A stretch of DNA of 64,000 nucleotides. It comes from Clostridia bacterium (GTDB lineage: Bacteria > Bacillota > Clostridia > Christensenellales > QALW01). Under the pieces are notes generated by a model. That model was not told the DNA's origin and did no database searches. It was given only the letters and a program-made list of their open reading frames with translations. Location: positions 8,854-72,853 of the forward strand of contig JAFVVO010000025.1 of assembly GCA_017502165.1 (NCBI GenBank). The letters are read 5' to 3'. Positions 1 through 64,000 of the stretch are shown here, piece after piece. Each line of letters begins with the position of its first letter. The stretch's first letter is position 1. Both the position numbers and the translations under genes were made by a program.

Positions 1-612
1 GCCGATGAACTCGGGAATGGGATCAACGAAAGCCATGTGGCCTGCCCATCCGGGAGAGGTGGAAGCAATGTCAGCACCTTCGCCGTTGGTAATGTCCTGA
101 ATAATCTGTGAATAGTTTTTAATATTTGCGTTGGTGGGAAAGTGAACGTTCTCCATAGGCATACGAAGCTTCTCATCAATCTGATAGTAGAGATACTTAA
201 TCATTGAGTGAGCAAAGCCTGCTTCGTAGGTAATAGGAGCAATGTTGCCGTCCTGGTCAGCCCATTCGTCTTCAGCAACAAGGTGAACCTTTGAACAGTC
301 AACCTGGAAATAGTTGATAAGCTGTGCTAAAGGAATATAGGTGTCGGGCTCAGGGTTACCAAGAATCATGGTAAAGCTCTTGCCTGCTTCGGAAGCAGCC
401 TTAAGGCGTTCAAACAAGGTTGCTATCAAAACGGGATGGGGATTCATCATAACCTTAACGTTGAACTCGGGATGCCACCAATCTTCACGCTTTTCAAGGT
501 CTTTGCCGCTGAGTGAGCGAACGTAATCGCAAACCTTTTTGTCCTTAAAAGGAACAAAATCAGCAGGTTCAAAATTGAATTTAGTTGCGGGATCTACGAT
601 AAAATCTTTCAT
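1..612 (-). CDS. NagB/SugarP-isomerase family protein (glucosamine-6-phosphate deaminase-like); C-terminus runs off the window start
   Basis: The minus-strand frame is open from ATG 612-610 (AAGGAG upstream) to the window edge. The translation MKDFIVDPATKF...SPGWAGHMAFVDP resembles the GxDGHxAFNEP region of NagB-type enzymes. Confidence 0.55.
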   Translation of the reverse strand, partial: MKDFIVDPATKFNFEPADFVPFKDKKVCDYVRSLSGKDLEKREDWWHPEFNVKVMMNPHPVLIATLFERLKAASEAGKSFTMILGNPEPDTYIPLAQLINYFQVDCSKVHLVAEDEWADQDGNIAPITYEAGFAHSMIKYLYYQIDEKLRMPMENVHFPTNANIKNYSQIIQDITNGEGADIASTSPGWAGHMAFVDPIPEFIG

Positions 613-740
613 TCTGAAAATCTCCTTTATTTGTTATCGTTGGTATTATTTTAACCTTTATTTTCCAATTAGTCAAGAGCAAGTGACTGAATATTTGTAA
701 TTTTTGCAAAACACTTCGAAAAATTATCATTCGGATGGAA

Positions 741-1841
741 TTATCTTGGTATTCTGTCCTCGCGGCAGGGAAGTGCGTCAAATTTGTTGTGGGGCTCCGA
801 TTGATACCAATATGCAACGGAGGAATAGTCGTCCTGCCGCTCGAATAAGCCTTTGTGTCCCGCACCAATTTGTTGCACCGTAAGGCGTAAATCCTCATGG
901 AACTTAATAGGGTCAAGCACGTGCCAACGATAGAAGCAACGCATAGGTACGCTATCATCATTGTGGTACTGATTCGTTACCATATCGTCGTGGTTTGAGT
1001 AGTAAGGATAACCAAGATACAGTGAATTGTAGTTGGTTTCAATGGTTTTTCCGTTTTCATATCGCGCAAAGCTGAAGGCACCGCCAAAGTAATCTTCCGT
1101 TCCCGTTCCGCAAATTGTGGGATACTCTCTATCACCGTCAAGATAGAATTTCATTTCGCCTTCACCCCACCAATAACGTTCCAAGGTGGCAATAGACATA
1201 AACGTACCGATATATTGACCTGTGCCTTTAATGTTGTCGATAATCGTATAGTCTTTCTTTAAGGTGGTAATCTTCTCTCTGTTGAATTTAGCGTGGAAAT
1301 AGCCGATATCCTCAGGGAGAGAATCATATTCGCAATAGTCTATTTGAAAATAGCAGGCGTTAACGTTTCGGGGGTGTTGTGATTCAATAACTATTTTGGC
1401 GCTCTTTCTGAATGGCATTTGGAAATAGCAGTTCATACCGCGGTTGGGGTTAACAACCACAAGTTGTGAATTAACTTGATACGTTGTACCAAAGCCAAGG
1501 CAGAAGAAGTCACCGATAGGTGATTCGACGGAAGGGGTTTCTTCACCGTCCCAATACATTTTAAGAATAAGGTCACGAAGAATAAAACAGTCTGCATCGT
1601 TTGTTCTGTCGGGCAGAGTAATCCAGATATGGTTTATTATACCGGCAGAGTGAATTTCGGCTAAAACGTTTTCCTGATTAGGCAAAAGAGTAATGCAGGG
1701 AGAGCCTTTGCGTGAGGGACCTAAATTACTTGCGGCTTTGCCACCCTGCCCCTTTGCGCCCGTTTTATTTTCTGCGCAAATGCTGCGCGAGCGACCTGAA
1801 TCAAGTGCATACATAGCAGATAATGGGTTTGCAAAATTCAT
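741..1841 (-). CDS. DUF2961 / GH172 family glycoside hydrolase
   Basis: ORF-track protein. The N-terminal SICAENKTGAKGQGGKA motif and overall pattern are typical of DUF2961. Start moved to the second ATG (MNFANPL), which has better spacing from AAAGGAG. Confidence 0.75.
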   Translation of the reverse strand: MNFANPLSAMYALDSGRSRSICAENKTGAKGQGGKAASNLGPSRKGSPCITLLPNQENVLAEIHSAGIINHIWITLPDRTNDADCFILRDLILKMYWDGEETPSVESPIGDFFCLGFGTTYQVNSQLVVVNPNRGMNCYFQMPFRKSAKIVIESQHPRNVNACYFQIDYCEYDSLPEDIGYFHAKFNREKITTLKKDYTIIDNIKGTGQYIGTFMSIATLERYWWGEGEMKFYLDGDREYPTICGTGTEDYFGGAFSFARYENGKTIETNYNSLYLGYPYYSNHDDMVTNQYHNDDSVPMRCFYRWHVLDPIKFHEDLRLTVQQIGAGHKGLFERQDDYSSVAYWYQSEPHNKFDALPCREDRIPR

Positions 1842-1989
1842 AATCATACTCCTTTTTCATGAGCTTTAATCGCCGTAGTTATACTATAATCCGAGCAAAA
1901 TTTATATGCAATAATTTATCAGGATTATTTTATCATAGATAAGTGCAAAAAACAAGAAAAAGTCTCTCGAATTTCGAAAGACTTTTTTC

Positions 1990-2955
1990 TTATAAAAGCT
2001 CAATAAAAAGCAGGTACATTAAAGGAATAGTTATAACGGAAAGGGTGTGGGAAATCATAACCATTGATGCGCCCGTTTTCGTTTCGCCGCCGTAAGCCGC
2101 AGGATAAACAATGGTGTTTAAGCCTATAGGCGTTGAAAGGAAAATAAGTGCCAGAACAAGCCAATCGTCCGGAACGTTAAGAAGCTTTAATACGGGCATA
2201 AATAAAGCGGGAATAAGAATCAGGCGAATGAGTGTAACAAAGTATACTCTTTTGTTGCGAAACAGCTCTTTTAGGTCGTAACTTCCTATAACGAAGCCTG
2301 CGAGCACCATAGCAACGGGGCCTTGACAGGAGCTTGCGCTTTCGAGGGCGGTGAGAATAAAATCGGGAATATACTGCTTTGCGTTCAGTAAGCCTAAAAT
2401 GATACCTGAAACCAGGAAAATAACGGCTGGGGATGTAAAGCTTTTAAGAAGGTTTTTCCAGACGCTTAAGTTGTGCTGCTTGGGAATAAGGATGCTTAAA
2501 CCCCAAACGGTACAGAGAATACCGATTAAAAAGCCGAACAAGCTATACTTGAAGTACATATCTGAGCCAAATACGCCGAGAATGATAAAGTTGCCCATAA
2601 ATCCGTAGTTGCTGAACGCTAAAGCGTATTTGAAAACGTTTTTGCTATAGGCTTCAGCATCATTGTGCGTCTTGGGAAAGAACAATCTCGAAATAGGGTA
2701 AGAAAGAAGCACCGTTACACAGGCAATTAAAAGACCTGCCGCAATCAGACCGATATTTTCTTTGAAGGATTCAACGTTGCATTTTGTTATTTGCGTAAAG
2801 AGCGAAAGGGCCGGAACGAATACCCACATTTCCAGCTTAGCCATAGTCGAATCCGAGTTTTTAGGCAAAATTTCCTTCTTGCGAAGAAAAAAACCAATCA
2901 TAATTAACGAGAACATCATCAGCATTTGCTGAAGCGTCAGAAAAAATACTTCCAT
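1990..2955 (-). CDS. AEC (auxin efflux carrier) family transporter
   Basis: 321-aa polytopic membrane protein with an N-terminus typical of AEC permeases. Confidence 0.75.
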   Translation of the reverse strand: MEVFFLTLQQMLMMFSLIMIGFFLRKKEILPKNSDSTMAKLEMWVFVPALSLFTQITKCNVESFKENIGLIAAGLLIACVTVLLSYPISRLFFPKTHNDAEAYSKNVFKYALAFSNYGFMGNFIILGVFGSDMYFKYSLFGFLIGILCTVWGLSILIPKQHNLSVWKNLLKSFTSPAVIFLVSGIILGLLNAKQYIPDFILTALESASSCQGPVAMVLAGFVIGSYDLKELFRNKRVYFVTLIRLILIPALFMPVLKLLNVPDDWLVLALIFLSTPIGLNTIVYPAAYGGETKTGASMVMISHTLSVITIPLMYLLFIELL

Positions 2956-3092
2956 AATAATCCTCTGAAAACCGCAAAATTACAAACGCGGCAGCATTCG
3001 TAAAACAAAGACTATTTTATCACCGCAAACAAAAAGTGTCAATAAAAAACCCCGAACGCAAAGGCATTCGGGGTAAAAAAGTTAAAAGTTAA

Positions 3093-3731
3093 TTATTCGG
3101 TAACGGCTTCGCCATCAACTACGGGAGCATCTTCAACTACTGCAACGGGCTTAACGCTGTTGTAGAAGTTTGCAAGTGTTGCCTGCATATAGGGAACAAG
3201 CCAGATTAAAAGGATACCGAAGGTTAAGCCTGCTAAAAGAATCCAACCGAAAAAGGAAAGACCAAGAACAAAGTAGTCCATTTTATGACCTTCCATCATC
3301 TTCTTGGAGCGGTTGATAGCTTCACGGGCGCTCATACCGGGGTTTTCTGCAAGGATAAACATAGCCTGTGAATAGGAGCAAGCCTTTACGATACCGGGGA
3401 TAACGAAAAGTAAGGACCACAGAAAAGTGAAAAGACCTACAAGGAAGGTTACCTTAAAGGCGCTCCAGATATCATTAAAGCCAATAAAAATGTCTGCAAT
3501 CTGAGGCTTTTTGCCTGCTGTTAATGCAAGGTAAATAATCATAAGGCTAAGGGAAAATGCGGCGTTAATAAAAAGAAGACCAATGGAGAATACAAACCCC
3601 AAAAATGGAATACTACTAAGAATATTAGGCAAAGCAGTGATTACAGAAACGATAAGAGACATTACGAAAAGAATGCCAATGTTGCCTTTGATTTGTTGTT
3701 TTGCTAAAGCTTTAAGTTCAGCGCGTGTCAT
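3093..3731 (-). CDS. DUF975 family membrane protein
   Basis: 212 aa. The N-terminus MTRAELKALAKQQIKGN followed by multiple TM segments is typical of DUF975. Confidence 0.7.
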   Translation of the reverse strand: MTRAELKALAKQQIKGNIGILFVMSLIVSVITALPNILSSIPFLGFVFSIGLLFINAAFSLSLMIIYLALTAGKKPQIADIFIGFNDIWSAFKVTFLVGLFTFLWSLLFVIPGIVKACSYSQAMFILAENPGMSAREAINRSKKMMEGHKMDYFVLGLSFFGWILLAGLTFGILLIWLVPYMQATLANFYNSVKPVAVVEDAPVVDGEAVTE

Positions 3732-3870
3732 AGAAAATTCCTCCTAAGTAAAATATTTAAGTAAATTATAGCAAATTTGAAAAATAATGTAAAGAATTTT
3801 TTGAAAAAACTTACAATTTTACATAAAACGGAAGCCAATAAAAAAATTTTAACCCAAACGTAATTTTAAC

Positions 3871-3898
3871 TGGACAAATAAAATTTTTTTGATATAAT
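3871..3898 (+). promoter_or_regulatory. Candidate sigma-A promoter for the tRNA-Thr/tRNA-Leu pair
   Basis: TGGACA, a 16-nt spacer, then TGaTATAAT (extended -10), about 15 nt upstream of the tRNA-Thr 5' end. Confidence 0.45.
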
Positions 3899-3912
3899 AA
3901 TCAATGTGCTAC

Positions 3913-3988
3913 GCTACCGTGGCTCAGTCGGCAGAGCGGTTCACTCGTAATGAACAGGTCGCCGGTTCGATTCCGGCCGGTAGCTCCA
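3913..3988 (+). tRNA. tRNA-Thr (anticodon CGT)
   Basis: A cloverleaf was drawn by hand. Acceptor GCTACCG/CGGTAGC, anticodon stem GTTCA/TGAAC with loop CTCGTAA, T-arm GGTTCGATTCC, CCA encoded. Confidence 0.9.
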
Positions 3989-3997
3989 ACAAAATAC

Positions 3998-4084
3998 GCC
4001 GGTGTGTTGGAACTGGCAGACGAGACGGACTCAAAATCCGTTGTCAGCGATGGCGTGTGGGTTCGAGTCCCACCACCGGCACCA
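3998..4084 (+). tRNA. tRNA-Leu (anticodon CAA), type II with long variable arm
   Basis: Acceptor GCCGGTG/CACCGGC, anticodon stem ACGGA/TCCGT with loop CTCAAAA, long variable arm, T-arm GTGGGTTCGAGTCCCAC, CCA encoded. Confidence 0.9.
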
Positions 4085-4243
4085 CGTCGCCGCAAGCTAA
4101 AAAAGGCTTGCGGCATTTTTTTGTCAAAAAAACCGCAATGCCTTTGGCGCTGCGTCTCCTTATACGCAAAAAGTCTCGCTCGGCTCATCTGCTCGGTTGC
4201 AAGCGCCCTCACGACGATTCACTGTCGCTACCAACTTTTTGCG
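4085..4243 (+). repeat. Module X: conserved non-coding module, repeated in inverted orientation at 19129-19288
   Basis: Roughly 90 percent identity by eye to the reverse complement of 19129-19288. It begins with a terminator hairpin and contains a 10-bp stem (CGCAAAAAGT with ACTTTTTGCG) enclosing about 57 nt. Confidence 0.8.
4089..4122 (+). terminator. Intrinsic terminator after tRNA-Leu(CAA)
   Basis: GCCGCAAGC ... GCTTGCGGC hairpin followed by a T7 run. Confidence 0.7.
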
Positions 4244-4254
4244 TTAGCGTGTTA

Positions 4255-4282
4255 AGCAGACAAGTAGTCTGCTCTTTTTTTA
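4255..4282 (+). terminator. Intrinsic terminator-like hairpin between modules X and Y
   Basis: AGCAGAC aagta GTCTGCT followed by CTTTTTTT. Confidence 0.55.
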
Positions 4283-4301
4283 TTTAAGAACGGAGAGAAA
4301 A

Positions 4302-4551
4302 AACGGGGTCCCCGAAAAGCAGTATTGCTTTTTGGGGAAAAGGAAGCACAATGGAGCGATTTAGCTTTCTTGTAAAACAAGAAAGCGCTTAAGCGTAATT
4401 TGTGCTGACGCGGGACTCGAAGCCTGAGAGGGAGCAAAGCGTTAAGAAAACGATTGATAATCGTTTTCAGCTTTGCTGTGCGAGACGGGTACTGCGAGCA
4501 TTACGGAGTAAGCGGAGCGGTCGTTGAGCAGGTAAGGCGCGAAGCGACTGT
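4302..4551 (+). ncRNA. Module Y: candidate structured RNA or repeat element of unknown class, second copy at 19306-19560 (minus strand)
   Basis: About 250 nt and about 88 percent identical to the other copy. It has a 12-bp hairpin (4310-4337), a 9-bp hairpin GCTTTCTTG/CAAGAAAGC and nested stems AGCAAAGC/GCTTTGCT and AAAACGAT/ATCGTTTT. Differences between the copies keep the pairing: G-U versus A-U at 4314, C-G versus U-A at 4418/4426, and G-U versus G-C at 4519/4549. Confidence 0.5.
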
Positions 4552-4569
4552 GTCCCACCACCGGCACCA
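4552..4569 (+). repeat. Exact 18-nt duplicate of the 3' end of tRNA-Leu(CAA) (equals 4067-4084)
   Basis: GTCCCACCACCGGCACCA occurs at 4067-4084 (T-loop end to CCA) and again at 4552-4569. Confidence 0.95.
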
Positions 4570-4602
4570 AAAAATCGACAGGTTTCGACCTGTCGATTTT
4601 TT
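4570..4602 (+). terminator. Intrinsic terminator after the duplicated tRNA 3' end
   Basis: ATCGACAGG tttcga CCTGTCGAT followed by a T6 run. Confidence 0.65.
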
Positions 4603-4604
4603 AT

Positions 4605-4780
4605 CCATTGCGAAAGCAATGGTATATCATCACGCGCAAGCGTGCATCTCATCACCGAAGGTGTATATCATCAGCCGCAGGCTGCATTTCTTTTCGCAAT
4701 GATGATATGCAAAACTTCGTTTTGATGATATGCAATTCCTGCGGAATTGATGATATACACGGCTTTCGCCGTGATTTATG
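4605..4780 (+). other. Array of seven short hairpins separated by an inverted 9-11 nt arm motif (TATATCATCA / TGATGATAT)
   Basis: Hairpins lie at 4605-4622 (GAAA loop), 4631-4644 (GCAA loop), 4653-4663, 4672-4684, 4710-4724, 4733-4749 and 4759-4772. Arms lie at 4622-4632, 4645-4654 and 4664-4673 (one sense) and 4700-4709, 4723-4732 and 4748-4758 (reverse complement). Confidence 0.6.
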
Positions 4781-4833
4781 TAAGAGTTCGAATTCATACG
4801 CAAAAACATCTTTTTTGTAGCCCATAGACATAA

Positions 4834-4864
4834 CAAAAAAACAGACTAAGGGTCTGTTTTTTGT
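4834..4864. terminator. Bidirectional terminator-like hairpin, similar to the one at 19099-19120
   Basis: A-run, CAGAC taagg GTCTG, T-run. Nearly the same sequence (AACAAAAAAACAGACcaacGGTCTG) occurs at 19093-19118. Confidence 0.5.
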
Positions 4865-4869
4865 TATTT

Positions 4870-4922
4870 TGGGGGAAGGAAGGGACTTGACCACAAACCG
4901 TTAAAAAAACGATTGATAATCA
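4870..4922. repeat. Degenerate third fragment: reverse-complement tRNA 3'-half-like sequence plus a partial module-Y core
   Basis: TGGGGGAAGGAAGGGACTTGACC resembles the reverse complement of the tRNA-Leu(AAG) 3' end (TGGTGCGAATGAAGGGACTTGAACC). CGTTAAAAAAACGATTGATAATC repeats the Y core seen at 4440-4466. Confidence 0.45.
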
Positions 4923-5008
4923 TCAGTGCTTTCTATAACTCTCAAATTGACTTTTTATGCGCATTATAATATAATACTTTACAGAATAATCAGTTAAGGA
5001 ATACTCTA

Positions 5009-6352
5009 ATGGAATCTAACAAATTTTTTGCAACGGCACCGCCCGTAAAACTGTTTTTTATTGCCGCAATACCGGGTATGATAAGTATGCTTGCGGCGAC
5101 GGCATACGGTATTGCCGAGGGCGTTTTTATAGGTAATTGGCTTGGCGAAACTGCTTTTGCGGCAGTAAGCATAGGCTTTCCCTTTGTTTTGATAAACTTT
5201 TCCCTTGCAGACCTGGTGGGCGTAGGCTCTTCTGCACCGATTTCCATTGCCTTAGGCAAAAAGGATCAGGAAAAGGCAAACAATATTTTCACCTGCTCGT
5301 TAATTTTAATGCTTGCAACGGCAGTTTTTATGGGAATTTTAATGTTCGTTTTTGCGGACGCCTTGGTATCACTTTTAGGCGCAACGGGAGAGCTGGCGGC
5401 TCTTGCGGCTCTGTACGTGCGTGTTTATGCAATTTTCAGTCCGCTCACCACAGTGGTTTTTGCGGTAGATAATTACTTAAGAATATCGGGCTTTGTAAAA
5501 TTCAGTATGATAATAAACATAGTGATGACGCTTATTACCGTTTCACTTCTGTTTTTGTTTTTAGAGGTTATGTCAATGGGGGTTGAAGGTTCAGCCTTGG
5601 CATCAAGTCTCAGTATGTTTATTTGCGCGGTGATAGCCTTCGTGCCTTTTTTGCTTAAAAAGACGGTGCTGAGGTTTACGCGGCCGAGGTTTTCTTTTGC
5701 AATGATTAAGGAAATAGTTGCCTGCGGTTCACCCGTGTTTCTCAACAACGTTGCAGGAAGAGTTACGTCTATAGTAATGAATTCGGCACTTCTTAATTTA
5801 GGCGGACAAACTGCCGTTGCGGCGTTTTCCGTGCTGATGTATTCGGGGGAGATTATTCAGCCCTTAATGTACGGTATGTGCGATTCCGTTCAGCCTGCCA
5901 TTGGCTATAACTGGGGAGCAAAGCAGCTTGACAGAGTTAAAAATATAGCAAAATGCTCCTTTGTGGGAAGCGGTATTATCTCTGTTTTAGGTGCGGCAGG
6001 AATGTTATTATTCAGCCGTGAGCTTACCTCACTGTTTGTTGCAAAGGGTGACGTTGAACTGCTTGAAATGTCCGTTTATGCTCTGAAACTGTTTGCCTCA
6101 ACGTATTTGTTCCGTTGGTTTGCCTTTGCAACCCAAAGCTTCCACAGTGCTATCGGAAAGCCCAAGCCTGCGGCAATTTTATCAGTTTCAACCGCGTTTG
6201 TTTTCCCGATACTTTTCGTTGTCGCTCTTTGGCCGCTGGGACTTGACGGTTTATGGCTCAACCAAAGCGTAACGGCGCTTGTGGTTTGCATAATGGCGCT
6301 TTTTATGATTCTTCGAACTCAAAAGAGCATCAAATATTATATTGCAGCTTAA
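5009..6352 (+). CDS. MATE family efflux transporter
   Basis: 447 aa with about 12 TM segments and a MatE-like sequence pattern. Confidence 0.8.
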   Translation: MESNKFFATAPPVKLFFIAAIPGMISMLAATAYGIAEGVFIGNWLGETAFAAVSIGFPFVLINFSLADLVGVGSSAPISIALGKKDQEKANNIFTCSLILMLATAVFMGILMFVFADALVSLLGATGELAALAALYVRVYAIFSPLTTVVFAVDNYLRISGFVKFSMIINIVMTLITVSLLFLFLEVMSMGVEGSALASSLSMFICAVIAFVPFLLKKTVLRFTRPRFSFAMIKEIVACGSPVFLNNVAGRVTSIVMNSALLNLGGQTAVAAFSVLMYSGEIIQPLMYGMCDSVQPAIGYNWGAKQLDRVKNIAKCSFVGSGIISVLGAAGMLLFSRELTSLFVAKGDVELLEMSVYALKLFASTYLFRWFAFATQSFHSAIGKPKPAAILSVSTAFVFPILFVVALWPLGLDGLWLNQSVTALVVCIMALFMILRTQKSIKYYIAA

Positions 6353-6399
6353 TTTGAATAAAAAATCTTACAAATATTTGCTAAAAAGGATAAAAGAAA

Positions 6400-9288
6400 A
6401 TGAGTGACTTTTCCGTTTCAAAGCGTAGCAATGCGAAAATTTATGACCTGCGTATAAATGACCTTTATGCGCCTATGGGTATTGACAGCTCCAACCCCGT
6501 TTTCAGCTGGAAAATGGCGTCGGAGAATATAGGCGCAAGGCAGACGGCATATTCCGTTACCGTTTCCGATGAGAATGGAAGCTCTGTTTGGGAAACGGGC
6601 TGGGTCCAAAGCGATGCTTCTATCGGTATTCGGTATGAGGGCAAAAGGCTTGAAGAGGCAACAAAATATTTCGTTCTAGTTAAAATCAAGGACGAAACGG
6701 GCGCGTTGCTTGAGGCAAGCAGTTGCTTTGAAATGGGGCTTTTAGGTGAAAATCCCTTTAAGGAAGCCAAATGGATCGTCATTGACGAAAACGAAAAAAA
6801 GGAAGGCAATCTTCCTGCTATGCGAAAGTCGTTCGTACTGCAGGACAAGGAGATTGTACGGGCACGGCTCTACGTTTGCGCCTTAGGCGTTTACGAGGCG
6901 TATATAAACGGCAATCGTATCAGTCGCGCTTTGGAAAACGGGGAAGAGTATTTTGAAGAATTAAAGCCCGGCTACACTCAAATGGAGGACAGAAAGCTCT
7001 ACAGCACCTTTGACGTTGGCTCAATGCTTTTCAAAGGGCAGGAAAACGTTATTTCCTCTATTGTAACTTCAGGCTGGTGGAACGGTCCCGTGGTTCAGTT
7101 TATGATGCCTGATTCTTTGTGCTTTAAGGAAAACGGATTTTTGGCAAAGCTGGTAATTACCTACTGTGACGGAACCCGGACCGTGCTTGATACGGATGAA
7201 ACCTGGAAGGCATCTCGCGCCTCTGCTTATCAGGAGGGAACAGGCATCTGGGAGGGAGAGGTTTTCGACGCTTCCGTTGACCAAGGCTGGATGCTTCCCG
7301 GCTATTGCGACGCTAATTGGCAAAGGGTAAAATTCAATACTGAATTTAAGGGAAAAATCTGTGCTTTTGCCGACGTTCCCGTTACCGTTCGCAAGGATTT
7401 GGAGCGAAAGGCAGAAAAAATCACCGTTTACAAGGGCGCCTGCGACGTTAAGGAAGGCTTCTACGGAAAAATCAACGTTGAAAGCACGCAGGATTATATC
7501 AGCGAGCAAGGAATACGTATCCAACCCGACCAAACTCTGCTGGTAGATTTCGGACAAAACTTTTCGGGCTGGGAAAGAATGAGATTAAAGGCTGAAAAGG
7601 GCACGAGAGTTTTCGTTAAGCACGGCGAAATGCTGAACGACAACAACGGACAGATTTCCCGTCAGAACGACGGTCCCGAGGGTAGCCTTTACAACATAAA
7701 TTACACAAAAAATACTTCTACCGTAGGAAGAACAATTTATTTCGCTTCGGGAGATCCAAACGGGGAAAGCTATCATCCTACCTTTACCTTCTACGGCTTC
7801 AGATATATTGAAATTACGGCTGATAAGCCTATCACTCTATACGAAATTGCAGGTGAGGTTGTCAGCTCCGCGTATAAAGATACGGGAATATTAACCACCT
7901 CCGATGAGGCGGTTAACAAGCTGATTTCCAACGCCCGTTGGGGTATGTACTCAAATTATCTGTCAGTTCCCACGGACTGTCCTCAGCGCGATGAAAGGCA
8001 GGGCTGGACGGCGGACACCCAAAACTTTGCCGAGGCAGGCTGTTATCTTAACGATTCCAAGAGCTTTCTTCGCAAGTTTATGCAGGACGTTCGTGATGCC
8101 CAGGATTCTGCTACGGGCTCTATCCCGGGCGTAGCGCCTACGGGCTACAAAAACGGCGCCCGTTGGGGCGTTGTAGGCTGGGCAGACGCAGTTGTGCTTA
8201 TTCCCTGGTTCTTATATCTTATGTACGGCGACGCCTCCGTTATTAAAGAAAATTGGGACGCTATGCAGCTCTTTATGGATACATATATGGCTTCTACAAA
8301 CGGTTGCGGCGGCGCATACGGCACGTTTTTAGGCCCCGACGGCGAGAGGCAGGGAGCATACGGCGATTGGCTTTCCCTTGAAAATGACGGACAAGAGGTT
8401 TCAGACAGAATAAGCGTTGCCTATTACGCCTGGGACGCTGTCCTGATGGCTAAAATGGCAAAAATCATCGGCAAGGATAAGGCAACTGAAGAAAAATATC
8501 AGGCGTTGTTCGAGAAAGAAAAGGAGCTGTTCATTTCCCGTTACGTAAAGGAAAACGGCGAGGTTGACCTGCCTACCCAGTCAGTTTGCCTGCACGCTCT
8601 TTATTTAGATTTGTTGCCTGATGAAAATTCTGTTGAAGCCGTTACAAAACAGTTGCTTGCAAATATTGAAAGCAAGGGCAACAAGCTTTATACGGGCTTT
8701 TTAGGCACTGAAATTATTATGCACACCTTAACCAAGATTGGCAAAAGCGACGTGGCTTTCCGCTTGCTTTTGCAACACGAATTTCCTTCCTGGCTCTATT
8801 CCGTTGACCAGGGCGCCACTACCATCTGGGAAAGATGGAATTCCTACACCTTGGAAAACGGCTTCTTCGGCAAGCACCCCGGCGGAAACTCCTTTAACCA
8901 TTACAGCTACGGAAGCGTTGTTGCCTGGATGTTCAGAGCAATGGCAGGTATCAGCTATGACGAGGAAAAGCCCGGCTTTAAGCATATCGTGCTTATGCCT
9001 CAAAGAGATGCGTCATTGCCCGTTGTTACGGCTTCCTATGATTCCGCTTACGGAAAAATCGTAAGCGCTTTGCGTCAAGAAAAAGACCTTTGGTATTTTG
9101 ATGCAGAAATTCCTGCAAACACCTCCGCAACGATTTTGTTGCCTACTGAGGAAAAAGAAAGCATTCGCATTTGCGGAAAGGAAATAACGGAAAATATCCC
9201 CGGCATTTTCTTTGAAAAATATGATGAAAACAAAAAAACCGCCATATTTAAGGCGGTAGCAGGAAAATATTCCTTCTGTGCAAAATAG
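6400..9288 (+). CDS. alpha-L-rhamnosidase (GH78)
   Basis: 962 aa. Contains PTDCPQRDERQGWTADTQ and the typical Bac_rhamnosid N-terminal and six-hairpin layout. Confidence 0.85.
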   Translation: MSDFSVSKRSNAKIYDLRINDLYAPMGIDSSNPVFSWKMASENIGARQTAYSVTVSDENGSSVWETGWVQSDASIGIRYEGKRLEEATKYFVLVKIKDETGALLEASSCFEMGLLGENPFKEAKWIVIDENEKKEGNLPAMRKSFVLQDKEIVRARLYVCALGVYEAYINGNRISRALENGEEYFEELKPGYTQMEDRKLYSTFDVGSMLFKGQENVISSIVTSGWWNGPVVQFMMPDSLCFKENGFLAKLVITYCDGTRTVLDTDETWKASRASAYQEGTGIWEGEVFDASVDQGWMLPGYCDANWQRVKFNTEFKGKICAFADVPVTVRKDLERKAEKITVYKGACDVKEGFYGKINVESTQDYISEQGIRIQPDQTLLVDFGQNFSGWERMRLKAEKGTRVFVKHGEMLNDNNGQISRQNDGPEGSLYNINYTKNTSTVGRTIYFASGDPNGESYHPTFTFYGFRYIEITADKPITLYEIAGEVVSSAYKDTGILTTSDEAVNKLISNARWGMYSNYLSVPTDCPQRDERQGWTADTQNFAEAGCYLNDSKSFLRKFMQDVRDAQDSATGSIPGVAPTGYKNGARWGVVGWADAVVLIPWFLYLMYGDASVIKENWDAMQLFMDTYMASTNGCGGAYGTFLGPDGERQGAYGDWLSLENDGQEVSDRISVAYYAWDAVLMAKMAKIIGKDKATEEKYQALFEKEKELFISRYVKENGEVDLPTQSVCLHALYLDLLPDENSVEAVTKQLLANIESKGNKLYTGFLGTEIIMHTLTKIGKSDVAFRLLLQHEFPSWLYSVDQGATTIWERWNSYTLENGFFGKHPGGNSFNHYSYGSVVAWMFRAMAGISYDEEKPGFKHIVLMPQRDASLPVVTASYDSAYGKIVSALRQEKDLWYFDAEIPANTSATILLPTEEKESIRICGKEITENIPGIFFEKYDENKKTAIFKAVAGKYSFCAK

Positions 9289-9346
9289 TGCCTGTTACAC
9301 TCAGATTATAAAAAACGCACTCTGAATAACTTCAGAGTGCGTTTTG

Positions 9347-9865
9347 TTATTTTATTTGCAATAGCTTTTTTGCGTATTCAAACAACTTTATTGCGGGGAT
9401 AGTTAAAAAACCCCAAACAAAATTGCTTACGCCGTGGATAGCGTCAAATCCAAGACCGCGAAGCATCCAAACAATCCAACCGTTTACGTCAAGCCCCGAA
9501 AACAATGCTTCCGCAGGGGAATAAAGGATTCCGAACAAAAACCCGTGCAAAGCGGAAATACAAGCGTAAACAAAAGGCTTGACCTTCTCGGGAAGGGTTT
9601 TGGGTAAAAGCATAGTTAAACCCCAAAGAGGCGCCCAGATGTAAAGGTATGGAATCCACCAGACGTTAAAACCTGAAAATACGCCTTCAAGAAAAACGTA
9701 AACGTAAATGGGGTATAATGCCTTAAAGCGAAACACCACCGTCATAGCAACGATGAGCACGCCGTTTAAGTGTACGTTTGGGAGAAATTCCATCATCAGC
9801 TGAAGAACGTACATCAAGCCTCCAAGTAAGCCGAACAGTACAATTTCCCGAACGTTTATTTTCAT
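9347..9865 (-). CDS. Small polytopic membrane protein, ECF S-component-like; putative corrinoid transporter component
   Basis: 172 aa with 5-6 TM segments. It overlaps the upstream DUF4430 gene (ATGA) and lies behind a cobalamin riboswitch. Confidence 0.5.
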   Translation of the reverse strand: MKINVREIVLFGLLGGLMYVLQLMMEFLPNVHLNGVLIVAMTVVFRFKALYPIYVYVFLEGVFSGFNVWWIPYLYIWAPLWGLTMLLPKTLPEKVKPFVYACISALHGFLFGILYSPAEALFSGLDVNGWIVWMLRGLGFDAIHGVSNFVWGFLTIPAIKLFEYAKKLLQIK

Positions 9866-10293
9866 GCCTTCTCCGCCTTAAAGGTGTAGGTTTTATCTGC
9901 CTCAATGCTTGTTGAGTCTGCGCCTGAGGAAGCATATCCGCCGTCAACGTAGAATGACCAGTAGGCCTTATCGGCATCATAATCAAGAGTTTTTCCGTTA
10001 ACCGATTTAACGTATAAGCCGAATTGCTCAGAATCACCTGCAATAATTTCGGCGTCTAACAGAGCTTCGCCAACGGTAGCCTTGTCGGTTTTTACGGTAA
10101 CCTTGGTCTCGTTGCCCGATAGGTCAATAACGGAAAACGCAAATTCCGTTGCGCCTACGCCGTAGGTTTCGCCGTCTGTCAGAGTAATGGTGGAATATTT
10201 GTTGTCTTGACAACCTGAGAAAAGTGCCATAGCCGCAATAAGCACAATACAAAGGCATAAAGACAGTAACTTGGTAGCATTTGTCTTTTTCAT
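9862..10293 (-). CDS. DUF4430 domain lipoprotein (transcobalamin-like corrinoid-binding fold)
   Basis: 143 aa with lipobox LFSGC. The sequence pattern is typical of DUF4430. It is the first gene after the cobalamin riboswitch. Confidence 0.7.
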   Translation of the reverse strand: MKKTNATKLLSLCLCIVLIAAMALFSGCQDNKYSTITLTDGETYGVGATEFAFSVIDLSGNETKVTVKTDKATVGEALLDAEIIAGDSEQFGLYVKSVNGKTLDYDADKAYWSFYVDGGYASSGADSTSIEADKTYTFKAEKA

Positions 10294-10334
10294 ATTGTTT
10301 TCTCCTTAAATTTTATTTCCCTAAGCGGTTTTAA

Positions 10335-10535
10335 CAAAATCGGCGCTCGCGATTATTTTCTTAAGGCTGACACAAGAAAAGTATTTCGACTCTATGCATA
10401 TCCGTTCAGGATGCGTTTTTCGCCTTCTCGGAATTTTCCAATGGCTTGTCCCTTGCTTGCGGCGCAAGGTAGAAAAACGCGTTTAGCATATCACGGCGAC
10501 GGGCTCGTGCAGGATTTTCACCTGCTTCCGTTTCT
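10335..10535 (-). promoter_or_regulatory. Cobalamin (B12) riboswitch
   Basis: The minus strand reads GGAAGCAGGTGAAAATCCTGCACGAGCCCGTCGCCGTGA ... AGCCATTGGAAAATTCCGAGAAGGCG. This matches the conserved GGTGAAAATCC / CCCGCCACTGT core and the B12-box region. It lies in the 5' leader of 10293..9347. Confidence 0.75.
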
Positions 10536-10575
10536 TGTGCAAAAATAGTTTATCATATTTGCTTTTTTAATGCAA

Positions 10576-10599
10576 CAAAAAACCCCGCTTTTGCGGGGC
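10576..10599 (-). terminator. Intrinsic terminator of the isomerase gene
   Basis: CCCCGCaaaaGCGGGG followed by a T-run on the minus strand. Confidence 0.7.
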
Positions 10600-10604
10600 A
10601 AGAT

Positions 10605-11468
10605 TTAATTTTCGTCTGCTAAAGAAATTACGTGGTCTGCAATCCCCTTTAACAGCTTTATTACCATAGTGTATAAATGCTCCGGCAGCTGCTGCTTGGG
10701 CGAAATTTCAAGCTCGAATAAGCCGTCAAACTTGATTTCCTTAAGTGCCTTGCTGAAGGATGCCCAATCGGTGTTTCCTTGGGTGGGGAAAAGGTGAAGG
10801 TCCATATTATAGAAGTTATCGTGCACGTGAAGCACCTTAAGATATTTTGCAGTTGTTTTCACGCAGGAATCCATGGTTAACTCATTATAAATATTTGCGT
10901 GGCCCGTATCCAAGCATACCTGACAGTTAGGATGGTTTACTGCCTCAACAACCTTTACAATATCAGCGGGCTTTGCTACGGAGAAATTAAGCATAGGCAT
11001 ATTTTCAAAGCAAAGAATAACGTTATTTTCGGCAGCAAACTCGGTTAATTCCTTCATAACGCGTACGTTGGTTTCAAAGGAAATTTTAGATTTTTCACTA
11101 TCGTTAATTTCATTTATTCCGCAGGGCAGGAAGGGATGCACAACGCAATATTCAGCACCTAAAACCTTGGTGTTGTGAATAGCGCGTTTGGTATCCTTGA
11201 TTTTTTGATTCAAGCCTTCTTCGGTTTCATCGGGCCACGGAACTCTCCAGGGGCCGTGGCAATGGGAAAATTTAAGACCTGCTTTTTCTGCCTTTTCCCT
11301 TTCTGAAAGCAAATACGGGTCCATTTCTTCTTCGGGTTTAGTGTATAGAGAGCTGTAAATGGTATCGCACATTGCCCAGCAAACTGCATCAAAGCCGTAT
11401 TCTACAATTTTGTTATATTTGTCTTCACCGTAGCGTGAAAAGTTCTTTTGGTCCATTGTAATCTTCAT
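10605..11468 (-). CDS. Sugar phosphate isomerase/epimerase (xylose isomerase-like TIM barrel)
   Basis: AP_endonuc_2-like pattern (HVHD, LFELE). Start set at ATG 11468 (MKITMDQ), downstream of GAAGGAGAA. Confidence 0.75.
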   Translation of the reverse strand: MKITMDQKNFSRYGEDKYNKIVEYGFDAVCWAMCDTIYSSLYTKPEEEMDPYLLSEREKAEKAGLKFSHCHGPWRVPWPDETEEGLNQKIKDTKRAIHNTKVLGAEYCVVHPFLPCGINEINDSEKSKISFETNVRVMKELTEFAAENNVILCFENMPMLNFSVAKPADIVKVVEAVNHPNCQVCLDTGHANIYNELTMDSCVKTTAKYLKVLHVHDNFYNMDLHLFPTQGNTDWASFSKALKEIKFDGLFELEISPKQQLPEHLYTMVIKLLKGIADHVISLADEN

Positions 11469-11584
11469 AGTAGTTCTCCTTCTAACGCGATAATTATCAA
11501 ATTTATTATATAACATCAAAGAGCAAAGTCAATACCAATAACACAAAAATTTCTCCACTTTTATTATATTTTTGGTGGAAATTA

Positions 11585-12406
11585 CTATGTTCGGAAATTT
11601 TTTGGTGACGTGCCGGTTAGGCGGGTAAAGGTTTTGTAAAAGCCGGAGCTGGACTTAAAGCCAAACCTTAGGGCAATATCCAAAATGTTTTCGTTTGTGC
11701 GGTTAAGCTCTAAAATAATACTGTTAATTCGCCTTGTGGCAACGTAATCTCCAAAGGAAATCCCGGCATTTTTCCTAAAGCTCTGGGAAAAGTGAGCTTG
11801 AGAAAAGCCGAAATGCTTTGCAGCAGCACAAAGCGTCAGATCGCCGTCCAAATTAGAGGAAACGTACTGCATAACGCTTGATACAAAGGCGTCACCCTTA
11901 ACGGCGCCGCCGTTTTTTTCCTTGCCGAAGGCACGGGCAACTAAAAGCGCCATACGAATCAAGGTGTTAACTATTAAATCATCTTTATAAGGCTCGTCCT
12001 TTTCCAAGGAATATTTGCGCAAAAGAGCAAAGCAGGCGCAAATTTCCTTTTTTGCGTTTTCGGAGCCTATTTTGTTTGAAAAACCGTCGGGACGGGAAAA
12101 GAAAATTTCCGTACAGCCTCCAAAGGAGCCCAAGGAAGAGGGCAGAAAATTCACCTGCTCAAGAGTTACATCCTCGTCGGCAGAGGTTATTTTTCTGAAA
12201 TCAAGCCGTGAAAAAATGAAAACGTCGTCTGCCGAAAATGCCACGGAGTCCTTGTTTATTTCCCAGGTTCCCTTTCCCTTTAAGATACGCACTATCTTAC
12301 ATTCGTTGTAGTTGTGAAGGGAATCCTTGTATTCGCTGTCAATGGTTTTTTCCTTGTAATAAATTTTAGAAACACCGTCGGCACTGCTTAAGGAATAAAG
12401 CATCAT
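11585..12406 (-). CDS. AraC family transcriptional regulator
   Basis: The C-terminus carries the HTH_18 pattern (FGFSQAHFSQSFRK...GFKSSSGFYKTFTR). Start set at ATG 12406. Confidence 0.8.
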   Translation of the reverse strand: MMLYSLSSADGVSKIYYKEKTIDSEYKDSLHNYNECKIVRILKGKGTWEINKDSVAFSADDVFIFSRLDFRKITSADEDVTLEQVNFLPSSLGSFGGCTEIFFSRPDGFSNKIGSENAKKEICACFALLRKYSLEKDEPYKDDLIVNTLIRMALLVARAFGKEKNGGAVKGDAFVSSVMQYVSSNLDGDLTLCAAAKHFGFSQAHFSQSFRKNAGISFGDYVATRRINSIILELNRTNENILDIALRFGFKSSSGFYKTFTRLTGTSPKNFRT

Positions 12407-12563
12407 TTTAATCACCCACCCAAATATTACCACATAAAAAGGGAAAAATCAATAAAATTCTCAAAAACAAAGCAGAAAAGTAGAGAAAAATCCCTTATAA
12501 GTAGTAGAAAAGGGCAAAAAAGTCTTGTACAATTAAAGTATAAAATTTTTTAGGAGACGTGTT

Positions 12564-14387
12564 ATGAGAAGAAAACAAAAAACTCTTGATTTTGATTTAG
12601 TAGTTGTTGGCGGAGGTATGACGGGTATCTGCGCCGCCATTGCCGCTGCAAGAAACGGCGCCAAGGTAGCCCTCGTTCACGGCAGAAGTGTCCTTGGCGG
12701 TAATGCTTCAAGTGAAATAAGAATTCACATAAATTCAGCAACGGACGGTTGCACAAAGCCTGATTTGGAGGAGGGCGGTATCTTAAACGAAATTATGCTC
12801 GAAAACAAGCGTAGAAATCCTTATTTCAGCTATTCCATCTGGGATAACGTGCTTTTCGAAAAGGTATATTTTCAGGAAAACCTTACTCTGTTTTTAGATA
12901 CCAATATGTATGACGTGCTCTGCGAAGATGATACCATAAAGGAAATTTACGCTTATCAGGATACTACGGAAACAAATTACGTTTTCCGCGCGCCGTATTT
13001 TGCTGACTGTACGGGTAACGGCACCCTTGGCTATTTTGCAGGGGCGGATTTTATGATTGGAAGCGAAACCAAGGATATGTATTCCGAGCCTCACGCACCT
13101 GAAAAGGCAGATAATTTCAGAATGGGCAATACCATTTTGTTCCGCGCGGTTGACAGAGGAGAGCCCGTAAAGTTCGAGCCTCCCGCCTTTGCTAAAAAGC
13201 TTACCGAGGACGATTTGAAGTTCCGCGTTCATTGCAAGAAGATTCCTGATTTCTCTATGGCAGAGGACCCCGAAGAATATGCAAGAACCTCCACAAGAAG
13301 CTCCGCAGGCGTCGATTACGGCTTCTGGTGGATTGAGCTTTGCGGTAAGGACGATATTATCGAAGAATTTGAAGATATCCGTACCGAGCTTTACGCTTGG
13401 CTTTACGGCGTGTGGGATCACATTAAAAACGGCGGTGACCACGGTGCCGAAAACTTTGATTTAGAGTGGGTAGGCGCGCTTCCCGGTATGCGCGAAAGCA
13501 GAAGATTAGTAGGCGACTACATTTTTAACGAATGTGACATCTGGGCGGCACGCTCCTTTGAGGACGCAGTTTGCCACGGCGGATGGAGCGTAGATTTCCA
13601 TACTCCCGGCGGTGTTCTTGATAAGGATCTTTTGCCCAGCGCAACGTGGGTTGTGCCCGGAACTTACACCATTCCTTACCGTAGCTTCTATTCTAAAAAC
13701 ATAAACAATCTGTTTATGGCAGGCAGAAACTTATCTGCTACCCGATTGGGCCTTGCAAGTACAAGAATTATCGGTACTTGCGCAGTTTGCGGTCAGGCAA
13801 TGGGAACTGCGGCGGCTCTTTGTGTGAAAAATGAAGTTTCACCAAGAGGACTGCTTAAGCATATTGACCAGCTTCAGCAAACGCTTCTTAAGGACGATTG
13901 CTTTATTCCCTGGGTTAAAAACCACGACGAAAAGGATATGGCTCTTTCTGCAGAAGTTTTCGCATCTAAAGAGCAGGCAGGTTTCCCTGCGCAAGACGTT
14001 ATCAACGGCGTTTCCCGTCACTTTGAGGGCGCATGGAACGGCTGGAAATGTGATGCAGGAGATAAGCTTACTCTTGCTTGGAAAGAGGCAAAAACTCTTT
14101 CGCAAATCCGCTTGACCTTTGACAGTGACTTTGCAACACCCATCAGAATTACCATGGCGCCTCTTCGTCAGGCACAGCAGAAAAAGGGACTTCCCAAGGT
14201 GCTTGTTAAGAGTTACCGTCTTAACTTTATTAAAAACGGCGAAACGGTTTTTGTTAAGGATGTTGACTCAGTTACAAGCCGACTTTCCGTTGCGGATTTT
14301 GAGCCCGTTACCTGCGATAAAGTAGAAATTGAAATTCTCTCAACCTACGGCGAAACAGGAACGATTTTTGAAGTAAGAGCGTATTAA
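12564..14387 (+). CDS. FAD-dependent oxidoreductase (FAD_oxidored-type) with C-terminal beta-rich domain
   Basis: N-terminal dinucleotide fold DLVVVGGGMTGICAAIAAARNG. 607 aa. Confidence 0.75.
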   Translation: MRRKQKTLDFDLVVVGGGMTGICAAIAAARNGAKVALVHGRSVLGGNASSEIRIHINSATDGCTKPDLEEGGILNEIMLENKRRNPYFSYSIWDNVLFEKVYFQENLTLFLDTNMYDVLCEDDTIKEIYAYQDTTETNYVFRAPYFADCTGNGTLGYFAGADFMIGSETKDMYSEPHAPEKADNFRMGNTILFRAVDRGEPVKFEPPAFAKKLTEDDLKFRVHCKKIPDFSMAEDPEEYARTSTRSSAGVDYGFWWIELCGKDDIIEEFEDIRTELYAWLYGVWDHIKNGGDHGAENFDLEWVGALPGMRESRRLVGDYIFNECDIWAARSFEDAVCHGGWSVDFHTPGGVLDKDLLPSATWVVPGTYTIPYRSFYSKNINNLFMAGRNLSATRLGLASTRIIGTCAVCGQAMGTAAALCVKNEVSPRGLLKHIDQLQQTLLKDDCFIPWVKNHDEKDMALSAEVFASKEQAGFPAQDVINGVSRHFEGAWNGWKCDAGDKLTLAWKEAKTLSQIRLTFDSDFATPIRITMAPLRQAQQKKGLPKVLVKSYRLNFIKNGETVFVKDVDSVTSRLSVADFEPVTCDKVEIEILSTYGETGTIFEVRAY

Positions 14388-14395
14388 AATATAGT

Positions 14396-14423
14396 AAAAA
14401 AGACGGCATCTGCCGTCTTTTTT
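14396..14423. terminator. Terminator hairpin; near-identical copy at 17192-17218
   Basis: AAAAAAGACGGCATCTGCCGTCTTTTTT, compared with AAAAAAGACGGCATTTGCCGTCTTTTT at the second site. Confidence 0.7.
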
Positions 14424-14481
14424 CTTTTCCTATAGGTAGGGGACGGCGCCTTCGACGTCCCGAGCACGTTGTGTTTGTAAG

Positions 14482-14575
14482 TTAATTTTCAAATTCCAGA
14501 ACAGTTTCCATTTCGTTAGTAAACTAATTCTTTTATCCCCAAATTTTATTTCAACGCAAGAATAGGGACCAAGCC
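14482..14575 (-). pseudogene. Decayed duplicate of the 3' end of the GNAT gene (compare 17217-17340)
   Basis: TTAATTTTCAAA (14482-14493) and ACAGTTTCCATTTCGTTA (14501-14518) exactly match 17217-17228 and 17236-17253. AAATTTTATTTC also recurs further on. Confidence 0.55.
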
Positions 14576-14671
14576 TTGTGTAAAAAGCTGTGTACGAAAT
14601 TTTATTCTTTATGTTTTTGTCTGTAGTTTAGTAATGAAAAATTATTGCTAAAAATTTTAAATTTTATTTTT

Positions 14672-14703
14672 AACCCTGACACTTGTTGTCAGGGTTGATT
14701 TTT
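14672..14703 (+). terminator. Hairpin plus T-run upstream of the island operon
   Basis: AACCCTGACA cttgt TGTCAGGGTT followed by GATTTTTA. Confidence 0.5.
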
Positions 14704-14797
14704 ATAATGAGGTTACAGCTGTAAGAAATCGGGACGCTGATTTCAAAAAAATAGTTACATTTTAAACAAAAAAATAAAATTATAGGAGGTAAATAAA

Positions 14798-15472
14798 ATG
14801 CGTACTATTTTCGGTGTTAGTTCAGCTACAACCATCAACAAAAAACTGAAAAATGGTTATACAATGTATGACTGGGTAAAAAGACAAAAATGCTTTCCTG
14901 CTTTTTGTATGAGAACACTTTGCGGTGAAGATAAAATCACTGCAGAAGAAATTGAGTTCTTAAAGGCAAGGGATTGCAAAATTGGTTTGGTTATTCGTGA
15001 CCTTACCGAAGCCAAGGTATCGGGTGTAAACGGTACAGAAGATGCTATTAAGGCAGTAGAATCTGCAAAAGAATTAGGTGTTCCGCAAAATGAGAGTATC
15101 GCTTTGTTTGCAGAAATCAAGCCTGAGTGGAGTGTAAACCATAACTGGATGATTTCATTTGCACAGTTTGTATCTGCTAACGGCTATATACCTGCATTTA
15201 TCGGTAATACCGATTCGTCTAAAAATTTTAACTTTGACCGTCAGTGCAGTCACTATGTGCAGGCAACAAAGGATGCAAATTACTTTGGTGCGCTCTTTAT
15301 GGCAACTGAGCCTAAGCTTGATACAATGCCCGAAGAATGGACACCTTATTGTCCGTCAGCATTAGAACCTGAGGATATGCACCTTTGGTCTTGCGGTACT
15401 ACTACCTTTGATTTTATTCAGGTAGAAGACGTATACGCTAAAGGCGAAAAAGTTCTTGAAAAAATGTGGTAA
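14798..15472 (+). CDS. DUF1906-like (glycoside-hydrolase-like TIM barrel, Rv2525c-type) protein
   Basis: 224 aa with RBS TAGGAGGT. The layout ...ITAEEIEFLKARDCKIGLVIRD...GTEDAIKAVESAKELGVPQNESIALFAEI... fits DUF1906. No signal peptide. Confidence 0.5.
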   Translation: MRTIFGVSSATTINKKLKNGYTMYDWVKRQKCFPAFCMRTLCGEDKITAEEIEFLKARDCKIGLVIRDLTEAKVSGVNGTEDAIKAVESAKELGVPQNESIALFAEIKPEWSVNHNWMISFAQFVSANGYIPAFIGNTDSSKNFNFDRQCSHYVQATKDANYFGALFMATEPKLDTMPEEWTPYCPSALEPEDMHLWSCGTTTFDFIQVEDVYAKGEKVLEKMW

Positions 15473-15488
15473 AGGAGGTATAATAAAA

Positions 15489-16607
15489 ATGAACAAGAAA
15501 CAGTATAATAATGTAATAGAAAATACATTAAAGCACGAACATGCAGACGATTCACTCAGCACAGCAAGAGCTATATTTGATAATATGGGCGTTGCATTGC
15601 CTCAGGGTGATATTAAGACTGTTTATGAAACCATCACAACCGACAATTATATGGGTTGGAAATCTTGCACAATGCAGGAAGCTCAAGCGGCTGCAGATAA
15701 AGGTGTAGCTGCAATAGGTATTAGTGGAGATAAAATTGTAGTTCTTTCTGCTAAGGATGAAGAACAGCCTGTAGCACAGACTGCATCGGTTATGACACTT
15801 GACGAAAAAACTTCTGCTTTTGCGGTTGATGGTATGCGATATTATTCGTATAATTACGGTAGCACAGGGCAAGGTGAGTGTACAACAGGTGGTTCATGTT
15901 GTCATTTTAATAGGTTGTTTAATAATAAAAATAAAGATGCATTGCTTAATGATTTAATTGCAATAATGGGGAATAGGCAAGATCTAATTTCACACTATAC
16001 GACAACTGAATGTGTTGACATTATTCTGAATTACGATAGTACGATAACAAGTTATTGTAATATGTATTGTGTTCCTAAAGAATTGGTGCAGACATTACTT
16101 CTTCGGGAGTTGTGGTGTGTCGATTCAATTGATACAGTAGCTGATGAGGCGGTAAAGGCATATTTTAGATGGAAGGAAGAATGCGAGAATTGGTCAAAAC
16201 TTTCGTTTGCTGAACAACTGATCATTCCTTATCCAGAAGCACCTCTTGTAATGCGAGAAGACTGCTCTACGGGATTAGGACAAATGTTTGCCTGGGTAGC
16301 GATTGATGCCAATAACCTTGCACGTAACAAGGGTCTTATTTCTACTAGGGCATATAACAAAGATGATTGGCATGATTGCAGAGAAGTATGGTTTAATTTA
16401 CACAACAATGATACTTTCGCAATAAAAATGACAACGCTTGAAATGTATCATTGTGCAGATTATGCCGGTATATGTGGTAGTTTATTCCATTGTAAAGAAG
16501 CTCAAATCAAGGCTATACTATCACGGTATAATGGTACGGGAACTGCTGCACAAAATTATGGTAACGAGTGTTACGAATATTACAAAATTTTCAAAAAATA
16601 TTCATAA
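15489..16607 (+). CDS. Two-domain protein with C-terminal lysozyme-like / lytic transglycosylase (SLT)-like region
   Basis: RBS AAAGGAGG. EDCSTGLGQMFAW resembles the SLT E-S...GLMQ catalytic motif. The protein is Cys-rich with no signal peptide. Confidence 0.4.
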   Translation: MNKKQYNNVIENTLKHEHADDSLSTARAIFDNMGVALPQGDIKTVYETITTDNYMGWKSCTMQEAQAAADKGVAAIGISGDKIVVLSAKDEEQPVAQTASVMTLDEKTSAFAVDGMRYYSYNYGSTGQGECTTGGSCCHFNRLFNNKNKDALLNDLIAIMGNRQDLISHYTTTECVDIILNYDSTITSYCNMYCVPKELVQTLLLRELWCVDSIDTVADEAVKAYFRWKEECENWSKLSFAEQLIIPYPEAPLVMREDCSTGLGQMFAWVAIDANNLARNKGLISTRAYNKDDWHDCREVWFNLHNNDTFAIKMTTLEMYHCADYAGICGSLFHCKEAQIKAILSRYNGTGTAAQNYGNECYEYYKIFKKYS

Positions 16608-16629
16608 TTATTAGAAAAGAGGAACAGTT

Positions 16630-16977
16630 ATGCATAAACTTAAAAAACTATTAAAAACCATTTTGTATACAGCATATGGATTCTTTTCCGCCTTATATAC
16701 ACCAAGCTTTTTGAGTGTAGCATTTAACTTTACTCACGGTGCGGCAAATAATCCTGATGGGGAACTTTCCATACCGATTGGTATAGTAATTTTACTCACT
16801 ATTATAGCAATAGATATATTAATAATAGCAAAAACTATTAAATCTAGTGGCATGACAAAATTTGAAAAGGTGCTGACCATTTTACTTTTTGTAATCGTTA
16901 AAATTATTGGTTTAATGGTAGATCAAGACGGATGGAAAAATTTCATACATTGTTTCAAGTGGAAGTTTATGCAGTAA
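16630..16977 (+). CDS. Small 3-TM membrane protein (holin-like topology)
   Basis: 115 aa with RBS AAGAGGAA, three hydrophobic segments and a basic C-terminus. Confidence 0.4.
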   Translation: MHKLKKLLKTILYTAYGFFSALYTPSFLSVAFNFTHGAANNPDGELSIPIGIVILLTIIAIDILIIAKTIKSSGMTKFEKVLTILLFVIVKIIGLMVDQDGWKNFIHCFKWKFMQ

Positions 16978-17101
16978 TAAAAACAAATTCATATACAAAG
17001 AAAAAATTATTCTGTATTCGCCGCAAATCATACCAAAATCTTTTTCGGTGGATTAGCGGTGCTACTTTCCTTCTTTCTAACTTAAATAAACATTCTGTTT
17101 T

Positions 17102-17135
17102 CCGCCTGCATTTTAATAATGCAGACGGTTTTGTA
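17102..17135 (+). terminator. Terminator of the island operon
   Basis: CCGCCTGCAT ... ATGCAGACGG followed by TTTTG. Confidence 0.55.
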
Positions 17136-17137
17136 TA

Positions 17138-17183
17138 GGTGAGTTATACTATTAAGTGTTGTACTTAATAGTATAACTTCACC
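17138..17183. repeat. 20-bp inverted repeat (long hairpin) at the right edge of the island
   Basis: GGTGAGTTATACTATTAAGT gttgt ACTTAATAGTATAACTTCACC, with a single 1-nt bulge. Confidence 0.8.
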
Positions 17184-17191
17184 ATTAAAAC

Positions 17192-17218
17192 AAAAAAGAC
17201 GGCATTTGCCGTCTTTTT
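17192..17218. terminator. Terminator hairpin, duplicate of 14396-14423
   Basis: See the feature at 14396-14423. It serves the convergent GNAT gene. Confidence 0.7.
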
Positions 17219-17684
17219 AATTTTCAAACGTTAACACAGTTTCCATTTCGTTAAGATGATGGATTTTCGGATTGTATTTTTCGGTAATTTTCGTCCAGAA
17301 CTTTTTCGCACCGATGTTTTTCTCGTTAAATTTTATTTCCCATTTGCCCTTAAAGGTGCTTAAAACTAAGGTAGCCGCTTCAAAGCCAAAGCCGTTGCGC
17401 CTGAAAGCAGGAAAAATCGTAAATTCCGCCATAGTGTAGTCGGGATTTCCCCCAAGCACAGAATAGGGGTTAATCATAACGAACCCAACCATAGTTTCAC
17501 CGTTAAAAATAAAATAGGCTTTTCGCTTCGGGTCAACAAAATATTCGTCAAAATAACCGTAATGAAGCACACCCTTTTCGTCCATTTCGTCGGGATAATA
17601 AAGAGTCATTTCATAAAGATATTTTTGATTTATGTTCCAGAACCGCTCTCTGTCGGCTTGGGTGATGGGGTGTAGGGTTAGCAT
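17217..17684 (-). CDS. GNAT family N-acetyltransferase
   Basis: 155 aa. Contains FPAFRRNGFGFEAA, which matches acetyl-CoA binding motif A. Confidence 0.75.
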   Translation of the reverse strand: MLTLHPITQADRERFWNINQKYLYEMTLYYPDEMDEKGVLHYGYFDEYFVDPKRKAYFIFNGETMVGFVMINPYSVLGGNPDYTMAEFTIFPAFRRNGFGFEAATLVLSTFKGKWEIKFNEKNIGAKKFWTKITEKYNPKIHHLNEMETVLTFEN

Positions 17685-17817
17685 GGTTTTCTCCTATGAA
17701 GTGATTGGGATATTACGCAGGGACTTGCGTGCAAATGTGATTGAAACACCGAGCGATTTGAGCCTGCAGGGGCTTTTGTTTATGTTGTTGGAGCCTAATG
17801 CATCAGGCGATAGTTCG

Positions 17818-18984
17818 TTAGTTAGTATCAATTCCTACGTATCCCGTTTCTTCAATAATATACTGTCCTTCGTCAGAAAGTATCCAATCTATTAGTTTTT
17901 GTACGTTTTCGTTGGAATTTTCCTTTTGCGTCACGGCAAAAACAGGCGCAATTATTGCATAGGAGCCATTTTTTATATTTTCTTTAGTAGGAGCAACGCC
18001 CTCAATGGCTATCATTTTTATATCGGGATTTTTAATTATCCCCTCAACGTAGAAGCGAAAAGAAAAACCGATAGACGTAGACTTGTTTTTGTAATCTGCA
18101 ACCTGTTCAATAATGCCTCCCATACCTCCCACCTCTGTTTGCATATCAGGCTCAATGATGGGGGTGCCTTCCATAAAGCGAATGAGCATGCTTTGGCTTC
18201 CGCTGCCCTCGTTTCTTTGAAACGGAACGATCTTTTCATCTTTTCCGCCTACCTGACTCCAGTTAGTGATTTTGCCCGAGTAAATACCCTTTATTTGTTC
18301 TACGGTAAGACTGTCTATGGGATTATCCTTATGAACGAAAAAGACGAATGCTTCAGAGCCTATTTGCGTGTACTTGAAGGTTGTGCCATTTTCTTCGGCA
18401 AAAGAAATCTGTTCTTCGGAAGGAGCGGCACCGATGAAAATATCAGTCTCTTTTTTGGCAAGCAGTTCATAGCCGCGCAGAGTGTTATTATATTCAAAAA
18501 CTCCGTCGCGGAGCTTTGTTGTGTCGGGATATACTGCATTTACAAAGGCCGAATAAACCGGAAATGCCGCCGCGGCACCGTCGATAACTGGCAGCTGATG
18601 CTTTGGTACGTTTTCAAAATTAAGACTTTTACTGCGAAGCTTAACTATTTTAGAAGCTTCATCGAAGGGCATATAATCATTGACGTTGATGCTTGGAGTA
18701 GTGTCAATAGTTATGGAATCGTTATAGGCATTCATGCCTACCTGCGTACATACTAAGATGGTAAAACACAGCAGATACGACATATAAGCGATAAAATACG
18801 GTTTTCTCTTTTTGATCCATATTAAAGGAATAATAAGCGGAATAATCAACAGACTTGCAAAGATGGTTACACTCCAAAGTCCGCAAAAAGAAAGGAGTAC
18901 AAGCAGCATAAGTGAAACGTACGGAACGATTATTCCAAGAATAACCGTCAGCGTTATTTTGATTGACAAATGTGATTTTTTCAT
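17818..18984 (-). CDS. Membrane-anchored PstS-like (PBP superfamily) substrate-binding protein
   Basis: The N-terminus has several TM segments. It is followed by a PBP_like_2 pattern (IKGIYSGKITNWSQVGG...QRNEGSGSQ). Confidence 0.7.
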   Translation of the reverse strand: MKKSHLSIKITLTVILGIIVPYVSLMLLVLLSFCGLWSVTIFASLLIIPLIIPLIWIKKRKPYFIAYMSYLLCFTILVCTQVGMNAYNDSITIDTTPSINVNDYMPFDEASKIVKLRSKSLNFENVPKHQLPVIDGAAAAFPVYSAFVNAVYPDTTKLRDGVFEYNNTLRGYELLAKKETDIFIGAAPSEEQISFAEENGTTFKYTQIGSEAFVFFVHKDNPIDSLTVEQIKGIYSGKITNWSQVGGKDEKIVPFQRNEGSGSQSMLIRFMEGTPIIEPDMQTEVGGMGGIIEQVADYKNKSTSIGFSFRFYVEGIIKNPDIKMIAIEGVAPTKENIKNGSYAIIAPVFAVTQKENSNENVQKLIDWILSDEGQYIIEETGYVGIDTN

Positions 18985-19098
18985 ATACTCACCGCCTTTT
19001 TATATTACAATCATTATATCAGAAAATGCAGAGCAAATCAATTATCTATCAAAAATTTTGTGGAATAAATAGTGGATAATGGAAACAAGGTATAACAA

Positions 19099-19120
19099 AA
19101 AAACAGACCAACGGTCTGCT
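19099..19120 (-). terminator. Terminator-like hairpin following module X' (minus strand)
   Basis: The minus strand reads CAGACCgttGGTCTG followed by T7. Confidence 0.5.
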
Positions 19121-19128
19121 GAAGCGAT

Positions 19129-19288
19129 CGCAAAAAGTTGGTAGCGACTGTGAATCGTCGTGAGGGCGCTTGCAACCGAACAGATGAGCCGAGCGTGACT
19201 TTTTGCGAAAAAGGAGACGCAGCGCCAAAGGTATTGCGGTATTTTTTGATAAAAAATGCCGCAAGCCTTTTTTAGCTTGCGGCGACGA
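19129..19288 (-). repeat. Module X' (inverted copy of 4085-4243)
   Basis: The reverse complement aligns end to end with 4085-4243, including the GCCGCAAGC/GCTTGCGGC terminator. Confidence 0.8.
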
Positions 19289-19305
19289 GGTGCGAATGAA
19301 GGGAC
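19289..19305 (-). repeat. Exact 17-nt duplicate of the 3' end of tRNA-Leu(AAG) (equals 19605-19621)
   Basis: GGTGCGAATGAAGGGAC occurs at both positions. Confidence 0.95.
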
Positions 19306-19560
19306 ACGGTCGCTACGCGCCCTAACTGCTCAACGACCGCTCCGCTTACTTCGTAATGCTCGCAGTACCCGTTTCGCACAGCAAAGCTAAAAACGATTAT
19401 CAATCGTTTTATTAACGCTTTGCTCCCACTTTGGCTTCAAGTCCCGCGTCAGCACAAATTTCGCTCATACGCTTTCTTGAAAACAAGAAAGCTAAATCAC
19501 TCCATTGTGCTTCCTTTTCCCCAAAAAGCAATTCTGCTTTTTGGGGACCCCGTTTATTTT
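19306..19560 (-). ncRNA. Module Y' (second copy of the candidate structured element)
   Basis: The reverse complement aligns with 4302-4551. The stems are preserved. Confidence 0.5.
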
Positions 19561-19565
19561 AAATA

Positions 19566-19596
19566 ACAAAAAACCGAGCTCTTTTGAACTCGGTTT
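19566..19596 (-). terminator. Intrinsic terminator after tRNA-Leu(AAG)
   Basis: The minus strand reads AACCGAGttcaaaagaGCTCGGTT followed by TTTTTG. Confidence 0.65.
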
Positions 19597-19603
19597 TCTG
19601 TTA

Positions 19604-19688
19604 TGGTGCGAATGAAGGGACTTGAACCCTTACGTCTGTTGACACATGATCCTTAGTCATGCCTGTCTGCCAATTCCAGCACACTCGC
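19604..19688 (-). tRNA. tRNA-Leu with anticodon AAG (A34), type II
   Basis: The hand-folded sequence is GCGAGTG TG CTG GAATTGGCAGA CAG G CATGA CTAAGGA TCATG, a 13-nt variable arm, AAGGG TTCAAGT CCCTT CATTCGC A CCA. Confidence 0.85.
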
Positions 19689-19706
19689 AACTTATTGACG
19701 CCGTTA

Positions 19707-19735
19707 ATTATATTGTACTTTATTTAATCTGTCAA
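19707..19735 (-). promoter_or_regulatory. Consensus sigma-A promoter for tRNA-Leu(AAG)
   Basis: The minus strand reads TTGACA, a 17-nt spacer, then TATAAT, about 19 nt upstream of the tRNA 5' end. Confidence 0.6.
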
Positions 19736-19794
19736 GCACTTTTTTTCAAAAACGGGTAACAAGATTTTTTTATTTTGAAAATTGGGCGGCAGGA

Positions 19795-20490
19795 TCATCT
19801 TTTAATGTTTTCCAAGGGAATAAGGTGACCGTTGGAACGGAATGAATAAGTCTTCTCCCCTGCCAGAATAATATGGTCGGTAAGTATAATTCCCAGAGGC
19901 ATAAGTAAGGACTCAATGGTGTCGGTAGTTCTGATGTCCTCCACGGAGGGATCTACAGCGCCGCTGGGGTGGTTATGCACTAACAGTAGCTGCTTTGCCG
20001 AATACATAAGCACGTCCTTAATGAGACTGCGAGTATCCACGTTAGTTGAAAATGCGGAGCCCTCGGAAAGCTTAATGTGTTTAATTAAGTTCAGATGAGG
20101 ATCAAGCAAAAGCGCGTGAAGCATCTCGTTTTTCTCATATCGCAAAAAGGGACGCATATAGTTGCGGACGTCGGAAACAGTTTTTAATAACGGCTTCTTT
20201 TCCAGCTTGCCCTTTTCGTACATTTTCGCAATTTGCGGTATCATTTTAATCAGTACCGCCGAATTTTCGGAAATATATTTTACTTTCATCAGGTCTTCAA
20301 CGTCTGCGTCGATGACCTCCGCAAGAGAGCCAAAGGTGTTGATTAAATCGTGAGCAATTGGGTTTACGTCTATTCTCGGAATAGAATAGGTAAGCAATAA
20401 TTCAAGCACCTGATGCTCCGTTTTGCCCTCCAGCCCTACGGAAAGAAAGCTATTTCTTAAGTTTTTTCTGTGTCCGTCGTGAATACCCAT
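19795..20490 (-). CDS. radC: RadC-like JAB domain protein
   Basis: HNHPSG JAMM-like motif and a helix-hairpin-helix-like N-terminus. Start uncertain (ATG 20490 or TTG 20505). Confidence 0.8.
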   Translation of the reverse strand: MGIHDGHRKNLRNSFLSVGLEGKTEHQVLELLLTYSIPRIDVNPIAHDLINTFGSLAEVIDADVEDLMKVKYISENSAVLIKMIPQIAKMYEKGKLEKKPLLKTVSDVRNYMRPFLRYEKNEMLHALLLDPHLNLIKHIKLSEGSAFSTNVDTRSLIKDVLMYSAKQLLLVHNHPSGAVDPSVEDIRTTDTIESLLMPLGIILTDHIILAGEKTYSFRSNGHLIPLENIKR

Positions 20491-20520
20491 GAAAGTACCT
20501 TTCAAAAATTTTTTGTGTGT

Positions 20521-22929
20521 TTACTCGTTTCCGCTTGAAGCGGGTGTTGTCTCGGGTGTGGGAGTTGCCTCTCCGTCGGGAGCGGGTGCTGTCTCGGGAG
20601 TTGGCGTTGCTTCGGGTGTGGGTGTTGCCTCACCGTCGGGAGTAGGTGTTGGCTCTCCGTCGGGAGTAGGTGTTGGCTCTCCGTCGGGAGTAGGTGTTGC
20701 TTCGCCGTCGGGTGTAGGCGTTGCTTCGCCGTCGGGAGTAGGCGTTGCTTCGCCGTCGGGCGTAGGCGTTGCTTCACCGTCGGGTGTAGGTGTTGCTTCG
20801 CCGTCGGGAGCAGGTGTTACTGCGGGGGTAGGCTTAGCGGTGGGAGTAGGTGTAACGTCGGGGACAGGTGTTTTCCAATCGGGATTAACAACCGCAGGAG
20901 GAGTTGTTGCAGGCGCTCCTGAAGGATTGTATGCGGAATTAGTTCTGTTAGCGTCAACCATTTCCTTTAATTTAGCATCACCGTCAAGAGCCATATCTGT
21001 CCAGCCGTTTTTGGTAAAATGCTGATATTTTAATGCGTTAAGATTAATTCGCGCCAAAACCACGCCGGAATCACTGGTGGTGTGGTAATAGAGCCAGCCT
21101 CCAGCCTGAGAAAGCTCACTGCAAAGAATGTCACTTGAGAGCTTTGCGGGCGTCGCAATAGTTTTGAATTTAACGTAAAGAGAATTTGCGTCTGTTTCGC
21201 TGGTGTAAATCAAATAACGTGTGCCTGCCTGAATGTGATTGTATGCAGCGGGAATAATAGTAGTTGCGGCGGCTTCGTTAAGGCTGATAAGGGGAAGAGT
21301 AAGGCAATGCTTGTCGCTGTAATAACGGCGGTAGCAAAGGTTGTTTTCGTACATAAAGGGGCGGTCAACACGGGAAGAGAGAAGTCTTTGGGATTTTTCG
21401 GTAGTAATGTCGAAACGGTAAAGACGTTCTGCGTTCACGCGTGCGTCCTGCGTATAATAGAAGCTTCCCTTATAGAAGAACAGATGAGAAATATCTCTTG
21501 CCAAAATAGGCTGACGGTTTGATCCGTCCTTTTTTATTTTGAATAAATTGTTCTTATTAAGCGTGTTTGCAAAATATATCCAGTCATTGATAACTAAAAC
21601 GTAGGCGCTGGTGTCAACGGTTGTAACCGTTACGGGCGCGCCCCCTGAAACCGAAACCTTGGTTAAGTGGCCTGCACTGTCAAGATTACTGTAATAAAGG
21701 TATCCGTCGGAATAGTTGAGGTTTGCCGCCTTATGACTTGAAATAAGCGTCACGCTGCTTCCGTCGGGGCGCGATTTGAAGATTTTACCGCCGTTTGTTC
21801 GGTCGATATAATATAACCAGTTGCCTACCTGGCAGGCAATGGAATTGTTCTGAGCGTTAAAGGCGTTAGTGCCTAAAGCGTAAAAGGCCTGATAAGAATT
21901 TTCCGCGTTAGCCTCCAAGGAAAATAAATCTGCAATAATCAGCGGATCGTAATTGCTCATACGGGTGTATTTTGGGTCCTTGGAAAAGCTCTTATAACGA
22001 ATTGCGTCACCGTTGCGGACCTCAACGTGAATGTGGGTGTCGCCTGCAGGGTCGCCCGCGCTTCCGCCAAAGCCTAAAAGGTCACCTTTTTTAACTGTGC
22101 CGCCGCTTGTTACAAGCTGTCTTGCAGGGGCAATATCCTGCCCGTGAAGAATAAGCACCGTAAGGTTATATTCCTTAGAATAAATGGCAATAGTATTGTA
22201 ATCGTCGGAATTAAGAACCGTTAAGGTGCCGTCAATGGGCGAGTAGAAGGGACGGTTTTCCTGAGTGTTGAAATCGGTTGCGGTGTGAATATAATTTTCC
22301 AAAATTCCCGCAGTAGAGGAGTGCTTAGTTAAAAAGCCCTGAATAATGCTTCCGTAATCCTTGCCGAAATAGGATTTATCGTTGGTTTTGAACAGGTTTG
22401 AAGCAAGGCGGACGGCTCTGTCGTCCTCTTGATTGGGATTTTGAGCGTTATAGAAGGTAAGGTCGTCGTATTGGTCGGCATTGCTGAGACCGTAAATAAT
22501 GCCGGGAATATAATCGAATTTTGCGTATGCAAGCACCTTGCCGTCCTCGGTGGTGGATACTACGGCAATCCTGCGGCAGTCGGTGCCGGAAATAACAGCG
22601 CCCTTTTCGATTTTAGTCCAGGAAGAAGCGTCAAAGCCGGGCGCAAAATCTTCAAACTGACCGTTTGCACCGTAAACCTTGTATCTGAAAGTGCCTTCAA
22701 TGTTAGCGTCGAAAATAACGTCGCCTACGCCGTAGGGCGCTTGGCTTGCTCCGTAAAGAAGCATACCGTCGGAGAAAAATACCTCTTGCTTTTCCTCCTG
22801 AGGCTTGTCCGTTAAATCGGGCAAAACGGGAGCCTTAAATCTGTCCCAGGGCAAGAATATGGCGGTTACGGTCAGGGCGAGAATGAGTATTAAAGCCGTT
22901 ACAACCGTAGGAAAATATTTTTTAAGCAT
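20521..22929 (-). CDS. Membrane-anchored M23 peptidase with DUF5050-like beta-propeller repeats and a C-terminal Pro/Thr-rich tandem repeat
   Basis: N-terminal TM segment. The M23 motif is GDTHIHVEV. YY-rich propeller repeats follow, then about 9 copies of TPTPDGEA. Confidence 0.7.
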   Translation of the reverse strand: MLKKYFPTVVTALILILALTVTAIFLPWDRFKAPVLPDLTDKPQEEKQEVFFSDGMLLYGASQAPYGVGDVIFDANIEGTFRYKVYGANGQFEDFAPGFDASSWTKIEKGAVISGTDCRRIAVVSTTEDGKVLAYAKFDYIPGIIYGLSNADQYDDLTFYNAQNPNQEDDRAVRLASNLFKTNDKSYFGKDYGSIIQGFLTKHSSTAGILENYIHTATDFNTQENRPFYSPIDGTLTVLNSDDYNTIAIYSKEYNLTVLILHGQDIAPARQLVTSGGTVKKGDLLGFGGSAGDPAGDTHIHVEVRNGDAIRYKSFSKDPKYTRMSNYDPLIIADLFSLEANAENSYQAFYALGTNAFNAQNNSIACQVGNWLYYIDRTNGGKIFKSRPDGSSVTLISSHKAANLNYSDGYLYYSNLDSAGHLTKVSVSGGAPVTVTTVDTSAYVLVINDWIYFANTLNKNNLFKIKKDGSNRQPILARDISHLFFYKGSFYYTQDARVNAERLYRFDITTEKSQRLLSSRVDRPFMYENNLCYRRYYSDKHCLTLPLISLNEAAATTIIPAAYNHIQAGTRYLIYTSETDANSLYVKFKTIATPAKLSSDILCSELSQAGGWLYYHTTSDSGVVLARINLNALKYQHFTKNGWTDMALDGDAKLKEMVDANRTNSAYNPSGAPATTPPAVVNPDWKTPVPDVTPTPTAKPTPAVTPAPDGEATPTPDGEATPTPDGEATPTPDGEATPTPDGEATPTPDGEPTPTPDGEPTPTPDGEATPTPEATPTPETAPAPDGEATPTPETTPASSGNE
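20560..20830. repeat. 24-bp in-frame tandem repeat (coding, TPTPDGEA units)
   Basis: The unit CCGTCGGGAGTAGGTGTTGCTTCG recurs about 9-10 times with point variants. Confidence 0.85.
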
Positions 22930-23003
22930 AAAAACCTCGAAATTTTAACAATGTAAGGAAACAAAGCGTCCCTGAAAAATATTATATACTATTTCTTTTA
23001 ATT

Positions 23004-24191
23004 TTACAATATCGAGTTTCGGTTCTCCTCAAGATAATCCAGCAGAACCTCCGAAACGTTTTCGCAATCGCCCGAATTTACCGCTTTAAGCAAAAATTCC
23101 TTGGCAAAATGAATTTTCTTTCCCTTAAAGCCTGCCCTGCGGATAAGCTCGCCGTTTAATTGCAGGTCCTTAAGTAAAATGCAGGTTTCGGCAATTTCGT
23201 AGGTAAGGGCGTAAGCCTCGACAGTTTCTTTTTTTGTGCAAACGAGATATTTAACGAAAAATAGCACCGCTTCTTTGGAAAATTCGTTCATCAGCGCCTG
23301 CAGAAATTCTCTGTCACGCTTAAAGGGGATTGAAAGCATTTGCTTTAACAAAAGTATTTTCTTCTTCAGCTTGTTGTCGGCGCGCAACCTGAGAAGCTCC
23401 TGCTCGGTGTTTGCCGAAAACAGAATAAAGGCTAAAACCAGGTCGCCGTCACCTTCCGCAAGACGAGCACAATCGCAAATCTGTTTCCACTGCCTTTTGC
23501 TTGTCTTAAGCGTGGGAAAAATAGCGGAGAAAACGGGAAGCGTTTTTCGCATTATTTCGGGACAGTTCTCAAGAAAAACCATTTTTTTAAGCTCTGCAAA
23601 AATTCTTTCGTAAGCCACGTTTTTAAGGTTTTCGGCAAGCCTGTTGCACCACAAAAGAGTGTTTTTCTCTAAAGAAAAGCCCTTATTAGACGCAAAACGA
23701 AGCCCTCGCATAATACGCAGAGCGTCCTCGGAAAATCTTTCCTTAGGATTGCCTACAGAGCGGATAATTTTATCCTTTAAGTCCTTTCTGCCGTCGAAAT
23801 AATCAATAATATTGCCGTTTGAATCAAGAGCCATTGCGTTAACGGTAAAATCGCGGCGCGCCAGATCCTGCTTCAGCGAAGAGGTAAAGGTAACGCTTTC
23901 GGGGTGGCGGGAATCGGAATATTCTCCGTCAATACGGAAGGTGGTGATCTCTATCATTTCACCGTTTCTGATAACTCCCACCGTGCCGTGCTTTAAGCCT
24001 CGCAGATTAAGCCTGAAGGACGAAAAAACGTCAATAATTTCATCGGGAGTGGCGTTGGTGGTAACGTCAAAATCGTTGGGAATTTTGTTAAGAAGATAGT
24101 CGCGCACGCAGCCGCCTACCGCATAGGCCTCAAAGCCTGCTTCAAGCAGGGAAGCAATAATAAAATTAACGTTTCCAACCAAACGACTCAC
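23004..24191 (-). CDS. cca: CCA tRNA nucleotidyltransferase
   Basis: GGCVRDYLLNKIPNDFDVTT matches the PolyA_pol head-domain motif. 395 aa. The start codon is uncertain (GTG 24191 or TTG 24182). Confidence 0.8.
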   Translation of the reverse strand: MSRLVGNVNFIIASLLEAGFEAYAVGGCVRDYLLNKIPNDFDVTTNATPDEIIDVFSSFRLNLRGLKHGTVGVIRNGEMIEITTFRIDGEYSDSRHPESVTFTSSLKQDLARRDFTVNAMALDSNGNIIDYFDGRKDLKDKIIRSVGNPKERFSEDALRIMRGLRFASNKGFSLEKNTLLWCNRLAENLKNVAYERIFAELKKMVFLENCPEIMRKTLPVFSAIFPTLKTSKRQWKQICDCARLAEGDGDLVLAFILFSANTEQELLRLRADNKLKKKILLLKQMLSIPFKRDREFLQALMNEFSKEAVLFFVKYLVCTKKETVEAYALTYEIAETCILLKDLQLNGELIRRAGFKGKKIHFAKEFLLKAVNSGDCENVSEVLLDYLEENRNSIL

Positions 24192-24362
24192 CTCTTTTTT
24201 TGTAGAATTAAATAATATTTACTTATATAGTATAGCATTAAAAAATTTTTCGTCAACAAACAACTTTTCCTTGAAAAAGAAGAAAGTGTATGGTAAAATA
24301 ATTATGTTCGGCTCAAAAAGACGTGCCGACATTAACAGATAAATTATTTTCAGGAGAAATTT

Positions 24363-24887
24363 ATGAAAAAATTAGAAGATTACGTTATTACTATACCCGA
24401 TTTTCCCGAGGAGGGCATACTGTTTCGTGACGTTACGGGAATTTTGCAGTCTGCTGAAGGCTTCAAGCTTGCCATCGACGAGCTTGCTAAGCTTTTAGAG
24501 GGCGTTGAGTGTGACGTTATTGCAGGAACTGAATCCCGCGGCTTTATTTTCGGCGCACCTCTTGCTTATAAATTAGGCAAGCCTTTTGCACTTTTAAGAA
24601 AAAAGGGTAAGCTTCCGAGAGAAACCATTTCAAAGGAATATGACTTAGAATACGGCACCGCCGAAATAGAAATTCATAAAGACGCCATTAAACCCGGCGA
24701 AAAGGTTGTTATGGTTGACGATTTAATTGCAACCGGTGGAACAATTAAGGCCTGCTGTGAGCTCGTTGAGGAGCTTGGCGGCGTAATTTCCAAGGCATTA
24801 TTTGTTATTGAGCTTAAGGGACTTAACGGCAGAGAAGCGCTTAAGGGTTACGACGTGGCAAGCGTTATTGCTTACGACGGTAAATAA
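24363..24887 (+). CDS. apt: Adenine phosphoribosyltransferase
   Basis: 174 aa. Contains the PRPP motif [13 protein letters not shown] and an FRDVTGIL N-terminus. Confidence 0.9.
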
Positions 24888-24937
24888 TTTTTCAAAAAAA
24901 GCTAACAATAAAAATAAAACAAAAAGGAGAATATGCT

Positions 24938-25093
24938 ATGAAATACGTTTGTGACGTTTGCGGCTGGGTTTATGATGAAGAGCTTGGCTATGCTGAGGGC
25001 GGAATTGCCCCGGGAACAAAATTTGAGGATTTACCCGAGGATTTTGCTTGCGCTCTTTGCGGAGTAGGCAAGGATAATTTCAGTCAGGAATAA
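24938..25093 (+). CDS. Rubredoxin
   Basis: A 51-aa ORF missing from the ORF track because it is under 60 aa. [15 protein letters not shown]...[13 protein letters not shown] carries two CxxC pairs. RBS AAAGGAGAA. Confidence 0.85.
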
Positions 25094-25138
25094 TAAGCAA
25101 AGCTCCCGCACAGCCGGGGGTTTTCTTTTAGGTGAAAT

Positions 25139-25876
25139 ATGATAAAAATACAGAATCTTTTAGAAGAGCTTGATGCGCTTTTAGGCAGAAACGATTATTC
25201 TTCCGCCCTTGAGCTTTTGCTTAGGGCAGAGCAAAACGTCCAAGAGGATCATTCTGCCTTGGTAACGGTTTATAATGAGCTGATAGGCTTAAACAGAAAG
25301 CTTAACAGAGAGGCTGACGCTCTGCTTTACAGTAAAAAGGCACTGGAGCTTCTTGATAGAATAGGCGAAAATACCGTTGCAGGCGCCACTACGCAAATAA
25401 ATGCCGCAACGGCATTTAAGGCCTTCGGCAGAGCGGAGGAAAGCATTGAGCTTTTCCGAAAAGCCAGAAAAACATACGAGGAAAAATTGTCTGAAAACGA
25501 CGGCCGTTTAGGCGGTCTTTACAACAATATGGCGCTGACGCTTGTTGACCTTAAAAAATTTCAGGAAGCGCGAGAGCTTTATTCTCTGGCACTTATTCAA
25601 TGCGATAAGCAGAAAAACGGTGTTTGGGAAAGGGCAATAACCCTTCTTAATCTTGCTTCCTTGGTTGAAGAGGAAAAAGGACTTGAAGATGGGTGCGAGG
25701 AAATAGAGGAGCTAACCCGGAAGGCAGAAGAAAGCCTTAATGAAAAAGCTGATTTTTCCAGCGGTTATTACGCCTTTGTTTGCGAAAAATGCGCAACGGT
25801 GTTCGGCTATTACGGGCATTTTGCCTTCGAAGCGGAATTAAAGGAAAGGGCAAGGAAAATTTATGAACGGACTTGA
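25139..25876 (+). CDS. TPR repeat protein
   Basis: 245 aa, helical, with repeats resembling TPR units. Confidence 0.55.
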   Translation: MIKIQNLLEELDALLGRNDYSSALELLLRAEQNVQEDHSALVTVYNELIGLNRKLNREADALLYSKKALELLDRIGENTVAGATTQINAATAFKAFGRAEESIELFRKARKTYEEKLSENDGRLGGLYNNMALTLVDLKKFQEARELYSLALIQCDKQKNGVWERAITLLNLASLVEEEKGLEDGCEEIEELTRKAEESLNEKADFSSGYYAFVCEKCATVFGYYGHFAFEAELKERARKIYERT

Positions 25877-26798
25877 AATATCAAAGCAATTCTATCTTGA
25901 ATTCGGCGCCGCAGCAATCAAAGAAAAAGCGCCTCACCTTGAGCATCTTCTGGCGGTAGGGCTTTGCGGAAGCGGCTCGGAATGCTACGGCTTTGACGAT
26001 GAAATTTCCCGTGACCACGATTTTGAGCCGGGCTTTTGTATTTTTCTGCCCGGCGAAACGGACAGAAAGGACGTTTTTTTATTAGAAAGAGCCTATGCGT
26101 CGCTTCCTAAGGAGTTTATGGGGTTGAAGAGAAGCCTTGTTTCTCCCGTTGGCGGAAGCCGACACGGAGTAATTTTGCTTGAGGATTTCTTTATGCAAAA
26201 GGCAGGAACACCTAACGGCGAAATGTCACTTTTTGATTGGTGCAAAATTGAAATGAGCGCCTTGTTTGAGGCGGTTAACGGTGAAATTTTCGTTGATAAT
26301 TTGGGAGAGGTTACAAGCATAAGAGAAAAGCTTAAAAATATGCCCGAGGACGCAAGATTAAAGCGCCTTGCATCAAATTTACTTATTTGCGCCCAAAGCG
26401 GACAATATAATTATTCCCGCTTGATTCTGCGCGGAGAAAACGGTGCGGCACAGCTTGCACTTTTCGAATTTGTAAAGGCGGCAATAAACGTGGCGTTTTT
26501 GCTTGAGAAGAAATTTCCGCCGTACTATAAATGGGTATTTAAGGCTATGGAAAGCCTTAAAACCTTTTCAAAAATCAAAGAGCCCTTGGAGTTTTTGATT
26601 TCAACGGAAAATTCCGAGGAAATGGCACCGTTCAAAACACAGATAATTCAGGATATAAGCGCCCTTTTTGCCGAAGAATTAAAAAGACAGGGAATTACCA
26701 AGGCAAGCTGTACGGATTTAGAGCAGCACGCCTATTCGGTTAACGATTTTATTTCAGATTCCTCTCTTCGCAATGAGCATATTTTGTTTTGTGTGTAG
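25863..26798 (+). CDS. DUF4037 domain protein (nucleotidyltransferase-like)
   Basis: LCGSGSECYGFDDEISRDHDFEPGF is characteristic of DUF4037. It overlaps the upstream TPR gene by 14 nt. Confidence 0.65.
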   Translation: MNGLEISKQFYLEFGAAAIKEKAPHLEHLLAVGLCGSGSECYGFDDEISRDHDFEPGFCIFLPGETDRKDVFLLERAYASLPKEFMGLKRSLVSPVGGSRHGVILLEDFFMQKAGTPNGEMSLFDWCKIEMSALFEAVNGEIFVDNLGEVTSIREKLKNMPEDARLKRLASNLLICAQSGQYNYSRLILRGENGAAQLALFEFVKAAINVAFLLEKKFPPYYKWVFKAMESLKTFSKIKEPLEFLISTENSEEMAPFKTQIIQDISALFAEELKRQGITKASCTDLEQHAYSVNDFISDSSLRNEHILFCV

Positions 26799-26854
26799 TA
26801 AAAACAATCGCAAAGAATTGCTGATAAAAAACGGCGACAATAAATACGGAGCAA

Positions 26855-26887
26855 AATCGGACAATGCTTTCATTGTCCGATTTTTTA
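26855..26887 (+). terminator. Intrinsic terminator
   Basis: ATCGGACAATG ctttc CATTGTCCGAT followed by T6. Confidence 0.65.
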
Positions 26888-26988
26888 ATGGTTTGTGTTG
26901 CAAATACGTTTGTTATGTGATATAATAATTTAAGTTCCATAGCTAATGATAAAAGCCGACAAAGTACGTGCTTTGGGAGAAATATAAT

Positions 26989-27423
26989 ATGAAATTACAG
27001 GTTAAAAAGCTAAACGAAAAGGCTATTATTCCCACCTACGGTACAGAATTTTCCGCAGGGGCGGATTTGTACGCCTTGGAGGATTCTTCCGTTACAATTG
27101 GTCCTAACGAAACAAAATTTATCCATACCGGCATCTGCCTTGCAATTCCCTCAGGATACGTGGGCTTGATCTATGCCCGAAGCGGTTTAGCCTGCAAAAA
27201 GGATCTGGCACCTGCTAATAAGGTAGGCGTAATTGACAGCGATTACCGTGGTGAAATTATTGTAGCGCTTCACAATCACGGGGGCGAAGAAAGAATTATT
27301 GAAAGCGGTGAGCGTATTGCACAGCTCGTTATTACGCCTTATATAACCGCCGAGTTTGAGCTTGCCCAAGAGCTTGATGAAACTGCAAGAGGCCTTGGCG
27401 GCTTTGGCTCAACGGGAAAATAG
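26989..27423 (+). CDS. dut: dUTP diphosphatase
   Basis: Contains the dUTPase motifs AGADL, GVIDSDYRGEI and RGLGGFGSTG. Start set at ATG 26989 after GGGAGA. Confidence 0.9.
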   Translation: MKLQVKKLNEKAIIPTYGTEFSAGADLYALEDSSVTIGPNETKFIHTGICLAIPSGYVGLIYARSGLACKKDLAPANKVGVIDSDYRGEIIVALHNHGGEERIIESGERIAQLVITPYITAEFELAQELDETARGLGGFGSTGK

Positions 27424-27515
27424 TCCTAAAAGTAAAGCGGCGAAATATAATTTATTGACCGCTATTTTGTTGACGAATTGTTTTTATTGATTTATTGTTT
27501 GTCGAGGAGTAAAAA

Positions 27516-28058
27516 ATGGTTTATTTAGCAGCAGCAATCGGATTTTTCGAGCGTTTTTGGCATCAGATTTTAATAATCGCACTTTCCTGCGTACCGCTTA
27601 TTGAGTCAAGATACGCTATTGTTTTAGGAATAGGCTTGTTCCCTGAATTAACCGTAGTTGAATTATTTATTTTAACACAGCTTGGTGCGTGTTTAACCGG
27701 ACTTGTTATCTTGCTGCTTCTTCGAACTGTTTTTAATTGGATGAAAACTACAAAGGTTTTTAGGCACCTTGTTGAAAAGCTTGAGGAGCACGGCTTAAAA
27801 AAAGGAAAAAGCTTAGAAGAAAAAATGAATTCTTCAAAAAACGAAAAAGCAAGAGCGTGGGCATCGGCAATCGGTGTATTCCTTTTTGTTGCCATTCCCC
27901 TGCCGGGAACGGGAGTTTGGACCGGCTGCTTGGTAGCAACCCTTCTTAATATTCGCTTTAAGTACGCATTCCCTGCAGTATGCTTAGGAAGTATAGTGGC
28001 TACCTTGATTATGCTTGCCTTCAGCAGCGTTTTCTTCCCGGGAGTTCAATTATGGTAA
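27516..28058 (+). CDS. COG2426-type small membrane protein (putative small multidrug export protein)
   Basis: 180 aa. Contains ESRYAI and PLPGTGVWTG motifs. Confidence 0.6.
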   Translation: MVYLAAAIGFFERFWHQILIIALSCVPLIESRYAIVLGIGLFPELTVVELFILTQLGACLTGLVILLLLRTVFNWMKTTKVFRHLVEKLEEHGLKKGKSLEEKMNSSKNEKARAWASAIGVFLFVAIPLPGTGVWTGCLVATLLNIRFKYAFPAVCLGSIVATLIMLAFSSVFFPGVQLW

Positions 28059-30265
28059 AATTAGTCGGAGAGGTTGAAGGTATTATCTACCGCAACGAAG
28101 ACACGGGCTATACAGTGTTCGTTCTTTCCGCAGACCAAGAATTTGAAACAGTAACAGGCACCTTCCCGCTAATCAGGGAAGGTGATTTTGTAGAGCTGAC
28201 GGGCGAATTTTTACTTCACGAGGTTTACGGAAAGCAGTTTAAGGCAACGTCCTACGAGATGGTTACGCCCAAAACAATCGACGAAATCGAAGCCTATCTT
28301 GCTTCCGGCATAATTCGCGGTGTCGGCCCCAAGGTTGCAAGGGATATTGTGGATTATTTCGGCACCAAGGCGCTGGAAATAATTGAGCATTCGCCCGAGG
28401 AGCTTTGTCTTGTGCAGGGCATCGGCAAAAAGAAGGCGGCGGTTATTGCCGAATCCTTCGGTGAGCTTTTAGGTGCCCAAAGAACTGTGATGTTTTTACA
28501 AAAATACGGTCTTACACCTAATATGGCGCTTAAAATATACGCCTTTTACGGTGATTCCACCATTTCCGTTTTGCAGGAAAATCCCTATAAAATGGTTAAT
28601 GATATTGATGGCATTGGCTTTTTAACTGCAGATAAAATGGCGTCAAGTATGGGCGTTAAGAAAGATTCCCATTTCAGAATAAGCGCCTGCTTCCGCCACG
28701 CCTTAACAGAGGCAGGAAGCGAAGGACACGTGTTTTTGCCTGAGGAGGTGCTCCTGAACAGAGCGGCACTTCTTCTCGGTATAGATAAAGAAAATATCCG
28801 CGCTCACATAATGCAATCTGCAAATGAGCAGAGTATAGTTATAAGAGTGATTCAAGGTGTACGAGCGATCTATCATCCTGCGTTTTTCTATGCGGAATCC
28901 ATGGTAGCAGGAGGTTTGCTTTTCCTTGAGGCGTCTGCAAAGGGTGAAAAGGAAAAACGGATACTTAAAGAAATTGAAGCCTATGAGCAGGAGAAAAAAA
29001 TAACTCTGGCGGAAAACCAGCGTTTAGCGGCTTCCCAGGCGGTTGAAAAGGGCGTTTGCGTTATTACGGGAGGTCCCGGTACGGGAAAAACCACCACGTT
29101 AGACTGTATTTTGCATCTGTTCCGCAAGCGCGGCTTAAGCATTGCTCTCTGCGCACCTACGGGCAGGGCGGCAAAAAGAATGGCAATAGCAACGGGCGAA
29201 GATGCTAAAACCATTCACCGCTTATTAGAATACAGTAAAAATGAAAGCGGATTTGCTTTTAAGCGCAATAAGGAAAAACCCGTAGATTGCGACGTTTGTA
29301 TCGTTGACGAAGCAAGTATGATAGATATTTTCCTTATGCAGTCTCTTCTTGAAGGACTTAAAAAGGGAACCCGTCTTATTTTGGTAGGTGACTCCGACCA
29401 GCTTCCGTCTGTTGGAGCGGGCAACGTTCTTGGAGATATTATTGCTTCGGGCGTTTTTCCCACGGTAAAGCTTGACAGAATTTTCCGTCAGGCAAAGGAA
29501 AGCACGATAGTTACCAACGCACACAAAATAAATAACGGACTTGCTCCCGAGGTTAACGTTAAGGGGGGAGACTTTTTCCTTGACCGACGCTTCTCTGAGC
29601 AGGAAATAGCAAAAACCGTTGTGGATTTATGCCTTAACCGACTTCCAAAGGCTTACGGTATTGAGCCGCTTCGGGATATTCAGGTGCTTACGCCCATAAA
29701 AAAAGGCACCTGCGGAGTTTTCAACCTTAATAAAATTCTTCAGCAGGCGCTTAATCCTGCGGATAAAAATAAGCCTGAAAAGGTGTTTGGCGAAATTGTT
29801 TTCCGTAAGGGTGACAAGGTTATGCAGATACGGAATAATTACGATCTGGAATGGAAAAGCTTTGATTCCTACGGCAATTTTGTCTCAGGTACGGGCGTGT
29901 TTAACGGTGACAGCGGAATAATAACTGATATAGATTCAGCAAGCCGAGAAATGACCGTGGTATTTGACGACGAAAAGGTTTGCGTCTATTCCTTCGATAT
30001 TTTAGAGGACCTTTCCTTAGCCTACGCCATAAGCGTGCATAAGAGCCAGGGAAGTGAGTTTCCCTTTGTGATTATGCCGCTTCCTCAGGGTGAGGTGCGT
30101 GTTATGACGAGAAATCTCTTCTATACCGCAGTAACCCGTGCGTCGAAAATGGTGGTGCTTTGCGGAAGAGAGGAATCTATCAATTCAATGATACAAAATA
30201 CCGATACCCAAAAGAGATATTCCGACCTTGCCAATAAGCTGAGAACGGGAATGGAAATGTTGTAA
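28052..30265 (+). CDS. recD2: RecD2-type ATP-dependent DNA helicase
   Basis: Walker A GGPGTGKTT, the DEASM box, an HhH region (GIGKKKA) and a C-terminal SVHKSQGSEF motif. The start ATG overlaps the upstream stop. Confidence 0.85.
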   Translation: MVKLVGEVEGIIYRNEDTGYTVFVLSADQEFETVTGTFPLIREGDFVELTGEFLLHEVYGKQFKATSYEMVTPKTIDEIEAYLASGIIRGVGPKVARDIVDYFGTKALEIIEHSPEELCLVQGIGKKKAAVIAESFGELLGAQRTVMFLQKYGLTPNMALKIYAFYGDSTISVLQENPYKMVNDIDGIGFLTADKMASSMGVKKDSHFRISACFRHALTEAGSEGHVFLPEEVLLNRAALLLGIDKENIRAHIMQSANEQSIVIRVIQGVRAIYHPAFFYAESMVAGGLLFLEASAKGEKEKRILKEIEAYEQEKKITLAENQRLAASQAVEKGVCVITGGPGTGKTTTLDCILHLFRKRGLSIALCAPTGRAAKRMAIATGEDAKTIHRLLEYSKNESGFAFKRNKEKPVDCDVCIVDEASMIDIFLMQSLLEGLKKGTRLILVGDSDQLPSVGAGNVLGDIIASGVFPTVKLDRIFRQAKESTIVTNAHKINNGLAPEVNVKGGDFFLDRRFSEQEIAKTVVDLCLNRLPKAYGIEPLRDIQVLTPIKKGTCGVFNLNKILQQALNPADKNKPEKVFGEIVFRKGDKVMQIRNNYDLEWKSFDSYGNFVSGTGVFNGDSGIITDIDSASREMTVVFDDEKVCVYSFDILEDLSLAYAISVHKSQGSEFPFVIMPLPQGEVRVMTRNLFYTAVTRASKMVVLCGREESINSMIQNTDTQKRYSDLANKLRTGMEML

Positions 30266-30333
30266 AAATTAAAAAATACCCCCCAAAAGTAACATAATTA
30301 TTAAAAATTTTTTAATGTTTTTGAAAAAAATAG

Positions 30334-30362
30334 TTGCAATAGGGTTTTTGATGGTGTATAAT
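30334..30362 (+). promoter_or_regulatory. Candidate sigma-A promoter with a roughly 125-nt leader
   Basis: TTGCAA, a 17-nt spacer, then TATAAT. Confidence 0.45.
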
Positions 30363-30489
30363 ATTTCTGTTGACGAAAGTTTATAATGGATTATGGTTAA
30401 GCCCGAACCTTCTGCTTGGATAATGAAGCCCATTTGACCCAGTATAACACTTGCGCGTGCAACAAAAATAAAAATGGGGGACATATTCA

Positions 30490-30762
30490 ATGTACGAAGA
30501 CAAGACTTTAGTGTGCAAAGAGTGCGGCAAAGAATTCGTTTTCACTGCAGGTGAGCAGGAATTCTATGCTGAAAAAGGTCTCAAGAACGAGCCCGGCCGT
30601 TGCCGTGAATGCCGTCAGGCAAAGCGTAACGCAAACCGTGGTCCCAGAGAGATGTTTGACGCTGTTTGCGCTGATTGCGGTGCTGCAACAAAGGTACCCT
30701 TCCAGCCTAAGGAAGACAGACCTGTATATTGTGACGAATGCTTTAAGGCACACCGTTCATAA
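30490..30762 (+). CDS. Zinc-ribbon protein (CxxC x4, zf-trcl-like)
   Basis: 90 aa with paired CxxC motifs: CKECG, CRECR, CADCG and CDEC. Confidence 0.6.
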   Translation: MYEDKTLVCKECGKEFVFTAGEQEFYAEKGLKNEPGRCRECRQAKRNANRGPREMFDAVCADCGAATKVPFQPKEDRPVYCDECFKAHRS

Positions 30763-30779
30763 TAATCTTGCAAAAAAAG

Positions 30780-30806
30780 AAGAACCTGCTTGCAGGTTCT
30801 TTTTTC
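30780..30806 (+). terminator. Intrinsic terminator
   Basis: AGAACCTGC ttg CAGGTTCT followed by T6. Confidence 0.7.
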
Positions 30807-30971
30807 ATTTTTGGTTGCTTAGTGTTGCTGCAGGCTCGCAATGCATCGGGAAAGCTTTAGCTCTTGCGGTTGTTTTGTTGCCGAAGGCCATCTGGCTTAA
30901 CAAAGACTATTTGACTTAGTCATAAAAATAAAACGCCCGAAATTTCGGGCGCAGATTAACCGGCGGTTTTA

Positions 30972-31187
30972 TCAGCAGGTGGGTCTGTTCTTTTTGGTTA
31001 CGGGAACCTTTGTTCCGTCGGGATACTGAATAACCGTGGAATCCATTATTCCCGAAAGACTTACGCGGAAGGAAGCACGGTATTCGTTTCTCAGCTCCTC
31101 GCGCTCTGCTTTTTCTTCTTCCGTTAAGCCCTCGGCCTTTGCCTTGCGGGCCAAAAAGTTGATTCTGTCAATTTTCTCTTGCTTCAT
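30972..31187 (-). CDS. DUF896 (UPF0291) family protein
   Basis: 71 aa. MKQEKIDRINFLARKAKAEGLTEEEK is a typical DUF896 sequence. Confidence 0.75.
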   Translation of the reverse strand: MKQEKIDRINFLARKAKAEGLTEEEKAEREELRNEYRASFRVSLSGIMDSTVIQYPDGTKVPVTKKNRPTC

Positions 31188-31189
31188 AA

Positions 31190-31381
31190 TTACTCCTGAG
31201 TAAAACGGTCAATTAAATCTTCAATTTCTCTGACACAGCTTCCGCAGGAAGCACCGCAGCCAAGGCGTTTTTCCAGCTCGCGATAAGACGTGCAACCGCT
31301 TTCCACGGCGGACTTAATATCGTTTAAGCGTACCCGTGCGCAAAAGCAAATTACGGGATTTTCCTGATCAAACTTGTTCAT
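31190..31381 (-). CDS. BFD-like [2Fe-2S]-binding domain protein
   Basis: The Cys pattern CFCARV...CGASCGSC fits a BFD-like domain. Start ATG 31381, directly after the ADH stop. Confidence 0.65.
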   Translation of the reverse strand: MNKFDQENPVICFCARVRLNDIKSAVESGCTSYRELEKRLGCGASCGSCVREIEDLIDRFTQE

Positions 31382-31382
31382 A

Positions 31383-32528
31383 TTACCACAACCTCTTGTA
31401 AAGCTCAATAACGTCGCTTAATGTGGGAACGCGGGGGTTAGTGGCGGTACAACCGTCCTTAAGAGCCGCCTCCGCCATTTCGGGAATGCGTGCCTCGTAT
31501 TCCTCTTGAGAAATTGAAAGTATGTCGCGAAGGTGCAGGGGAATATTCATTTCCTCTGCCATAAAGCGCATATAGTTGGCAAGAGAGTGAATAGTTGTAA
31601 CCTCATTCATACCGCCCAAGCCAAGTGAACGGGCAATATTACAGTATTTTCTAACGTATGGCTCGTAGTCCTTACGGCTACGTGAATATTTGGTAACGTT
31701 GCAGTTATATTCAATAACGATGGGAAGAAGCATTGCGTTGGCTCTGCCGTGGGGAATATGAAATTCAGCGCCAAGCTGATGTGCCATACCGTGATTAAGA
31801 CCTAATGAGGCAGAGTTAAATGCCAAGCCTGCAAGGCAGGAGGCAATGTGCATTTTTCTTCTTGCGTGAGAGTCGTTATTATCTGAATAGGAGCGGAAAA
31901 GGAACTGACCGCAGATTTCTACCGATTTTTCTGCCAAAGCCCCTGAAAATTCGTTATTGTTTGTGGAAACGTAGGCTTCAATAGCGTGGGTAAGCACGTC
32001 CATACCCGTATCGGCGGTTACGCTTGCAGGCACGCTCTTAACTAAAACCTCGTCCAAAATGGCTTCATCGGGAGTCATATCGGGAGAAACCAGAGGAATC
32101 TTTGAATGGGTCTCGGTATCTGTTATAACCGAGAATGAGGTAACCTCACTGCCCGTTCCGCTTGTGGTGGGAACTGCAATAAGACGGGGCATAAAGCCTG
32201 AATCGATTTGGTTTGCAATTTTGCGTACAGCCTTTGCTAAGTCCATTGCGCTTCCGCCGCCAACGGCAACGATGCAATCGGGATAATATTTCATAACCGC
32301 GGCAATGCCGGCAATAACCTTTTCGGTGGTGGGATCGGCAACGATATCTGTGTAAACCTCGAAATCAATACCTGCTCTGTCAAGAGGTCTGGTAAGGTAG
32401 CGGATAAGATTGCTCTGTACTACGAAGGGGTCGGCAAAGATAAAGAGCCTTTTGCAATCCAATTCGGAAAGACGGTCCAAAGCATTCTCACCAAAGTATA
32501 TGTCGGTCATTACCTCAAATTTTTTCAT
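31383..32528 (-). CDS. Iron-containing alcohol dehydrogenase
   Basis: 381 aa with Fe-ADH signatures GGGSAMDLAK and the histidine cluster HGMAHQLG...HG. Confidence 0.85.
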   Translation of the reverse strand: MKKFEVMTDIYFGENALDRLSELDCKRLFIFADPFVVQSNLIRYLTRPLDRAGIDFEVYTDIVADPTTEKVIAGIAAVMKYYPDCIVAVGGGSAMDLAKAVRKIANQIDSGFMPRLIAVPTTSGTGSEVTSFSVITDTETHSKIPLVSPDMTPDEAILDEVLVKSVPASVTADTGMDVLTHAIEAYVSTNNNEFSGALAEKSVEICGQFLFRSYSDNNDSHARRKMHIASCLAGLAFNSASLGLNHGMAHQLGAEFHIPHGRANAMLLPIVIEYNCNVTKYSRSRKDYEPYVRKYCNIARSLGLGGMNEVTTIHSLANYMRFMAEEMNIPLHLRDILSISQEEYEARIPEMAEAALKDGCTATNPRVPTLSDVIELYKRLW

Positions 32529-32629
32529 ATTTTTGCTCCTGTGGTCTATAATATGTCAATATTAGTATAACATCTCTCTTCCACAAAGTCAAGAAGAAAT
32601 CCAACAAAAACAACAAAAAAACAGATTTT

Positions 32630-32710
32630 TTAGCAGATAATCAAAAGTCCGAGAAAGGCAAAAACAAGTAATGCAACGGTCGTAATAAAGAAATTACTGT
32701 CATTTCTCAT
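32630..32710 (-). CDS. Candidate 26-aa hydrophobic peptide
   Basis: MRNDSNFFITTVALLVFAFLGLLIIC, preceded by AGAGGTGA 5 nt upstream. Too short for the ORF track. Confidence 0.3.
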   Translation of the reverse strand: MRNDSNFFITTVALLVFAFLGLLIIC

Positions 32711-32872
32711 AAAATCACCTCTTTTTAATTAGTTTTTCATTAAATTCACTAAAAAAACAAGAAAAATTTGTAATTGTTTAGTTGAAATATTCTCAGTATT
32801 TTGGTATAATACAATGTGGAATGCCTTGCAGAAAGGCAAGAAAACACCACAAAAAGAAAGGGGGATACCGTT

Positions 32873-35800
32873 TTGGCAGATAAACAGAATAATTCAAGCT
32901 TTGAAGTTACGTCGGTATCAACCGGACAAAAGATAAAACCGCAGGTTCCTGCTGAAAGAACGGCCGGTGCAACGCGAAAAGCAACTCGTGCAGGAGCCAC
33001 CCGTACAAACGCACCGCGCACAAGTGAGAGCACTCATCCAACTCGCGCAAGCATAGGCGTTGAGTCGGTGCGTCCTGCAAGAGAAAGCGCGTCAAGAGCA
33101 TCAGGAGCAAGAGCAGGTGAAGCCCGTTCAACTTTAACGGGGGAAAGACGTTCAAATGTAACCGGCGAAGCCCGTCCAACTCGCGCAAGCATAGGTGTTG
33201 AGTCGGTGCGCCCTGCAAGAGAAAGCGCTTCAAGAGTAGCAGGAGCAAGAACCGGAGAAGCCCGTCCGGCCCGCGCAAGCGTAGGTGTTGAGTCGGTGCG
33301 CCCTGCAAGAGAAGGTGCGTCAAGAGCAGCGGGAGTAAGAGTAAGTGAAAATGACGGACAAGCAAAGAAAAGAGAGTCTGTTCGTCAAGCAAGCCAAGGA
33401 CCTCGAACAAACGGTGCAGGAGGACAAATCAGCGCTGAAGAAAGAGTGCGTGCAACGGTTGGCGTTGAAACGGTGCGCCCGAGAAGAGAAGGCTCTTTGC
33501 AAAATACTGACGAAAGGTCAGGTAACGGCCAAGCTGCAGTCCGCCGCCGCAGGATAGCGGATAACAGCGGTAATCAGTATCGGCAGGACAGAGAGCAGGA
33601 GAGAATAGAGAAAATCCGCGACGAAAAGCAAAAAGAAAGATATATGCGTCGCAAGGAGATAGAAGAGGCTTCGGCAATTTTTACTAAGAGTGATAAGCCT
33701 CGCAACTACTTTATCAACCTGATGATAGTTACCTTCAAGATGCTTCTTGTTTGTATGCTTATTGTGGGAATTTCGGGAGTAGGATTTATAATCGGTATGG
33801 CACAGTCATATCTTGAAAGCGTGCCTGAGCTTGACTTTGACAGCGTTGCCGAGCAGGAGCAAGCCACCGTTTTGCTTGACAATAAGGGGGAAACCCTCGG
33901 TAACTACTACAATATGGAAAATCGTGAATGGGCTGATTTGGAGGAAATTCCTGCAGATTTACAAAATGCGGTTATCGCCATTGAGGACGTGCGCTTCCAC
34001 AGACACATGGGCATTGACTTTAAGCGCCTTGTAGGTGCAGTGTTCAGCAACCTTACAAGCGATTCTATGCAGGGCGGCTCAACCATTACTCAGCAGCTTG
34101 TGAAAAACACGATGCTTTCCTTTGACCAGACGTATAAGAGAAAAATTCAGGAAGCGTCCCTTGCCATTGAGCTTGAGCAGAAGTATGAAAAGGACGATAT
34201 TTTAGAGGCGTACCTTAATACCATTTATATGGGAGGCTCCTGCTACGGCGTGAAAACTGCCGCAAAGGACTATTTCGGCAAGGAATTAAGCGAGCTTACG
34301 CTTCGTGAGTGCGCCTGCCTTGCAGGTATGATTCAGAACCCCTCAAGATATAATCCCAGAACTAACTATTATAGCCGTAACAATCCTGCAAGAACCGATA
34401 ACAGAACGAATCTTGTTCTTTATGAAATGTGGGAAAACGGTCTTATTTCAAAGGAGACATACGAATCAGCCAAGGCGGATACCATCTCCGTTTTGAAGGA
34501 TTCTCCATATTCAACCAAATCGGGAATGGTTTACTTTACCGATTACGTTATTGATAGCGTGGTTGAGCAGATTTTAATTGACAGAGGTCTTGAGAACAAC
34601 TCTAAAAACAGAAATCAGGTGCGCAAGGAAATCCGTACCGAAGGCTACACCATCTATACAACTATGGATGAGGATAAGCAGCGCGCCGCAGAAGAGCAGA
34701 CGTATAATTTCAAGGGCTATCCCACAATGAGATATTCTGCCGATAGCTATACCGTTGTAGGCAGAAACCCTGACGGAAGTGTTATCCGTCTTGTTCAGCC
34801 TCAGGCGGCGGTAGCGGTTATGGATTATCATAACGGTTATATCGTTGCCCTTGTTGGCGGTCGTCAGGCACCCACGGGAAGCCTGGAATTTAACCGTTCC
34901 TATCAGTCTACAATGCCCGTTGGCTCCTCAATTAAGCCTATTGCCGTTTACGCTCCCGCCATTGAGCGCGGCTCAGGCATCGGCACGGTTTATTACGACC
35001 AGAAAATTAAAATTGACGGTTGGGGCTCTGTTAAGGGTTATCCTGAAAATAACAGCCGAACATACGCCGGCTGGGTAACCATGAAGGAATCCTTTACCCG
35101 TTCCCTTAACACCGGTGCGGCTCAGGCTTTGCTTTATGACGTGGGACTTGATGAATCCTTCAACACCCTCGTTTCCTTAGGCGTTGACCCTGATCACATC
35201 AGTAAAACCGGCTCAGGTCTTGCACTTGGAAGCTCTGGCATAACACCCTTAGAGATGGCAGGAGCATTTTCCGCCATTGCCAATATGGGCGTATACATTG
35301 AGCCCATTGCCTTTACCAAGGTGGTAGATAAAACCGGCAACGTTATCGTTGATATGGTTGCCCGTCAGGACAGACACAGAGTTTTCTCCGAGAGCACCGC
35401 TTGGCAGACCACTTATTTAATGCGTCAGGTTGCTCTTGGCTTGCCCACAAGAATTAAGGTTCCCGGACAGACCGTTTACGGTAAAACGGGTACTAACTCT
35501 GAGCAGAGAGGCGTTTTCTTTGCAGGCTTTACGGGCTATTACACCTGCTGTGTTTGGGTTGGCTCCGACGCTTATAAGCAGCTTCAGAGCAACGCGCAGG
35601 GTAGCTCCTTTGCGGCACCCTTGTTCAGCGCCGTTATGACGGCTCTTCATAAGGGACTTCCCGATAAACCCAATTCCGACGTTGAGCCTGAGGCAATTGG
35701 CGTAATGAAAGTAAATTATTGCTCCGTTACGGGTAAGTTGGCAACTGAAGCCTGCGCAAAAACTCACGTGGCTTACGGAAACCCCTCAAATATGAGCGTT

Positions 35801-36022
35801 TGCGATCTTCACCGTCAGGTAGAAATTTGCTCGGCTTCCGGCGCACTTGCAACGGAAAACTGTCCTGAAGAAACAAGACAAAAGAGCACGCTGGTTATGA
35901 TTCCCGAAAAAGGAATATTCAACTATATGTACTACAATCAGTACAACTGGTTTGTTTCCACCGCGGGCACTCCGGTTACCAATATGAGTAACTGTAAGGT
36001 GCATCAGAATCAAACGGCATAA
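32873..36022 (+). CDS. PBP1A-family bifunctional penicillin-binding protein with a long Arg-rich N-terminal extension
   Basis: GT51 motifs (EDVRFHRHMGID, GGSTITQQL) and transpeptidase motifs (SSIKP, SLN, KTGT). Probable TTG start at 32873 after AAGGGGGA. The ORF track starts at 32816. Confidence 0.85.
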   Translation: MADKQNNSSFEVTSVSTGQKIKPQVPAERTAGATRKATRAGATRTNAPRTSESTHPTRASIGVESVRPARESASRASGARAGEARSTLTGERRSNVTGEARPTRASIGVESVRPARESASRVAGARTGEARPARASVGVESVRPAREGASRAAGVRVSENDGQAKKRESVRQASQGPRTNGAGGQISAEERVRATVGVETVRPRREGSLQNTDERSGNGQAAVRRRRIADNSGNQYRQDREQERIEKIRDEKQKERYMRRKEIEEASAIFTKSDKPRNYFINLMIVTFKMLLVCMLIVGISGVGFIIGMAQSYLESVPELDFDSVAEQEQATVLLDNKGETLGNYYNMENREWADLEEIPADLQNAVIAIEDVRFHRHMGIDFKRLVGAVFSNLTSDSMQGGSTITQQLVKNTMLSFDQTYKRKIQEASLAIELEQKYEKDDILEAYLNTIYMGGSCYGVKTAAKDYFGKELSELTLRECACLAGMIQNPSRYNPRTNYYSRNNPARTDNRTNLVLYEMWENGLISKETYESAKADTISVLKDSPYSTKSGMVYFTDYVIDSVVEQILIDRGLENNSKNRNQVRKEIRTEGYTIYTTMDEDKQRAAEEQTYNFKGYPTMRYSADSYTVVGRNPDGSVIRLVQPQAAVAVMDYHNGYIVALVGGRQAPTGSLEFNRSYQSTMPVGSSIKPIAVYAPAIERGSGIGTVYYDQKIKIDGWGSVKGYPENNSRTYAGWVTMKESFTRSLNTGAAQALLYDVGLDESFNTLVSLGVDPDHISKTGSGLALGSSGITPLEMAGAFSAIANMGVYIEPIAFTKVVDKTGNVIVDMVARQDRHRVFSESTAWQTTYLMRQVALGLPTRIKVPGQTVYGKTGTNSEQRGVFFAGFTGYYTCCVWVGSDAYKQLQSNAQGSSFAAPLFSAVMTALHKGLPDKPNSDVEPEAIGVMKVNYCSVTGKLATEACAKTHVAYGNPSNMSVCDLHRQVEICSASGALATENCPEETRQKSTLVMIPEKGIFNYMYYNQYNWFVSTAGTPVTNMSNCKVHQNQTA
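33040..33345. repeat. In-frame repeat of about 90-140 bp, 3 copies plus a diverged fourth (RASIGVESVRPARESASR units)
   Basis: Near-identical blocks start at about 33040, 33178 and 33266. A diverged copy lies near 33450. Confidence 0.8.
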
Positions 36023-36125
36023 ATATAAATCCTGCTTATCACAGATAGGCAGGATTTTTTAGTAAATATTGACTTTTACAGATAAATAAAATATAATTTA
36101 ATTATAGAAAAAAGGGGAAATAAAA

Positions 36126-36794
36126 ATGAAAAGGATTATAGCAATTTTTGCTGTTTTTGCATTAATACTCACCATTTTTTGCAGTTGCGTTAAAGGTGAT
36201 ACAAATTTTCCTAAAGAATACGTTGAAGTCAAAGGATTTTACGATAAATGGGCAAAATCAAAATCTTATGATGATGCGTTCTTTGGAAAAAATGAACTTA
36301 ATATTGAAGACGTTGCTATAGTGCAAGAAGATGTAAGTGTGAGCTGGACAAGTATGCTTGCGGAATTTGATTCTGAGTACAGAGAAAAAGGACTTAAATA
36401 CGTTTTTGCAGACCTTGATAGTAACGGCATCAACGAGATGCTTGTGATTATAGATGATTACGTAACGGCAATATTTACTCATAACGGAGAAAAAGCTGTG
36501 CTTTTAGATGCCTATTGGCCAAGATATATTGTTTTAGGAATAAAAGAAAATAAGTTGTTAGTTCGTTCTTCTGGTGGGGCAAGCTACACGGCACATCTGC
36601 TTTTTACCATAGACGGTACGGAAATCAATTTATCAGAAGAACTTACTTTTGAGATTGAAGATCTCAGTGCGGATAAAATAGAAGAAACTTATTATCATAG
36701 TGTTGACGGAGAAAAGAAAACCATAACAAAAGACCAATTTTATGAAAAAATAGCTCAGCTTAAACAAGAATACAACAAAACACCCCAAAGTTGA
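36126..36794 (+). CDS. Hypothetical lipoprotein
   Basis: Signal peptide with a lipobox-like IFCSC. No family recognised. Confidence 0.5.
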   Translation: MKRIIAIFAVFALILTIFCSCVKGDTNFPKEYVEVKGFYDKWAKSKSYDDAFFGKNELNIEDVAIVQEDVSVSWTSMLAEFDSEYREKGLKYVFADLDSNGINEMLVIIDDYVTAIFTHNGEKAVLLDAYWPRYIVLGIKENKLLVRSSGGASYTAHLLFTIDGTEINLSEELTFEIEDLSADKIEETYYHSVDGEKKTITKDQFYEKIAQLKQEYNKTPQS

Positions 36795-36917
36795 GTTTTC
36801 AACAAAAATTCCTCTAAATGTGATAAAGATTTCGTTTATAACGGGCTTGGGTGTCTTGACATAATGTGGGAAATGGGGGTATAATGTATAGGCAGTTTGT
36901 GAGAAAGGAGACCACAG

Positions 36918-38024
36918 ATGAAAATACTCTTACTTACTTGTAATACAGGTCAGGGACATAATTCCACCGCCAATTCCATTGCTGAAAAGTTTTCACAGCA
37001 CGGAGTGGAGTGTGTTACTGAAGACGCTCTTGCCTTTTTATCACCTAAGATGTCTGATTTTATAGCGTCGTGGCACGTGCGCATATACAGATATGCTCCC
37101 GTTTTGTTCGGCTTTGGCTATGAATTTGCTGAAAAGCATCCCTCTACCTTTGCTGACGATTCCGTTGCGTATAACTTCTTCAGCCTCGGAGTTAAAAAAC
37201 TTGAAAAATACGTGCTTGATGAAAATATTACTGCAATAATTTGCGTACATATGTTCCCTGCGCTTATGGTTAACGAGCTTGTTAAAAATAAGGAGCTTAA
37301 GGTAAAAACCGCCTTTGTTGCTACAGATTACACCTGCTCACCGGGTGTAGGCGAAAGCAATCTGGACGTGTATTTTATTCCTCATAAAAATCTTGTGGGC
37401 GAATTTGTTGCCTGCGGAATTCCTGAAGAAAATATTATTCCCAGCGGTATTCCCGTTAAGGATATGTTCTACTCCTTTGAAGAAAAAAGAGAAGCAAAAA
37501 AGCAAGTGGGTGTTCCCGAAAACGCGCGCCACATTCTTATGATGTGCGGCAGTATGGGCTGCGGTCCCATGGAAACGGTAGGGGAAGCAATTAAGGAAAT
37601 TATGCCTGAGGACGCATATATGACCATCGTTTGCGGAACTAACAAAAAGCTGAAGAAAAAGGTTGATAAGCTGGAAAGTGAAAGAGTCCGCGTTTTAGGC
37701 TTTACCGACAAGGTTTCACTTTTAATGGACAGTGCCGACCTCTACGTTACAAAGCCCGGAGGTTTAAGCATTACGGAGGCTTCCTACAAGCGTTTACCCT
37801 TAGCGTTTATTGACGCAGTTTCGGGTTGTGAATCCTATAACAGATATTTCTTCATCACTCAGGGAATGGCTCTTGCAAGTAATGACCCCAAACGGCTTCC
37901 TGCCCTTTGCGTTAAGCGTCTTTACGATGAGGAAAAGCTTTCCCGCCAAAGAGAAATTATGCAAAAGGAATTTAACCGTAACCCTGCGGAAATTATTTGC
38001 GAATATTTCTTAAAAACAGAATAA
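36918..38024 (+). CDS. MGDG-synthase family glycosyltransferase (diacylglycerol glycosyltransferase-like)
   Basis: MKILLLTCNTGQGHNSTANSI is a typical MGDG_synth N-terminus, with a GT28-like C-terminus. Confidence 0.8.
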   Translation: MKILLLTCNTGQGHNSTANSIAEKFSQHGVECVTEDALAFLSPKMSDFIASWHVRIYRYAPVLFGFGYEFAEKHPSTFADDSVAYNFFSLGVKKLEKYVLDENITAIICVHMFPALMVNELVKNKELKVKTAFVATDYTCSPGVGESNLDVYFIPHKNLVGEFVACGIPEENIIPSGIPVKDMFYSFEEKREAKKQVGVPENARHILMMCGSMGCGPMETVGEAIKEIMPEDAYMTIVCGTNKKLKKKVDKLESERVRVLGFTDKVSLLMDSADLYVTKPGGLSITEASYKRLPLAFIDAVSGCESYNRYFFITQGMALASNDPKRLPALCVKRLYDEEKLSRQREIMQKEFNRNPAEIICEYFLKTE

Positions 38025-38090
38025 AAAAATAAAAACAGAATAAAAAAAGGCTTGCCCTCGGGCAAGCCTTTTTTGTTGTTTGTGCTTGTA

Positions 38091-38297
38091 TTACTGATTT
38101 AATTCAGCGTTATTATCGGGCTCCTCGGGAACAACCAAGGATGCGATAATATAGGCAAGAATACCGCTTCCTGCCCCAAGACAGAGCAGAACGGCAATAA
38201 GCCTGATAATAGAGGGATCCGCATTAAAATATTGTGCGATGCCTGCGCAAAGACCGGTTAATTTCCGATCGGTTTTTGAACGGTATAATCTTTTCAT
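38091..38297 (-). CDS. PspC domain protein
   Basis: MKRLYRSKTDRKLTGLCAGIAQYF matches the PspC motif, followed by a TM segment. Confidence 0.8.
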   Translation of the reverse strand: MKRLYRSKTDRKLTGLCAGIAQYFNADPSIIRLIAVLLCLGAGSGILAYIIASLVVPEEPDNNAELNQ

Positions 38298-38329
38298 TTT
38301 TTACTCTCCTTATGTGCATTGCATTTGTA

Positions 38330-39799
38330 TTACAGGAAGAAGCATTCGGAGCCGATAGTGCAGTAATAGGTTCTGTTTTTACCTGCCCAGCAGGTGTAAC
38401 GAACGGATTTTGAACAGAAATATCTGCAATCGCCTACGGGCTTTGCTCCCATATAGGCTTCTATTGCCGCATACAGATTGGTGGTGGAATATGTTTCATT
38501 CTTTAAGGTGCTGTTGGCGGTTGAGAACTGATTGGGCGCATAAATGATTGCTTCAACCGAAGCACCCGTTCTCTTAACGCGGTTCATAATAACGCTTCCC
38601 ACCGCCAGCTGACAGCGGTAAATGTTTCCGCCAACCTCACGCTTAATAACTCTTGCCATAAGCTTAACCTCTTCCATCTGCGCGGGAGTAAGCGATTTTA
38701 AGGCGGCGTTTATAACGGTCATATTTGCTGAATTGTATCCGCTTACCGTTACGCCCGATGAGCTTGAGCTTGTGGAGCCTGAAGGCTTCTTGCTTGCTAC
38801 TGCGGCGGCAATTTTTGCTAAGGTTTTGCTTCCTGCAATACCGTCAGCCGTAAGGGAATATGCCTTTTGGAACTTCACAACCGCGGCTTTTGTAACTGAG
38901 CCGTATTCGCCGGTTGCCGTGCCTGAAAAATATCCTAAGGTTTTAAGGTTGTTCTGAAGATTTTTAACTAAGGTGCCTCTGTCACCGAAACGGAGCGTTC
39001 CGGGCTTTGCAACGTACTGAGTTTCGGAATTGTTTTCGTTTACGTTGGTTTTTGCGCTTGTGGAATTAAGCTCCTTTAAGGTTAATTCGGCAACGGTGCC
39101 CGTGGGGCTTATCTGGTGATTTTTCTGAAACTTTTTAACTGCCGAAACAGTAATCGCGCCATAATATCCGGTTACGTATTTTTCTTCCAAGTAGCCAAGC
39201 TCGCATAAACGCTTTTGCAGAGCCTTAACCCCTGCATCCTCGTCACCGGACTTATAAACTCTTGAGGTATCCAGCTTTGTAACGTTCATTAAAACGTTTA
39301 TTTTTTCCAAGGTTATTTTTGCGGCAGTACCCGTAGATTGAATACTGTTTGCTTCCTGGAATTTCTTAACTGCGGCCTCGGTAATATCACCGAAATGCCC
39401 CGTTACCTTGTCTTTAGCAAGGAAGCCCATATTCGCAAGTGCCTGCTGAAGACGTTTAACGTCAGCACCCTCGTCACCGTTTTTAAGCACGAGGCTCGTG
39501 TCAAACTTATTGTAAGAAAACAGTGCTTCGAGAGTGAGCGTGGCTACAACACCCGTCTGATTGATGTTTTGTGATTTTTGATATTTCTTTACTGCATCTT
39601 CTGTGTTGGGACCGAAAAATCCCGTGGCATATTTTTTCTCCAGATGCCCAAGCTCCACTAATTTAAGCTGAAGCTCCTTAACGTCGGGCCCCTTGCTTCC
39701 AAGCTTCATGGTAGAAGTGGGGGCGGCAAATGCCACAAAAGAAGAAGTCAGTAATATTGCCAACACAAGAAATATTGACAACAGTGACCTTTTAATCAA
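38330..39799 (-). CDS. Secreted cell wall hydrolase (SleB/Hydrolase_2-like C-terminus) with 4-5 PG_binding_1 repeats
   Basis: Signal peptide, then repeated G..G..V..LQ..L...GY modules, then a C-terminal VIMNRV...CYFC region. Confidence 0.7.
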   Translation of the reverse strand: MIKRSLLSIFLVLAILLTSSFVAFAAPTSTMKLGSKGPDVKELQLKLVELGHLEKKYATGFFGPNTEDAVKKYQKSQNINQTGVVATLTLEALFSYNKFDTSLVLKNGDEGADVKRLQQALANMGFLAKDKVTGHFGDITEAAVKKFQEANSIQSTGTAAKITLEKINVLMNVTKLDTSRVYKSGDEDAGVKALQKRLCELGYLEEKYVTGYYGAITVSAVKKFQKNHQISPTGTVAELTLKELNSTSAKTNVNENNSETQYVAKPGTLRFGDRGTLVKNLQNNLKTLGYFSGTATGEYGSVTKAAVVKFQKAYSLTADGIAGSKTLAKIAAAVASKKPSGSTSSSSSGVTVSGYNSANMTVINAALKSLTPAQMEEVKLMARVIKREVGGNIYRCQLAVGSVIMNRVKRTGASVEAIIYAPNQFSTANSTLKNETYSTTNLYAAIEAYMGAKPVGDCRYFCSKSVRYTCWAGKNRTYYCTIGSECFFL

Positions 39800-39976
39800 A
39801 TTTAATCCTCCTTAAAAGTGGGAAATAAACAGAAATGTTTTATTGTCGTATTGTAATTATACCATAAAGAAAAAGAAAATGCAACACTTTTGTAACAAAT
39901 GCGGCCTTTGAACAAATTTCGGCAAAAATTTTTCTTAAAATTTTCCTTAAAACCCTTATCAAAAACACATAAACGG

Positions 39977-40005
39977 TTGATTTTTGCCCACAGATATAGT
40001 ATAAT
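39977..40005 (+). promoter_or_regulatory. Candidate sigma-A promoter of metK
   Basis: TTGATT, a 17-nt spacer, then TATAAT. Confidence 0.45.
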
Positions 40006-40070
40006 TAGTTAATATATTAAAATAGAACAACTACGCTTATTAACCAGCGATAAAATTTAGGAGGCTAAAG

Positions 40071-41255
40071 ATGAAAAAATACTATTTTACGTCTGAATCA
40101 GTAACCGAAGGACATCCCGATAAAATTTGTGATCAGATTTCCGATGCGGTGCTTGATGAAATACTTTCTCAGGACCCTGAAGCAAGAGTTGCCTGCGAGG
40201 TTTCCTGCACAACGGGTTTAATTTTAGTTATGGGCGAGATTACCGCTGATGCACAGATAGATATTCAGCAAATTGCCCGTCAGGTAGCGCTTGATATTGG
40301 CTACGACAGAGCAAAGTACGGCTTTGACGGTAACACCTGCGGAGTTATCTGCGCTCTCGATAAGCAGTCACCCGATATTTCCATGGGCGTTTCTCAGGCG
40401 CTGGAATCTAAAAACGGCGAGGAGGACGCAAGATTTTCCGTAGGCGCAGGTGACCAGGGAATTATCTTCGGATATGCCTGCAACGAAACGAAGGAGCTTA
40501 TGCCTCTTGCAATTTCACTTGCCCACAAGCTTGCCAAGAAATTGACCGACGTTCGTAAGGACGGCACTCTTCCTTACCTTCGTCCCGACGGCAAAACTCA
40601 GGTAACCGTTGAATACGTTGACGGCGCGCCTAAGCGTATTGACGCGGTTGTAGTTTCAAGCCAGCATTCACCTGACGTTGATATGGACACTCTTCGCAAC
40701 GATATTATTGAGAAGGTGGTTAAGCAGGTTATCGACGCAAATATGATAGACGAGAACACTAAGTTCTTTATTAACCCCACGGGCAGATTCGTTGTTGGCG
40801 GACCTCAGGGTGACAGCGGCCTTACGGGCAGAAAAATTATAGTTGACACCTACGGCGGAGCGTCACGCCACGGCGGCGGCGCTTTCTCAGGAAAGGATCC
40901 TACCAAGGTTGACAGAAGCGCGGCATATTTTGCCAGATACATTGCAAAGAACGTAGTTGCCTCCGGTGCGGCGGACAAGTGCGAAATTCAGCTTGCTTAC
41001 GCCATCGGAGTTGCACGTCCCGTTTCAATTTTAGTTGAAACCTTCGGCACCGCAAAGGTAAGCGAGGATAAAATTGCCCGGGCAGTTGAAGAATTGTTTG
41101 ACGCCCGTCCTGCCGCGATTATTGATGCTCTTCAGCTTCGCAAGCCTATCTACCGTCAGCTTGCATCCTACGGTCACATGGGCAGAGAGGAAACCGGCGT
41201 TTTATGGGAGAAGACCGATAAGGCGCAGGAAATTAAAGAGTATCTCGGAATTTAG
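40071..41255 (+). CDS. metK: S-adenosylmethionine synthase
   Basis: 394 aa. Contains [26 protein letters not shown] and GGGAFSGKD motifs. Confidence 0.95.
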
Positions 41256-41300
41256 CAGAAAAATTTTATTTTAATCAAAGAAAGTAACAAGGAGAAAACA

Positions 41301-43736
41301 ATGGGGCTTTTCGGATTCGGCGATAACACCGCCAGCCAACTTAAGAAGCTTGAAAAAATAGCCGCAAAAATAGAAGCGCTTGATGAAAAAATGCAGGGGC
41401 TTGAAGACGGCGATTTCAAGGAAAAAACAGAAGAATTTAAACAAAGATACGCTCTTGGAGAAACCCTGGACGATTTACTTCCCGAGGCATTTGCAGTTGC
41501 AAGAGAAGCGGCTTGGCGAGTTTTAGGACAAAAACCCTTCCACGTTCAGCTTCTTGGCGGTATCGTTTTGCATCAGGGCAGAATTGCCGAAATGAAAACA
41601 GGTGAAGGTAAAACTCTTACGGCAACCCTTCCTGCATATCTTAATGCAATTTCGGGCAAGGGCGTGCATATCGTAACGGTTAACGAATATCTTGCAGGAT
41701 ATCAGTCCGAAATGATGAGCAAGCTGTTTAATTTCTTAGGCTTAACCGTTGGTAACATTTTCAACCAGATGACAAGGGAAGACCGTCAGCAAGCTTATGC
41801 GGCGGACATTACCTACGGCACCAACAGTGAGTTCGGCTTTGACTATCTTCGCGACAATATGGCAAAAAGCGGCTCCGCCCGTTCACAGCGCGGACTTAAT
41901 TTCGCTATTGTTGACGAGGTTGACAGCATTTTAATCGACGAAGCAAGAACGCCTTTGATTATTTCGGGTATGGGTGAAGAATCCTCTCAAATGTATCTTA
42001 AGGCAAATGCAATCGTGCGTTCTTTCTCAGGTATTGCCGAAAAGGAAAAGGCAAGTAAAATTGACCTTCCCGACGAGGAGTATGAGGCGGAACGCTTAAA
42101 GCACGAATTTACCTTTGACGAAAAGGCGAGAACCGTTTCCTTAACCGAAACGGGCGTAACAAAGGTTGAACGCGCTCTTGGAATAGAAGATCTTTCGGAC
42201 CCCGAAAACACAGAGCTTGCTCACTATATAAATCAGGCGCTTAAGGCAAACTTTATTTTCAAGCGCGATAAAGACTATATCGTTTCTGACGACGGCCAGG
42301 TTAAAATCGTTGACGAGTTTACGGGCAGAATTTTAGAGGGCAGAAGATACAGCGAGGGCTTACATCAGGCGATAGAAGCCAAGGAAAACGTTAAGGTTGC
42401 TCAGGAAAACAAAACCTTAGCTACCATAACGTATCAGAACTTCTTCAGAATGTATAAAAAGCTTTCGGGTATGACGGGTACCGCAAAAACCGAGGAAGAG
42501 GAATTTAAGGGTATATACGCTCTTGACGTTGTTTGTGTTCCTACAAATAAGCCTATGATAAGGCAGGATCTGAACGACCGCATTTACAAAAGCATTCCCG
42601 ATAAGTTCAATGCGGTGGTGCAGGAGGTTATAGACCGTCACGCTTTAGGGCAGCCTATATTGGTAGGTACCGTTTCGGTTGAAATCAGTGAGCTTATTTC
42701 CGCAATGCTTCGCAAGCGCGGAGTTAAGCACGAGGTGCTGAATGCAAAGCATCACGCTAAGGAAGCGGAAATCGTTGCTCAGGCAGGAAGACTCGGCGCA
42801 GTAACCATTGCTACTAATATGGCAGGTCGTGGTACGGATATTCTTCTTGGCGGTAACCCCGACTTTATGGCACGAAAAGAGCTTAAAGGCGCAGGCTATG
42901 AAGACGATAAAATCGACCTTGCAACCGGCCATCAGTCAACCGACGATCAGGAAATTCTTGCTCTTCGCGCAAAATATAAGGAGCTTTACGCAAAATATAA
43001 GAAGATAACAGATGCAGAGCACGAGCAGGTTGTTCAGGCGGGCGGACTTTGCATTTTAGGTACCGAGCGCCACGAAAGCAGACGAATTGACAATCAGCTT
43101 CGAGGCCGCGCAGGCCGTCAGGGCGACCCGGGCGCAAGCTGCTTCTTCATTTCCTTTGAGGACGACCTTATGCGTCTTTTTGGCGGAGATAAAATGCAAA
43201 TGCTTGCAGGCAGAGCACTTGACGGTGATATGGCTCTGGAGGCAGGTATGCTTTCCAAGAGCATTGAAAACGCCCAGAAGCGTGTTGAGGGCAGAAACTT
43301 CTCAATCAGAAAGAACGTTTTGCAGTATGACGACGTTATGAATACTCAGCGTGAGGTTATTTATTCTCAGCGCCGCCGAGTGCTTGAGGGGGAGGACGTC
43401 TCCGAGTCCATTCGTGAAATGCGCAAAAAGGTTATCGGCAGATTCGTTCAGCTTTTTACCGCCGACCAGAACAAAAACGACTGGAACTTAAAGGGCTTGG
43501 TTGAAGAGTTAAAGCGTCTTTGCTTACCTAAGGAGGCAACGGCAAATGAGCTTAAGGGACTTTCTCGTGACGACATTGCTTTCCGCCTTAACGAGCTTTC
43601 AGAGGAAAGATACGTTGAAAGAACCAAGGAGCTTGCAAAATTAGGCGTAGATATCCGTGATATTGAGAGGTTTGCGCTTTTAGAGTCCGTTGACCGTCAC
43701 TGGATGGACCATATCGACGCTATGGATCAGCTTTAA
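41301..43736 (+). CDS. secA: Preprotein translocase ATPase SecA, first 811 codons, ending at an in-frame TAA
   Basis: Contains Walker A MKTGEGKT, DEVDSILIDEARTPLIIS and the remaining SecA motifs. The frame stops at HWMDHIDAMDQL*. Confidence 0.85.
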   Translation: MGLFGFGDNTASQLKKLEKIAAKIEALDEKMQGLEDGDFKEKTEEFKQRYALGETLDDLLPEAFAVAREAAWRVLGQKPFHVQLLGGIVLHQGRIAEMKTGEGKTLTATLPAYLNAISGKGVHIVTVNEYLAGYQSEMMSKLFNFLGLTVGNIFNQMTREDRQQAYAADITYGTNSEFGFDYLRDNMAKSGSARSQRGLNFAIVDEVDSILIDEARTPLIISGMGEESSQMYLKANAIVRSFSGIAEKEKASKIDLPDEEYEAERLKHEFTFDEKARTVSLTETGVTKVERALGIEDLSDPENTELAHYINQALKANFIFKRDKDYIVSDDGQVKIVDEFTGRILEGRRYSEGLHQAIEAKENVKVAQENKTLATITYQNFFRMYKKLSGMTGTAKTEEEEFKGIYALDVVCVPTNKPMIRQDLNDRIYKSIPDKFNAVVQEVIDRHALGQPILVGTVSVEISELISAMLRKRGVKHEVLNAKHHAKEAEIVAQAGRLGAVTIATNMAGRGTDILLGGNPDFMARKELKGAGYEDDKIDLATGHQSTDDQEILALRAKYKELYAKYKKITDAEHEQVVQAGGLCILGTERHESRRIDNQLRGRAGRQGDPGASCFFISFEDDLMRLFGGDKMQMLAGRALDGDMALEAGMLSKSIENAQKRVEGRNFSIRKNVLQYDDVMNTQREVIYSQRRRVLEGEDVSESIREMRKKVIGRFVQLFTADQNKNDWNLKGLVEELKRLCLPKEATANELKGLSRDDIAFRLNELSEERYVERTKELAKLGVDIRDIERFALLESVDRHWMDHIDAMDQL

Positions 43737-44036
43737 CAGGGTATTTCTCTGTGCTCAATGGCACAAAGGGATCCCTTGCAGGAATTTAAGATGGAAGGCT
43801 TCGATATGTTTGAAGAAATGACGCGCTCCATTCAGGAGGACGCAGTTCGTTTCGCATTTAACATTGCAATCAACATTCAGCCGAGAGAACATAAAATAAC
43901 AAACGAAAGCACCGACGGAACAAGACCTCAAAAGGTGAAAAAGGCTTCCCAGCAGGCAACAAGCCAGAAGGTTGGCAGAAATGATCCCTGCCCCTGCGGA
44001 AGCGGTAAAAAATATAAGCAATGCTGCGGTAAATAA
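43737..44036 (+). CDS. secA: SecA C-terminal segment (two-helix finger and zinc-binding tail), same frame as 41301-43736
   Basis: It continues [25 protein letters not shown]...[17 protein letters not shown] in the same frame (43737 minus 41301 is a multiple of 3). Confidence 0.7.
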
Positions 44037-44078
44037 ACAAAGCTGAGAAGAGAAATTGACAATAGGGAAGATATAATT

Positions 44079-44687
44079 ATGGAAAATGAATTAAAGCAAC
44101 TGATAGGCAGTGGCGAAAAAGTTTTTTATGAAGGGAAACCTGATAAAAAATGTTTTATACTTGAGAGCATATTTAATCCCATGCTGCCTATTGCTATAAT
44201 TTGGGCGATTATAGACTTTGGTATTTTAGGCAGTACGTTGTTGGATAACGATCAAATTTCTTTTGTTATTATTCCGTTTATGTTATTCCATCTTATGCCG
44301 GTATGGATATATTTAGGCGGTGTGCTCTTTATGTTCAGAAAATATAAGAACACGTATTACATTGTAACGGATAATGCTATATATATTTCAAAAGGAATTT
44401 TTACAAAAACAGTTGTGTCAAAGCCGTTCGCTGAATTATCACATATAAATTTACACAGAGGCTTGTTTGACCAAATGTGTAACGTGGGGGATGTTGTTGC
44501 AACGACCAATCAGCTTACTGCAAATAATAAGGCTGATGTTGTGGCATTAAACAGCATTTCCGATTATACAGAAGTGTACAATTTAGTAAAAAAATTACAG
44601 AGAGATATTTATACTGACGTAATGTATCCCAATGATATGCGTCCTGACGAAAATCATGGATATAATACTAAATACAGAGGCTTATAA
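44079..44687 (+). CDS. Bacterial PH domain (bPH_2/DUF304) membrane protein
   Basis: Two TM segments followed by a YdbT-like PH domain pattern. Confidence 0.6.
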   Translation: MENELKQLIGSGEKVFYEGKPDKKCFILESIFNPMLPIAIIWAIIDFGILGSTLLDNDQISFVIIPFMLFHLMPVWIYLGGVLFMFRKYKNTYYIVTDNAIYISKGIFTKTVVSKPFAELSHINLHRGLFDQMCNVGDVVATTNQLTANNKADVVALNSISDYTEVYNLVKKLQRDIYTDVMYPNDMRPDENHGYNTKYRGL

Positions 44688-44755
44688 GGATAGCACTTCA
44701 AAAGAAAAACAATCTAAAAATAAACGGTCATAAGGACCATAAGGAGATGATAAAT

Positions 44756-45863
44756 TTGATAGAATTCGATTCATTTAAGCAACGTGCGGCTCAGGCGGCT
44801 GCAAATATCAAATTGGCAGGTGAATCCCTTTAACCCTGAGGGGATGAAGGACAGAATATTAGAGCTTAACGAGGAAATGGCTGAGCCTGATTTCTGGCTT
44901 GACCAGGAAAAAGCGCAGAAGAAAAACAAGGAGCTTGCTCACCTTGAAAGCAAGGTAAAGGAGCTTGCGTCCTTTGATAGCTCCCTTGAAGACGTGCAAG
45001 CTATGATTGAGCTTTGCATTGAAATGGAAGACGAGGATACTGCCAGGGAAATTGAGGCAGAGTTAACCTTGCTTGAAGCGAGAATAGAAAAGCTTCAGCT
45101 TGAAACAATGCTTACGGGACAGTACGATGCCAACAACGCTATTTTAACGCTTCACGCAGGGGCAGGCGGAACGGAGGCGCAGGACTGGACGGATATGCTT
45201 TACAGAATGTATCGCAGATATTGTGAGAAATCAGGATATCAGGTTGAAGTTCTCGATTATCTTGCAGGTGATGAGGCAGGAACTAAAAGCGTAACCTTCC
45301 GCGCTATAGGTGAAAACGCTTACGGCTTCTTAAAGGCAGAAAAGGGCGTACACCGTCTGGTGCGTATTTCTCCCTTTGATGCTAACTCAAGAAGACACAC
45401 TTCTTTCTCCGCACTCGAAGTTATGCCCGAAATTGAGGACGAGGGTGAAATCGTTATTCCTCCTGAGGACATTGAAGTTGAAACCCGTCGTTCAACGGGC
45501 GCAGGCGGTCAGCATATTAACAAGACCGAGTCCGCCATCAGAATTATTCATAAGCCTACGGGCATTATCGTTCAATGCCAGCAGGAGCGTTCACAGATTC
45601 AGAACAGAGAAACTGCTATGAATATGCTTCGATCCAAGCTTATTGAACTGCGTGAGCGCGAGCGGGAAGAAAAAGAGCTGGAGCTTAAGGGCGACATTAA
45701 AAAGATTGAATGGGGCAGTCAGATACGTTCCTACGTTTTCCACCCCTACAATATGGTAAAGGACCACAGAACCAATGCGGAAACGGCAAATATTCAGAGC
45801 GTTATGGACGGCAATCTGGATATGTTTATCCGCGCATATTTAGGTAAAAAGGATAATAATTGA
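44756..45863 (+). CDS. prfB: Peptide chain release factor 2, requiring a +1 frameshift at 44828-44834 (join 44756..44830, 44832..45863)
   Basis: ORF0 reads (M)IEFDSFKQRAAQAAANIKLAGESL then stops. The +1 frame continues NPEGMKDRILELNEEMAEPDFW. SPF and GGQHINKTESA motifs are present. The internal SD-like AGGTGA lies upstream of the shift site. Confidence 0.85.
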
Positions 45864-45864
45864 T

Positions 45865-47082
45865 TTGAAAAAGAAAATTACGCCTCTTTCCCGCATTTGC
45901 GGAATTATTCTTGGAATAGTTATGACGGTTGTTCTTGCAAGCGTGTCAATTCATTCAATGCTTGTAAGCACGTCCTTTTATCTCGGGCAGAACGACCGCT
46001 ATAATTTAACTGAGGAAATGAAGCTTCTTTCCGTTGACGATTATCTGGATTTAATTCAGCAGGTAAAGGCAGCGTTTTCCTTTGAAGTAACCGACCCTGA
46101 TGCGTTAATTACCGTGCAGGGCGACGTTGAAAGCTTTGAAGACACATTTATTAAGCAGGATTCGGCAGTTTTAACCTCTGAGAGTCTTCAGGTTTCGGGG
46201 CAGGTGGAATTAAGTGAAAAATTTATTTCCACTGTTAAAAGGCTTGAAAACCGCAAGGGAAATAAAACGGACGAGCAGGTTAATAAGGCTCTGTTTAACA
46301 ACGTAATGGGCTTAAAAATCATCTCTGAGGCGGAAAATCTTAAAATTAAGGACGTAAGGTTTTTCGATAATGAGGGCAACAAATTACAAAGCACACTTTA
46401 TTCTATAATTAAGTATAGCGACGGCTCTGTTAAGCGGGAAGAAGCAAAGGAAGATTTTATAACGCTCAATGCCGACGAAAAGGCCGAAGCGGAAGTGGAT
46501 GCCTTTATTTTCAGCGAGGAAGCCAATATAGACGCATCTAAAATCAGTTATTCTCTCGTTTTAGAGGGAGCAAAGGATATGGAAGCGGAAATCACCTTTT
46601 CGTACAAGGATTCTCTTACTAAAGAGCAGATAACGAAAATTATCGGTAAAAAGGTTCCTATGTTTACGGCAAACGAGCAGGAAGAATTTTCGCGTGTTCA
46701 GGGCGTTTTAAGAGCAGGAATAGGTGTAAACGCCGTTCTCTTTGCTTTAGCGGTTGTATTAGTAGCCGTTGCAATTAAAAAGCAGGGCAAGATAGTTCTG
46801 TTCGGAACGGGCTTTTATGCCGCAATAACAATGGTAATTCTTGCGGCGGCAATGAATATTCTGGCATTAACGGCAGATTTTTCACACGTTATTTCCTTTG
46901 GCTTTGAGGAAAGCACCTTCTTGGCGAGTGTGTTTACCGACAACCTTGTGCGCGACTTTGCTTCGGGCCTTGCGCGTTTTTACGATTTTATGCTTATAAT
47001 TCCGGCGGGAATTATTTATATTCTTATGCGTATAGCGGTGCCTAAAAAGGGCGACCCTAACGACGATTATTTATATCAGTAA
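45865..47082 (+). CDS. Hypothetical membrane protein (possibly TIGR01906/DUF1461-like)
   Basis: TTG start. It has an N-terminal TM segment, a soluble middle region and a C-terminal multi-TM region. Confidence 0.45.
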   Translation: MKKKITPLSRICGIILGIVMTVVLASVSIHSMLVSTSFYLGQNDRYNLTEEMKLLSVDDYLDLIQQVKAAFSFEVTDPDALITVQGDVESFEDTFIKQDSAVLTSESLQVSGQVELSEKFISTVKRLENRKGNKTDEQVNKALFNNVMGLKIISEAENLKIKDVRFFDNEGNKLQSTLYSIIKYSDGSVKREEAKEDFITLNADEKAEAEVDAFIFSEEANIDASKISYSLVLEGAKDMEAEITFSYKDSLTKEQITKIIGKKVPMFTANEQEEFSRVQGVLRAGIGVNAVLFALAVVLVAVAIKKQGKIVLFGTGFYAAITMVILAAAMNILALTADFSHVISFGFEESTFLASVFTDNLVRDFASGLARFYDFMLIIPAGIIYILMRIAVPKKGDPNDDYLYQ

Positions 47083-47093
47083 TTAAGGACAAA

Positions 47094-48167
47094 ATGTATT
47101 ACGAAATTGCAAAAGAAAAAGCTAAAAACTTAATAGAAAAAGGCTCGGCAGTTTTGCTTGCAATAGAGTCTTCCTGCGATGAAACAAGCGCCGCCGTTGT
47201 TAAGGATGGGCGGATTGTTTTAAGCAACGTGATTTCCACACAAATTCCCGTACACAAAAAGTACGGAGGTGTTGTGCCTGAAATTGCGTCACGCTCGCAC
47301 GTAACGGCACTTGTGCCCGTGGTAGAGGAAGCCCTTGAGAAAGCAAACTGCACGCTTGACGATATAGACGCTATTGCAGTAACCCAAGGCCCCGGACTTA
47401 TCGGTGCGCTTTTAACGGCAGTTAACTATGCAAAAGGGTTAGCCTTTGCACGCTCGATTCCCTTAGTTGCAGTTCACCATATCCAAGGGCATATATGCAG
47501 TAATCTTATAGAGTTTCCTCAGTTGACACCGCCCTTTATTGCTCTTGCGGTTTCGGGGGGACACAGCCACATATTAAAGGTCAGCGATTACTGCGATTTC
47601 ACCTTGATGGGAGCAACGAGAGACGATGCGGCAGGGGAAGCCTTTGATAAGGTTGCCCGAGTGCTCGGTCTTGGCTACCCCGGGGGAGTTAAAATCGACG
47701 AGCTTTCCAAACAAGGTAATATTGACGCTTATAGGTTTTCAACGCATCTTGAGAAGGAAGATAATTACGATTTCTCCTTCAGCGGAATAAAAACTGCGGT
47801 AGTAAATTTAGTTCATAACTTAGAACAGAAAAATCAGGAAATTCCCAAAGCGGACATAGCCGCCAGCTTTCAGGCAACGGTTGTGAGAATGCTTGTGGAT
47901 AAGGCAATAAAGGCCGCCAAGGACGTGGGATACAAAAAAATTGTTCTTGCCGGCGGTGTTGCGGCAAACAGCAGGTTAAGGGAAGAAATTACACGAATGT
48001 GCCGCCAGGCACAGATTGAATTGTACTATCCGTCGCCCGTGCTTTGTACGGATAACGCGGCTATGATAGGTTCGGCAGGGTTTTATACCTTGATGAACGG
48101 TAATATTGCAGACATAAACTTAAACGCCTTTGCAACAGGCGGTTTAGACGAATTTTACAGAAAGTGA
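47094..48167 (+). CDS. tsaD: tRNA N6-adenosine threonylcarbamoyltransferase
   Basis: IESSCDETSAAV, GGHSH and Kae1/TsaD motifs. Confidence 0.9.
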   Translation: MYYEIAKEKAKNLIEKGSAVLLAIESSCDETSAAVVKDGRIVLSNVISTQIPVHKKYGGVVPEIASRSHVTALVPVVEEALEKANCTLDDIDAIAVTQGPGLIGALLTAVNYAKGLAFARSIPLVAVHHIQGHICSNLIEFPQLTPPFIALAVSGGHSHILKVSDYCDFTLMGATRDDAAGEAFDKVARVLGLGYPGGVKIDELSKQGNIDAYRFSTHLEKEDNYDFSFSGIKTAVVNLVHNLEQKNQEIPKADIAASFQATVVRMLVDKAIKAAKDVGYKKIVLAGGVAANSRLREEITRMCRQAQIELYYPSPVLCTDNAAMIGSAGFYTLMNGNIADINLNAFATGGLDEFYRK

Positions 48168-48177
48168 GTTAAAGAAA

Positions 48178-50130
48178 ATGAAAAAACCTTATTATATTTC
48201 AACCCCTATTTATTATCCCAGTGATAACCTGCATATCGGCCACAGCTATTGCTCAGTTGCGGCAGATACTATTGCACGCTTTAAGCGTATGCAGGGCTAT
48301 GACGTTTACTTTTTGACCGGTACCGACGAGCACGGTCAGAAAATTGAGCGTAAGGCCGCTCAGGCAGGCAAAACACCTCAGCAGTACGTTGACGAAATCG
48401 TTGCAGGTGTTAAAAAGCTCTGGGAGTTAATGGACGTTAAGTACGACGGCTTTGTTCGCACCACCGACGATTATCACGTTGAAGCAGTGCAAAAGATATT
48501 TAAGAAATTATACGACCAGGGGGATATTTACAAGTCCGAATACGAAGGCTGGTACTGCACACCCTGCGAGAGCTTCTTTACCGAAACTCAGCTTGTTGAC
48601 GGCAAATGCCCCGACTGTGGACGCGAAGTAGAAAAAACAAGAGAAGAAAGCTATTTCTTCAAATTGTCAAAATATCAGGACAGACTTATCGAGTATATCG
48701 AAAGCCACCCCGATTTTATTCAGCCTCCCTCCCGTGCAAAAGAAATGATAAACAATTTCTTAAAGCCGGGCTTAGAAGATTTGTGCGTATCTCGCACAAG
48801 CATTAAGTGGGGTATTCCCGTAACCTTTGATGAAAAGCACGTGGTTTACGTTTGGATAGACGCTCTCTCAAACTATATTACAAAGCTTGGCTACACTACC
48901 GATAACACAGAGCTTTTCGATAAGTATTGGCCTGCAGACGTGCACCTTGTAGGCAAGGAAATTATCCGTTTCCATACTATTATCTGGCCTGCAATGCTTA
49001 TGGCACTTGATTTACCTCTTCCCAAGCAGGTATTCGGTCACGGCTGGCTTGTTTTCGGCGGCGAAAAGATGAGTAAAAGCCGCGGTAACGTAGTTGACCC
49101 CGTGGTTTTATGCGAAAAATACGGCGTTGATTCCATCCGTTATTTCTTAATGCGCGAAATGCCCTTCGGCGCTGACGGTAACTTTACAAACGAAGCGCTA
49201 TTTAACCGTATTAACAGCGATCTTGCAAACGATTTAGGCAATCTTGTAAGCAGAACCTGCGCAATGATTGAAAAGTATTTCGGCGGTGTTCTTCCTGCAC
49301 AAAACTGTGTTGAAAGTCCGGACGACGAGCTTATTTCTCTTGCAGAAAACACATATAAAGAAGTTTGCAAGAAAATGGACGAACTTCAGCTTTCTAACGC
49401 TTTAGTTGAAATCTGGAAGCTTGTTTCAAGATGTAATAAGTATATTGACGAAACTACTCCCTGGGTGCTTGCGAAGGACGAGGCAAAGCGCGACCGTTTA
49501 GGAACCGTTTTATATAATTTGGCAGAGTGTGTGCGTATTATCAGCGTGCTTATTGCTCCCGTTATGACAAAGAGCCCCGCAAAGATTCAAGCGTCCCTGG
49601 GCGTTGACGAATCACTTACCACCTTTGCTTCCGTTGAAAAGTTTGGACAAATTAAAGCAGGCAGTAAGATAACAAAAACCGAGGTGCTCTTCCCCCGAAT
49701 TGATATTGAAGCCGAATTTAAGGCTCAGGAAGAAGCAAAAAAGGCTCAGGAAGAGGCAAAGCAGGAAAAGAAGACAGAAGTTAAAAAGGAAGAAACTGTT
49801 CCTGCGGAAATCACTATTGACGATTTTGCAAAAATTCAGCTTAAGACGGGCAAGGTTTTAACCTGCGAAAAGCTTGAAAATTCCGACAAGCTTCTTAAAA
49901 TGACCATTGATGACGGCGAGAAAGAGCGTCAGGTGGTTTCTGGCATTGCAAAGCATTATTCACCGGACGAGATGGTAGGCAAAACGGTTGTGCTTGTTGC
50001 AAATCTTAAGCCTGCAAAGCTTCGCGGTGTTTTAAGCGAGGGAATGATTCTCTGCGCTGAAAACGAAAAGGGTGAGCTTTCACTCGTTTCTCCCGAAAAA
50101 GCCTTTGGCGCAGGCAATACGGTGCGCTAA
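48178..50130 (+). CDS. metG: Methionine--tRNA ligase with C-terminal tRNA-binding domain
   Basis: Contains the HIGH-type motif NLHIGH, the KMSKS motif and a C-terminal EMAP-like domain. Confidence 0.95.
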   Translation: MKKPYYISTPIYYPSDNLHIGHSYCSVAADTIARFKRMQGYDVYFLTGTDEHGQKIERKAAQAGKTPQQYVDEIVAGVKKLWELMDVKYDGFVRTTDDYHVEAVQKIFKKLYDQGDIYKSEYEGWYCTPCESFFTETQLVDGKCPDCGREVEKTREESYFFKLSKYQDRLIEYIESHPDFIQPPSRAKEMINNFLKPGLEDLCVSRTSIKWGIPVTFDEKHVVYVWIDALSNYITKLGYTTDNTELFDKYWPADVHLVGKEIIRFHTIIWPAMLMALDLPLPKQVFGHGWLVFGGEKMSKSRGNVVDPVVLCEKYGVDSIRYFLMREMPFGADGNFTNEALFNRINSDLANDLGNLVSRTCAMIEKYFGGVLPAQNCVESPDDELISLAENTYKEVCKKMDELQLSNALVEIWKLVSRCNKYIDETTPWVLAKDEAKRDRLGTVLYNLAECVRIISVLIAPVMTKSPAKIQASLGVDESLTTFASVEKFGQIKAGSKITKTEVLFPRIDIEAEFKAQEEAKKAQEEAKQEKKTEVKKEETVPAEITIDDFAKIQLKTGKVLTCEKLENSDKLLKMTIDDGEKERQVVSGIAKHYSPDEMVGKTVVLVANLKPAKLRGVLSEGMILCAENEKGELSLVSPEKAFGAGNTVR

Positions 50131-50892
50131 ATGATAGACGTACATTGTCATTACGAGGACGACCGCTTTAACGAGGACAGAGATGAGGTCATATCATCTC
50201 TATTTCAAAATAACGTTACTGCGGTTATTGACGCAGGCTGCACAATTAAGGATTGCAAAATGATAAGCGCCCTTGCTGAAAAGTATCCCCAATTCTATTT
50301 TTGCGCAGGTATTCACCCGGGCAATGCGGACGAATTTGATGAAAACGCCCTCAAGGAATTAAAAAAGCTGTGGGCGGAAGAAAAATGTGTAGGCGTTGGG
50401 GAAATAGGCCTTGATTATTACTGGGAAAACAATCCGCCTAAAGATAAGCAAAAGGACGTGTTTGTTGCGCTTGTTAATTCCGCCAAGGAAATCAATAAGC
50501 CCGTTGTAATCCATTCCCGCGACGCTATCGGTGATATGCTTGATTTAATTAAGCAGGAAAATATTTCCCATGGTGTTATGCACTGCTTTTCCGAAAGCAA
50601 GGAAACGGCAAAAATTTGCTTAGACGCAGGCTTGTATTTCTCTTTTGGCGGCACCTGTACCTTCAAAAATGCCGTCAGGGCAAATGAAAATCTTCTCTAT
50701 ATTCCCAAAGACAGAATTTTGCTTGAAACTGACTCTCCCTATCTTGCCCCCGTTCCAAATAGGGGAAAGAGAAACGATTCAACCAATTTGCAGTTTGTGA
50801 TTGAACACATTGCAATGCTTTGGAATACAACGCCAAAGGAAGTGGAAAGAATAACCGACGAAAACGCGAAAAGATTATTCAACATAATATAA
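50131..50892 (+). CDS. TatD family metal-dependent hydrolase
   Basis: IDVHCH N-terminus, GEIGLDY and HSRDA motifs. Confidence 0.85.
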   Translation: MIDVHCHYEDDRFNEDRDEVISSLFQNNVTAVIDAGCTIKDCKMISALAEKYPQFYFCAGIHPGNADEFDENALKELKKLWAEEKCVGVGEIGLDYYWENNPPKDKQKDVFVALVNSAKEINKPVVIHSRDAIGDMLDLIKQENISHGVMHCFSESKETAKICLDAGLYFSFGGTCTFKNAVRANENLLYIPKDRILLETDSPYLAPVPNRGKRNDSTNLQFVIEHIAMLWNTTPKEVERITDENAKRLFNII

Positions 50893-51033
50893 TGTATAAA
50901 ATTTAATAGCATTTTGTATTTTGCAGAGGTATGTAACAAATTTTTAGCAGATGCGGTATAGTGTTATTGAGTTTTGTTTGGCAAAAGAAAGCACTCGGAA
51001 TTTTCCGAGTGCTTTCGACTTTGTAAAACAATC

Positions 51034-51237
51034 TTATTTTTTATAATATTCCTCAAAAAGCTCATTGGGTGTGCATTCTAAAATGTCGCAAAGGGCCTGG
51101 AGATTATCAAATTTTATACCGCTTGTTTGATTGTTTACCATTTTGTTAAAGTTTTGATAGCTTAAACCAAGCTGCATATAAAGCCAATATTTCGTTTTTC
51201 CTTTTTCTTCGAGTATGTCAAGAACACGCAATTTCAT
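51034..51237 (-). CDS. XRE-family (Cro/C1-type) helix-turn-helix regulator
   Basis: 67 aa, YozG-like: MKLRVLDILEEKGKTKYWL...NLQALCDILECTPNELF. Confidence 0.8.
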   Translation of the reverse strand: MKLRVLDILEEKGKTKYWLYMQLGLSYQNFNKMVNNQTSGIKFDNLQALCDILECTPNELFEEYYKK

Positions 51238-51298
51238 TATATCACCTACACATTATATTATGTGAAAATTATATAACCAAAAACAGTTGACATAATAG

Positions 51299-51324
51299 AC
51301 ATATACATTATATAATGTATATGT
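51299..51324. promoter_or_regulatory. Perfect 26-bp palindrome upstream of the HTH gene (candidate operator)
   Basis: The sequence is ACATATACATTATATAATGTATATGT. A related 16-bp near-palindrome, CACATTATATTATGTG, lies at 51249-51264. Confidence 0.6.
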
Positions 51325-51356
51325 AGAGCACAAGTGGAGTTCTGCGTCGCCAAACA

Positions 51357-51470
51357 AGAGCACTCGGAAAATTCCGAGTGCTTGATTTTTTTTGTTATTT
51401 CGTTTTGGGGCTTCTCAAGGCTTGTAAATTACATTCTAAAATGTCGCAAAGGGGCGTTGGCGTTATTACC
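51357..51470 (-). pseudogene. Duplicate of the terminator plus a decayed 3' end of the HTH gene
   Basis: GCACTCGGAAAATTCCGAGTGC matches the hairpin at 50988-51016. An exact 22-nt match, CATTCTAAAATGTCGCAAAGGG, occurs at 51432-51453 and 51074-51095. Confidence 0.6.
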
Positions 51471-52613
51471 TTAAAGGAATCCTTTTGCAAATGCGAGGAG
51501 CTGCTCCTTCGTTGATTTAGCAATTCCCTGCAGCATATTGTTGCCGCCTCCGCCTGAGGCAGACAGCTCCTTTTTGAAAACCTCGCATTTATTCTTTTGG
51601 TTTTCGGGGAATAGCGCCATAAAACGATAACCGTCTTTGTCGTTTCCGCAAAAGGCGCAGACAAAGGATGAAAATTTATCAAAAAGCAAATTGGCTCCGT
51701 CCTTTAATAAGGAAGGCTCGTCAACAAAAACAAAGGGGCAAGAAGAATTTTCAATCTCGAAGGTCAATAGCTTTTTTTGTGCGCCTACTGCATCAAAGCG
51801 CGCCTCGTCAAGTGAGGCTTTAAGCTTTTCAATGCCTGAGTCAATTTCCAAATAGGGCAGAGAAAGCAGGTGTGATGCGTTTTTAAGCACCTGCTGCTGC
51901 TTTTGAATTTCATCTAAAGCGAATCGTCCGCATTTGGCGGTTATGCGAACGCCTTGACGGAAGCGCTGGCAGGATAAAATTAAAATGTATCCGATTTCTC
52001 CCGTAAAAGCCACGTGGGGCGCACAGCAGGCACAAAGGTCAACGTTTTCTATTTTAACCAATCGCACGTTTTCGGTTAAATCAAGCTTGCTTCTGTAGGA
52101 AAATTCCTTAGGATTTTCGGGATACCACGCTGTTACGGGAAGATTCGCCCAGACCGCCTCGTTTGCTTCCTCCTCTATTTCGAGCAACTGACTTTGGGAA
52201 ATTTCCCCGTTATAGTCCATAGTTATAAAATCCTCACCCAAGTGAAAGCCTACGTTGTCAAAGCCGAATTTTTTATGTATTATGCCCGAAACAATATGCT
52301 CGGCGGTGTGATTCTGCATTTTGTAAAAACGCTCGTTCCAATCAATTTTGCCATTAACCGTGTCACCCACAGAAATGGGGGAAGCGGTAAAATGATAAAT
52401 TACACCGTTTTCCTCCTGCACGTCAAAAACGGGTATGCCGTTTAATGTGCCTTTATCGCTTTTCTGCCCGCCTCCTTCGGGGAAAAAGCAGGTTGCGTCA
52501 AGGGCTAATTTATATACAGTTTGATTCTGTTCGTTTTTTATTTCTTCTGCACTTAAGCATTTTGCAGTAAAATCCTGCTTGTAGCTATCAATGTCAAATA
52601 AACGTTGCGTCAT
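51471..52613 (-). CDS. AlaX-type alanyl-tRNA editing protein (tRNA_SAD plus DHHA1)
   Basis: HTAEHIVSG and CCAPHV zinc motifs. 380 aa. Confidence 0.8.
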   Translation of the reverse strand: MTQRLFDIDSYKQDFTAKCLSAEEIKNEQNQTVYKLALDATCFFPEGGGQKSDKGTLNGIPVFDVQEENGVIYHFTASPISVGDTVNGKIDWNERFYKMQNHTAEHIVSGIIHKKFGFDNVGFHLGEDFITMDYNGEISQSQLLEIEEEANEAVWANLPVTAWYPENPKEFSYRSKLDLTENVRLVKIENVDLCACCAPHVAFTGEIGYILILSCQRFRQGVRITAKCGRFALDEIQKQQQVLKNASHLLSLPYLEIDSGIEKLKASLDEARFDAVGAQKKLLTFEIENSSCPFVFVDEPSLLKDGANLLFDKFSSFVCAFCGNDKDGYRFMALFPENQKNKCEVFKKELSASGGGGNNMLQGIAKSTKEQLLAFAKGFL

Positions 52614-52745
52614 AGCATTTCCTCCATATTCTACTGAGAAATTATACCATAAATACAGTTCGGGTGCAAGAGTAATAAACTGCTTGCGAAAATAGTGAGA
52701 TGCTGTATAATATAGGTGTATTATAAAAAGACTAAGGAGAACACA

Positions 52746-53120
52746 ATGTCAAAAAGAATTGCACTTATCGCGCACGATAATATGAAGCCCACCATCGTTC
52801 AGTGGTGCTTAGATAATAAGGAAATACTTTCACATCACTTTCTTTGCGGAACGGGTACAACCGCATCAAAAATAAGTTCGGCTACGGGACTTCCCGTCAA
52901 AGCCTATTTAAGCGGACCTCTTGGCGGTGACCAGCAAATAGGCTCACTTGTTGCCGTTGGGGAAATTGACGTTATAATTTTCTTCTCCGACCCCTTAACT
53001 GCAATGCCTCACGACCCTGACGTTAAAGCGCTTTTGCGTATTGCTCAGGTTTATGACGTGCCTATGGCGAGCAACAAGGCAACTGCGGATTGCATTCTGC
53101 ATTCCCTTGAAGAATTTTAA
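52746..53120 (+). CDS. mgsA: Methylglyoxal synthase
   Basis: Contains MSKRIALIAHDNMK and PHDPDV motifs. Start ATG 52746 after TAAGGAGAA. Confidence 0.9.
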   Translation: MSKRIALIAHDNMKPTIVQWCLDNKEILSHHFLCGTGTTASKISSATGLPVKAYLSGPLGGDQQIGSLVAVGEIDVIIFFSDPLTAMPHDPDVKALLRIAQVYDVPMASNKATADCILHSLEEF

Positions 53121-53296
53121 TAACAAATATTTTCAAATCTGCTTTATGCTAAAGGCGTAAAGCGGATTTTTTATAAAAAATAAAGAAAAAAACCAAAACA
53201 AACAAAAACAAACACAAAATATGGTAAAAATTGATTGTTTATACTTGAATTATTTTGGAAAATGCAAGATTTTAAGAAAAAAATGTTTGTTTTGTG

Positions 53297-53325
53297 TTGA
53301 CATTTGGTCTAAATAAGTATAAAAT
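53297..53325 (+). promoter_or_regulatory. Candidate promoter of the glycyl-radical enzyme operon
   Basis: TTGACA, a 17-nt spacer, then TAAAAT. The -35 overlaps one arm of an A/C-rich inverted repeat (53198-53220 and 53285-53300). Confidence 0.4.
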
Positions 53326-53392
53326 AGAATACGGAGAATAATCGCTGACTGTATGCGTTAAAATACTCAATTTATTATCGGAGGAACAGATA

Positions 53393-55921
53393 ATGGATGA
53401 AAGACTCTTAACAGGAATTAAAAAGAGCGAAAGAATTCAAAAGCTTATCGACTATCTTTTTGAGGATAAGCCTCAGGTTGAAGCTGACCGTGCGAGACTT
53501 TTAACGGAATCTTATAAGGCAACTGAGAAGGAGCCTACCGTAACACGCCGTGCAAAAGCCTTTGCGCATATTCTTCGCAATATTCCCATTGTAATAAGAC
53601 CTAACGAGCTTATTGTAGGCGCTTCAACTAAAAAGCCCAGAAGCTGTCAGACCTTCCCGGAATTTTCTTTCCAGTGGCTTGAGGACGAGTTTGAAACTAT
53701 TGCAACCCGTTCTGCTGACCCCTTCTACATTTCTGACGAAACGAAGAAGGCACTTAAGGAAGCCAATTCCTATTGGGCAGGCAAAACCACCAGTGAGCTT
53801 GCAACTGAATTTATGGCTCCCGAAGCACGCCTTGCTATTGAGCACAACTTCTTTACACCCGGTAACTATTTCTATAACGGTATCGGTCACGTAACCGTAA
53901 ACTACGGCAAGGTACTTGCAGTAGGCTTTAAGGGTATTCGCGCAGAAGCGGAAACCGCACTTAAGAAGGCAAAGGTAACCGATAGTGATTTCGTTACCCG
54001 CAGTCACTTCTTAAATGCAGTAATTCTTTGCTGTGATGCAGCTATTGAATACGCTCAGCGTTACAGTGAGCTTGCCAAGGATATGGCGGCGGCAGAATAC
54101 GATGCTACCCGTAAGGCAGAGCTTCTTAAGATTGCTGAAAACTGCAAAAACGTTCCTGCAAACGGCGCTTCAAGCTTTTATGAGGCTTGTCAGTCCTTCT
54201 GGTTCGTTCAGATGCTTATTCAGATTGAATCAAGCGGCCACTCCATTTCACCCGGACGCTTTGACCAGTATATGTATCCCTATTATAAGAAGGACGTTGA
54301 CGCAGGCAAGCTTAGTTTAGAGCAGGCTCAGGAATACATCGATTGCGTATGGGTAAAGCTTAATGACCTTAACAAAGCCCGTGACGCTGCCTCTGCAGAG
54401 GGATTTGCAGGATATTCACTTTTCCAGAACCTTATCTGCGGCGGTCAGGACGAGCACGGTGTTGACGCTACTAACGATTTATCATATATGTGTATCGAAG
54501 CATCAATGCACACTATGCTTCCTCAGCCCTCCCTTTCAGTTCGTGTTTGGAGCTGTTCACCCCACGATTTCTTGATTAAAGCAGGTGAGCTTACAAGAAC
54601 AGGTATCGGTCTTCCCGCTTACTATAACGACGAGGTTATTATTCCTGCGCTTATTAGCCGTGGTTTAACTCTTGCCGACGCAAGAGACTATAATATCATC
54701 GGTTGCGTAGAGCCTCAGAAGTCAGGTAAGACTGACGGCTGGCACGATGCGGCATTCTTTAATATGTGCCGTCCCTTAGAGATGGTATTCTCACGCGGTG
54801 TTGATAAGGGTGTTCAGGTTGGTCCTCAGACACCTGCAGTTCAGACTATGAAGAGCTTTAACGAGTTCTTTGAAGCTTACAAAATCCAGAGCGATTATTT
54901 CGCAGGCTTGATGGTTAATGCTGATAACGCTATTGACGTTGCTCACATGCAGCGTTGCCCCTTGCCATTTATGTCTTCAATGCTTGAGGATTGTATCGGC
55001 AGAGGCAAAACTGCTCAGGAGGGCGGTGCAGTATATAACTTTACCGGTCCCCAGGGCTTCGGCGTAGCAAATATGGCTGACGCGCTTTGGGCAATCAAGA
55101 AGCTCGTGTTTGACGAAAAACGTTACACAATGAACGATTTTGCGTCAGCCCTTGCTAACAACTTCGGTAAGGATATGGATTCCGCCATGGCGCAGAAGCT
55201 TACCGCTCAGGTTGCCATTGAAATTGCAAAGCAGGGCAAAACTCCCGATAACAATGATATAGTTGCAATTTATAATAAGATTGCAAAGAATAAATGCTCC
55301 GAGGACGAAAAGGCATTCTATGCAAAGATGCTTGAAGATATTGAAGGACTTGATAAATTCGGTAACGACCGTAAGGAAATCGACGCCTTTGCAAGAGAGG
55401 TTGCATACGTTTATACCCGCGAGATTGAAAAGTATAAAAACCCCAGAGGCGGCGCATATCAGGCAGGCTTGTATCCCGTTTCGGCAAACGTTCCCCTTGG
55501 TGCACAGACCGGCGCAACTCCCGATGGCAGACTTGCCTTCACCCCCGTTGCCGACGGCGTTTCACCTGCGGCAGGCAGAGATGTAAATGGTCCTACTGCG
55601 GCGGCAAACTCAGTTTCCCGTCTTGACCACTATATTGCATCAAACGGAACTCTTTACAATATGAAATTCCATCCCTCTGCACTTAAGGGCAGAGCAGGTC
55701 TTGAAAGCTTTGTTTCACTTATTCGCGGTTACTTTGACCAGAAGGGCAGCCATATGCAGTTTAACGTTGTAAGCAGAGAAACCCTTCTTGATGCACAGAA
55801 GAATCCCGAAAAGTATAAGTCATTGGTTGTTCGTGTTGCAGGCTACAGCGCATTATTTACAACCCTTTCACGCTCACTTCAGGACGATATTATTAACCGT
55901 ACCGAGCAGGGAGGCTTTTAA
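53393..55921 (+). CDS. Glycyl radical enzyme, PFL2/glycerol-dehydratase family (substrate unknown)
   Basis: 842 aa. Contains the Cys loop IIGCVEP and the C-terminal glycyl-radical motif VVRVAGYSALF. Confidence 0.85.
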   Translation: MDERLLTGIKKSERIQKLIDYLFEDKPQVEADRARLLTESYKATEKEPTVTRRAKAFAHILRNIPIVIRPNELIVGASTKKPRSCQTFPEFSFQWLEDEFETIATRSADPFYISDETKKALKEANSYWAGKTTSELATEFMAPEARLAIEHNFFTPGNYFYNGIGHVTVNYGKVLAVGFKGIRAEAETALKKAKVTDSDFVTRSHFLNAVILCCDAAIEYAQRYSELAKDMAAAEYDATRKAELLKIAENCKNVPANGASSFYEACQSFWFVQMLIQIESSGHSISPGRFDQYMYPYYKKDVDAGKLSLEQAQEYIDCVWVKLNDLNKARDAASAEGFAGYSLFQNLICGGQDEHGVDATNDLSYMCIEASMHTMLPQPSLSVRVWSCSPHDFLIKAGELTRTGIGLPAYYNDEVIIPALISRGLTLADARDYNIIGCVEPQKSGKTDGWHDAAFFNMCRPLEMVFSRGVDKGVQVGPQTPAVQTMKSFNEFFEAYKIQSDYFAGLMVNADNAIDVAHMQRCPLPFMSSMLEDCIGRGKTAQEGGAVYNFTGPQGFGVANMADALWAIKKLVFDEKRYTMNDFASALANNFGKDMDSAMAQKLTAQVAIEIAKQGKTPDNNDIVAIYNKIAKNKCSEDEKAFYAKMLEDIEGLDKFGNDRKEIDAFAREVAYVYTREIEKYKNPRGGAYQAGLYPVSANVPLGAQTGATPDGRLAFTPVADGVSPAAGRDVNGPTAAANSVSRLDHYIASNGTLYNMKFHPSALKGRAGLESFVSLIRGYFDQKGSHMQFNVVSRETLLDAQKNPEKYKSLVVRVAGYSALFTTLSRSLQDDIINRTEQGGF

Positions 55922-56700
55922 TGGGACTGGATACAAAGGGAAGGATATTTGATATCCAACGCTTTTCTGTCCACGACGGCCCCGGCATAAGAACGATAGT
56001 TTTCTTAAAAGGCTGTGTTTTACGTTGCAAATGGTGTTGCAATCCCGAATCTCAGGAATACGCTATTCAGCAAATGGTGCAGGGCGGAAAAACAAAGACC
56101 GTCGGCAGAGACGTCCTCGTTCGCGAAGTTATCGAAGAGGTTGAAAAGGACAGAATATATTTCCGCCGTTCAGGCGGTGGAATGACTCTTTCGGGGGGCG
56201 AATCTATGTGCCAGGCGGATTTTGCCGTGGCGCTTTTAGAGGAAGCCCACAACAGAGGCATAAATACTGCCATTGAAACCACCGCTTGCGCTAAGTGGGA
56301 AGTGGTTGAAAGATTTTTGCCGCACCTTGACACTATCTTAATGGATATTAAGCATATGGATAGTGCAAAGCACAAGGCGTTTACAACTCGGCCTAACGAG
56401 CTTATGATAGAAAACGCAAGAAAAATAGCGGCAACGGGAGCAAATCTCGTTATCCGAGTACCCGTTATTCCCACATTTAACGATACGAAAGAGGAAATCG
56501 GCGCTATTGCTGATTTTGCAAAATCAATTAACGTTAAGAAAATTCATCTTCTGCCTTATCACCGTTACGGCATTGATAAGTACGCAGGTCTCGGCAGAGA
56601 GTACGAATTGGGTAATTTGGTAACTCCTTCCGACGAAAAGATGAACGAGCTTCTTGCCTGCGCATTAAGCAGAGGACTTGACGCACAGATAGGCGGATAA
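55921..56700 (+). CDS. Glycyl-radical enzyme activating protein (radical SAM)
   Basis: The CVLRCKWCCNPES cluster and a GGE motif. The start overlaps the stop of the glycyl radical enzyme gene. Confidence 0.85.
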   Translation: MGLDTKGRIFDIQRFSVHDGPGIRTIVFLKGCVLRCKWCCNPESQEYAIQQMVQGGKTKTVGRDVLVREVIEEVEKDRIYFRRSGGGMTLSGGESMCQADFAVALLEEAHNRGINTAIETTACAKWEVVERFLPHLDTILMDIKHMDSAKHKAFTTRPNELMIENARKIAATGANLVIRVPVIPTFNDTKEEIGAIADFAKSINVKKIHLLPYHRYGIDKYAGLGREYELGNLVTPSDEKMNELLACALSRGLDAQIGG

Positions 56701-56821
56701 ATCAATAAAAAGAAAACGATGCAGTTTGCATCGTTTTTTATAATATTTGCAAGAAAAATTCTTATTGAAAAATTTTCTATCTTAAGTTACAATATAAACA
56801 GGAATATTAAGGAGAAATATC

Positions 56822-57016
56822 GTGGCAAAAATAAACAGATCTTTTATGCTTAAGCTTTCCCAGATGGACGATGAGGACGCCTTTGACCCGGCTGATTTGT
56901 CACCTGAAGAATTGTTCTCTCTTGATTCAGATGGGCATCAGAAGTTTGTTGACCAGTATAAAGCATATTACGACGATATAAAAACCAGCAGTAAACTTCA
57001 TAAGGAGGATTGGTAA
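56822..57016 (+). CDS. Small acidic hypothetical protein
   Basis: 64 aa with a GTG start after TAAGGAGAA. The next gene starts 2 nt after its stop. Confidence 0.4.
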   Translation: MAKINRSFMLKLSQMDDEDAFDPADLSPEELFSLDSDGHQKFVDQYKAYYDDIKTSSKLHKEDW

Positions 57017-57017
57017 A

Positions 57018-57857
57018 ATGGATAGATGGATGAGATTTCCCGGTTTTAAGAAAAAAGCCTTTACAATGAGCTATGACGACGCTGTTCAGCAGGATAAGCG
57101 GTTAGTGGAAATTATGCTCAAAAACGGGCTAAAGGGAACGTTCAATATTTGTACCGAACGTTTTGTTCCTGAAGGTACGAAGTTCCCTGAAGGACAAATT
57201 CACAGACGAATGACAAAAAAGGAAACCTACGAGCTTTTTAATAAAGAAGGCATAGAAATTGCCGTTCACGGTTGCAACCATCCCCGCCTTGAAGCTTTGC
57301 CTGACAATGAGTGCGCCTACGAAATTCTGCAGGACAGAACTAATATTGAAAAAGAAACGGGCAAAATTTGCAGGGGCATGGCATACCCTTACGGCACCTT
57401 CAACGAAAAGGTTAAAGAAATTGCAAAAGCCTGCGGTATTCTTTATGCCCGCGGAATTGAATGCGAGCCAAACTTTGCAATTTCAAATGATTGGCTCGCG
57501 CTTAAACCCACCTGCCACCATAACGCGCCAAACCTTATGGATTTAGCCAAAGAGTTTGTTGAAATGAATGTTTGGGACGAGCCCAGAATGTTCTATCTTT
57601 GGGGACATAGCTTTGAGTTTGAAGCCAACAATAACTGGAACGTTATTGAAGAATTTGCTTCATTTATGGGCAAAAGAGAAGACGTCTGGTACGCAACGAA
57701 CATCGAAATCTTTGAATATATTGAAGCGTATAAGCGCTTGCGTGTTTCCAACGACGGCAAAATTTACTTTAACCCCACAAGCACTACACTTTATTTTGAC
57801 GTGCACTTTAAGCTCTATGAGCTTAAGCCGGGGGAAACGCTTGTGATTGAGGAATAA
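57018..57857 (+). CDS. Polysaccharide deacetylase (NodB homology) family protein
   Basis: FTMSYDDAV...GTFNI...HGCNHP fits the NodB motifs. Confidence 0.7.
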   Translation: MDRWMRFPGFKKKAFTMSYDDAVQQDKRLVEIMLKNGLKGTFNICTERFVPEGTKFPEGQIHRRMTKKETYELFNKEGIEIAVHGCNHPRLEALPDNECAYEILQDRTNIEKETGKICRGMAYPYGTFNEKVKEIAKACGILYARGIECEPNFAISNDWLALKPTCHHNAPNLMDLAKEFVEMNVWDEPRMFYLWGHSFEFEANNNWNVIEEFASFMGKREDVWYATNIEIFEYIEAYKRLRVSNDGKIYFNPTSTTLYFDVHFKLYELKPGETLVIEE

Positions 57858-57952
57858 AAAGGGATATTATAAAAAAGATTAAAGTTGTTGATAGAATATA
57901 AAAACAGAAATTAACTGCATTTGTAATATTATAAAATTAAAAGGAGCATTGT

Positions 57953-59293
57953 ATGAAAAGAATAATATGTTTGGTATTGATGATAATTATTGTTTTTTTT
58001 GCTGCTTGTGAAAATATCAAACCAACAGATGATGTTGATTTTGACAATACAAACAACTCTAACGAAACCTCCGATACGGGCGAAAATGAAAACGAAGAGT
58101 TAAATAGCGGAATTTCCAATACAGATAATGTAACACCGTCCAACGAAAACAATACTCCCAGTGCTAAGCCTGTAGAGATTAGTGTGTGGGATGGTAAATC
58201 TTCTAAGATGTGGACAAAAGGAAAAGGTATAAAGGAAGATCCGTACTTGATAGAAACTGCAGAGCATTTGGCATTTTTGGCCGAGTGTTCTTTAGAAGGC
58301 TATTTTTTGAACTGTCATTTTCTTCAAACTGCAAACATTGACCTTGGCGACAATGTATGGACACCTATAGGGACAAATGGACGAGCTTTTTGTGGGGGAT
58401 ATGATGGCGGAGATTTTACAATATCGAATATTAGATTCAAAAAAGGTGAAGGTAACAAATGTACAATCAGAAATAAAGTTTATGAGAGTATGGGTTTGTT
58501 TGGATATTTGGAAGATGCCACTGTCAAAAATGTGCATATAAGCGGAGTAAAGTTGAAAACGACCCTTACAGAAGTATCTTCGGATGTTTTTTATATAGGT
58601 GGCATAGCCGGTTGTGTAAGGAGTGGTTCCGAAACCATTATGGAACACTGCTTTGTGGATAAAACTTCAATTTCAATAGACTCAAAAGCTGATCGCACGA
58701 TTTATTTGGGTGGAATATTTGGATATGGTGAAATATATGAAGGAGCACTTCAACGTTTTTATAAATTATCAGCAGATGTGGAAGCGAGGGTTTATGTAGC
58801 AGGATACAGTAGTATTGGAGGAATAGCAGGGAAAATTTATCAAAGTGGTAAAATCAAATTTTTTGATATATGTTCATATTTGGATATTATGAAATCAACC
58901 ACAAATACAGGAGAATACTATATTTCACCGCTTATGGGCACATTTGAGGCTTATAAAGGCGACATACAGCTGAAGTCGTGCTATTTGTCACTTAATAGCA
59001 ATGGTGACTCTTTCAATATAACAGACAATAAAAAAGGTCATAAAACAAAAATAAATGGCTGTATTGGTCTGCATTACGGACTATACAAGGGTAAAGCAAC
59101 TATTACAAATGTATTTACTTCTTTTACGCAAAGCGGAAATTATGCAGAGGGGTATTCTTTGTTTTATATTACATGCGAAGAAGAAACTGTGACGCGTACA
59201 AACAGTGCTGTAGTGTATATTCTGCCTCACGACTGTGGCTTTGATAAAAGAATTTGGAATTTGTCAGATATGTCACATCCTAAGTTAAAATAA
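57953..59293 (+). CDS. Lipoprotein with GLUG-like repeats
   Basis: Lipobox FFAAC. Repeated IGGIAG / LGGIFG motifs resemble GLUG repeats. Confidence 0.55.
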   Translation: MKRIICLVLMIIIVFFAACENIKPTDDVDFDNTNNSNETSDTGENENEELNSGISNTDNVTPSNENNTPSAKPVEISVWDGKSSKMWTKGKGIKEDPYLIETAEHLAFLAECSLEGYFLNCHFLQTANIDLGDNVWTPIGTNGRAFCGGYDGGDFTISNIRFKKGEGNKCTIRNKVYESMGLFGYLEDATVKNVHISGVKLKTTLTEVSSDVFYIGGIAGCVRSGSETIMEHCFVDKTSISIDSKADRTIYLGGIFGYGEIYEGALQRFYKLSADVEARVYVAGYSSIGGIAGKIYQSGKIKFFDICSYLDIMKSTTNTGEYYISPLMGTFEAYKGDIQLKSCYLSLNSNGDSFNITDNKKGHKTKINGCIGLHYGLYKGKATITNVFTSFTQSGNYAEGYSLFYITCEEETVTRTNSAVVYILPHDCGFDKRIWNLSDMSHPKLK

Positions 59294-59344
59294 TATGAAA
59301 GCATATAAAAACAAAAGACTCACGTTTGTGAGTCTTTTTTCTTT

Positions 59345-59554
59345 TTATGCCTCTGTAACGGGCTTAATTCTGCGGAAAAGCAAGGTGATTGACCACAATG
59401 CTGTAATTCCGATAACTGCATAAATAATTCTTGCCAAGGTAGTTGCACTGCCACCGCAAATGAATGCTACAAGGTCAAATGAGAACAGACCAACCAGCAA
59501 CCAGTTGAGTGAACCGATAATGGTAAGTGCAAGGGCAGTTTTATCAATAGCCAT
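59345..59554 (-). CDS. DUF378 family membrane protein
   Basis: 69 aa. Contains IGSLNWLLVGLFSFDLVA. Confidence 0.8.
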   Translation of the reverse strand: MAIDKTALALTIIGSLNWLLVGLFSFDLVAFICGGSATTLARIIYAVIGITALWSITLLFRRIKPVTEA

Positions 59555-59602
59555 TTATATCACTCCTTCGCAAGTTATTATGCGCAAGGAAATTTTTTAT
59601 AT

Positions 59603-59878
59603 TCATTTTTTCTTTGAAGAATCAAAAATATTTATTTCAACTCTTTCAAAGTCAACGCTTTCTGGAAAATCGTCGGGCAAAAAGCGTGTTAAAGAATACT
59701 GCTTAATATCGTTAACGTGCTTCTTCATTATCATGGGATTGGGAATATCAAGCTCGTAACAGCATTTTCGCAAACAATCCTCGAGCATTTTTTGTGCCGA
59801 AAGCTTTTCGTCAGCATCGCAAACGGTATCGGTAATCATTTTTCCGTTAGAATAAATACGTAACCAAAATTTCAACAT
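59603..59878 (-). CDS. Hypothetical protein
   Basis: 91 aa from ATG 59878 (AGGTGA 5 nt upstream). No family recognised. Confidence 0.45.
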   Translation of the reverse strand: MLKFWLRIYSNGKMITDTVCDADEKLSAQKMLEDCLRKCCYELDIPNPMIMKKHVNDIKQYSLTRFLPDDFPESVDFERVEINIFDSSKKK

Positions 59879-60002
59879 AAGCGTCACCTAAAAATTTTTT
59901 CTGTAAAACTATTATACCAATTAAAAAGTTTTCGGTCAAATTGTATATTTTCCGTTTTTTCATAAAAAATAATAACAGAAAATTTTGCAAGGTTGGTAAA
60001 AA

Positions 60003-61418
60003 ATGAAAGAAAGCATTTCTCCCAGGGAGATAATCGACGTTTTTAATAAAAATACCGATTTCAAACAGCGCATAATAAAAAATGAAAATAAAAATATTTA
60101 TATTTTCTTTATTGAGGGTATGATAGACCGAGTTGCCCTTACGCAATTCGTTATAGATAACGTGCCTAAGGAATTAAGCCTGCGAAAAGCTGTGGAAAAC
60201 GGTAAAATTTCCTTTTGCGCCTGCGCAGAGGCGGAAAGCAAAAAGGCAGTAATATCGGGCATTTTACGTGGTATGGCGGCGGTGCTTGACGGAGAAGACG
60301 CTTATTTGTTTGACGTTCGCAAGACGGAAAAGCGTTCCGTTAGTCAGCCTGATGAGGAAAGCTCGGTTAAAGCCTCAAAGGATTGCTTCGTTGAAGAGGT
60401 AAAGGTTAACACAACTTTATTGCGCAAAAAGATAATAAGCGAGCATCTTGTTTTAGAAAGCATACAAATAGGTAAGCAAAGCAACACAGAGGTAGTGCTT
60501 GCGTATATGGATAACGTTGCAAACGGGGATTTAATCAAAGCGGTTAGAGAAAAGCTTGATAAAATTGACGTAGACGGAATAATTACGCCCGGAGTAATAG
60601 AGCAGTATTTGTCCTCGAAATTATATTCCGTATTTCCTCAAACGGTTATTACCGAGCGTCCCGATAAGGTCTGCCGTCATCTTTTAAGCGGCAGATGCGC
60701 CGTATTGGTTGACGGCCTTCCCATAGGCTACATTGTGCCTGCAACTGTATCGCAGTTTATGTCAACGCCCGACGATTATTCGGGCAACTTTATTTTTGCG
60801 TCGGTTGTGCGTGTGCTTCGGTATTTTCTTTTGTTTGTGCAGGTGCTTTTGCCGGGTGCGTATATTGCATTAACCACCTTTCATTATGAAATGCTCCCCA
60901 GCAAGCTTGCATTATCCATTGCTCAGGCAAAATCGGGCGTACCTTTTCCCGTAGCCTTTGAAATTTTAGCAATGCTTGCGCTTTTTGAGGTGCTTGTGCA
61001 GGCAGGACTTCATATGCCCAAATCCTCAGGGCAGGCGGTATCCATCGTAGGCGCATTGGTAGTGGGCGAAGCGGCAATAAATGCCGATTTAATTTCTCCT
61101 GCGGCGCTCATTATCGTTGCGGTTTCGGTAATATGCTCCTTTGCAATGCCCAATCAGGAATTTGGTAACGGACTACGGCTTTGGAGAGTTGTCATCGCCC
61201 TTGCAGGAAGTGTTTTAGGATTATTTGGCGTAGTTGCAGGTGGAATAGTGTTGCTTTCTAATTTTGCTCGGCTTGAAAGCTTCGGAGTACCGTACCTTGC
61301 ACCCTTTGCGGGAGTTAAGAAAATTCGCTTGAGGGACGAGCTTGTGGTTTTTCCCGATAAGCTTAACCGATTCAGGCCAAGCGAATTAAACGTAAAGAAC
61401 AGGCGGAGAACAAAATGA
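60003..61418 (+). CDS. Spore germination protein, GerA (A subunit) family
   Basis: 471 aa with a GerA-family pattern and C-terminal TM helices. Confidence 0.85.
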   Translation: MKESISPREIIDVFNKNTDFKQRIIKNENKNIYIFFIEGMIDRVALTQFVIDNVPKELSLRKAVENGKISFCACAEAESKKAVISGILRGMAAVLDGEDAYLFDVRKTEKRSVSQPDEESSVKASKDCFVEEVKVNTTLLRKKIISEHLVLESIQIGKQSNTEVVLAYMDNVANGDLIKAVREKLDKIDVDGIITPGVIEQYLSSKLYSVFPQTVITERPDKVCRHLLSGRCAVLVDGLPIGYIVPATVSQFMSTPDDYSGNFIFASVVRVLRYFLLFVQVLLPGAYIALTTFHYEMLPSKLALSIAQAKSGVPFPVAFEILAMLALFEVLVQAGLHMPKSSGQAVSIVGALVVGEAAINADLISPAALIIVAVSVICSFAMPNQEFGNGLRLWRVVIALAGSVLGLFGVVAGGIVLLSNFARLESFGVPYLAPFAGVKKIRLRDELVVFPDKLNRFRPSELNVKNRRRTK

Positions 61419-62533
61419 AGAAAATTTTTGCAGTAATTTTGCTTTTGACTATGCTTCTGCCCCTTTGCGCATGCAGAGAAAGTGAGCAAATTGATGAAAT
61501 CGCCTTTGTAAAGGTGCTGGGACTTGATAAAACAAAAGACGGAATACTTTTAACTGCAGGTATGCAGGGACCAAAGCCCAAGGAACAAAATCTCGGCTCC
61601 TCTGCCCAGGAATATATTTCCGTTACCTGCGAAACCGTTTCCCAAGGCTTAAGCCTTTTAGAAGCGGAAACGGAAAAGAAAATATTTTTCGGGCAGATAA
61701 ACAGTGTTTTGTTTGGTGAGGAATTTGCCAAGCACGGCATACTTGATACGGTTGATTATCTGGTAGGCTCAGACGAGCTTCGGTTTGATATTCCTTTGGT
61801 GGTGGTCAAGGACACTACGGCATCAAAGCTGATAGAAAACGGCAGTGAAGAGGATATGCACGTTTCCGAAAAAATAGAAAAGCTGCTTGCGGTAATTTAC
61901 AGCACGTCCATTTCCGACAAGGTGGAAATGTCCAAGGTAGTAAATATGCTTGAGGACCCATTCAGGTCAGTTTATCTGCCCTACGTGCAAGCAGAAAACG
62001 GGGGAAAGGATTTTTCTCTTGGGGGCTTTTGCGTCTTCAGAGGGGATAAAATGCTGGACTATCTTTCGCCTGAAATTTCACGCGGTGTAAATTTTCTCAA
62101 CGATAACGTTGAAAATGCGGTGCTTGTTCTTACTCTTGACGATGCAAGGGTAAGCCTTAAGATTTCCAAATGCAAAACGAAAAAGCAGATTAAAAACGGG
62201 ATTTTTAAGGTGGACGTAAGCTTTACCTCCGAGATTTTACAGGCAGACAGCGGGATTGACGAGCTTGACGAAAAAACCGCTCAAAGAATAATTGAAAAGC
62301 AAAACGGTGAAATTAAAAAGCTTCTTGAAGGAACGGTAGAAAAGCTTAAGGACTATCCTACGGATTGTGCAGGCTTCGGTAAAACCTTTGAAAATAAAAG
62401 TCCCAAGGAAGCAAAAAAATTCGAAAAGAACTGGAACGAGACCTTTGGAAGAATAAAATATGAAATCAACGTAGAATCAAAAATAGATCCTTCAAAAACC
62501 TCGGGTAAGCCGGTAAAGCAGGGAGGCGACTAA
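61415..62533 (+). CDS. Ger(x)C family germination lipoprotein
   Basis: Lipobox LPLCAC and a Spore_GerAC pattern. Confidence 0.8.
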   Translation: MKKIFAVILLLTMLLPLCACRESEQIDEIAFVKVLGLDKTKDGILLTAGMQGPKPKEQNLGSSAQEYISVTCETVSQGLSLLEAETEKKIFFGQINSVLFGEEFAKHGILDTVDYLVGSDELRFDIPLVVVKDTTASKLIENGSEEDMHVSEKIEKLLAVIYSTSISDKVEMSKVVNMLEDPFRSVYLPYVQAENGGKDFSLGGFCVFRGDKMLDYLSPEISRGVNFLNDNVENAVLVLTLDDARVSLKISKCKTKKQIKNGIFKVDVSFTSEILQADSGIDELDEKTAQRIIEKQNGEIKKLLEGTVEKLKDYPTDCAGFGKTFENKSPKEAKKFEKNWNETFGRIKYEINVESKIDPSKTSGKPVKQGGD

Positions 62534-62710
62534 ATGAAATATGCGTTCTTATTTCTTATTGCTTACGGAATAATAGAATTATTCGTATTAAAAAGAGTTC
62601 AAAACAAAATTGCCTTTTGCTTTTTGTGCGTCTCCGGTATTCTTGCAGGGGCGGCTAATCTGCTTTTTGAGTTTTCGTTTTTTGATTTAATCAAGGGAGT
62701 ATTGCAATGA
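62534..62710 (+). CDS. 58-aa two-TM peptide between the gerC-like and gerB-like genes
   Basis: MKYAFLFLIAYGIIELFVLK.... Its ATG abuts the gerC-like stop and its stop overlaps the gerB-like ATG (ATGA). Under 60 aa, so absent from the ORF track. Confidence 0.45.
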   Translation: MKYAFLFLIAYGIIELFVLKRVQNKIAFCFLCVSGILAGAANLLFEFSFFDLIKGVLQ

Positions 62711-63804
62711 GAAAAATGTCTATGCGTCAAACGCTTATGATGGTGGTAAGCATAATATTTTCTCCTACCGTCAGGCTGTTTTCTGCATTCGTTTCAGGGC
62801 GCGGCGATCAAGGGGCGTGGGTAGCGCCGATAGTTGCCGGGTGCGGAATGATTCTGTTCGTGCTTGTGCTTGACCGCTTAATTAGGGATAACAGAAATTT
62901 TTATCAGCACTTGGAATATTCCTTCGGTATTTTCGGCGCCAAGGCGCTTGCGTGGATATATATTCTGTGGGGGATATTGCTTTCCTCTGTCCAGATAAGA
63001 TATTACGCTCAGAGAGTTGCAAGCACCATTTATACCGAAATTGATATGGGCGTTTTTGTATTTATTTTCCTTGCAATATGCGTTTACGTGCTCAATAGCG
63101 GTATCGTTACCGTGGCAAGAATGAACGAGCTTTTTTTGCCCGTAATTTTAATTGTAACGGTGGCGCTTTTAGGGCTTTTAAGCGCCAAAATCGACCTGCG
63201 GGCACTGTTTCCCGTAAACAATCCCTTAAGCATTGCCCACGTGGCGCTTTTTAATTTAGCAAGCATGGGCTACGTTACCTTCACCTTGTTTTTCGTTGAC
63301 GAAATTGAGCAAAAGGAAAAATTCAAAAAATATGCGGTGTGGGGAACTATCGGCGTTTCTCTGTGCCTTGTTTGGCTGCTTTTGGCGGTAATCGGCACAA
63401 TCGGACCGACGGTTATCGAAAAGCTTCCTTATCCTTTCTTTGCGGTGGTTAAACAGATTTCAATAGGGGAGTTTTTGCAACACATCGAAGCCTTTGTAAT
63501 AACCTTGTGGATAGTTTCGGATTTCGTTATGACTTGCTTTATTTCCTCCGCAATATTAAAGCTGATGGGGCTGGTTACGAAAAAGGGAAACACAAGGGAA
63601 TTGCTGATACCGTATTTTGCCCTTTGCGCTTGCTTGGTGCCTATGATGGGCAGAACGAACTTCGAGCTTGAAACTCTTTCGGAAAAGGTGTTTATTCCAC
63701 TGAATCTTATTTTGCTCTTTGCTATGCCGATAGTGATTCTTCTTGTTGGCAGAATCAAAAACAAAATAAAAAAGCATTGCGCCGGGGAGCGCAAAATGAT
63801 ATAA
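62707..63804 (+). CDS. Spore germination protein, GerAB (APC-type permease) family
   Basis: 365 aa with about 10 TM segments and a Spore_permease pattern. Confidence 0.8.
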   Translation: MRKMSMRQTLMMVVSIIFSPTVRLFSAFVSGRGDQGAWVAPIVAGCGMILFVLVLDRLIRDNRNFYQHLEYSFGIFGAKALAWIYILWGILLSSVQIRYYAQRVASTIYTEIDMGVFVFIFLAICVYVLNSGIVTVARMNELFLPVILIVTVALLGLLSAKIDLRALFPVNNPLSIAHVALFNLASMGYVTFTLFFVDEIEQKEKFKKYAVWGTIGVSLCLVWLLLAVIGTIGPTVIEKLPYPFFAVVKQISIGEFLQHIEAFVITLWIVSDFVMTCFISSAILKLMGLVTKKGNTRELLIPYFALCACLVPMMGRTNFELETLSEKVFIPLNLILLFAMPIVILLVGRIKNKIKKHCAGERKMI

Positions 63805-63886
63805 TAAATGCAGGCGGTTTGCTGTGACTTTCTGATAATCAGGCAACCCGTCTGCATTGAATTTTACTTAATTTTGGAGTGATAAA

Positions 63887-64000
63887 ATGTTAACTATCGG
63901 CGCGCATCTTTCTTCCTCAAAGGGATATCTTGATATGGGCAAAACCGCAACGAGCATCGGGGCAAACACCTTTCAGTTTTTTACCCGCAACCCCCGTGGC
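63887..64000 (+). CDS. nfo: Deoxyribonuclease IV (endonuclease IV), N-terminal fragment running off the window
   Basis: [38 protein letters not shown] matches the Nfo N-terminus. Confidence 0.75.

Follow-up and report, generated by a model that had tools for sequence, protein, structure and literature searches.

Decayed genomic islands and cis-mobilizable elements (CIMEs) carry attL and attR copies of a tRNA 3′ end and have no integrase or transfer genes, and CIMEs build tandem stacks when integration recurs at the att site on the side of the gene end (PMC5704250; PMC9897764). Partial tRNA genes are described as attR sites (PMC9897764). The guide-RNA systems of TnpB, IscB, CAST and IS110 join a structured scaffold to a short 3′ segment of variable sequence matched to a chromosomal target, and in type V-K CASTs the guide target is usually a tRNA gene (PMC11406308). 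Elements that integrate through the Xer recombinase of their host (IMEX, such as CTX phage) and integron attC sites have no recombinase of their own, use folded single-strand sites at which structure rather than sequence is conserved, and form arrays at one site.

Here, we describe a clostridial locus that shares features with each of these systems. It lies in a 64-kb stretch of DNA (the window, all of which was analyzed) and consists of an intact tRNA-Leu(CAA) gene, a second copy of the 3′ end of that gene and, between them, 467 bp (4085-4551) made up of a module X, a terminator and a module Y. It is somewhat more likely than not that these 467 bp are a non-autonomous, gene-less element integrated in the 3′ end of tRNA-Leu(CAA). 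The best reading of the larger stack is one of short integrase-less element remnants at tRNA 3′ ends, similar to CIMEs, and by analogy the locus appears to represent the accretion-and-decay path described for them.

A duplicated tRNA-Leu(CAA) 3′ end and its stack of modules

The target gene, tRNA-Leu(CAA) (3998-4084, plus strand; ARAGORN; Rfam tRNA, 50.7 bits), is intact and stands on the attL side of the insert. Its positions 59-76, GTCCCACCACCGGCACCA, occur at 4067-4084 and again at 4552-4569 on the attR side, both on the plus strand, with X and Y between the two copies. The original prediction started from this exact 18-nt copy, and an exact match search bears it out: two matches arose in 0 of 100 shuffles, and the 64-kb window holds no further site even with up to three mismatches allowed. 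By direct reading, the repeat spans the last two T-loop bases, the 3′ strand of the T stem, the 3′ strand of the acceptor stem, A73 and CCA. At leuX of Escherichia coli, the cores for P4 and PAI II measure 18-20 bp, and the repeat here, at 18 nt, is alike. That the repeat is an attL/attR-like mark of integration into a tRNA 3′ end, as had been proposed, is supported by a second tRNA-Leu gene in the window, described below, in which the repeat starts at the same tRNA position, 59. The distal copy (4552-4569) is probably the displaced original 3′ end of tRNA-Leu(CAA). Genes for a recombinase, a transposase, a reverse transcriptase or TnpB are absent from the whole 64 kb, all of which is housekeeping in content.

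Module X (X1; 4085-4283, plus strand) opens directly after CCA with a terminator hairpin (4089-4114) and a T run, continues with a long stem in which 4164-4174 pairs with 4234-4244, and ends in a terminator that we term P0 (4255-4273, with its T run forming a terminator stretch of 4255-4283). X and Y proved to be arranged as first described, with limits that required correction to 4085-4283 for X, to include its terminator, and to 4304-4551 for Y. Only two copies of X were collected, which are 89% identical; X folds better than shuffled sequence with neither strand preferred, and comparison of these two copies reveals one compensatory pair. A protein-coding X was considered on the strength of two frames that are open in both copies and was rejected, as these frames enter from the tRNA and have no start codon and no homolog. 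The earlier statement that neither module holds a credible open reading frame stands, the frames in X and Y being broken or without a start codon and unconserved between copies. A search of the concatenated six-frame translation of X and Y against a protein database returned no relatives, in agreement with a bounded segment of no coding capacity.

The original prediction took the insert for a single isolated one, closed by the repeat. Instead, at least three portable modules (X, terminator-Y and T1Z) are stacked here, each directly next to a tRNA CCA end or to a duplicate of such an end, and the region also has a degenerate X-Y copy at ≈4790-4925. This last unit (4790-4925, plus strand) is a third X-terminator-Y unit with internal deletions, recognized through the repeat families D2, D4, D19 and I1, through BLAST pieces and by direct reading. 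The claim that each module is followed by its own terminator holds for X (4255-4273); the presumed terminator of Y (4569-4602), a perfect 15-bp hairpin, belongs instead to the module that comes next, T1Z (4570-4779, no strand assigned). T1Z opens with this hairpin, a bidirectional terminator, continues as a nested array of hairpins with six TGATGATATRCA boxes, three per strand, and folds with z-scores of −6.4 and −7.1.

T1Z is 82% identical over 214 nt to sequences in two contigs (L162 and L163) that carry phage genes for a major head protein, a portal and a holin; no integrase is visible on the phage contig with T1Z. There, the T1Z copies begin right behind a tRNA-like T arm and acceptor strand that end in ...GGACCA. 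The T1Z in the phage contig is either phage DNA (attP) or host flank (attR). Had the same ends been seen on an intact integrase-bearing element, the insert would have been simply a decayed att remnant according to the original prediction; a weaker form of this was found for T1Z alone, in the phage contig, and nothing of the kind for X or Y. T1Z also resembles the Gut-1 RNA (RF01706) in its short stable hairpins, its repeated purine-rich box and a full-length model match (4619-4694, minus strand; E 0.0004), but the score of 32.3 bits lies below the gathering threshold of 50, the T1Z box is UGAUGAUAU rather than GUGAAAU, and T1Z is a two-armed palindrome.

A second locus, empty orthologous sites and relatives

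The second target gene, tRNA-Leu(AAG) (19604-19688, minus strand), was found intact in tRNA searches. Reading along the minus strand, it is followed by a 51-nt spacer with a bidirectional terminator (19553-19603), which occupies the place that P0 has before Y1, then by Y2 (19306-19552; 91% identical to Y1), by a 17-nt copy of tRNA-Leu(AAG) positions 59-75, GTCCCTTCATTCGCACC (19289-19305), in which the final A of CCA reads T, and, one base past this copy, by X2 (19092-19287; 89% identical to X1). Y2 is the second copy of Y to which the original prediction referred. The order is thus permuted between the loci: end-X...Y-end at locus 1 is the attL/attR order, and Y-end-X at locus 2 is that of an attP or a tandem junction. 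Short-read contigs of the same species break at the 3′ end of tRNA-Leu(CAA) (≈4079-4081), within X2 and where T1Z ends, as repeated DNA would be expected to do.

Two related species have an orthologous radC-tRNA-Leu(AAG) locus, in which the identical tRNA is followed by an ordinary terminator. X, Y and the second tRNA end are all absent from one of them (L153, RadC 65% identical), and from the other (L160, RadC 54% identical) they are absent in the 137 nt left before the contig ends. This comparison covers locus 2 only, and the plain terminator behind an identical tRNA-Leu(AAG) in two related species indicates that X and Y at locus 2 are insertions.

A third copy of Y, 83-88% identical, is present in another Clostridia metagenome-assembled genome (L012), where a ...GCACCA end and a terminator come immediately before it; this copy is without the 3′ domain and the tail. 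This GCACCA is the end point of a large-serine-recombinase element, whose relatives share sequence exactly to GCACCA and then diverge; as the element ends there, Y belongs to its flank and lies outside it. Y starts 51-55 nt past the CCA end both here and in locus 2. A parallel is offered by L150, in which a remnant of 95 nt, with a second GCACCA at its far side, lies behind such a large-serine-recombinase element. None of the relatives of the L012 recombinase that were looked up has Y downstream, and tblastn with the same recombinase as query gave nothing in the window. An exact-pattern scan of genome contigs returned one real Y match (that of L012), six chance matches and none for X, and the scan of metagenome contigs returned one chance match, in a eukaryote-like retroelement. 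Viral scans gave no real X or Y; for one 15-mer this applies to the matches listed, and the longer 17-mer that includes it led to unrelated phage only. BLASTN in distant mode against plasmid and phage collections gave no match to X or Y, and no more copies emerged when a covariance model built on the 5′ domain of Y was run over the window and ten loci. Across the genome, metagenome, viral and plasmid/phage searches, no autonomous element with X or Y at its ends was found.

Periodic units of tRNA end, X, terminator and Y, some of them degenerate, could also be what remains after local segmental duplication of a tRNA-Leu gene together with its trailer and deletion of the tRNA body, in which case no mobility would be involved. 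We consider this highly improbable, as it needs a deletion end point at 58/59 independently in two different tRNA genes and must contend with the empty sites in related species, with the Y copy in another organism and with the T1Z copies in phage contigs. The boundary at position 59 bears on a further proposal, in which reverse transcription produced the joints between Y and the tail and between the tail and X: a polymerase would have copied 18 nt from the tRNA 3′ end, stopped after 59 and switched to another template. Retroviral primer-binding sites are 18 nt long, and Neurospora retroplasmids capture tRNA sequence; the repeat is exactly 18 nt, starts at 59 right after A58 in both loci and is always the local tRNA's own sequence, and X starts directly at the CCA end. 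This proposal is nonetheless extremely unlikely, given that integrase att cores usually have this very boundary, that the window has no reverse transcriptase gene and that the landing of the product beside the tRNA gene itself would be left unexplained.

[quoted passage not shown] A tyrosine integrase that targets the region from the T loop to the 3′ end would be the most likely class, and a large serine recombinase a possible one. The tRNA-proximal copy would restore the tRNA, with the first hairpin of X as its new terminator, and the original 3′ end and the T1Z behind it would be pushed downstream, such that an empty locus 1 would read tRNA-Leu(CAA)-CCA-AAAAATCGACAGG. Several insertions and then internal deletions would have produced the present stack, with locus 1 built as tRNA-end / X-P0-Y / end / T1Z / degenerate X-P0-Y and locus 2 as tRNA-end / P0-Y / end / X-P0, and with Y as the arm that adjoins attR.

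Some features of the loci sit less easily with this element. The tandem model requires at least one additional deletion at each locus. The X and Y arms are ≈90% identical, yet the 12-13-nt acceptor part of the repeat is swapped according to the local tRNA; to fit a plain integrase model, one must therefore assume core capture or else two lineages of the element whose cores differ. Because Y reads CGACTGT just before the repeat, the crossover cannot fall in the T loop, unlike that of classical T-loop integrases.

The fold of module Y and its tRNA-matched segments

Y1 (4304-4551, plus strand) is a multi-hairpin module. P1 (4309-4338) is followed by P2 (4345-4351 paired with 4400-4406), which encloses P2a (4364-4386), by a small hairpin at 4423-4431, by P3a (4433-4440 paired with 4470-4477), which encloses P3b (4447-4467), and by a 3′ domain (4486-4551). 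Dense self-complementarity had been claimed for both modules, and Y, like X, does fold better than shuffles, with −107.5 kcal/mol (z −5.2) for the plus strand, including 7-8 G-U pairs, as against −82.8 kcal/mol (z −3.9) for the minus strand. In the 5′ domain, 10 of 51 pairs show compensatory change, a number reached in 0 of 500 shuffles and compared with at most two in shifted-register controls; this covariation is based on the only three copies collected (Y1, Y2 and L012) and is also compatible with quasi-palindrome correction at the DNA level. The 3′ domain has no compensatory pairs among its two sequences. Among the pair changes first cited in support of the fold, those at 4314 (G-U to A-U) and 4519/4549 (G-U to G-C) are upheld; for 4418, RNAalifold favors another partner, 4487 (C-G to U-G), and puts the compensatory change at 4425/4429 instead. 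The ten compensatory pairs and the z-scores support the earlier view that Y is kept at the level of structure with a bias toward the tRNA-sense strand.

A link had been suggested to ROOL, GOLLD, raiA and HEARO, large structured Firmicutes RNAs that frequently lie in mobile elements or close to tRNA genes. It is not supported: searches against Rfam, over the whole window at gathering thresholds and over 3850-5050 at E ≤ 10, gave nothing beyond noise for X or Y, and, with no family matching either, both are something other than these four RNAs. Other identities were rejected as well: a group I intron of tRNA-Leu (no Rfam match, wrong position), a tmRNA or tRNA-like 3′ domain (5′ acceptor and T-stem partners absent), a T-box (on anatomy) and an IS200/IS605, Tn7-like or IS110 insertion as such (none of these generates an 18-nt repeat, and their ends and genes are not seen here). 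Judged from its sequence, Y appears to be a conserved folded module, more than debris, that matches none of the catalogued RNA families. Its conserved fold, which favors one strand, indicates that Y may serve the parent element in the form of a folded single-stranded molecule, whether RNA or ssDNA. One-strand, compensated hairpins are atypical of att-site arms, which bind proteins.

The covariation and strand bias of Y would also suit host noncoding RNAs made from the tRNA-Leu 3′ trailer, similar to RNAs of tRNA 3′ external transcribed spacers, as in an earlier RNA-level reading of the locus. The tRNA-end copy would then serve in processing or stability and not in attachment. Every copy of X and Y lies downstream of a tRNA-Leu-type end in the sense orientation, and in both loci Y and its tail are followed at once by a terminator, as a real tRNA gene would be; the 3′ trailer of E. 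coli leuZ, which acts as a small-RNA sponge, is a precedent. X and Y are, however, missing at the same tRNA locus in two related species, are permuted in order between loci and are repeat-like, with degenerate copies. Strong intrinsic terminators stand between the tRNA and Y, no sigma-70-like promoter was found ahead of X or Y, and X has no strand preference and a single compensatory pair. Trailer RNAs are consequently an improbable account of the modules.

A folded ssDNA attachment site of the CTX phage/Xer or integron attC class, used by a host or helper recombinase with a duplication that regenerates the target, would account for one-strand hairpins kept by compensatory change with G-T wobbles tolerated, for the absence of a promoter and of a recombinase gene, and for modules stacked at one site. 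Within Y, GGGAC (4412-4416) is complementary to GTCCC, with which the repeat opens, and pairing of the two could rebuild a short duplex of target sequence. An alternative RNAalifold fold skips this GGGAC/GTCCC stem, though, and no replication or transfer function, no sign of a single-stranded stage and no relative in the phage or plasmid collections searched was found, which leaves such a site very unlikely.

GGGAC is part of a box in Y1, GGGACTCGAA (4412-4421, plus strand), that is the perfect complement of positions 54-63 of tRNA-Leu(CAA), TTCGAGTCCC; the box of Y2, GGGACTTGAA, matches TTCAAGTCCC of its own tRNA, tRNA-Leu(AAG). Complementarity of 10 nt was reached by 3-4 of 300 shuffles, and non-cognate pairs of box and tRNA give only 6 nt. 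The box follows its cognate tRNA including the G57/A57 difference, and the ≈250-nt scaffold of Y is ≈91% constant while the 3′ tail switches wholly to the local tRNA, both patterns being drawn from two loci only. Y and its tRNA-matched tail could on these grounds be an address RNA, with which a recombinase or nuclease acting in trans finds tRNA-Leu genes in the manner of an omega-RNA, a CAST guide or a bridge RNA. The plus-strand fold with its G-U pairs, the ten compensatory pairs, the start of Y at 51-55 nt past CCA in locus 2 and L012, and the tRNA targets of type V-K CAST guides are all in keeping with this possibility. Against it, a gene for a partner protein is absent from the 64 kb and from beside Y in L012, Y has no promoter and lies behind one or two terminators, covariation with the tRNA amounts to one base at two loci, and the L012 copy has neither 3′ domain nor tail. 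Moreover, the box extends on the minus strand as a string that resembles a tRNA 3′ end (TTCGAGT-CCCGC-GTCAGCA-C) and hence may be an old inverted tRNA fragment, whose complementarity to any T arm would then be automatic. We accordingly regard an address RNA as unlikely. Distinctly unlikely is that Y is an undescribed mobile-element RNA with its own address, by which an enzyme in trans steers the gene-less X-Y unit into that tRNA-Leu gene. Were it so, the tail (59-76) and the box (54-63) would together cover the exact insertion point, 58/59, and the unit would be an RNA-addressed, tRNA-targeting miniature element with an address that could be rewritten from one tRNA-Leu to another.

Comparison with described systems and implications

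Like CIMEs, the locus has repeats that bound it, no integration or transfer genes and, at locus 2, absence from orthologous sites. It differs from them in that the unit is only 467 bp, with no gene and no known autonomous parent, and in that its arms are conserved, its core is swapped between two tRNA-Leu genes and Y has a conserved single-strand fold. With guide-RNA systems it shares a constant scaffold and a variable matching segment, as seen at two loci only; unlike in those systems, no effector gene is adjacent, genes for TnpB, Cas12k, Tns and IS110, a CRISPR repeat and Tn7-type ends are absent, Rfam gives no match, and the tail has a true direct repeat at its flank, something guide-RNA systems do not generate. 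The locus recalls Xer-using elements and attC in the absence of a recombinase gene, in the conserved fold of Y and in the stacking of modules at one chromosomal site, but the target here is a tRNA 3′ end, and theirs is dif or attI.

If the reading of a gene-less integrated element is true, tRNA 3′ ends in uncultured gut Clostridia gather stacks of sub-kilobase, gene-less, att-flanked modules, which break short-read assemblies and could pass for regulatory RNAs, and Y is an uncatalogued folded module with tRNA-matched segments that vary with the host tRNA. Should the tail and box prove functional, Y would offer a small naturally occurring case of an element whose integration address is written in nucleic acid and not in protein; this would matter for programmable insertion and for the question of how integrative elements change from one tRNA target to another.

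tRNA-end repeats and the modules beside them

The 18-nt sequence GTCCCACCACCGGCACCA occurs exactly twice in the window, at 4067-4084 and 4552-4569, with no third match in the window even when three mismatches are allowed. Two matches were reached in 0 of 100 shuffles, confirming the exact repeat of a tRNA end described in the original prediction. The first copy closes the tRNA-Leu(CAA) gene (3998-4084, + strand), which lies behind tRNA-Thr (3913-3988, + strand). On a cloverleaf reading, the repeat comprises tRNA positions 59-76, which take in the final two bases of the T loop, the 3' strands of the T stem and the acceptor stem, A73, and CCA. An 18-bp repeat at a tRNA-Leu(CAA) gene is also the classical footprint at Escherichia coli leuX. 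Between the two copies lie the modules X (4085-4283, + strand), with a terminator hairpin directly after the CCA and a second terminator, P0, at its close, and Y (4304-4551, + strand). Neither contains a credible ORF, as had been proposed, and both fold better than shuffled sequence, which bears out their self-complementarity. A third, heavily deleted X-P0-Y unit was recognized at about 4790-4925 from repeats, BLAST, and direct reading.

BLAST located one further copy each of X and Y in the window, on the minus strand behind tRNA-Leu(AAG) (19604-19688, minus strand). In the tRNA sense, this second locus runs from the tRNA through a 51-nt spacer holding a bidirectional terminator to Y2 (19552-19306, minus strand; 91% identical to Y1, the copy behind tRNA-Leu(CAA)), the 17-mer GTCCCTTCATTCGCACC (19305-19289, minus strand), one base, and X2 (19287-19092, minus strand; 89% identical to X1). 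The tRNA whose positions 59-75 match the 17-mer is tRNA-Leu(AAG) rather than tRNA-Leu(CAA); at each locus, then, Y precedes a copy of its own neighbor's 3' end, beginning at the same tRNA position. At both loci, X begins at a CCA end, either that of a tRNA or that of a tRNA-end copy. The order is end-X...Y-end at the first locus, like attL/attR, and Y-end-X at the second, like attP or a tandem junction. That plain segmental duplication gave rise to these arrangements seems improbable to us.

Covariance-model scans with Rfam 15 at gathering thresholds returned only three tRNAs and one cobalamin riboswitch, and a scan of 3850-5050 at E<=10 gave nothing beyond noise over X or Y. Within the reach of covariance models, this excludes ROOL, GOLLD, raiA, and HEARO, and the suggested link to ROOL or GOLLD finds no support. 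The only suggestive match, to Gut-1 (4619-4694, minus strand), scores 32 bits where the threshold is 50 and lies outside X and Y. The riboswitch (10360-10583, minus strand; 40.3 bits, above threshold) is upstream of two small genes, one with a DUF4430 domain (9862-10293) and one without a Pfam match (9347-9865).

Fold and tRNA complementarity of Y

Copies in public collections are scarce: scanning species-representative genomes with an 18-mer yielded one real match, a contig of a Clostridia MAG (L012) that carries the first ~170 nt of Y at 83-88% identity, with the same kind of bidirectional terminator before it. For the first 189 columns of the three aligned Y copies, RNAalifold predicted 56 pairs, 10 with compensatory double changes. 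Within specified local helices, 10 of 51 pairs have double changes: four in P3a (4433-4440/4470-4477), three in P2a (4364-4386), two in P3b (4447-4467, inside P3a), and one in a small hairpin. That number was reached by 0 of 500 shuffles, and structures slid out of register gave at most two. The fold draws on three sequences for the 5' domain and two for the 3' domain, and DNA-level quasi-palindrome correction could mimic compensation.

The predicted fold of Y reaches -107.5 kcal/mol (z -5.2) on the + strand and is considerably weaker on the minus strand, at -82.8 kcal/mol (z -3.9); the Y1/Y2 consensus contains 7-8 G-U pairs that would be A-C mismatches on the opposite strand, in line with this modeled energy difference. 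Together with the 10 compensatory pairs, the strand difference upholds the earlier structure-level reading of Y with a tRNA-sense bias. X has no strand preference in folding and one compensatory pair. Y acting as a folded single-strand att site would concern this same strand-biased fold; we give that reading little weight. One or two intrinsic terminators lie between Y and the tRNA promoter, and no promoter was found in front of Y; a host RNA made from the tRNA trailer is likewise unlikely.

Each Y also carries a 10-nt box that is a perfect complement of its own tRNA's positions 54-63 (GGGACTCGAA in Y1 against TTCGAGTCCC; GGGACTTGAA in Y2 and L012 against TTCAAGTCCC). Complementarity of this length arises in only 2-4 of 300 shuffles and stops at 6 nt for non-cognate pairs. 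Jointly, the 3' tail of Y and the box cover the insertion point 58/59. In the minus-strand sense, the box extends as TTCGAGT-CCCGC-GTCAGCA-C (4408-4432), whose geometry matches that of a T loop, T-stem strand, acceptor strand, and discriminator, without CCA. Judged from this geometry, it may be an old inverted fragment of some other tRNA within Y; such a fragment would be complementary to any T arm, leaving only C/T at 4418 as matched to G57/A57. The alternative that Y is an address-bearing, guide-like RNA, to which the box is relevant, has a low probability.

A 23-nt block, GGGGAAAAGGAAGCACAATGGAG, is identical in all three Y copies (4339-4362; 19517-19494, minus strand; L012 about 1056-1079), and 33 nt are identical between Y1 and Y2. 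The block resembles a ribosome-binding site plus ATG; the ORF from this ATG spans 13 codons in Y1, and in both Y2 and L012 it is ATG-GAG-TGA (two codons). Two truncated Y copies, Y3 in the window and the one in L012, are each followed by a promoter starting with the same 12-mer, TTGACTTTTTAT (4947-4975; L012 about 1214-1245), and these promoters drive unrelated genes, MatE and TetR.

Insertion sites and neighboring elements

Same-species contigs were gathered through exact-protein look-ups of flanking genes. Long scaffolds have the same structure as the window; short-read contigs break at the tRNA-Leu(CAA) 3' end (4079-4081), inside X2, and at 4779, a pattern that repeated DNA produces. Two related species were located through homologs of radC beside tRNA-Leu(AAG). 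In their contigs (L153 and L160; RadC 65% and 54% identical), a tRNA-Leu(AAG) identical in sequence to that of the window (5784-5868 and 4757-4841, respectively) is followed by an ordinary terminator. L153 has no Y, X, or second tRNA end before the next gene, and L160 has no Y in the 137 nt to the contig end, which makes X and Y at the second locus lineage-specific insertions. The tRNA sequence and radC-tRNA synteny are identical in the three species with RadC only 54-65% identical, and all sequence downstream of CCA differs, making the tRNA 3' boundary a sharp synteny break.

In L012, a large serine recombinase gene (9-985) lies upstream of the terminator and ends in ...GGTGCACCA. In three recombinase relatives, the shared sequence reaches precisely to GCACCA and gives way there to unrelated terminators. 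The recombinase element therefore stops at this tRNA-Leu-like end, and Y in L012 is flanking sequence. Y was found at none of six related large serine recombinase loci. The divergence of flanks right after CCA suggests that this family (genes also at L150 661-2107, L151 842-2295, and L021 2656-4110) inserts at the very 3' terminus of tRNA-Leu genes. Its element end, ...GG(G/T)GCACCA, mimics a tRNA-Leu 3' end, and the last codons of the recombinase ORF overlap it. In L150, the element is followed by a 95-nt remnant with a second GCACCA at its close, which parallels the window insert on a small scale. This remnant (about 2108-2202), between the GCACCA of the element and a second ...CTCGCACCA plus terminator, has a right end (GGTTGGTTATGAACACTCGCACCA) resembling that of the recombinase element and looks like a decayed older element.

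Downstream of the second repeat copy lies a 210-nt module, T1Z (4570-4779). It consists of a bidirectional terminator and an array of small tetraloop hairpins in two arms; six TGATGATATRCA boxes, three per strand, separate the hairpins and could be protein-binding iterons or RNA spacers. T1Z folds with z of -6.4 and -7.1 and contains the sub-threshold Gut-1 match. Its first part had been read as the own terminator of Y (4569-4602), an assignment that we revise. The hairpin-array pattern (4603-4780) recurs in two phage contigs, L162 and L163, which encode major head protein, portal, and holin. In both, the holin gene is followed by a short non-coding stretch, GCAGGTTCAAGTCCTGTTACTCGGACCA, and a copy of T1Z (145-343, minus strand; 82% identical over 214 nt), some of whose stems differ from the window by compensatory changes. 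In geometry, GCAGGTTCAAGTCCTGTTACTCGGACCA matches a T arm followed by a 7-nt acceptor strand, A, and CCA, and it is called as a tRNA by neither ARAGORN nor Rfam. Homology starts exactly after this CCA and stops exactly at the short-read contig break; by these boundaries T1Z is a third portable unit adjoining a tRNA-type CCA end. The two contigs share the same final base, 145 nt beyond T1Z, and no integrase was seen on either; T1Z there may be an attP-site arm or host flank at an attR site.

A probable stack of integrated remnants

A partial tRNA gene typically marks an attR site (PMC9897764). We lean, with slightly better than even confidence, toward reading 4085-4551 as a non-autonomous integrated unit that has no genes, lies between att-type copies of the tRNA 3' end, and forms one layer of stacked remnants. 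Such stacking would reflect successive integration events, and decay, at tRNA 3' ends, a path described for cis-mobilizable elements (PMC5704250). Unlike a plain integrase remnant, the region has conserved arms with the core swapped between two tRNA-Leu genes, Y lacks T-loop sequence beside the repeat, the fold of Y is kept in favor of one strand, and no parent element was found. The ORFs of the 64-kb window are all housekeeping genes of a spore-forming, Clostridia-like organism, with no recombinase, transposase, reverse transcriptase, TnpB, or phage gene among them; an origin of the 18-nt joints by reverse transcription is accordingly not favored and is given a small probability. The original att-footprint proposal was right in outline, and accreted miniature integrative modules describe the region better, with Y an uncatalogued structured element bearing tRNA-matched segments. 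The finding would gain greatly in interest if, across more copies, both tail and box of Y systematically followed the adjacent tRNA, or if a protein partner exists.

Follow-up and report, generated by a model that had tools for sequence, protein, structure and literature searches.

What is a chain of short hairpins, each different from the others yet separated by one and the same short box, doing directly behind a tRNA terminator, and is it to be read as RNA, as single-stranded DNA or as a set of sites on the double helix? The question arises from positions 4,605 to 4,780 of the window, by which we mean the whole 64 kb stretch of Clostridia DNA that was analysed. The original prediction described the hairpins, the boxes and their order, proposed that the arms pair into a rod of three helices, and offered double-stranded DNA sites as another reading. 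All the features that it listed were found in place (Table 1), including the complementarity of the arms (the outer pair matches at 11/11 positions, the middle pair at 9/10 and the inner pair, counting one G-T, at 10/10), and we agree that no ORF explains them.

Anatomy of the array and its flanks

The window array consists of two mirror-image runs of short hairpins with the same 9-base box between hairpins, that is, of two inverted half-arrays with three units apiece. The own strand of each half is the one whose 5′ to 3′ direction leads toward the centre. In each unit, a box precedes a GC-rich hairpin whose sequence is arbitrary apart from its base pairing. Read on its own strand, the box is A/U-rich, 7–9 nt long and G-free, and it fits ATNWCAY, the window version being ATATCAT(CA). 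In the 64 kb window, TGATGATAT occurs as five exact copies and one with a single mismatch; all six lie within 4624-4756, three per strand, and each pair of neighbours encloses a different hairpin. Exact matches are thus confined to the array (5/5), and when one mismatch is allowed the window holds 26 matches, against 10.7 ± 3.1 in shuffles. The pattern is not due to chance. When the entire 64 kb was scanned for hairpin chains, no second array appeared.

Table 1. Features of the array and its surroundings, in window positions
Feature	Position	Strand	Details
tRNA-Leu(CAA)	3998..4084	+	ARAGORN; Rfam tRNA 50.7 bits
tRNA-Leu 3′-end copy	4552..4569	+	GTCCCACCACCGGCACCA; 18 nt, exact repeat of 4067-4084
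Bidirectional intrinsic terminator	4569..4602	.	A6, 9-bp stem, T6; perfect 15-nt inverted repeat
H1 (first hairpin, hpT′)	4605-4622	+	CCATTGC-GAAA-GCAATGG
tRNA-proximal half	4624..4684	+	Boxes alternate with H2, H3, H4; own sense is the + strand
Proximal boxes	4624, 4646, 4665	+	ATATCATCA, ATCTCATCA and ATATCATCA, respectively
H2	4631-4644	+	Hairpin of tRNA-proximal half
H3	4653-4663	+	Hairpin of tRNA-proximal half
H4	4672-4684	+	Hairpin of tRNA-proximal half
Centre	4685..4701	+	Degenerate box ATTTCTTTT, then TTTCGCAATG at 4692-4701
Distal half	4700..4773	-	Boxes alternate with H5, H6, H7; own sense is the - strand
Distal boxes	4700, 4723, 4748		+ strand reads TGATGATAT, - strand reads ATATCATCA
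H5	4710-4724	-	Hairpin of distal half
H6	4733-4749	-	Hairpin of distal half
H7	4758-4773	-	Hairpin of distal half
Distal end of element	4772..4779	+	TGATTTAT; three Logan contigs begin at 4779
Second bidirectional terminator	4836..4862	.	Found on both strands; separates array from MATE gene side

The 18-nt repeat of the tRNA-Leu end would be expected 0.01 times by chance, and at other loci intact tRNA ends stand at the matching position. The copy therefore appears to mark the original tRNA end, which now lies a 467-bp insertion away from the gene. The array's terminator originally ended tRNA-Leu, and the element originally stood behind the 3′ end of that gene. This terminator is canonical in form and travels with the array throughout the family; for instance, near-identical terminators are found beside different upstream genes at L098 and L305.

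The window array lies between two bidirectional terminators, and the search for a promoter belonging to it found none on either strand of the window. Elsewhere, an extended -10 promoter serving the next gene follows directly on the far end of the array in 24/52 flanks, the motif TGnTAnnnT being placed 17–18 nt downstream of the distal end in these 24 of the 52 unique flanks. A conserved motif past the distal end was considered as the array's own promoter and rejected, as the extended -10 faces outward. TTGATT at the distal end of other copies forms the -35 of this outward promoter; the promoter is not intact in the window. No empty orthologous site was found: the flanking MATE and DUF975 proteins occur solely in near-identical contigs, and the nearest MATE homologues are at most 65% identical and show no synteny.

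Distribution of the family

The same architecture, with hairpins that retain their positional identity, was observed at about 40 of 119 genome (MAG) loci, and it recurs at no fewer than 120 metagenome loci or contigs. Its hosts are uncultured, Oscillospirales-like gut Clostridia (Acutalibacteraceae, Oscillospiraceae and Christensenellaceae). The array nearly always adjoins a bidirectional intrinsic terminator, which lies within a few nucleotides of the array end at 22 of 27 MAG loci. Among about 100 metagenome copies, 55 or more have the end of a same-sense tRNA 27–43 nt (median 32) ahead of the array. Fourteen tRNA isotypes are found in this position; at MAG loci the array terminator also stands behind tmRNA and 5S rRNA genes, and some arrays follow ordinary genes. 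The genes upstream of the non-tRNA copies are diverse and, as judged by ORF C-termini only, without obvious bias toward high expression. No conserved partner gene was found among the neighbours, as the distal ones are diverse and a PF05635 gene is present at only 5 loci.

Arrays of 3+4, 3+2 and 2+3 boxes are common, as are those with a single half. Several box types may coexist in one genome and even in one array (L012, L050, L106 and L114), and ATGAAAT, ATGAGAT and ATGATAT boxes are mixed within the single array of L106. Across families, the box type always matches between the halves (ATC/GAT, GTA/TAC and TTC/GAA). Single-half arrays and those whose units all face one way are oriented with the local genes (L048, L050, L058, L106, L001 and L161), the L048 array having a T-box terminator on one side and the leuS RBS on the other, and arrays made only of the proximal half (L029, L060 and L044) have the same sense as their tRNA. 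At L001, the beginning of the array adjoins a REP-like element that starts with GTAG.

One array was found in the 64 kb window and a single locus per contig of 550–690 kb; about 9 of 40 loci have a second array within 8 kb, and in one MAG two different tRNA operons are each followed by an array (L014 and L089). Contigs assembled from the window species are interrupted at 4624, about 4677 and 4779, and the two full-length copies from this species are co-linear. A phage or prophage element was rejected, as hairpin grammar was seen in 1 of the 120 viral-contig box-pair matches listed (L161). Likewise, an integrated element with att sites or target duplications was discarded because words of at least 10 nt shared between the flanks are at chance level. 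A literature search with the box sequence as a word returned primers only.

Relation to Gut-1

The array is very probably one copy of a dispersed, conserved and modular element of gut Oscillospirales-like Clostridia, which can be regarded as an expanded Gut-1 family (RF01706). The closest known family is Gut-1, of which the array is a mirror-doubled relative. The original prediction, which did not recognise the architecture, was nearly right in this, as Gut-1 is little described; what it missed is that the array is a mirror-doubled variant of that orphan RNA motif. On where Gut-1 occurs, Weinberg et al. stated in 2010 no more than its presence in human gut sequences, and they rated it as certainly an RNA (PMC2864571). 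Rfam classes it as an sRNA gene, and the 2010 paper was the only one found in the literature.

The window matches the Gut-1 model at 32.3 bits (E = 4e-4; - strand, 4619-4694), below the Rfam gathering cut-off of 50 bits; the other half of the array gave no match, and 0 of 9 other loci with ATATCAT-type arrays searched at the threshold passed it. Both halves, each taken in the sense that gives a (U)GAUGAUAU box, show at least three short hairpins with a RUGAWAU box. Above-cut-off Gut-1 copies are found on the same contigs as ATATCAT arrays (L001, L012, L343 and L363), and the seeds BAAZ01025322, BAAZ01000095 and BABA01021652 have the tRNA–terminator–array layout with an inverted second half, as does the window. 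Other Rfam assignments were rejected. A C/D-box snoRNA or K-turn scored 20–21 bits against cut-offs of 43–55 and lacked a CUGA partner for UGAUGA, and weak miRNA and CRISPR-DR60 matches lay far below their cut-offs.

Folding, covariation and strand asymmetry

The fold of the array is much more stable than that of shuffles, with z = -5.9 on the + strand and z = -6.5 on the - strand. Across loci, the local hairpins pair in 89.8% of cells (74.4% in shuffles) and contain 85 compensatory cells, whereas shuffles average 24.7 and none of 500 reached as many. Recurrence in genomes and metagenomes, z-scores near -6 and hairpin covariation show the element to be real, conserved and structured. By contrast, the arm pairs do not covary: 91.5% of the cells in the arm-arm helices pair and shuffles give 92.1%, the covariation score is the same as the mean of the shuffles, and the arms match only because the boxes are invariant. 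Additionally, the frequent box variants ATCTCAT and ATGAGAT find compensation in no more than about 2 of 17 arrays (hand tally), and the flanking Y/R positions (columns 69/187 and 97/145) change without compensation. The rod of the original prediction is, consequently, upheld in part. As RNA, the full-length + strand would fold in this way (ideal rod -60.9 kcal/mol; MFE -72.1; hairpins alone -46.3), but the arm helices show no covariation, arrays with unequal halves or one half are common, and RNAalifold prefers a pairing between the centre and the first hairpin, helix X, that excludes the rod.

In helix X, the centre at 4692-4701 pairs with the 5′ arm and loop of H1 (4606-4615; 10/10 complementary). 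Across 15 loci, 99.3% of its cells pair (77% in shuffles), compensatory changes are seen in 6 of the 10 pairs, and the complementarity averages 10.6 nt within a locus versus 4.8 nt between classes. The H1 hairpin itself pairs in 93% of cells across loci, and the 10 bp of helix X can close the tRNA-proximal half in competition with it.

The two halves also differ in the strand on which their wobbles fall. The left half has 6 G.T and no A.C and the right half 2 G.T and 6 A.C (Fisher p = 0.009); read on the strand where its box is ATATCAT, the distal half shows 6 G.T, no A.C and GNA loops. In an independent set, the proximal half in the sense of the tRNA has 21 G.T versus 6 A.C and loops GAA, GTA or GCA. 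All own-sense arrays pooled give 18 G.T and 6 A.C, and their stems are about 98% Watson-Crick (1157 Watson-Crick pairs, 18 G.T). Whether the arrangement is left-to-right or right-to-left, the own-sense features of one half recur in mirror image on the other strand. The own-sense loops are GNA or GNNA (GAA 54, GCA 21, GTA 18, GTTA 10 and GTCA 8); GNA, GTTA and GTCA are hyper-stable loops of DNA minihairpins, unlike the GNRA or UNCG loops of RNA. As most loops are GNA triloops and lie on opposite strands in the two halves, the argument that GNRA tetraloops favour RNA is weak.

Two further observations concern the boxes. Their spacing is continuous between 19 and 31 bp, without helical phasing, and the hairpin of a unit is followed by (Y)ATATCAT and not by a T-run, so the units do not have the form of intrinsic terminators. 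Only H4, which directly precedes CATTTCTTTT and is terminator-like, and H7 pass a simple terminator scan.

Possible roles of the array

Our best guess, which should be taken as tentative, is that the array is a strand-symmetric barrier or insulator against polymerases that read through the terminator. This draws on anatomy, conservation, covariation, strand asymmetry and position, from which we infer an effect on transcription. The array would be a strand-symmetric punctuation placed where a heavily transcribed gene for a stable RNA ends, and a polymerase escaping the terminator, from either side, would copy a half-array in its functional sense first. The nascent strand would fold hairpin after hairpin, followed each time by a weak A/U-rich hybrid with the conserved box, and the units might then act as serial sites of pausing, termination or entry into decay, possibly aided by a box-reading factor. 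In that way, the stable-RNA gene would be shielded from the neighbouring promoter and the promoter from the gene. Such a role is consistent with the position at stable-RNA terminators, the outward promoters at the far end and the lack of a detectable promoter of the array itself. It also fits the covariation of hairpins as single-strand folds, the mirror-image strand features, the co-orientation of one-half or one-direction arrays with local genes and the design of the unit, a GC-rich hairpin with an A/U-rich tract immediately after. However, the boxes are not U-tracts, the array genomes use canonical T6–8 terminators, and box identity is stricter than a weak hybrid would need. The predominance of GNA loops, with GTTA and GTCA among the tetraloops, and the unusually few stem wobbles for an RNA family also tell against the barrier, a terminator would come at a cost in the 5′ UTR that contains the L048 copy, and helix X has no role in the model. 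Moreover, the terminator-side half has the opposite sense in the Gut-1 seeds, at L114 (3514-3700) and at L031 (7530-7700), so that the rule of the functional sense being copied first fails across the superfamily.

Some of the features that trouble the barrier point to a close rival, which we consider possible but rather doubtful: that the array is a dispersed extragenic palindromic element which, like REP/BIME or REPIN sequences, folds as single-stranded DNA. The own-sense hairpins would form on exposed strands (the lagging-strand template or a transposition intermediate), a putative enzyme specific for hairpin and box, such as a RAYT-like HUH/Y1 transposase, would recognise or mobilise them, and the inverted doublet would provide one functional array per strand, as in REPINs. 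Mainly C-GNA-G triloops plus GNNA tetraloops that include GTTA and GTCA, nearly wobble-free stems and mirrored strand features in both arrangements are what would be expected of it. In addition, homologous arrays with their co-travelling terminators lie behind at least 14 tRNA isotypes, tmRNA, 5S rRNA and ordinary genes, and copies found behind so many different genes must have moved; the MAG with two arrays behind different tRNA operons, the breaks in the window-species assemblies and the GTAG-starting element at L001 are also in favour of such an element. As the one-direction arrays are co-oriented with genes, they probably lie on the lagging-strand template. Against such an element stand a copy number that looks low, the lack of flanking direct repeats and of a recognisable terminal cleavage motif, the absence of a transposase or RAYT-like gene among the array neighbours, the fact that the hairpins within an array all differ, as they do not in REP clusters, and the tight link to stable-RNA terminators, which is left unexplained.

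The remaining explanations are less probable. A single structured small RNA of about 180–220 nt acting in trans, as a rod or as helix X with hairpins, would combine the rod of the original prediction with the Rfam class of Gut-1, and we regard it as unlikely. The favourable energy of the rod on the full-length strand (-60.9 to -72.1 versus -46.3 kcal/mol, z near -6), a - strand reading that ends in a strong terminator, as is typical of sRNAs, the constant match in box type between the halves and the covariation of hairpins and helix X speak for it, as does the rating by Weinberg et al. (PMC2864571). Nonetheless, the uncompensated arms, box variants and Y/R positions, the frequency of half-only and unequal arrays, and the mutual exclusion of helix X and the rod argue against a single transcript, which would not predict wobbles and loop types on opposite strands either; besides, terminators flank the array and no promoter was found on either strand. 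Still less likely are protein sites on double-stranded DNA, be they iterons, a roadblock to transcription or replication, or arm-type recombinase sites left over from a tRNA-targeting integrative element. The boxes are indeed near-invariant over family-level divergence while the hairpins vary, their inverted sets of 3+3 recall the P and P′ arm sites of a lambda-type attP, tRNA and tmRNA 3′ ends are classical integration targets, and an 18-nt duplication of the tRNA end accompanies the window array. However, this proposal, of which iterons and arm-type sites were put forward originally, is weakened by the continuous, unphased spacing and by the strong hairpin covariation, for which it has no explanation, and several box types occur per genome or even per array. 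Furthermore, integrase or Rep genes are absent nearby, no consistent att-like repeats surround the arrays, and there was 1 true array among the 120 viral-contig pattern matches listed. Finally, the inverted repeat of 10–13 bp (centre versus first hairpin) that flanks the proximal half could make the array an invertible DNA switch, as flipping that half would give a grammatically perfect one-direction array of seven units. The repeat covaries, the flipped state rebuilds a complete junction hairpin (derived on paper from the sequence) and contigs break inside the array, but the flipped-junction pattern had no metagenome matches, versus at least 120 for the unflipped one, none of the fetched loci is flipped and the two full-length copies of the window species are co-linear. 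Consequently, an inverton is largely refuted, and we give it hardly any credence.

Significance

Taken together, the observations might describe an unrecognised class of strand-symmetric “box–hairpin” punctuation modules, a joint reading that we hold as possible rather than probable. Each module could join a bidirectional terminator to a mirrored hairpin array and, in many copies, to an outward promoter. Such modules could have spread, in uncultured gut Clostridia, exactly behind the CCA end of many different tRNA genes, as well as behind tmRNA and 5S rRNA genes. The halves could work single-stranded in their own sense, gated by a covarying, bistable choice between the first hairpin and helix X, and Gut-1, an orphan since 2010, could be one half of such a module.

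Gut-1 has had neither organism nor context since 2010, and the window locus and its relatives now supply hosts (Acutalibacteraceae, Oscillospiraceae and Christensenellaceae MAGs), a fixed address directly behind the terminators of stable-RNA genes, and a full architecture of two inverted halves with a covarying closing helix. In view of the strand asymmetry, the sRNA model published for one strand is incomplete. Should the array be a bidirectional barrier or insulator, it would offer a compact natural part with which to isolate transcription units, and a new answer to read-through from the strongest promoters of the cell; should it be a single-stranded DNA element, Firmicutes would have a REP-like system whose recognition logic is new, the linker being conserved and the hairpins free.

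Comparison with known systems

The attP arm-type sites of lambda-like phages and plasmid iterons are sets of two or three identical short sites in inverted orientation, and the array resembles them in this and in its place beside a tRNA 3′ end. It differs from them in that it has no integrase gene or att repeats, its sites are unphased with covarying hairpins between them, and both of its “arms” lie on one side of the tRNA end. Boxes bound by a protein on double-stranded DNA as a roadblock would recall the Sal-box/TTF-I arrays behind eukaryotic rRNA genes.

Stable-RNA operons may also be followed by tandem or compound terminators, such as rrnB T1-T2 of E. coli. Like these, the array stands directly behind the primary tRNA or rRNA terminator, is bidirectional and repeats GC-rich hairpins with an A/U-rich tract after each, whereas its boxes are conserved in sequence and are not U-tracts, its termination activity is putative, and the mirror design with strand-specific loops is peculiar to it. 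REP/BIME sequences and REPINs of enterobacteria and Pseudomonas are extragenic palindromes found after genes or terminators, as inverted doublets and mosaics. Both they and the array mirror strand-specific features in the halves of a doublet and occupy non-orthologous sites; by contrast, the array conserves its linker box, the palindromes within one array all differ, its apparent copy number is low, no RAYT-like gene was seen among its neighbours and no GTAG-type cleavage motif is defined for it.

The closest resemblance is to Gut-1. The window box is AUGAUAU and that of Gut-1 is GUGAAAU or GUGAUAU, the terminator-side half has the opposite sense in the Gut-1 seed sequences, and the mirrored (dyad) architecture, the link to stable-RNA terminators, helix X and the host taxa were undescribed for Gut-1. 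In common, however, are the habitat in gut Clostridia and the succession of at least three GC-rich hairpins with loops of 3–4 nt and a conserved (G/A)UGA(A/U)AU box between them. In the published seed alignment of Gut-1, members lie directly behind a tRNA 3′ end and terminator, and the unmodelled flank holds an inverted AUAUCAC half and a centre complementary to the first hairpin.

Anatomy of the array and its surroundings

The alternating array that had been claimed from the sequence is indeed present at 4605-4780, where seven different hairpins (H1-H7) are interspersed with six boxes, conserved 9-mers with a 7-mer core. The exact 9-mer occurs five times in the 64 kb window, every copy within the array, and allowing one mismatch gives 26 matches in the window vs 10.7 +/- 3.1 in shuffles; a hairpin-chain scan of the same 64 kb found no second array. 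On both strands the fold is far more stable than that of shuffled sequence (z = -5.9 and -6.5, one per strand). Promoter prediction around the array returned none on either strand, and the outward extended -10 promoter seen at other copies is absent from the window.

The 18-nt copy of the old tRNA-Leu(CAA) 3' end that precedes the first terminator is explained by a separate event: a 467-bp segment (4085-4551) separates the tRNA from it. This segment is paralogous to the region directly 3' of the window's other tRNA-Leu, tRNA-Leu(AAG) (19380-19590, - strand), pieces of it are found again at 4861-4921, and it has the appearance of a tRNA-targeting insertion that has decayed, or of a second family of repeats.

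Independent assemblies of the window's species start or end at about 4624, 4677 and 4779, within the array or at its edge, suggesting that assemblers are misled here by repeats or by variation among strains; one contig (L244) covers the entire locus and differs by one SNP, at 4709. Unrelated to the array, a cobalamin riboswitch lies at 10360-10583 on the - strand (40.3 bits vs a cut-off of 31.5).

Features of the window array and of related loci (L-numbers are other MAG, metagenome or viral contig loci)
Feature	Position or locus	Strand or direction	Remark
tRNA-Leu(CAA) gene	3998-4084		source of the 18-nt 3'-end copy preceding the terminator at 4569-4602
Terminator of the 467-bp segment itself	4089-4120
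T-arm-like piece in the 467-bp segment	4412-4424	inverted
Perfect bidirectional terminator	4569-4602	both	array starts 3 nt beyond
Helix X	4606-4615 with 4692-4701		inverted repeat
ATATCATCA-type boxes	4624, 4646 (as ATCTCATCA), 4665	+	alternate with hairpins
TGATGATAT boxes (three)	4700, 4723, 4748	+	after the ATATCATCA-type set
Second bidirectional terminator	4836-4862	both	closes the array in on its far side
PF05635 genes	L031 7112-7462; L035 5568-5786; L055 6495-6593; L067 6523-6867; L077 461-805
AAAATCCTCGGTTTTCGACCAGTTCTTTTTCGGACACGAATGAC carriers	L280, L288, L293, L301, L313, L343, L345, L363, L364; L114		just upstream of the terminator
Gene-co-oriented arrays	L048, L050, L058, L106, L001, L161		L050 ahead of rsgA

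A family with fixed grammar and polarity

The window array is a member of a conserved family. Searching one genome per species for pairs of boxes separated by 8-24 nt gave 119 loci, about 40 of which hold true arrays, the rest being chance or coding repeats. The true arrays all lie in MAGs that carry the label Clostridia, Eubacteriales, Acutalibacteraceae, Oscillospiraceae, Christensenellaceae or Ruminococcus, except for one Lachnospiraceae and one Spirochaetales. A metagenome scan with the terminator-proximal end as pattern gave at least 120 matches. All relatives of the array are MAG or metagenome contigs, and some lineages may be common to the sequence sets.

In the sense of the window's - strand, the consensus opens with AAATCA and hairpin 0, followed by three units of Y ATATCAT and a hairpin; the centre is a half-hairpin with a degenerate box; three units of a hairpin and ATGATAT R come next, and a terminal hairpin CCA...TGG, ATAAAAAA and the terminator close the order. 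The form with 3+3 boxes is the commonest (43 of about 100 complete copies among the metagenome matches listed), while 3+4, 3+2 and 2+3 forms and the proximal half (that on the tRNA and terminator side) alone were also seen. The box consensus, ATNWCAY, is strongly conserved across the family, and each hairpin keeps its positional identity across genomes, hairpin 1, for instance, being CAATTYC-GNA-GRAATTG. The hairpin stems vary through compensatory substitutions: 89.8% of cells are paired vs 74.4% in shuffles, with 85 double-change cells vs 24.7, and none of 500 shuffles equalled either value.

Some loci are more elaborate. Two mirrored arrays stand back to back around one bidirectional terminator, without a tRNA, in L298 (about 1915-2013) and L317; three arrays of three different box types lie within 2 kb in L114 (1650-3720); and a single array in L050 (5990-6200) has 10 hairpins in one direction, its box changing midway from ATGAAAT to TCGATAT.

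Position behind tRNA genes and terminators

Arrays of the MAG loci lie no more than about 50 nt from a tmRNA or from the tRNA that closes an operon (His, Glu, Ser, Tyr, Leu, Trp, Gly, Pro and Arg among them), always with the same end facing the tRNA. Similarly, a same-sense tRNA ends 27-43 nt ahead of the array in at least 55 of about 100 metagenome copies with sufficient upstream sequence, fourteen isotypes being represented; many other copies follow tRNA 3' ends that ARAGORN missed, one follows a 5S rRNA, and further copies sit behind ordinary genes. The tRNA-terminator junction is exactly CCA|AAAAA, and terminator-plus-array blocks lie directly behind the CCA of many different tRNAs. A terminator adjoins the array in 22 of 27 MAG loci, and recognisable terminator families move with arrays to different upstream genes; that of the window is found again in L098 and in L305, where it is tied to a different tRNA. 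On the distal side, TGnTAnnnT occurs 17-18 nt past TTGATT in 24 of 52 unique flanks and is the predicted outward extended -10 promoter of the next gene.

Several other sequences accompany the arrays. A small gene for a four-helix-bundle protein (PF05635, 23S rRNA intervening sequence protein) adjoins the array in five loci with differing tRNAs, in one of which (L031) a mirrored array flanks it on either side, the two differing in box type. At least 10 loci carry, immediately ahead of the terminator and array, a conserved stretch of some 45 nt, AAAATCCTCGGTTTTCGACCAGTTCTTTTTCGGACACGAATGAC; it had no Rfam match at cut-off in the four searched (L280, L288, L343, L363) and could represent the 3' terminus of an RNA gene not yet described. 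In L001 (4850-5200), a REP-like palindrome starting GTAG (GTAGGGGTCGACGTCCCCGACGACCCGTTATTA) occurs in three copies, each adjoining an ATCA-hairpin array start, and an above-cut-off copy of the orphan RNA motif Gut-1 lies 50 nt upstream.

Competing folds

The original prediction proposed a rod in which three box-box helices carry the hairpins at four-way junctions. This fold is the thermodynamic optimum for a single full-length strand (as RNA, -72.1 kcal/mol for the MFE and -60.9 for the ideal rod vs -46.3 for the hairpins by themselves), but its arms do not covary: 91.5% of cells are paired vs 92.1% in shuffles, the covariation score (0.047) equals the shuffle mean, and variable positions mostly break pairing. 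Pairing of the arms follows solely from the invariance of the boxes. Two common variants, ATCTCAT and ATGAGAT, are tied to position within each half, and by hand tally only about 2 of 17 arrays compensate for them.

RNAalifold instead picks helix X, which joins the centre (4685-4701) to the loop and 3' arm of the terminal hairpin. Here 99.3% of cells are paired vs 77.2% in shuffles, double changes occur in 28 cells vs 8.0, and covariation scores 0.543 vs 0.140, values attained by none of 500 shuffles; slid controls paired at most 42% of cells. Complementarity between centre and first hairpin averages 10.6 nt within a locus vs 4.8 nt between hairpin classes. Helix X competes with H1 and is incompatible with the rod, and as RNA the two states are nearly equal (-48.5 vs -46.3 kcal/mol).

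Strand asymmetry and candidate functions

Loops on the ATATCAT strand are mostly GNA or GNNA (GAA 54, GCA 21, GTA 18, GGA 7, GTTA 10, GCAA 10, GTCA 8). Stem pairs are 98% Watson-Crick, wobbles being nearly absent; on the ATATCAT strand, which is opposite between the halves, there are 18 G.T vs 6 A.C. The left half has 6 G.T and no A.C and the right half 2 G.T and 6 A.C (Fisher p = 0.009, on small counts), and the proximal half of an independent metagenome set, in tRNA sense, has 21 G.T and 6 A.C, also small counts. This mirror pattern points to two inverted modules, each with its own orientation. Half-only or all-one-direction arrays also occur, oriented as the local genes are, which fits an RNA-sense role and a lagging-strand-template role equally well. 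A leucine T-box riboswitch (Rfam, 119 bits), ending in its terminator, lies on one side of the half-array at L048 4310-4673 and the leuS ribosome-binding site on the other, and the half-array is therefore within a defined 5' UTR.

Tentatively, we regard the array as a putative strand-symmetric punctuation or barrier element, which would act on polymerases running past the terminator from one side or the other; its position and its co-orientation with genes point more towards transcription. The scarce wobbles point more towards DNA, as do the GNA, GTTA and GTCA loops, and a REPIN-like dispersed element that folds as ssDNA is a possibility to which we give somewhat less credence. A single rod-shaped sRNA would have the energetic optimum on its side, but the mirror pattern is not what a single transcript predicts, and we think it improbable.

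Binding sites for a protein on dsDNA are more doubtful still, as the boxes are unphased (spacing 19-31 bp), box types are mixed and the hairpins covary. Helix X, as an inverted repeat on either side of the proximal half, prompted a test for inversion: the metagenome patterns gave no flipped junction vs at least 120 unflipped ones, none was flipped among the loci analysed, and an inverton is very improbable.

Relation to Gut-1

Gut-1 (RF01706) is the sole Rfam signal for the window array, covering the proximal half on the - strand with 32.3 bits; as the Rfam cut-off is 50 bits, the element falls below it and by that threshold is not a Gut-1 member. Above-cut-off Gut-1 copies share contigs with these arrays (L001, L012, L343, L363). 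Arrays with other boxes follow the same grammar (ATTTCAT/ATGAAAT, ATATCAC/GTGATAT, ATTACAT/ATGTAAT, TCGATAT); types are sometimes mixed within an array, those of the two halves always match, and both arrangements relative to the terminator are found.

[quoted passage not shown] 2010, PMC2864571). Its published seed alignment runs from a tRNA 3' end through a terminator to three GUGAUAU-hairpin units, and the unmodelled flank holds an inverted AUAUCAC half and a centre with complementarity to the first hairpin (PMC2864571). Gut-1 and the window array share the box-hairpin grammar. Given this common seed layout and grammar, the window element is a new, oppositely oriented and mirror-doubled variant of a Gut-1-like kind.

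Follow-up and report, generated by a model that had tools for sequence, protein, structure and literature searches.

A 2,735-bp insert in the 64-kb stretch of clostridial DNA analyzed here (referred to as the window) probably encodes a three-gene interbacterial antagonism module of the polymorphic toxin type, a reading to which we assign a probability of about 0.72 on the basis of sequence comparisons. The second gene, g2, would encode the toxin, in which a conserved N-terminal domain (the head) is joined to an exchangeable envelope-attacking enzyme, in this instance a lysozyme/lytic-transglycosylase-like one. The third gene, g3, would encode the cognate membrane immunity protein, shielding the producer's wall from the outside. 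The product of the first gene, g1, would probably form a targeting or release part together with the head, whether by docking on peptidoglycan, by opening it, or by serving as an adaptor. We infer the toxicity, the protection, the role of g1, and its interaction with the head from comparisons with related loci, in which the combination of a conserved head, an exchangeable C-terminal domain, and a matching next gene points to a polymorphic toxin paired with an immunity gene. No published description was found of this toxin family, whose carriers are uncultured Clostridia of the gut. The features of the island and its flanks are collected in Table 1.

Table 1. Features of the proposed toxin island and adjoining DNA, with positions in the 64-kb window
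Positions	Strand	Feature	Basis or remark
14396..14423	.	Bidirectional terminator hairpin, left copy	Native to the FAD-oxidoreductase gene; same place in empty-site contigs L102/L103
14424..14481	.	Native 58-nt spacer with GGGACG...CGTCCC hairpin	In empty site; missing from right copy; once in window
14482..14518	-	Displaced native GNAT 3' end, attL-like	NEMETVLEFEN*, same as GNAT C terminus (P0121) of empty-site relative
14519..17253	+	Inserted DNA, whole island	2,735 bp, 34.9% GC; own terminator and GNAT-tail copy included
14648..14797	+	Conserved regulatory leader	Kept in ~45 loci; pair covariation
14798..15472	+	g1, 224-aa DUF1906/Rv2525c-like TIM-barrel protein (GH25-like fold family)	Pfam and PDB matches
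15489..15863	+	g2 N-terminal domain, residues 1-125, toxin-family head	Alpha/beta fold (model); sequence searches
15864..16607	+	g2 linker and variable C-terminal domain, putative toxin domain	Model, Foldseek, alignment
16630..16977	+	g3, 115 aa, three hydrophobic segments, candidate cognate immunity protein	Follows this C-domain type
16981..17137	+	Island tail, terminator-like hairpin (17106-17124) and T-run	Wholly or partly common to seven other islands
17142..17178	.	Perfect 16-bp inverted repeat, 5-nt loop	Confined to this island instance
17192..17253	-	Island-borne terminator and GNAT 3' end, attR-like	Repeat and empty-site comparison

Insertion of the island at the 3' end of a GNAT gene

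The island is recently inserted, compositionally foreign DNA. It is the lowest-GC stretch of its size in the window (34.9%, compared with a mean of 42.9% and a standard deviation of 2.65% for same-size windows across the 64 kb), which bears out an AT richness that a preliminary description of this sequence had judged by eye. The codon composition, which that description had proposed to compute, also deviates: GC3 is low in all three island genes (0.28 to 0.33) compared with 12 other genes of the window (0.40 to 0.52).

Direct repeats bracket the island at the positions reported previously and, as had been read from the sequence, consist of the 3' end of the GNAT gene plus its terminator. The two copies of the terminator hairpin (14396 to 14429 and 17192 to 17225) are 91% identical, and those of the GNAT tail (14482 to 14518 and 17217 to 17253) are 84% identical. 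The 64 kb contains exactly two copies of the 18-mer ACAGTTTCCATTTCGTTA, at 14501 and 17236, and none of 100 shuffles contains any; the terminator pattern, found at 14396 and 17192, has a chance expectation of 0. The spacer between terminator and GNAT tail, overlooked in the preliminary description, is present in the left copy only. The left copy codes for NEMETVLEFEN* and the right copy for NEMETVLTFEN*; the latter now provides the last 12 codons of GNAT, with residue 152 changed from E to T. On the right, the 18-bp core common to both copies lies at 17236 to 17253.

The site is unoccupied in two independent contigs (L102 and L103) from a relative that is ~95% identical, which supplied the empty-site comparison suggested earlier. 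L102rc 1 to 920 corresponds to window positions 13601 to 14518 and then resumes at window position 17254, and the 112 nt to the right of the core (17254 to 17365) match the empty site with 0 mismatches. This comparison fixes the insert at 14519 to 17253, at the GNAT 3' end. It corroborates the proposed integration there with duplication of the gene tail and terminator, and recent acquisition is upheld by the presence or absence of the island among ~95% identical relatives together with its foreign composition. By gene annotation and a Pfam search, no recombinase is encoded on the island or beside it, in agreement with the earlier observation.

We favor a route in which a circular intermediate carrying captured host DNA would have recombined with the chromosome at the identical 18-bp core, driven by recombination functions of the host or acting in trans. 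Islands at four other loci (L040, L021, L047, and L043) are also surrounded by imperfect host-sequence repeats. These repeats range from 49 to 656 nt at 84 to 95% identity (656 nt at 84.5% in L040 and 262 nt at 95% in L021) and consist of unrelated host sequence. Since 18 bp is a short core for recombination of the RecA type, there is room for a site-specific recombinase. As regards insertion only, the island could be a non-autonomous integrative element for which a tyrosine or serine recombinase is supplied from elsewhere, the core serving as att without any homologous recombination. CIME elements, mobilized by the integrases of ICEs, offer a parallel. The core is exact in both copies while 6 of the 7 positions to its left differ, identity to the empty site is complete across the 112 nt to its right, and a replacement end is supplied at a gene 3' end, as is typical of integrases. 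We nevertheless consider this alternative possible but doubtful, given the lack of a recombinase on or beside the island and the resemblance of the right copy to the orthologous junction of FAD-oxidoreductase terminator and GNAT tail in another lineage rather than to a dedicated attP. In addition, the unrelated sites and varied repeat lengths of the other islands do not fit a single att specificity.

A constant g1-head unit with exchangeable C-terminal domains

The tight three-gene operon described previously agrees with the open reading frame coordinates, g2 (15489 to 16607) being separated from g1 by 16 nt and from g3 by 22 nt. Within the conserved leader, a palindrome or hairpin at 14670 to 14698, AACCCTGACA-N5-TGTCAGGGTT, is followed by a T-run; TATAAT and the palindrome TTACAGCTGTAA come next, and a small hairpin with the sequence GAAATCGG-GACG-CTGATTTC precedes the ribosome-binding site. 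The DUF1906-like assignment of g1 holds through a match to PDB entry 1sfs (E value of 1.8e-5 as a single sequence and 1.4e-8 as a profile); its Pfam score against PF08924 (E value of 1e-3) is below the gathering threshold. No N-terminal hydrophobic signal was found in g1, and the reported lack of a signal peptide on both g1 and g2 was reproduced here.

The comparison set comprised 52 other loci from gut Acutalibacteraceae/Oscillospiraceae genomes, all of them metagenome assembled, such that some arrangements could be assembly artifacts. Judged from these sequences, g1 is the constant partner of the toxin head. Wherever upstream sequence is available, g1 immediately precedes the head in all related loci but L038; the copy is a fragment or rearranged in L003, L010, L012, L036, and L045 and intact elsewhere. 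The gap between g1 and the head is 19 nt in related loci, the exceptions being the divergent L040, L043, L047, and L050.

The ATG at 15489 is the g2 start conserved among homologues. More than 100 proteins have only the N-terminal ~125 aa in common, at 83 to 90% identity, and a search of 1.84 billion representative proteins placed the head in 277 clusters, always from residue 1. The head has no sequence match in Pfam, NCBIfam, PHROG, or PDB. Of the 15 Cys residues in g2, Cys60 of the head is nearly invariant; a conserved His is absent. Foldseek detected a borderline likeness to the Tse1/Tae1 amidase fold (E value of ~1e-2, rmsd of ~7 Å), and we infer that the Tse1 match of the g2 model belongs to the head.

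Across the 52 loci, the g1-head unit is joined to at least 18 unrelated C-terminal domains, which include lysozymes, CHAP domains, amidases, M15/M23 peptidases, lipases, and unknown types. In the more than 100 proteins with this head, the C termini bear LCAT/PGAP1 lipase, Phage_lysozyme2, CHAP, Amidase_2/6, M15, or DUF3289 domains or no known domain. Recognizable enzymatic domains among 119 representatives belong almost exclusively to peptidoglycan hydrolases or lipases/esterases. The rest comprises binding or repeat modules (Big_2, RicinB, and Listeria-Bacteroides repeats) and a few families with one or two weak matches; no nuclease or deaminase family is among the matches listed (25 of 38 families for the 119 representatives). 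Tandem arrays and 5'-truncated orphan toxin-immunity cassettes occur in L003, L009, L010, L021, L035, and L107, and an in-place cassette swap is visible between L104 and L004, which have both flanks in common and carry different toxin-immunity pairs. At least 7 contigs stop inside the head-coding region, and others start inside it.

In g2 itself, a Gly/Cys-rich, disordered linker (residues 123 to 138) leads into an all-helical C-terminal domain, modeled by AF2 at a pLDDT of >90 (85 for g2 as a whole). Invariant residues of this domain are E207, D258-x-S-T-G-x-x-Q265 (STGxGQ), and Y347-N-G. [quoted passage not shown] For the C-terminal domain, Foldseek matches to Tse3, MltC, g-type lysozyme, and MltE have E values of 0.09 to 0.5, and there is also weak similarity to phage SLT/LT_GEWL proteins. 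Pfam, PDB-profile, and hhalign searches with this domain returned nothing significant. The domain is predicted, at weak significance, to combine a lysozyme/lytic-transglycosylase-like fold with the corresponding motif pattern. The SLT-like motif previously noticed in g2 gains structural backing of weak significance and no sequence-profile support. Structure prediction, another check proposed in the preliminary description, gave a lysozyme-like model in the case of the g2 C-terminal domain and a poor one in the case of g1 (pLDDT of 51).

g3 as a candidate immunity gene

The earlier view of g3 as a 115-aa protein with three transmembrane segments is consistent with the topology read from its sequence; a conserved NNPDGE loop lies between TM1 and TM2. 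A g3 homologue follows the C-domain type of the window in 7 of 7 loci and follows no other type, so that g3 behaves as an immunity gene would. More generally, the first downstream open reading frame tracks the C-terminal class, with class pairs C7-D4 (7/7), C4-D2 (4/4), C8-D5 (4/4), C2-D3 (4/5), C5-D9 (3/4), and C9-D1 (2/2). In many loci, the downstream proteins carry lipoboxes or N-terminal membrane anchors; among the equivalents of g3, many are 200-aa proteins with a lipoprotein or signal anchor, and the members of one class are soluble, at 134 aa. From this pattern of sequence covariation, g3 is likely an immunity protein and not a holin, and it has no holin-family match in Pfam or PHROGs.

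These observations bear directly on the proposal, made in the preliminary description, that the operon is a phage lysis cassette. On that reading, the island would be a prophage remnant in which g1 and g2 are two endolysins and g3 is the holin, causing lysis from within. Several features speak for it: g1 falls in a GH25-like TIM-barrel family, the g2 C-terminal domain weakly resembles phage SLT/LT_GEWL proteins, neither of these predicted muralytic proteins has a signal peptide, and the tight operon ends with a small membrane protein that has several hydrophobic segments. Many sister toxins also bear endolysin-type domains (CHAP, Amidase_2, Phage_lysozyme2, and M15), and genuine lysis cassettes adjoin the module in five loci. 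Where such holin-endolysin cassettes are present, however, they are made of separate genes. The third gene varies with the catalytic domain rather than being conserved, and many of its equivalents elsewhere are lipoproteins or signal-anchored proteins, with one soluble class. The head is fused to lipase and DUF3289 domains as well, which are not endolysin domains. g1 and the g2 N-terminal domain are absent from 2.9 million IMG/VR viral contigs and from GenBank phages, and the island is without any phage gene, as the preliminary description itself had remarked. The covariation of g3, the viral absence, and the lipase sisters rule against a lysis cassette, which we regard as very improbable.

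We give hardly any credence to a housekeeping or accessory wall-remodeling operon with no part in antagonism, in which g1 and g2 would serve as autolysins on the producer's own wall, for example in growth, sporulation, or biofilm formation, with g3 as a regulator in the membrane. Predicted muralytic domains suit such a role, and a modular build that includes binding domains (Big_2 or RicinB, for instance) is possible in autolysins, but the role sits poorly with a compositionally foreign locus that is present or absent among ~95% identical relatives. The extreme diversity of the C-terminal domain with a matching downstream gene per class, the orphan cassettes and in-place swaps, and the lipase domains on sister proteins count against it as well.

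Possible release routes of the predicted toxin

Neither the island nor the rest of the 64-kb window contains secretion or lysis genes. In 5 of the 52 related loci, a lysis cassette (XhlA-holin-amidase, encoded by genes other than g1 to g3) lies beside the module. The promoter/operator element of g1 (39 matches upstream of g1) also precedes this cassette in 5 of 5 loci and is found beside a neighboring HTH gene in two loci (L053 and L045). By analogy with colicins, we tentatively suggest, at less than even odds, that the toxin would be released by regulated lysis of a fraction of the producers, through a co-regulated holin-endolysin cassette elsewhere in the genome.

Export by a dedicated secretion machine encoded elsewhere (type VIIb-like or other), with the head as export signal and g1 as a cytoplasmic adaptor or chaperone, appears unlikely. 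It would preserve the toxin-immunity logic and change the export step alone, to secretion or cell contact instead of lysis. The invariable position of the head at residue 1 and a co-inherited upstream partner at 19-nt spacing nearly everywhere suit such export, and the same layout is known for LXG toxins with their Lap partners and for T6SS effectors with their adaptors. Release by lysis is, moreover, costly to the cell, and 47 of the 52 loci have no adjoining lysis cassette. On the other hand, no secretion-system gene recurs beside the modules in the 52 loci, the head is a 125-aa alpha/beta domain and not of the helical LXG/WXG type, a TIM-barrel glycosidase-like protein would be an odd chaperone, and modules and lysis cassettes have their promoter element in common.

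Comparison with known systems

LXG/type VIIb toxins of Bacillota are interbacterial polymorphic toxins of Gram-positive bacteria (Whitney et al. 2017, PMC5555719). Both systems combine a conserved N-terminal region with highly variable C-terminal toxin domains, an immunity gene immediately downstream, and partner genes upstream (small ones in LXG), and both display orphan cassettes and recombinational shuffling. The present family differs in its alpha/beta head, which has no LXG or WXG similarity, and in having a 224-aa DUF1906 TIM barrel as partner in place of the small helical Lap. In addition, the surroundings of the 52 loci showed no T7SS genes, and the recognizable repertoire consists almost entirely of envelope hydrolases, with no nucleases or NADases among the matches listed.

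The envelope effectors of the T6SS (Tae1/Tse1-Tsi1, Tge/Tse3-Tsi3, and Tle lipases) cover the same classes of amidase, muramidase, and lipase, and their immunity proteins face the extracytoplasmic side, as is proposed here. Among solved structures, Tse1 and Tse3 come closest to the g2 model, in weak matches (E values of 0.009 to 0.3). Their delivery depends on a Gram-negative contractile injection machine, none of which is present here; because Gram-positive-type Clostridia have an exposed wall, injection would not be needed. MuF toxins, from temperate phages of Firmicutes, are likewise polymorphic and without signal peptides, with delivery tied to phage biology; their N terminus is a ~300-aa MuF head-morphogenesis domain, encoded inside prophages. 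The family described here has no MuF similarity and is missing from viral collections.

Class III bacteriocins, or bacteriolysins (lysostaphin, zoocin A, and enterolysin A), are secreted Gram-positive peptidoglycan hydrolases that kill competitors, each with a dedicated self-protection gene. Unlike g2, they carry a Sec signal peptide and, at the C terminus, a wall-targeting domain; immunity to them comes from FemABX-type wall modification, and they do not form polymorphic families with a common head and partner gene.

Colicin and pyocin operons place toxin, immunity, and lysis genes under one stress-controlled promoter. Here, the lysis part is of the phage XhlA-holin-amidase type, beside 5 of 52 modules and outside this window; a small HTH_11 protein seems to be the regulator, LexA-type control not being evident; and the toxins are proposed to attack the wall or membrane from the outside, with no import. 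The likenesses are modular toxins in which the N-terminal parts are conserved and the killing domains can be exchanged, an immunity gene directly downstream, the absence of a signal peptide, and release by lysis, suggested in the present family by the promoter/operator element that the modules share with a holin-endolysin cassette.

Conserved Head and Exchangeable Tails

The second gene of the island, g2, belongs to a family in which one N-terminal domain is retained and the remainder of the protein varies. A homologue search with g2 retrieved ~20 full-length relatives together with >100 further proteins sharing only its first ~125 residues (83 to 90% identity), hereafter the head. The tails of these head-only relatives are LCAT/PGAP1 lipases, Phage_lysozyme2, CHAP, Amidase_2, Amidase_6, M15 peptidases, or DUF3289, or else are unrecognizable. 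When 1.84 billion representative proteins were searched exhaustively, the head was found in 277 clusters, always from residue 1. Among 119 representatives, the recognizable enzymatic tails were nearly all peptidoglycan hydrolases or lipases/esterases, the nonenzymatic ones were binding or repeat modules (Big_2, RicinB, and Listeria-Bacteroides repeats), and a few other tail families gave one or two weak matches each. No nuclease or deaminase family occurred among the matches listed (25 of the 38 matched families).

A scan in which each species was represented by one genome returned 52 loci, all from uncultured gut Clostridia (Acutalibacteraceae, Oscillospiraceae, and "Eubacteriales") of human, goat, roe deer, and chicken hosts, and clustering of the C-terminal regions gave at least 18 unrelated classes. 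The first gene of the island, g1, has counterparts (58 to 93% identical) directly upstream of the head in every locus but L038, wherever upstream sequence was present; the gap between the two is 19 nt, save in the divergent loci L040, L043, L047, and L050, and g1 is intact except for a fragment or rearranged copy in L003, L010, L012, L036, and L045. Because the genes flanking the island in the window recur in none of the 52 loci, the module occupies many different chromosomal sites. Tandem arrays were found in L009, L035, L003, and L107, whereas L021 and L010 carry cassettes in which the toxin gene lacks its first 20 to 30 codons and its own g1. Both flanks of L104 match those of L004 (87.6% and 92.8% identity), yet the two loci differ in toxin tail and downstream gene, as in an in-place swap. 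At least 7 contigs end within the head-coding sequence and others begin within it, which is how an assembler behaves when several variants coexist in a sample.

Individual loci show further arrangements. In L015, a stand-alone 129-amino-acid head gene (10257 to 10643), lacking a toxin tail and 41% identical to the head in the window, has its own copy of the putative operator described below and is closely followed by a lysis cassette. In L038, the only locus seen without g1, this operator directly precedes the head of the toxin gene (1751 to 2880). In L012, from a roe deer metagenome-assembled genome, g1 codons 24 to 168 are inverted between normal 5' and 3' gene ends (5374 to 5808), reflecting either an assembly artifact or an invertible segment.

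Downstream Genes and Candidate Immunity Proteins

The gene downstream of the toxin tracks its tail. The C-terminal class found in the window (C7) is followed by a homologue of the third island gene, g3 (downstream class D4; 33 to 94% identical), in 7 of 7 loci, and other pairs recur as C4-D2 (4/4), C8-D5 (4/4), C2-D3 (4/5), C5-D9 (3/4), and C9-D1 (2/2). Many of the first downstream proteins carry at the N terminus either a lipoprotein signal or one membrane anchor, and one class is soluble. Taken together, the head with variable tails, the tracking downstream genes, the arrays, the orphan cassettes, and the swap form the pattern by which polymorphic toxins and their cognate immunity genes are usually recognized. 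Within this pattern, g3 fits as the candidate immunity protein for a lysozyme-like tail and does not fit as a holin. These and the following functional statements are drawn from sequences, structural models, and gene neighborhoods in metagenome assemblies.

The preliminary description had read the three genes as a phage lysis cassette consisting of two endolysins and a holin. Several of its observations hold: the operon is tight, g3 has three hydrophobic segments, and the island carries no phage genes. The lysis reading itself does not stand, as g3 matches no holin family in Pfam or PHROGs at an E value of ≤0.1, the Hol44 holin of related loci is a different protein, and the downstream gene tracks the toxin tail. 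In addition, neither g1 nor the head occurs in 2.9 million viral contigs (IMG/VR, scanned with g1, a g1 alignment, and an N-domain alignment) or in GenBank phages (searched with g1); the module is thus no ordinary cargo of phages.

Predicted Domains of g1 and g2

The assignment of g1 as DUF1906-like was borne out by more remote homology. Against Pfam PF08924 (Rv2525c-like glycoside-hydrolase-like domain), g1 itself scored 19.7 bits (E value of 1e-3), below the gathering score of 27.2, and a PF08924 match is precomputed for a few close homologues. A profile of g1 homologues matched the solved protein 1sfs across the barrel (residues 22 to 197; E value of 1.4e-8), which we take to be a member of the DUF1906/Rv2525c-like family. 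The N-I-E of 1sfs is replaced in g1 by E106-I-K108. We therefore accept g1 as a predicted DUF1906-type barrel and assign it no activity; to our knowledge, no enzymatic activity has been demonstrated for this family. The AF2 model of g1 is poor (pLDDT of 51, with an alternating beta-alpha pattern only in residues 36 to 136), since the available homologues are all 75 to 93% identical and give a shallow alignment.

For g2, searches of Pfam, PHROGs, and NCBIfam returned no match. Its AlphaFold model (pLDDT of 85) consists of an alpha/beta N-domain (residues 1 to 122), a disordered Gly/Cys-rich linker (residues 123 to 138), and an all-helical C-domain (residues 139 to 372) with pLDDT of >90. The top Foldseek matches were to the type VI amidase effector Tse1/Tae1 and were weak (E values of 0.009 to 0.06, target-normalized TM scores of 0.5 to 0.6, and rmsd of ~7 Å); from size and secondary structure, we infer that they pertain to the N-domain. 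The C-domain gave weak matches to the type VI muramidase effector Tse3 (E values of 0.09 to 0.3, probabilities of 0.9 to 0.99), MltC (E value of 0.5), and g-type (goose-type) lysozymes and MltE (E values of 0.9 to 3). Phage SLT/LT_GEWL proteins also match g2 weakly (E values of 0.2 to 0.3).

An alignment of 24 C-domain relatives revealed an invariant E207 (in helix 197 to 210), D258-x-S-T-G-x-x-Q265 (S260-T-G-x-G-Q265), and Y347-N-G349. The order and spacing of these motifs are compatible with those of GH23 (Glu at a helix end, G-L-x-Q, and A-Y-N-x-G), and the Ser that normally follows the catalytic Glu in GH23 is missing. Profile searches gave no significant counterpart: Pfam returned only spurious matches and no SLT domain for 24 family members at an E value of ≤5, PDB-sequence profile searches with the N-domain and with full-length g2 returned noise only (proteasome alpha subunits, AcvB, and spitz), and an hhalign comparison of g2 to a goose lysozyme sequence was not significant. 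On the basis of the motifs and the model, the C-domain is probably a lysozyme-like wall hydrolase.

In the databases searched, neither a protein family nor a solved structure matched the head. Across the 119 representatives, Cys60 is nearly invariant, no His, Asp, or Glu position reaches a conservation of ≥90%, and a conserved Ala74 occupies what appears to be the position expected for a catalytic His. With no conserved His, the head shows no conserved Cys-His catalytic dyad of the NlpC/P60-CHAP kind. If papain-like, the head is probably not a conventional enzyme, because no conserved His or acidic residue accompanies Cys60.

Putative Shared Operator and Possible Release by Lysis

Among the 52 loci, no secretion genes recur near the modules, and the 64-kb window contains neither secretion genes nor a lysis cassette. 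In five loci, a genuine phage-type lysis cassette (XhlA-like protein, Hol44 holin, and Amidase_2 endolysin) adjoins the module; where upstream sequence is available (4 of the 5 loci), the cassette follows a gene for a small HTH_11 regulator. About 45 loci share a conserved stretch of ~150 nt upstream of g1, with a core of TTTTTAACCCTGACA-N5-TGTCAGGGTTA followed at a distance of 5 to 6 nt by TATAAT and then by TTRCAGCTG, and with compensatory changes at stem positions. A profile of this element found 62 copies, 39 of which lie directly upstream of g1. Each of the 5 loci with a lysis cassette also has a copy immediately upstream of that cassette, and further copies occur beside the HTH gene (L053 and L045) and ahead of a stand-alone head gene and a few other genes.

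Since the same element precedes both, toxin modules and lysis cassettes appear to share one putative operator, which makes colicin-like release of the toxin by regulated lysis a reasonable hypothesis. A dedicated secretion route is a possible alternative.

Eight of the element copies (L004, 3012 to 3067 and 7921 to 7981; L014, 2784 to 2845; L015, 10779 to 10848; L031, 124 to 199; L034, 2449 to 2524; L053, 1489 to 1534; and L033, 7362 to 7443) are followed by XhlA-holin-amidase cassettes, the HTH_11 regulator, a 356- to 360-amino-acid protein and then an Asp-Al_Ex permease, or a 1,631-amino-acid protein. Such placement before several kinds of genes suggests a small regulon. A conserved five-gene cluster lies between the HTH gene and g1 in L011 (306 to 5173) and also in L015, L033, L052, L053, L045, and L107; proteins listed for it are NTP_transf_5, a thymidylate-kinase-like protein, a PP-binding carrier, an unknown protein, an AMP-binding enzyme, and a CYTH protein. 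Its recurrence could mean either that the insertion site is shared or that the cluster is an operon linked in function.

Insertion Site and Mobility

The duplicated terminator, gene-tail segment, and 18-mer reported in the preliminary description are all present where it placed them, and the 18-mer and the terminator pattern would each be expected <1 time by chance in 64 kb. The left copy additionally has 58 nt (14424 to 14481) between the terminator and the gene tail, a spacer that had gone unmentioned. Windowed GC content substantiated the AT-rich island: positions 14519 to 17253 have 34.9% GC versus a window mean of 42.9%, the lowest value of any stretch of this size (standard deviation, 2.65%), and GC3 is 0.28 to 0.33 in g1, g2, and g3 versus 0.40 to 0.52 in twelve other genes of the window.

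Features of the island in the window and direct repeats flanking four other islands
Feature	Position in window	Description
Terminator hairpin AAAAAAGACGGCAT(C/T)TGCCGTCTTTTT	14396 and 17192	
37-nt segment TTAATTTTCAAA...ACAGTTTCCATTTCGTTA	14482 and 17217	Copies 84% identical
Exact 18-mer	14501 and 17236	
g1	14798-15472	First ORF of three-ORF island operon; gap to g2, 16 nt
g2	15489-16607	Gap to g3, 22 nt
g3	16630-16977	
L040 flank repeat		656 nt, 84.5% identity; nearly whole gene
L021 flank repeat		262 nt, 95% identity; 5' end of gene read as uvrB-like
L047 flank repeats		78 and 38 nt
L043 flank repeat		49 nt

The island is present on all public contigs that encode an identical GNAT protein (10 contigs) or an identical FAD-oxidoreductase (8 contigs), and these exact-protein look-ups yielded only island-bearing contigs of the same strain and no empty site. 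A metagenome contig scan with the oxidoreductase C terminus likewise gave no empty site, returning only distant marine and compost homologues (35 to 51% identity). An unoccupied site was found through P0121, a GNAT homologue with 95% identity present on two contigs (L102 and L103) from two other samples, in which the oxidoreductase 3' end, terminator, 58-nt spacer, and GNAT 3' end are contiguous. Because L102 follows window positions 13601 to 14518 at 95.8% identity and then passes straight to 17254, the insert is 2,735 bp (14519 to 17253), with the direct repeats at both of its ends. The GNAT protein of the empty site ends in ...VLEFEN, as does the left pseudo-tail, while the right copy reads ...VLTFEN and has the terminator without the spacer. 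The left copy is therefore native; the right copy came with the island and now provides the last 12 codons of the GNAT gene. To the right of the shared 18-mer, 112 nt are identical between the window and the relative, and the exchange thus took place inside the 18-bp core. On the strength of the same identity, we rejected homology-facilitated illegitimate recombination with a long GNAT anchor.

The junctions in the window resemble attL and attR with an 18-bp core, and, as had been stated previously, no recombinase is present: the island consists of g1, g2, g3, and noncoding DNA only. The island-borne junction copy, with its synonymous codon differences and without the spacer, resembles an orthologous oxidoreductase-terminator and GNAT-tail junction from another lineage. 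Four other islands likewise lie between imperfect direct repeats of host sequence, and these differ greatly in length. We consider that a circular intermediate carrying a piece of the previous host's chromosome may integrate by a single crossover, a view that fits flanking repeats made of imperfect host sequence. A recombinase acting in trans is a possible mover of the island in the window, where an 18-bp core is short for RecA-type recombination; the varied host sequences repeated around the four other islands, however, fit a single site-specific integrase less well than they fit the circular intermediate.

Two other readings of local hairpins were discarded: the 58-nt spacer hairpin occurs once in the window and is not a dispersed REP-like element there, and the hairpin at 17142 to 17178 is unique to this island rather than a shared island end. 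No RNA family was detected in the island by Rfam, even with the threshold relaxed.

Directly beside the island lies a second presence/absence difference. Window positions 17697 to 19091, containing a PBP_like_2 solute-binding gene (17818 to 18984, minus strand), are absent from the ~95% identical relative, in which 75 nt (1364 to 1438 of the L102 reverse complement) connect the GNAT 5' end to window position 19092. Within the GNAT gene, positions 17439 to 17571 show 20 mismatches in 130 nt relative to the empty-site sequence, against 0 in the 112 nt by the junction and few elsewhere; this looks like a separate recombination tract.

Comparison to Known Systems and Significance

The logic of the island family is that of LXG/type VII secretion system toxins, type VI envelope effectors, and colicin-type operons, and its parts differ: the head is without a known match, the DUF1906 barrel is a fixed partner, nearly all of the recognizable toxin repertoire consists of envelope enzymes, there is no evident secretion machine, and there is a promoter-level tie to a holin-endolysin cassette. 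The literature searched contained no description of a head/g1 toxin family, and database sources name the proteins "hypothetical."

A broader reading, to which we give a probability of roughly one in four, is that uncultured gut Clostridia possess a self-sufficient means of toxin delivery, independent of secretion machines, that combines a docking unit, lysis under a shared operator, and recombinase-free spread. The head would be pseudoenzymatic, with a papain-like fold lacking the catalytic His, and would combine with the DUF1906 barrel into a unit that docks on or opens the wall and brings any of dozens of envelope-degrading domains to neighboring cells. The holin-endolysin cassette under the same operator would free the toxins, within one regulon that includes the small HTH regulator, and modules would spread between genomes without a recombinase of their own, using the carried fragment of the previous host's chromosome as integration homology.

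Human and animal guts harbor abundant and largely uncultured Oscillospirales, and competition among them is little known; the three-gene family could offer a compact handle on it. The family combines an unmatched head, a partner from a family of no proven function, and many exchangeable wall- or membrane-degrading enzymes with their predicted natural inhibitors. DUF1906/Rv2525c-like proteins would gain a testable role, and a lysis-coupled release route for Gram-positive toxins could be added to those known. The tails and downstream genes may also serve as a catalogue of new lytic enzymes, several of no recognizable family, and matching immunity proteins, while imperfect host-sequence repeats without a recombinase make a useful case for the movement of small cargo islands.

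Other Features of the Window

A cobalamin riboswitch (10360 to 10583, minus strand) lies upstream of a DUF4430-like gene pair, and three tRNA genes are present (Thr-CGT, Leu-CAA, and Leu-AAG; listed with positions 3913 to 4084 and 19604 to 19688); none of these is at an island boundary. An 802-amino-acid ORF on the minus strand (20521 to 22929) has an HxH motif typical of M23 peptidases, and tandem PTPDGEATPT repeats in its C-terminal region produce a GC-rich, strongly skewed stretch at 20.4 to 21.0 kb. A second AT-rich stretch (57600 to 60300; ~34 to 36% GC) may be another acquired segment; a polysaccharide-deacetylase-like ORF lies at 57018 to 57857, and a 446-amino-acid ORF at 57953 to 59293 has only a faint ZmpC-like match.
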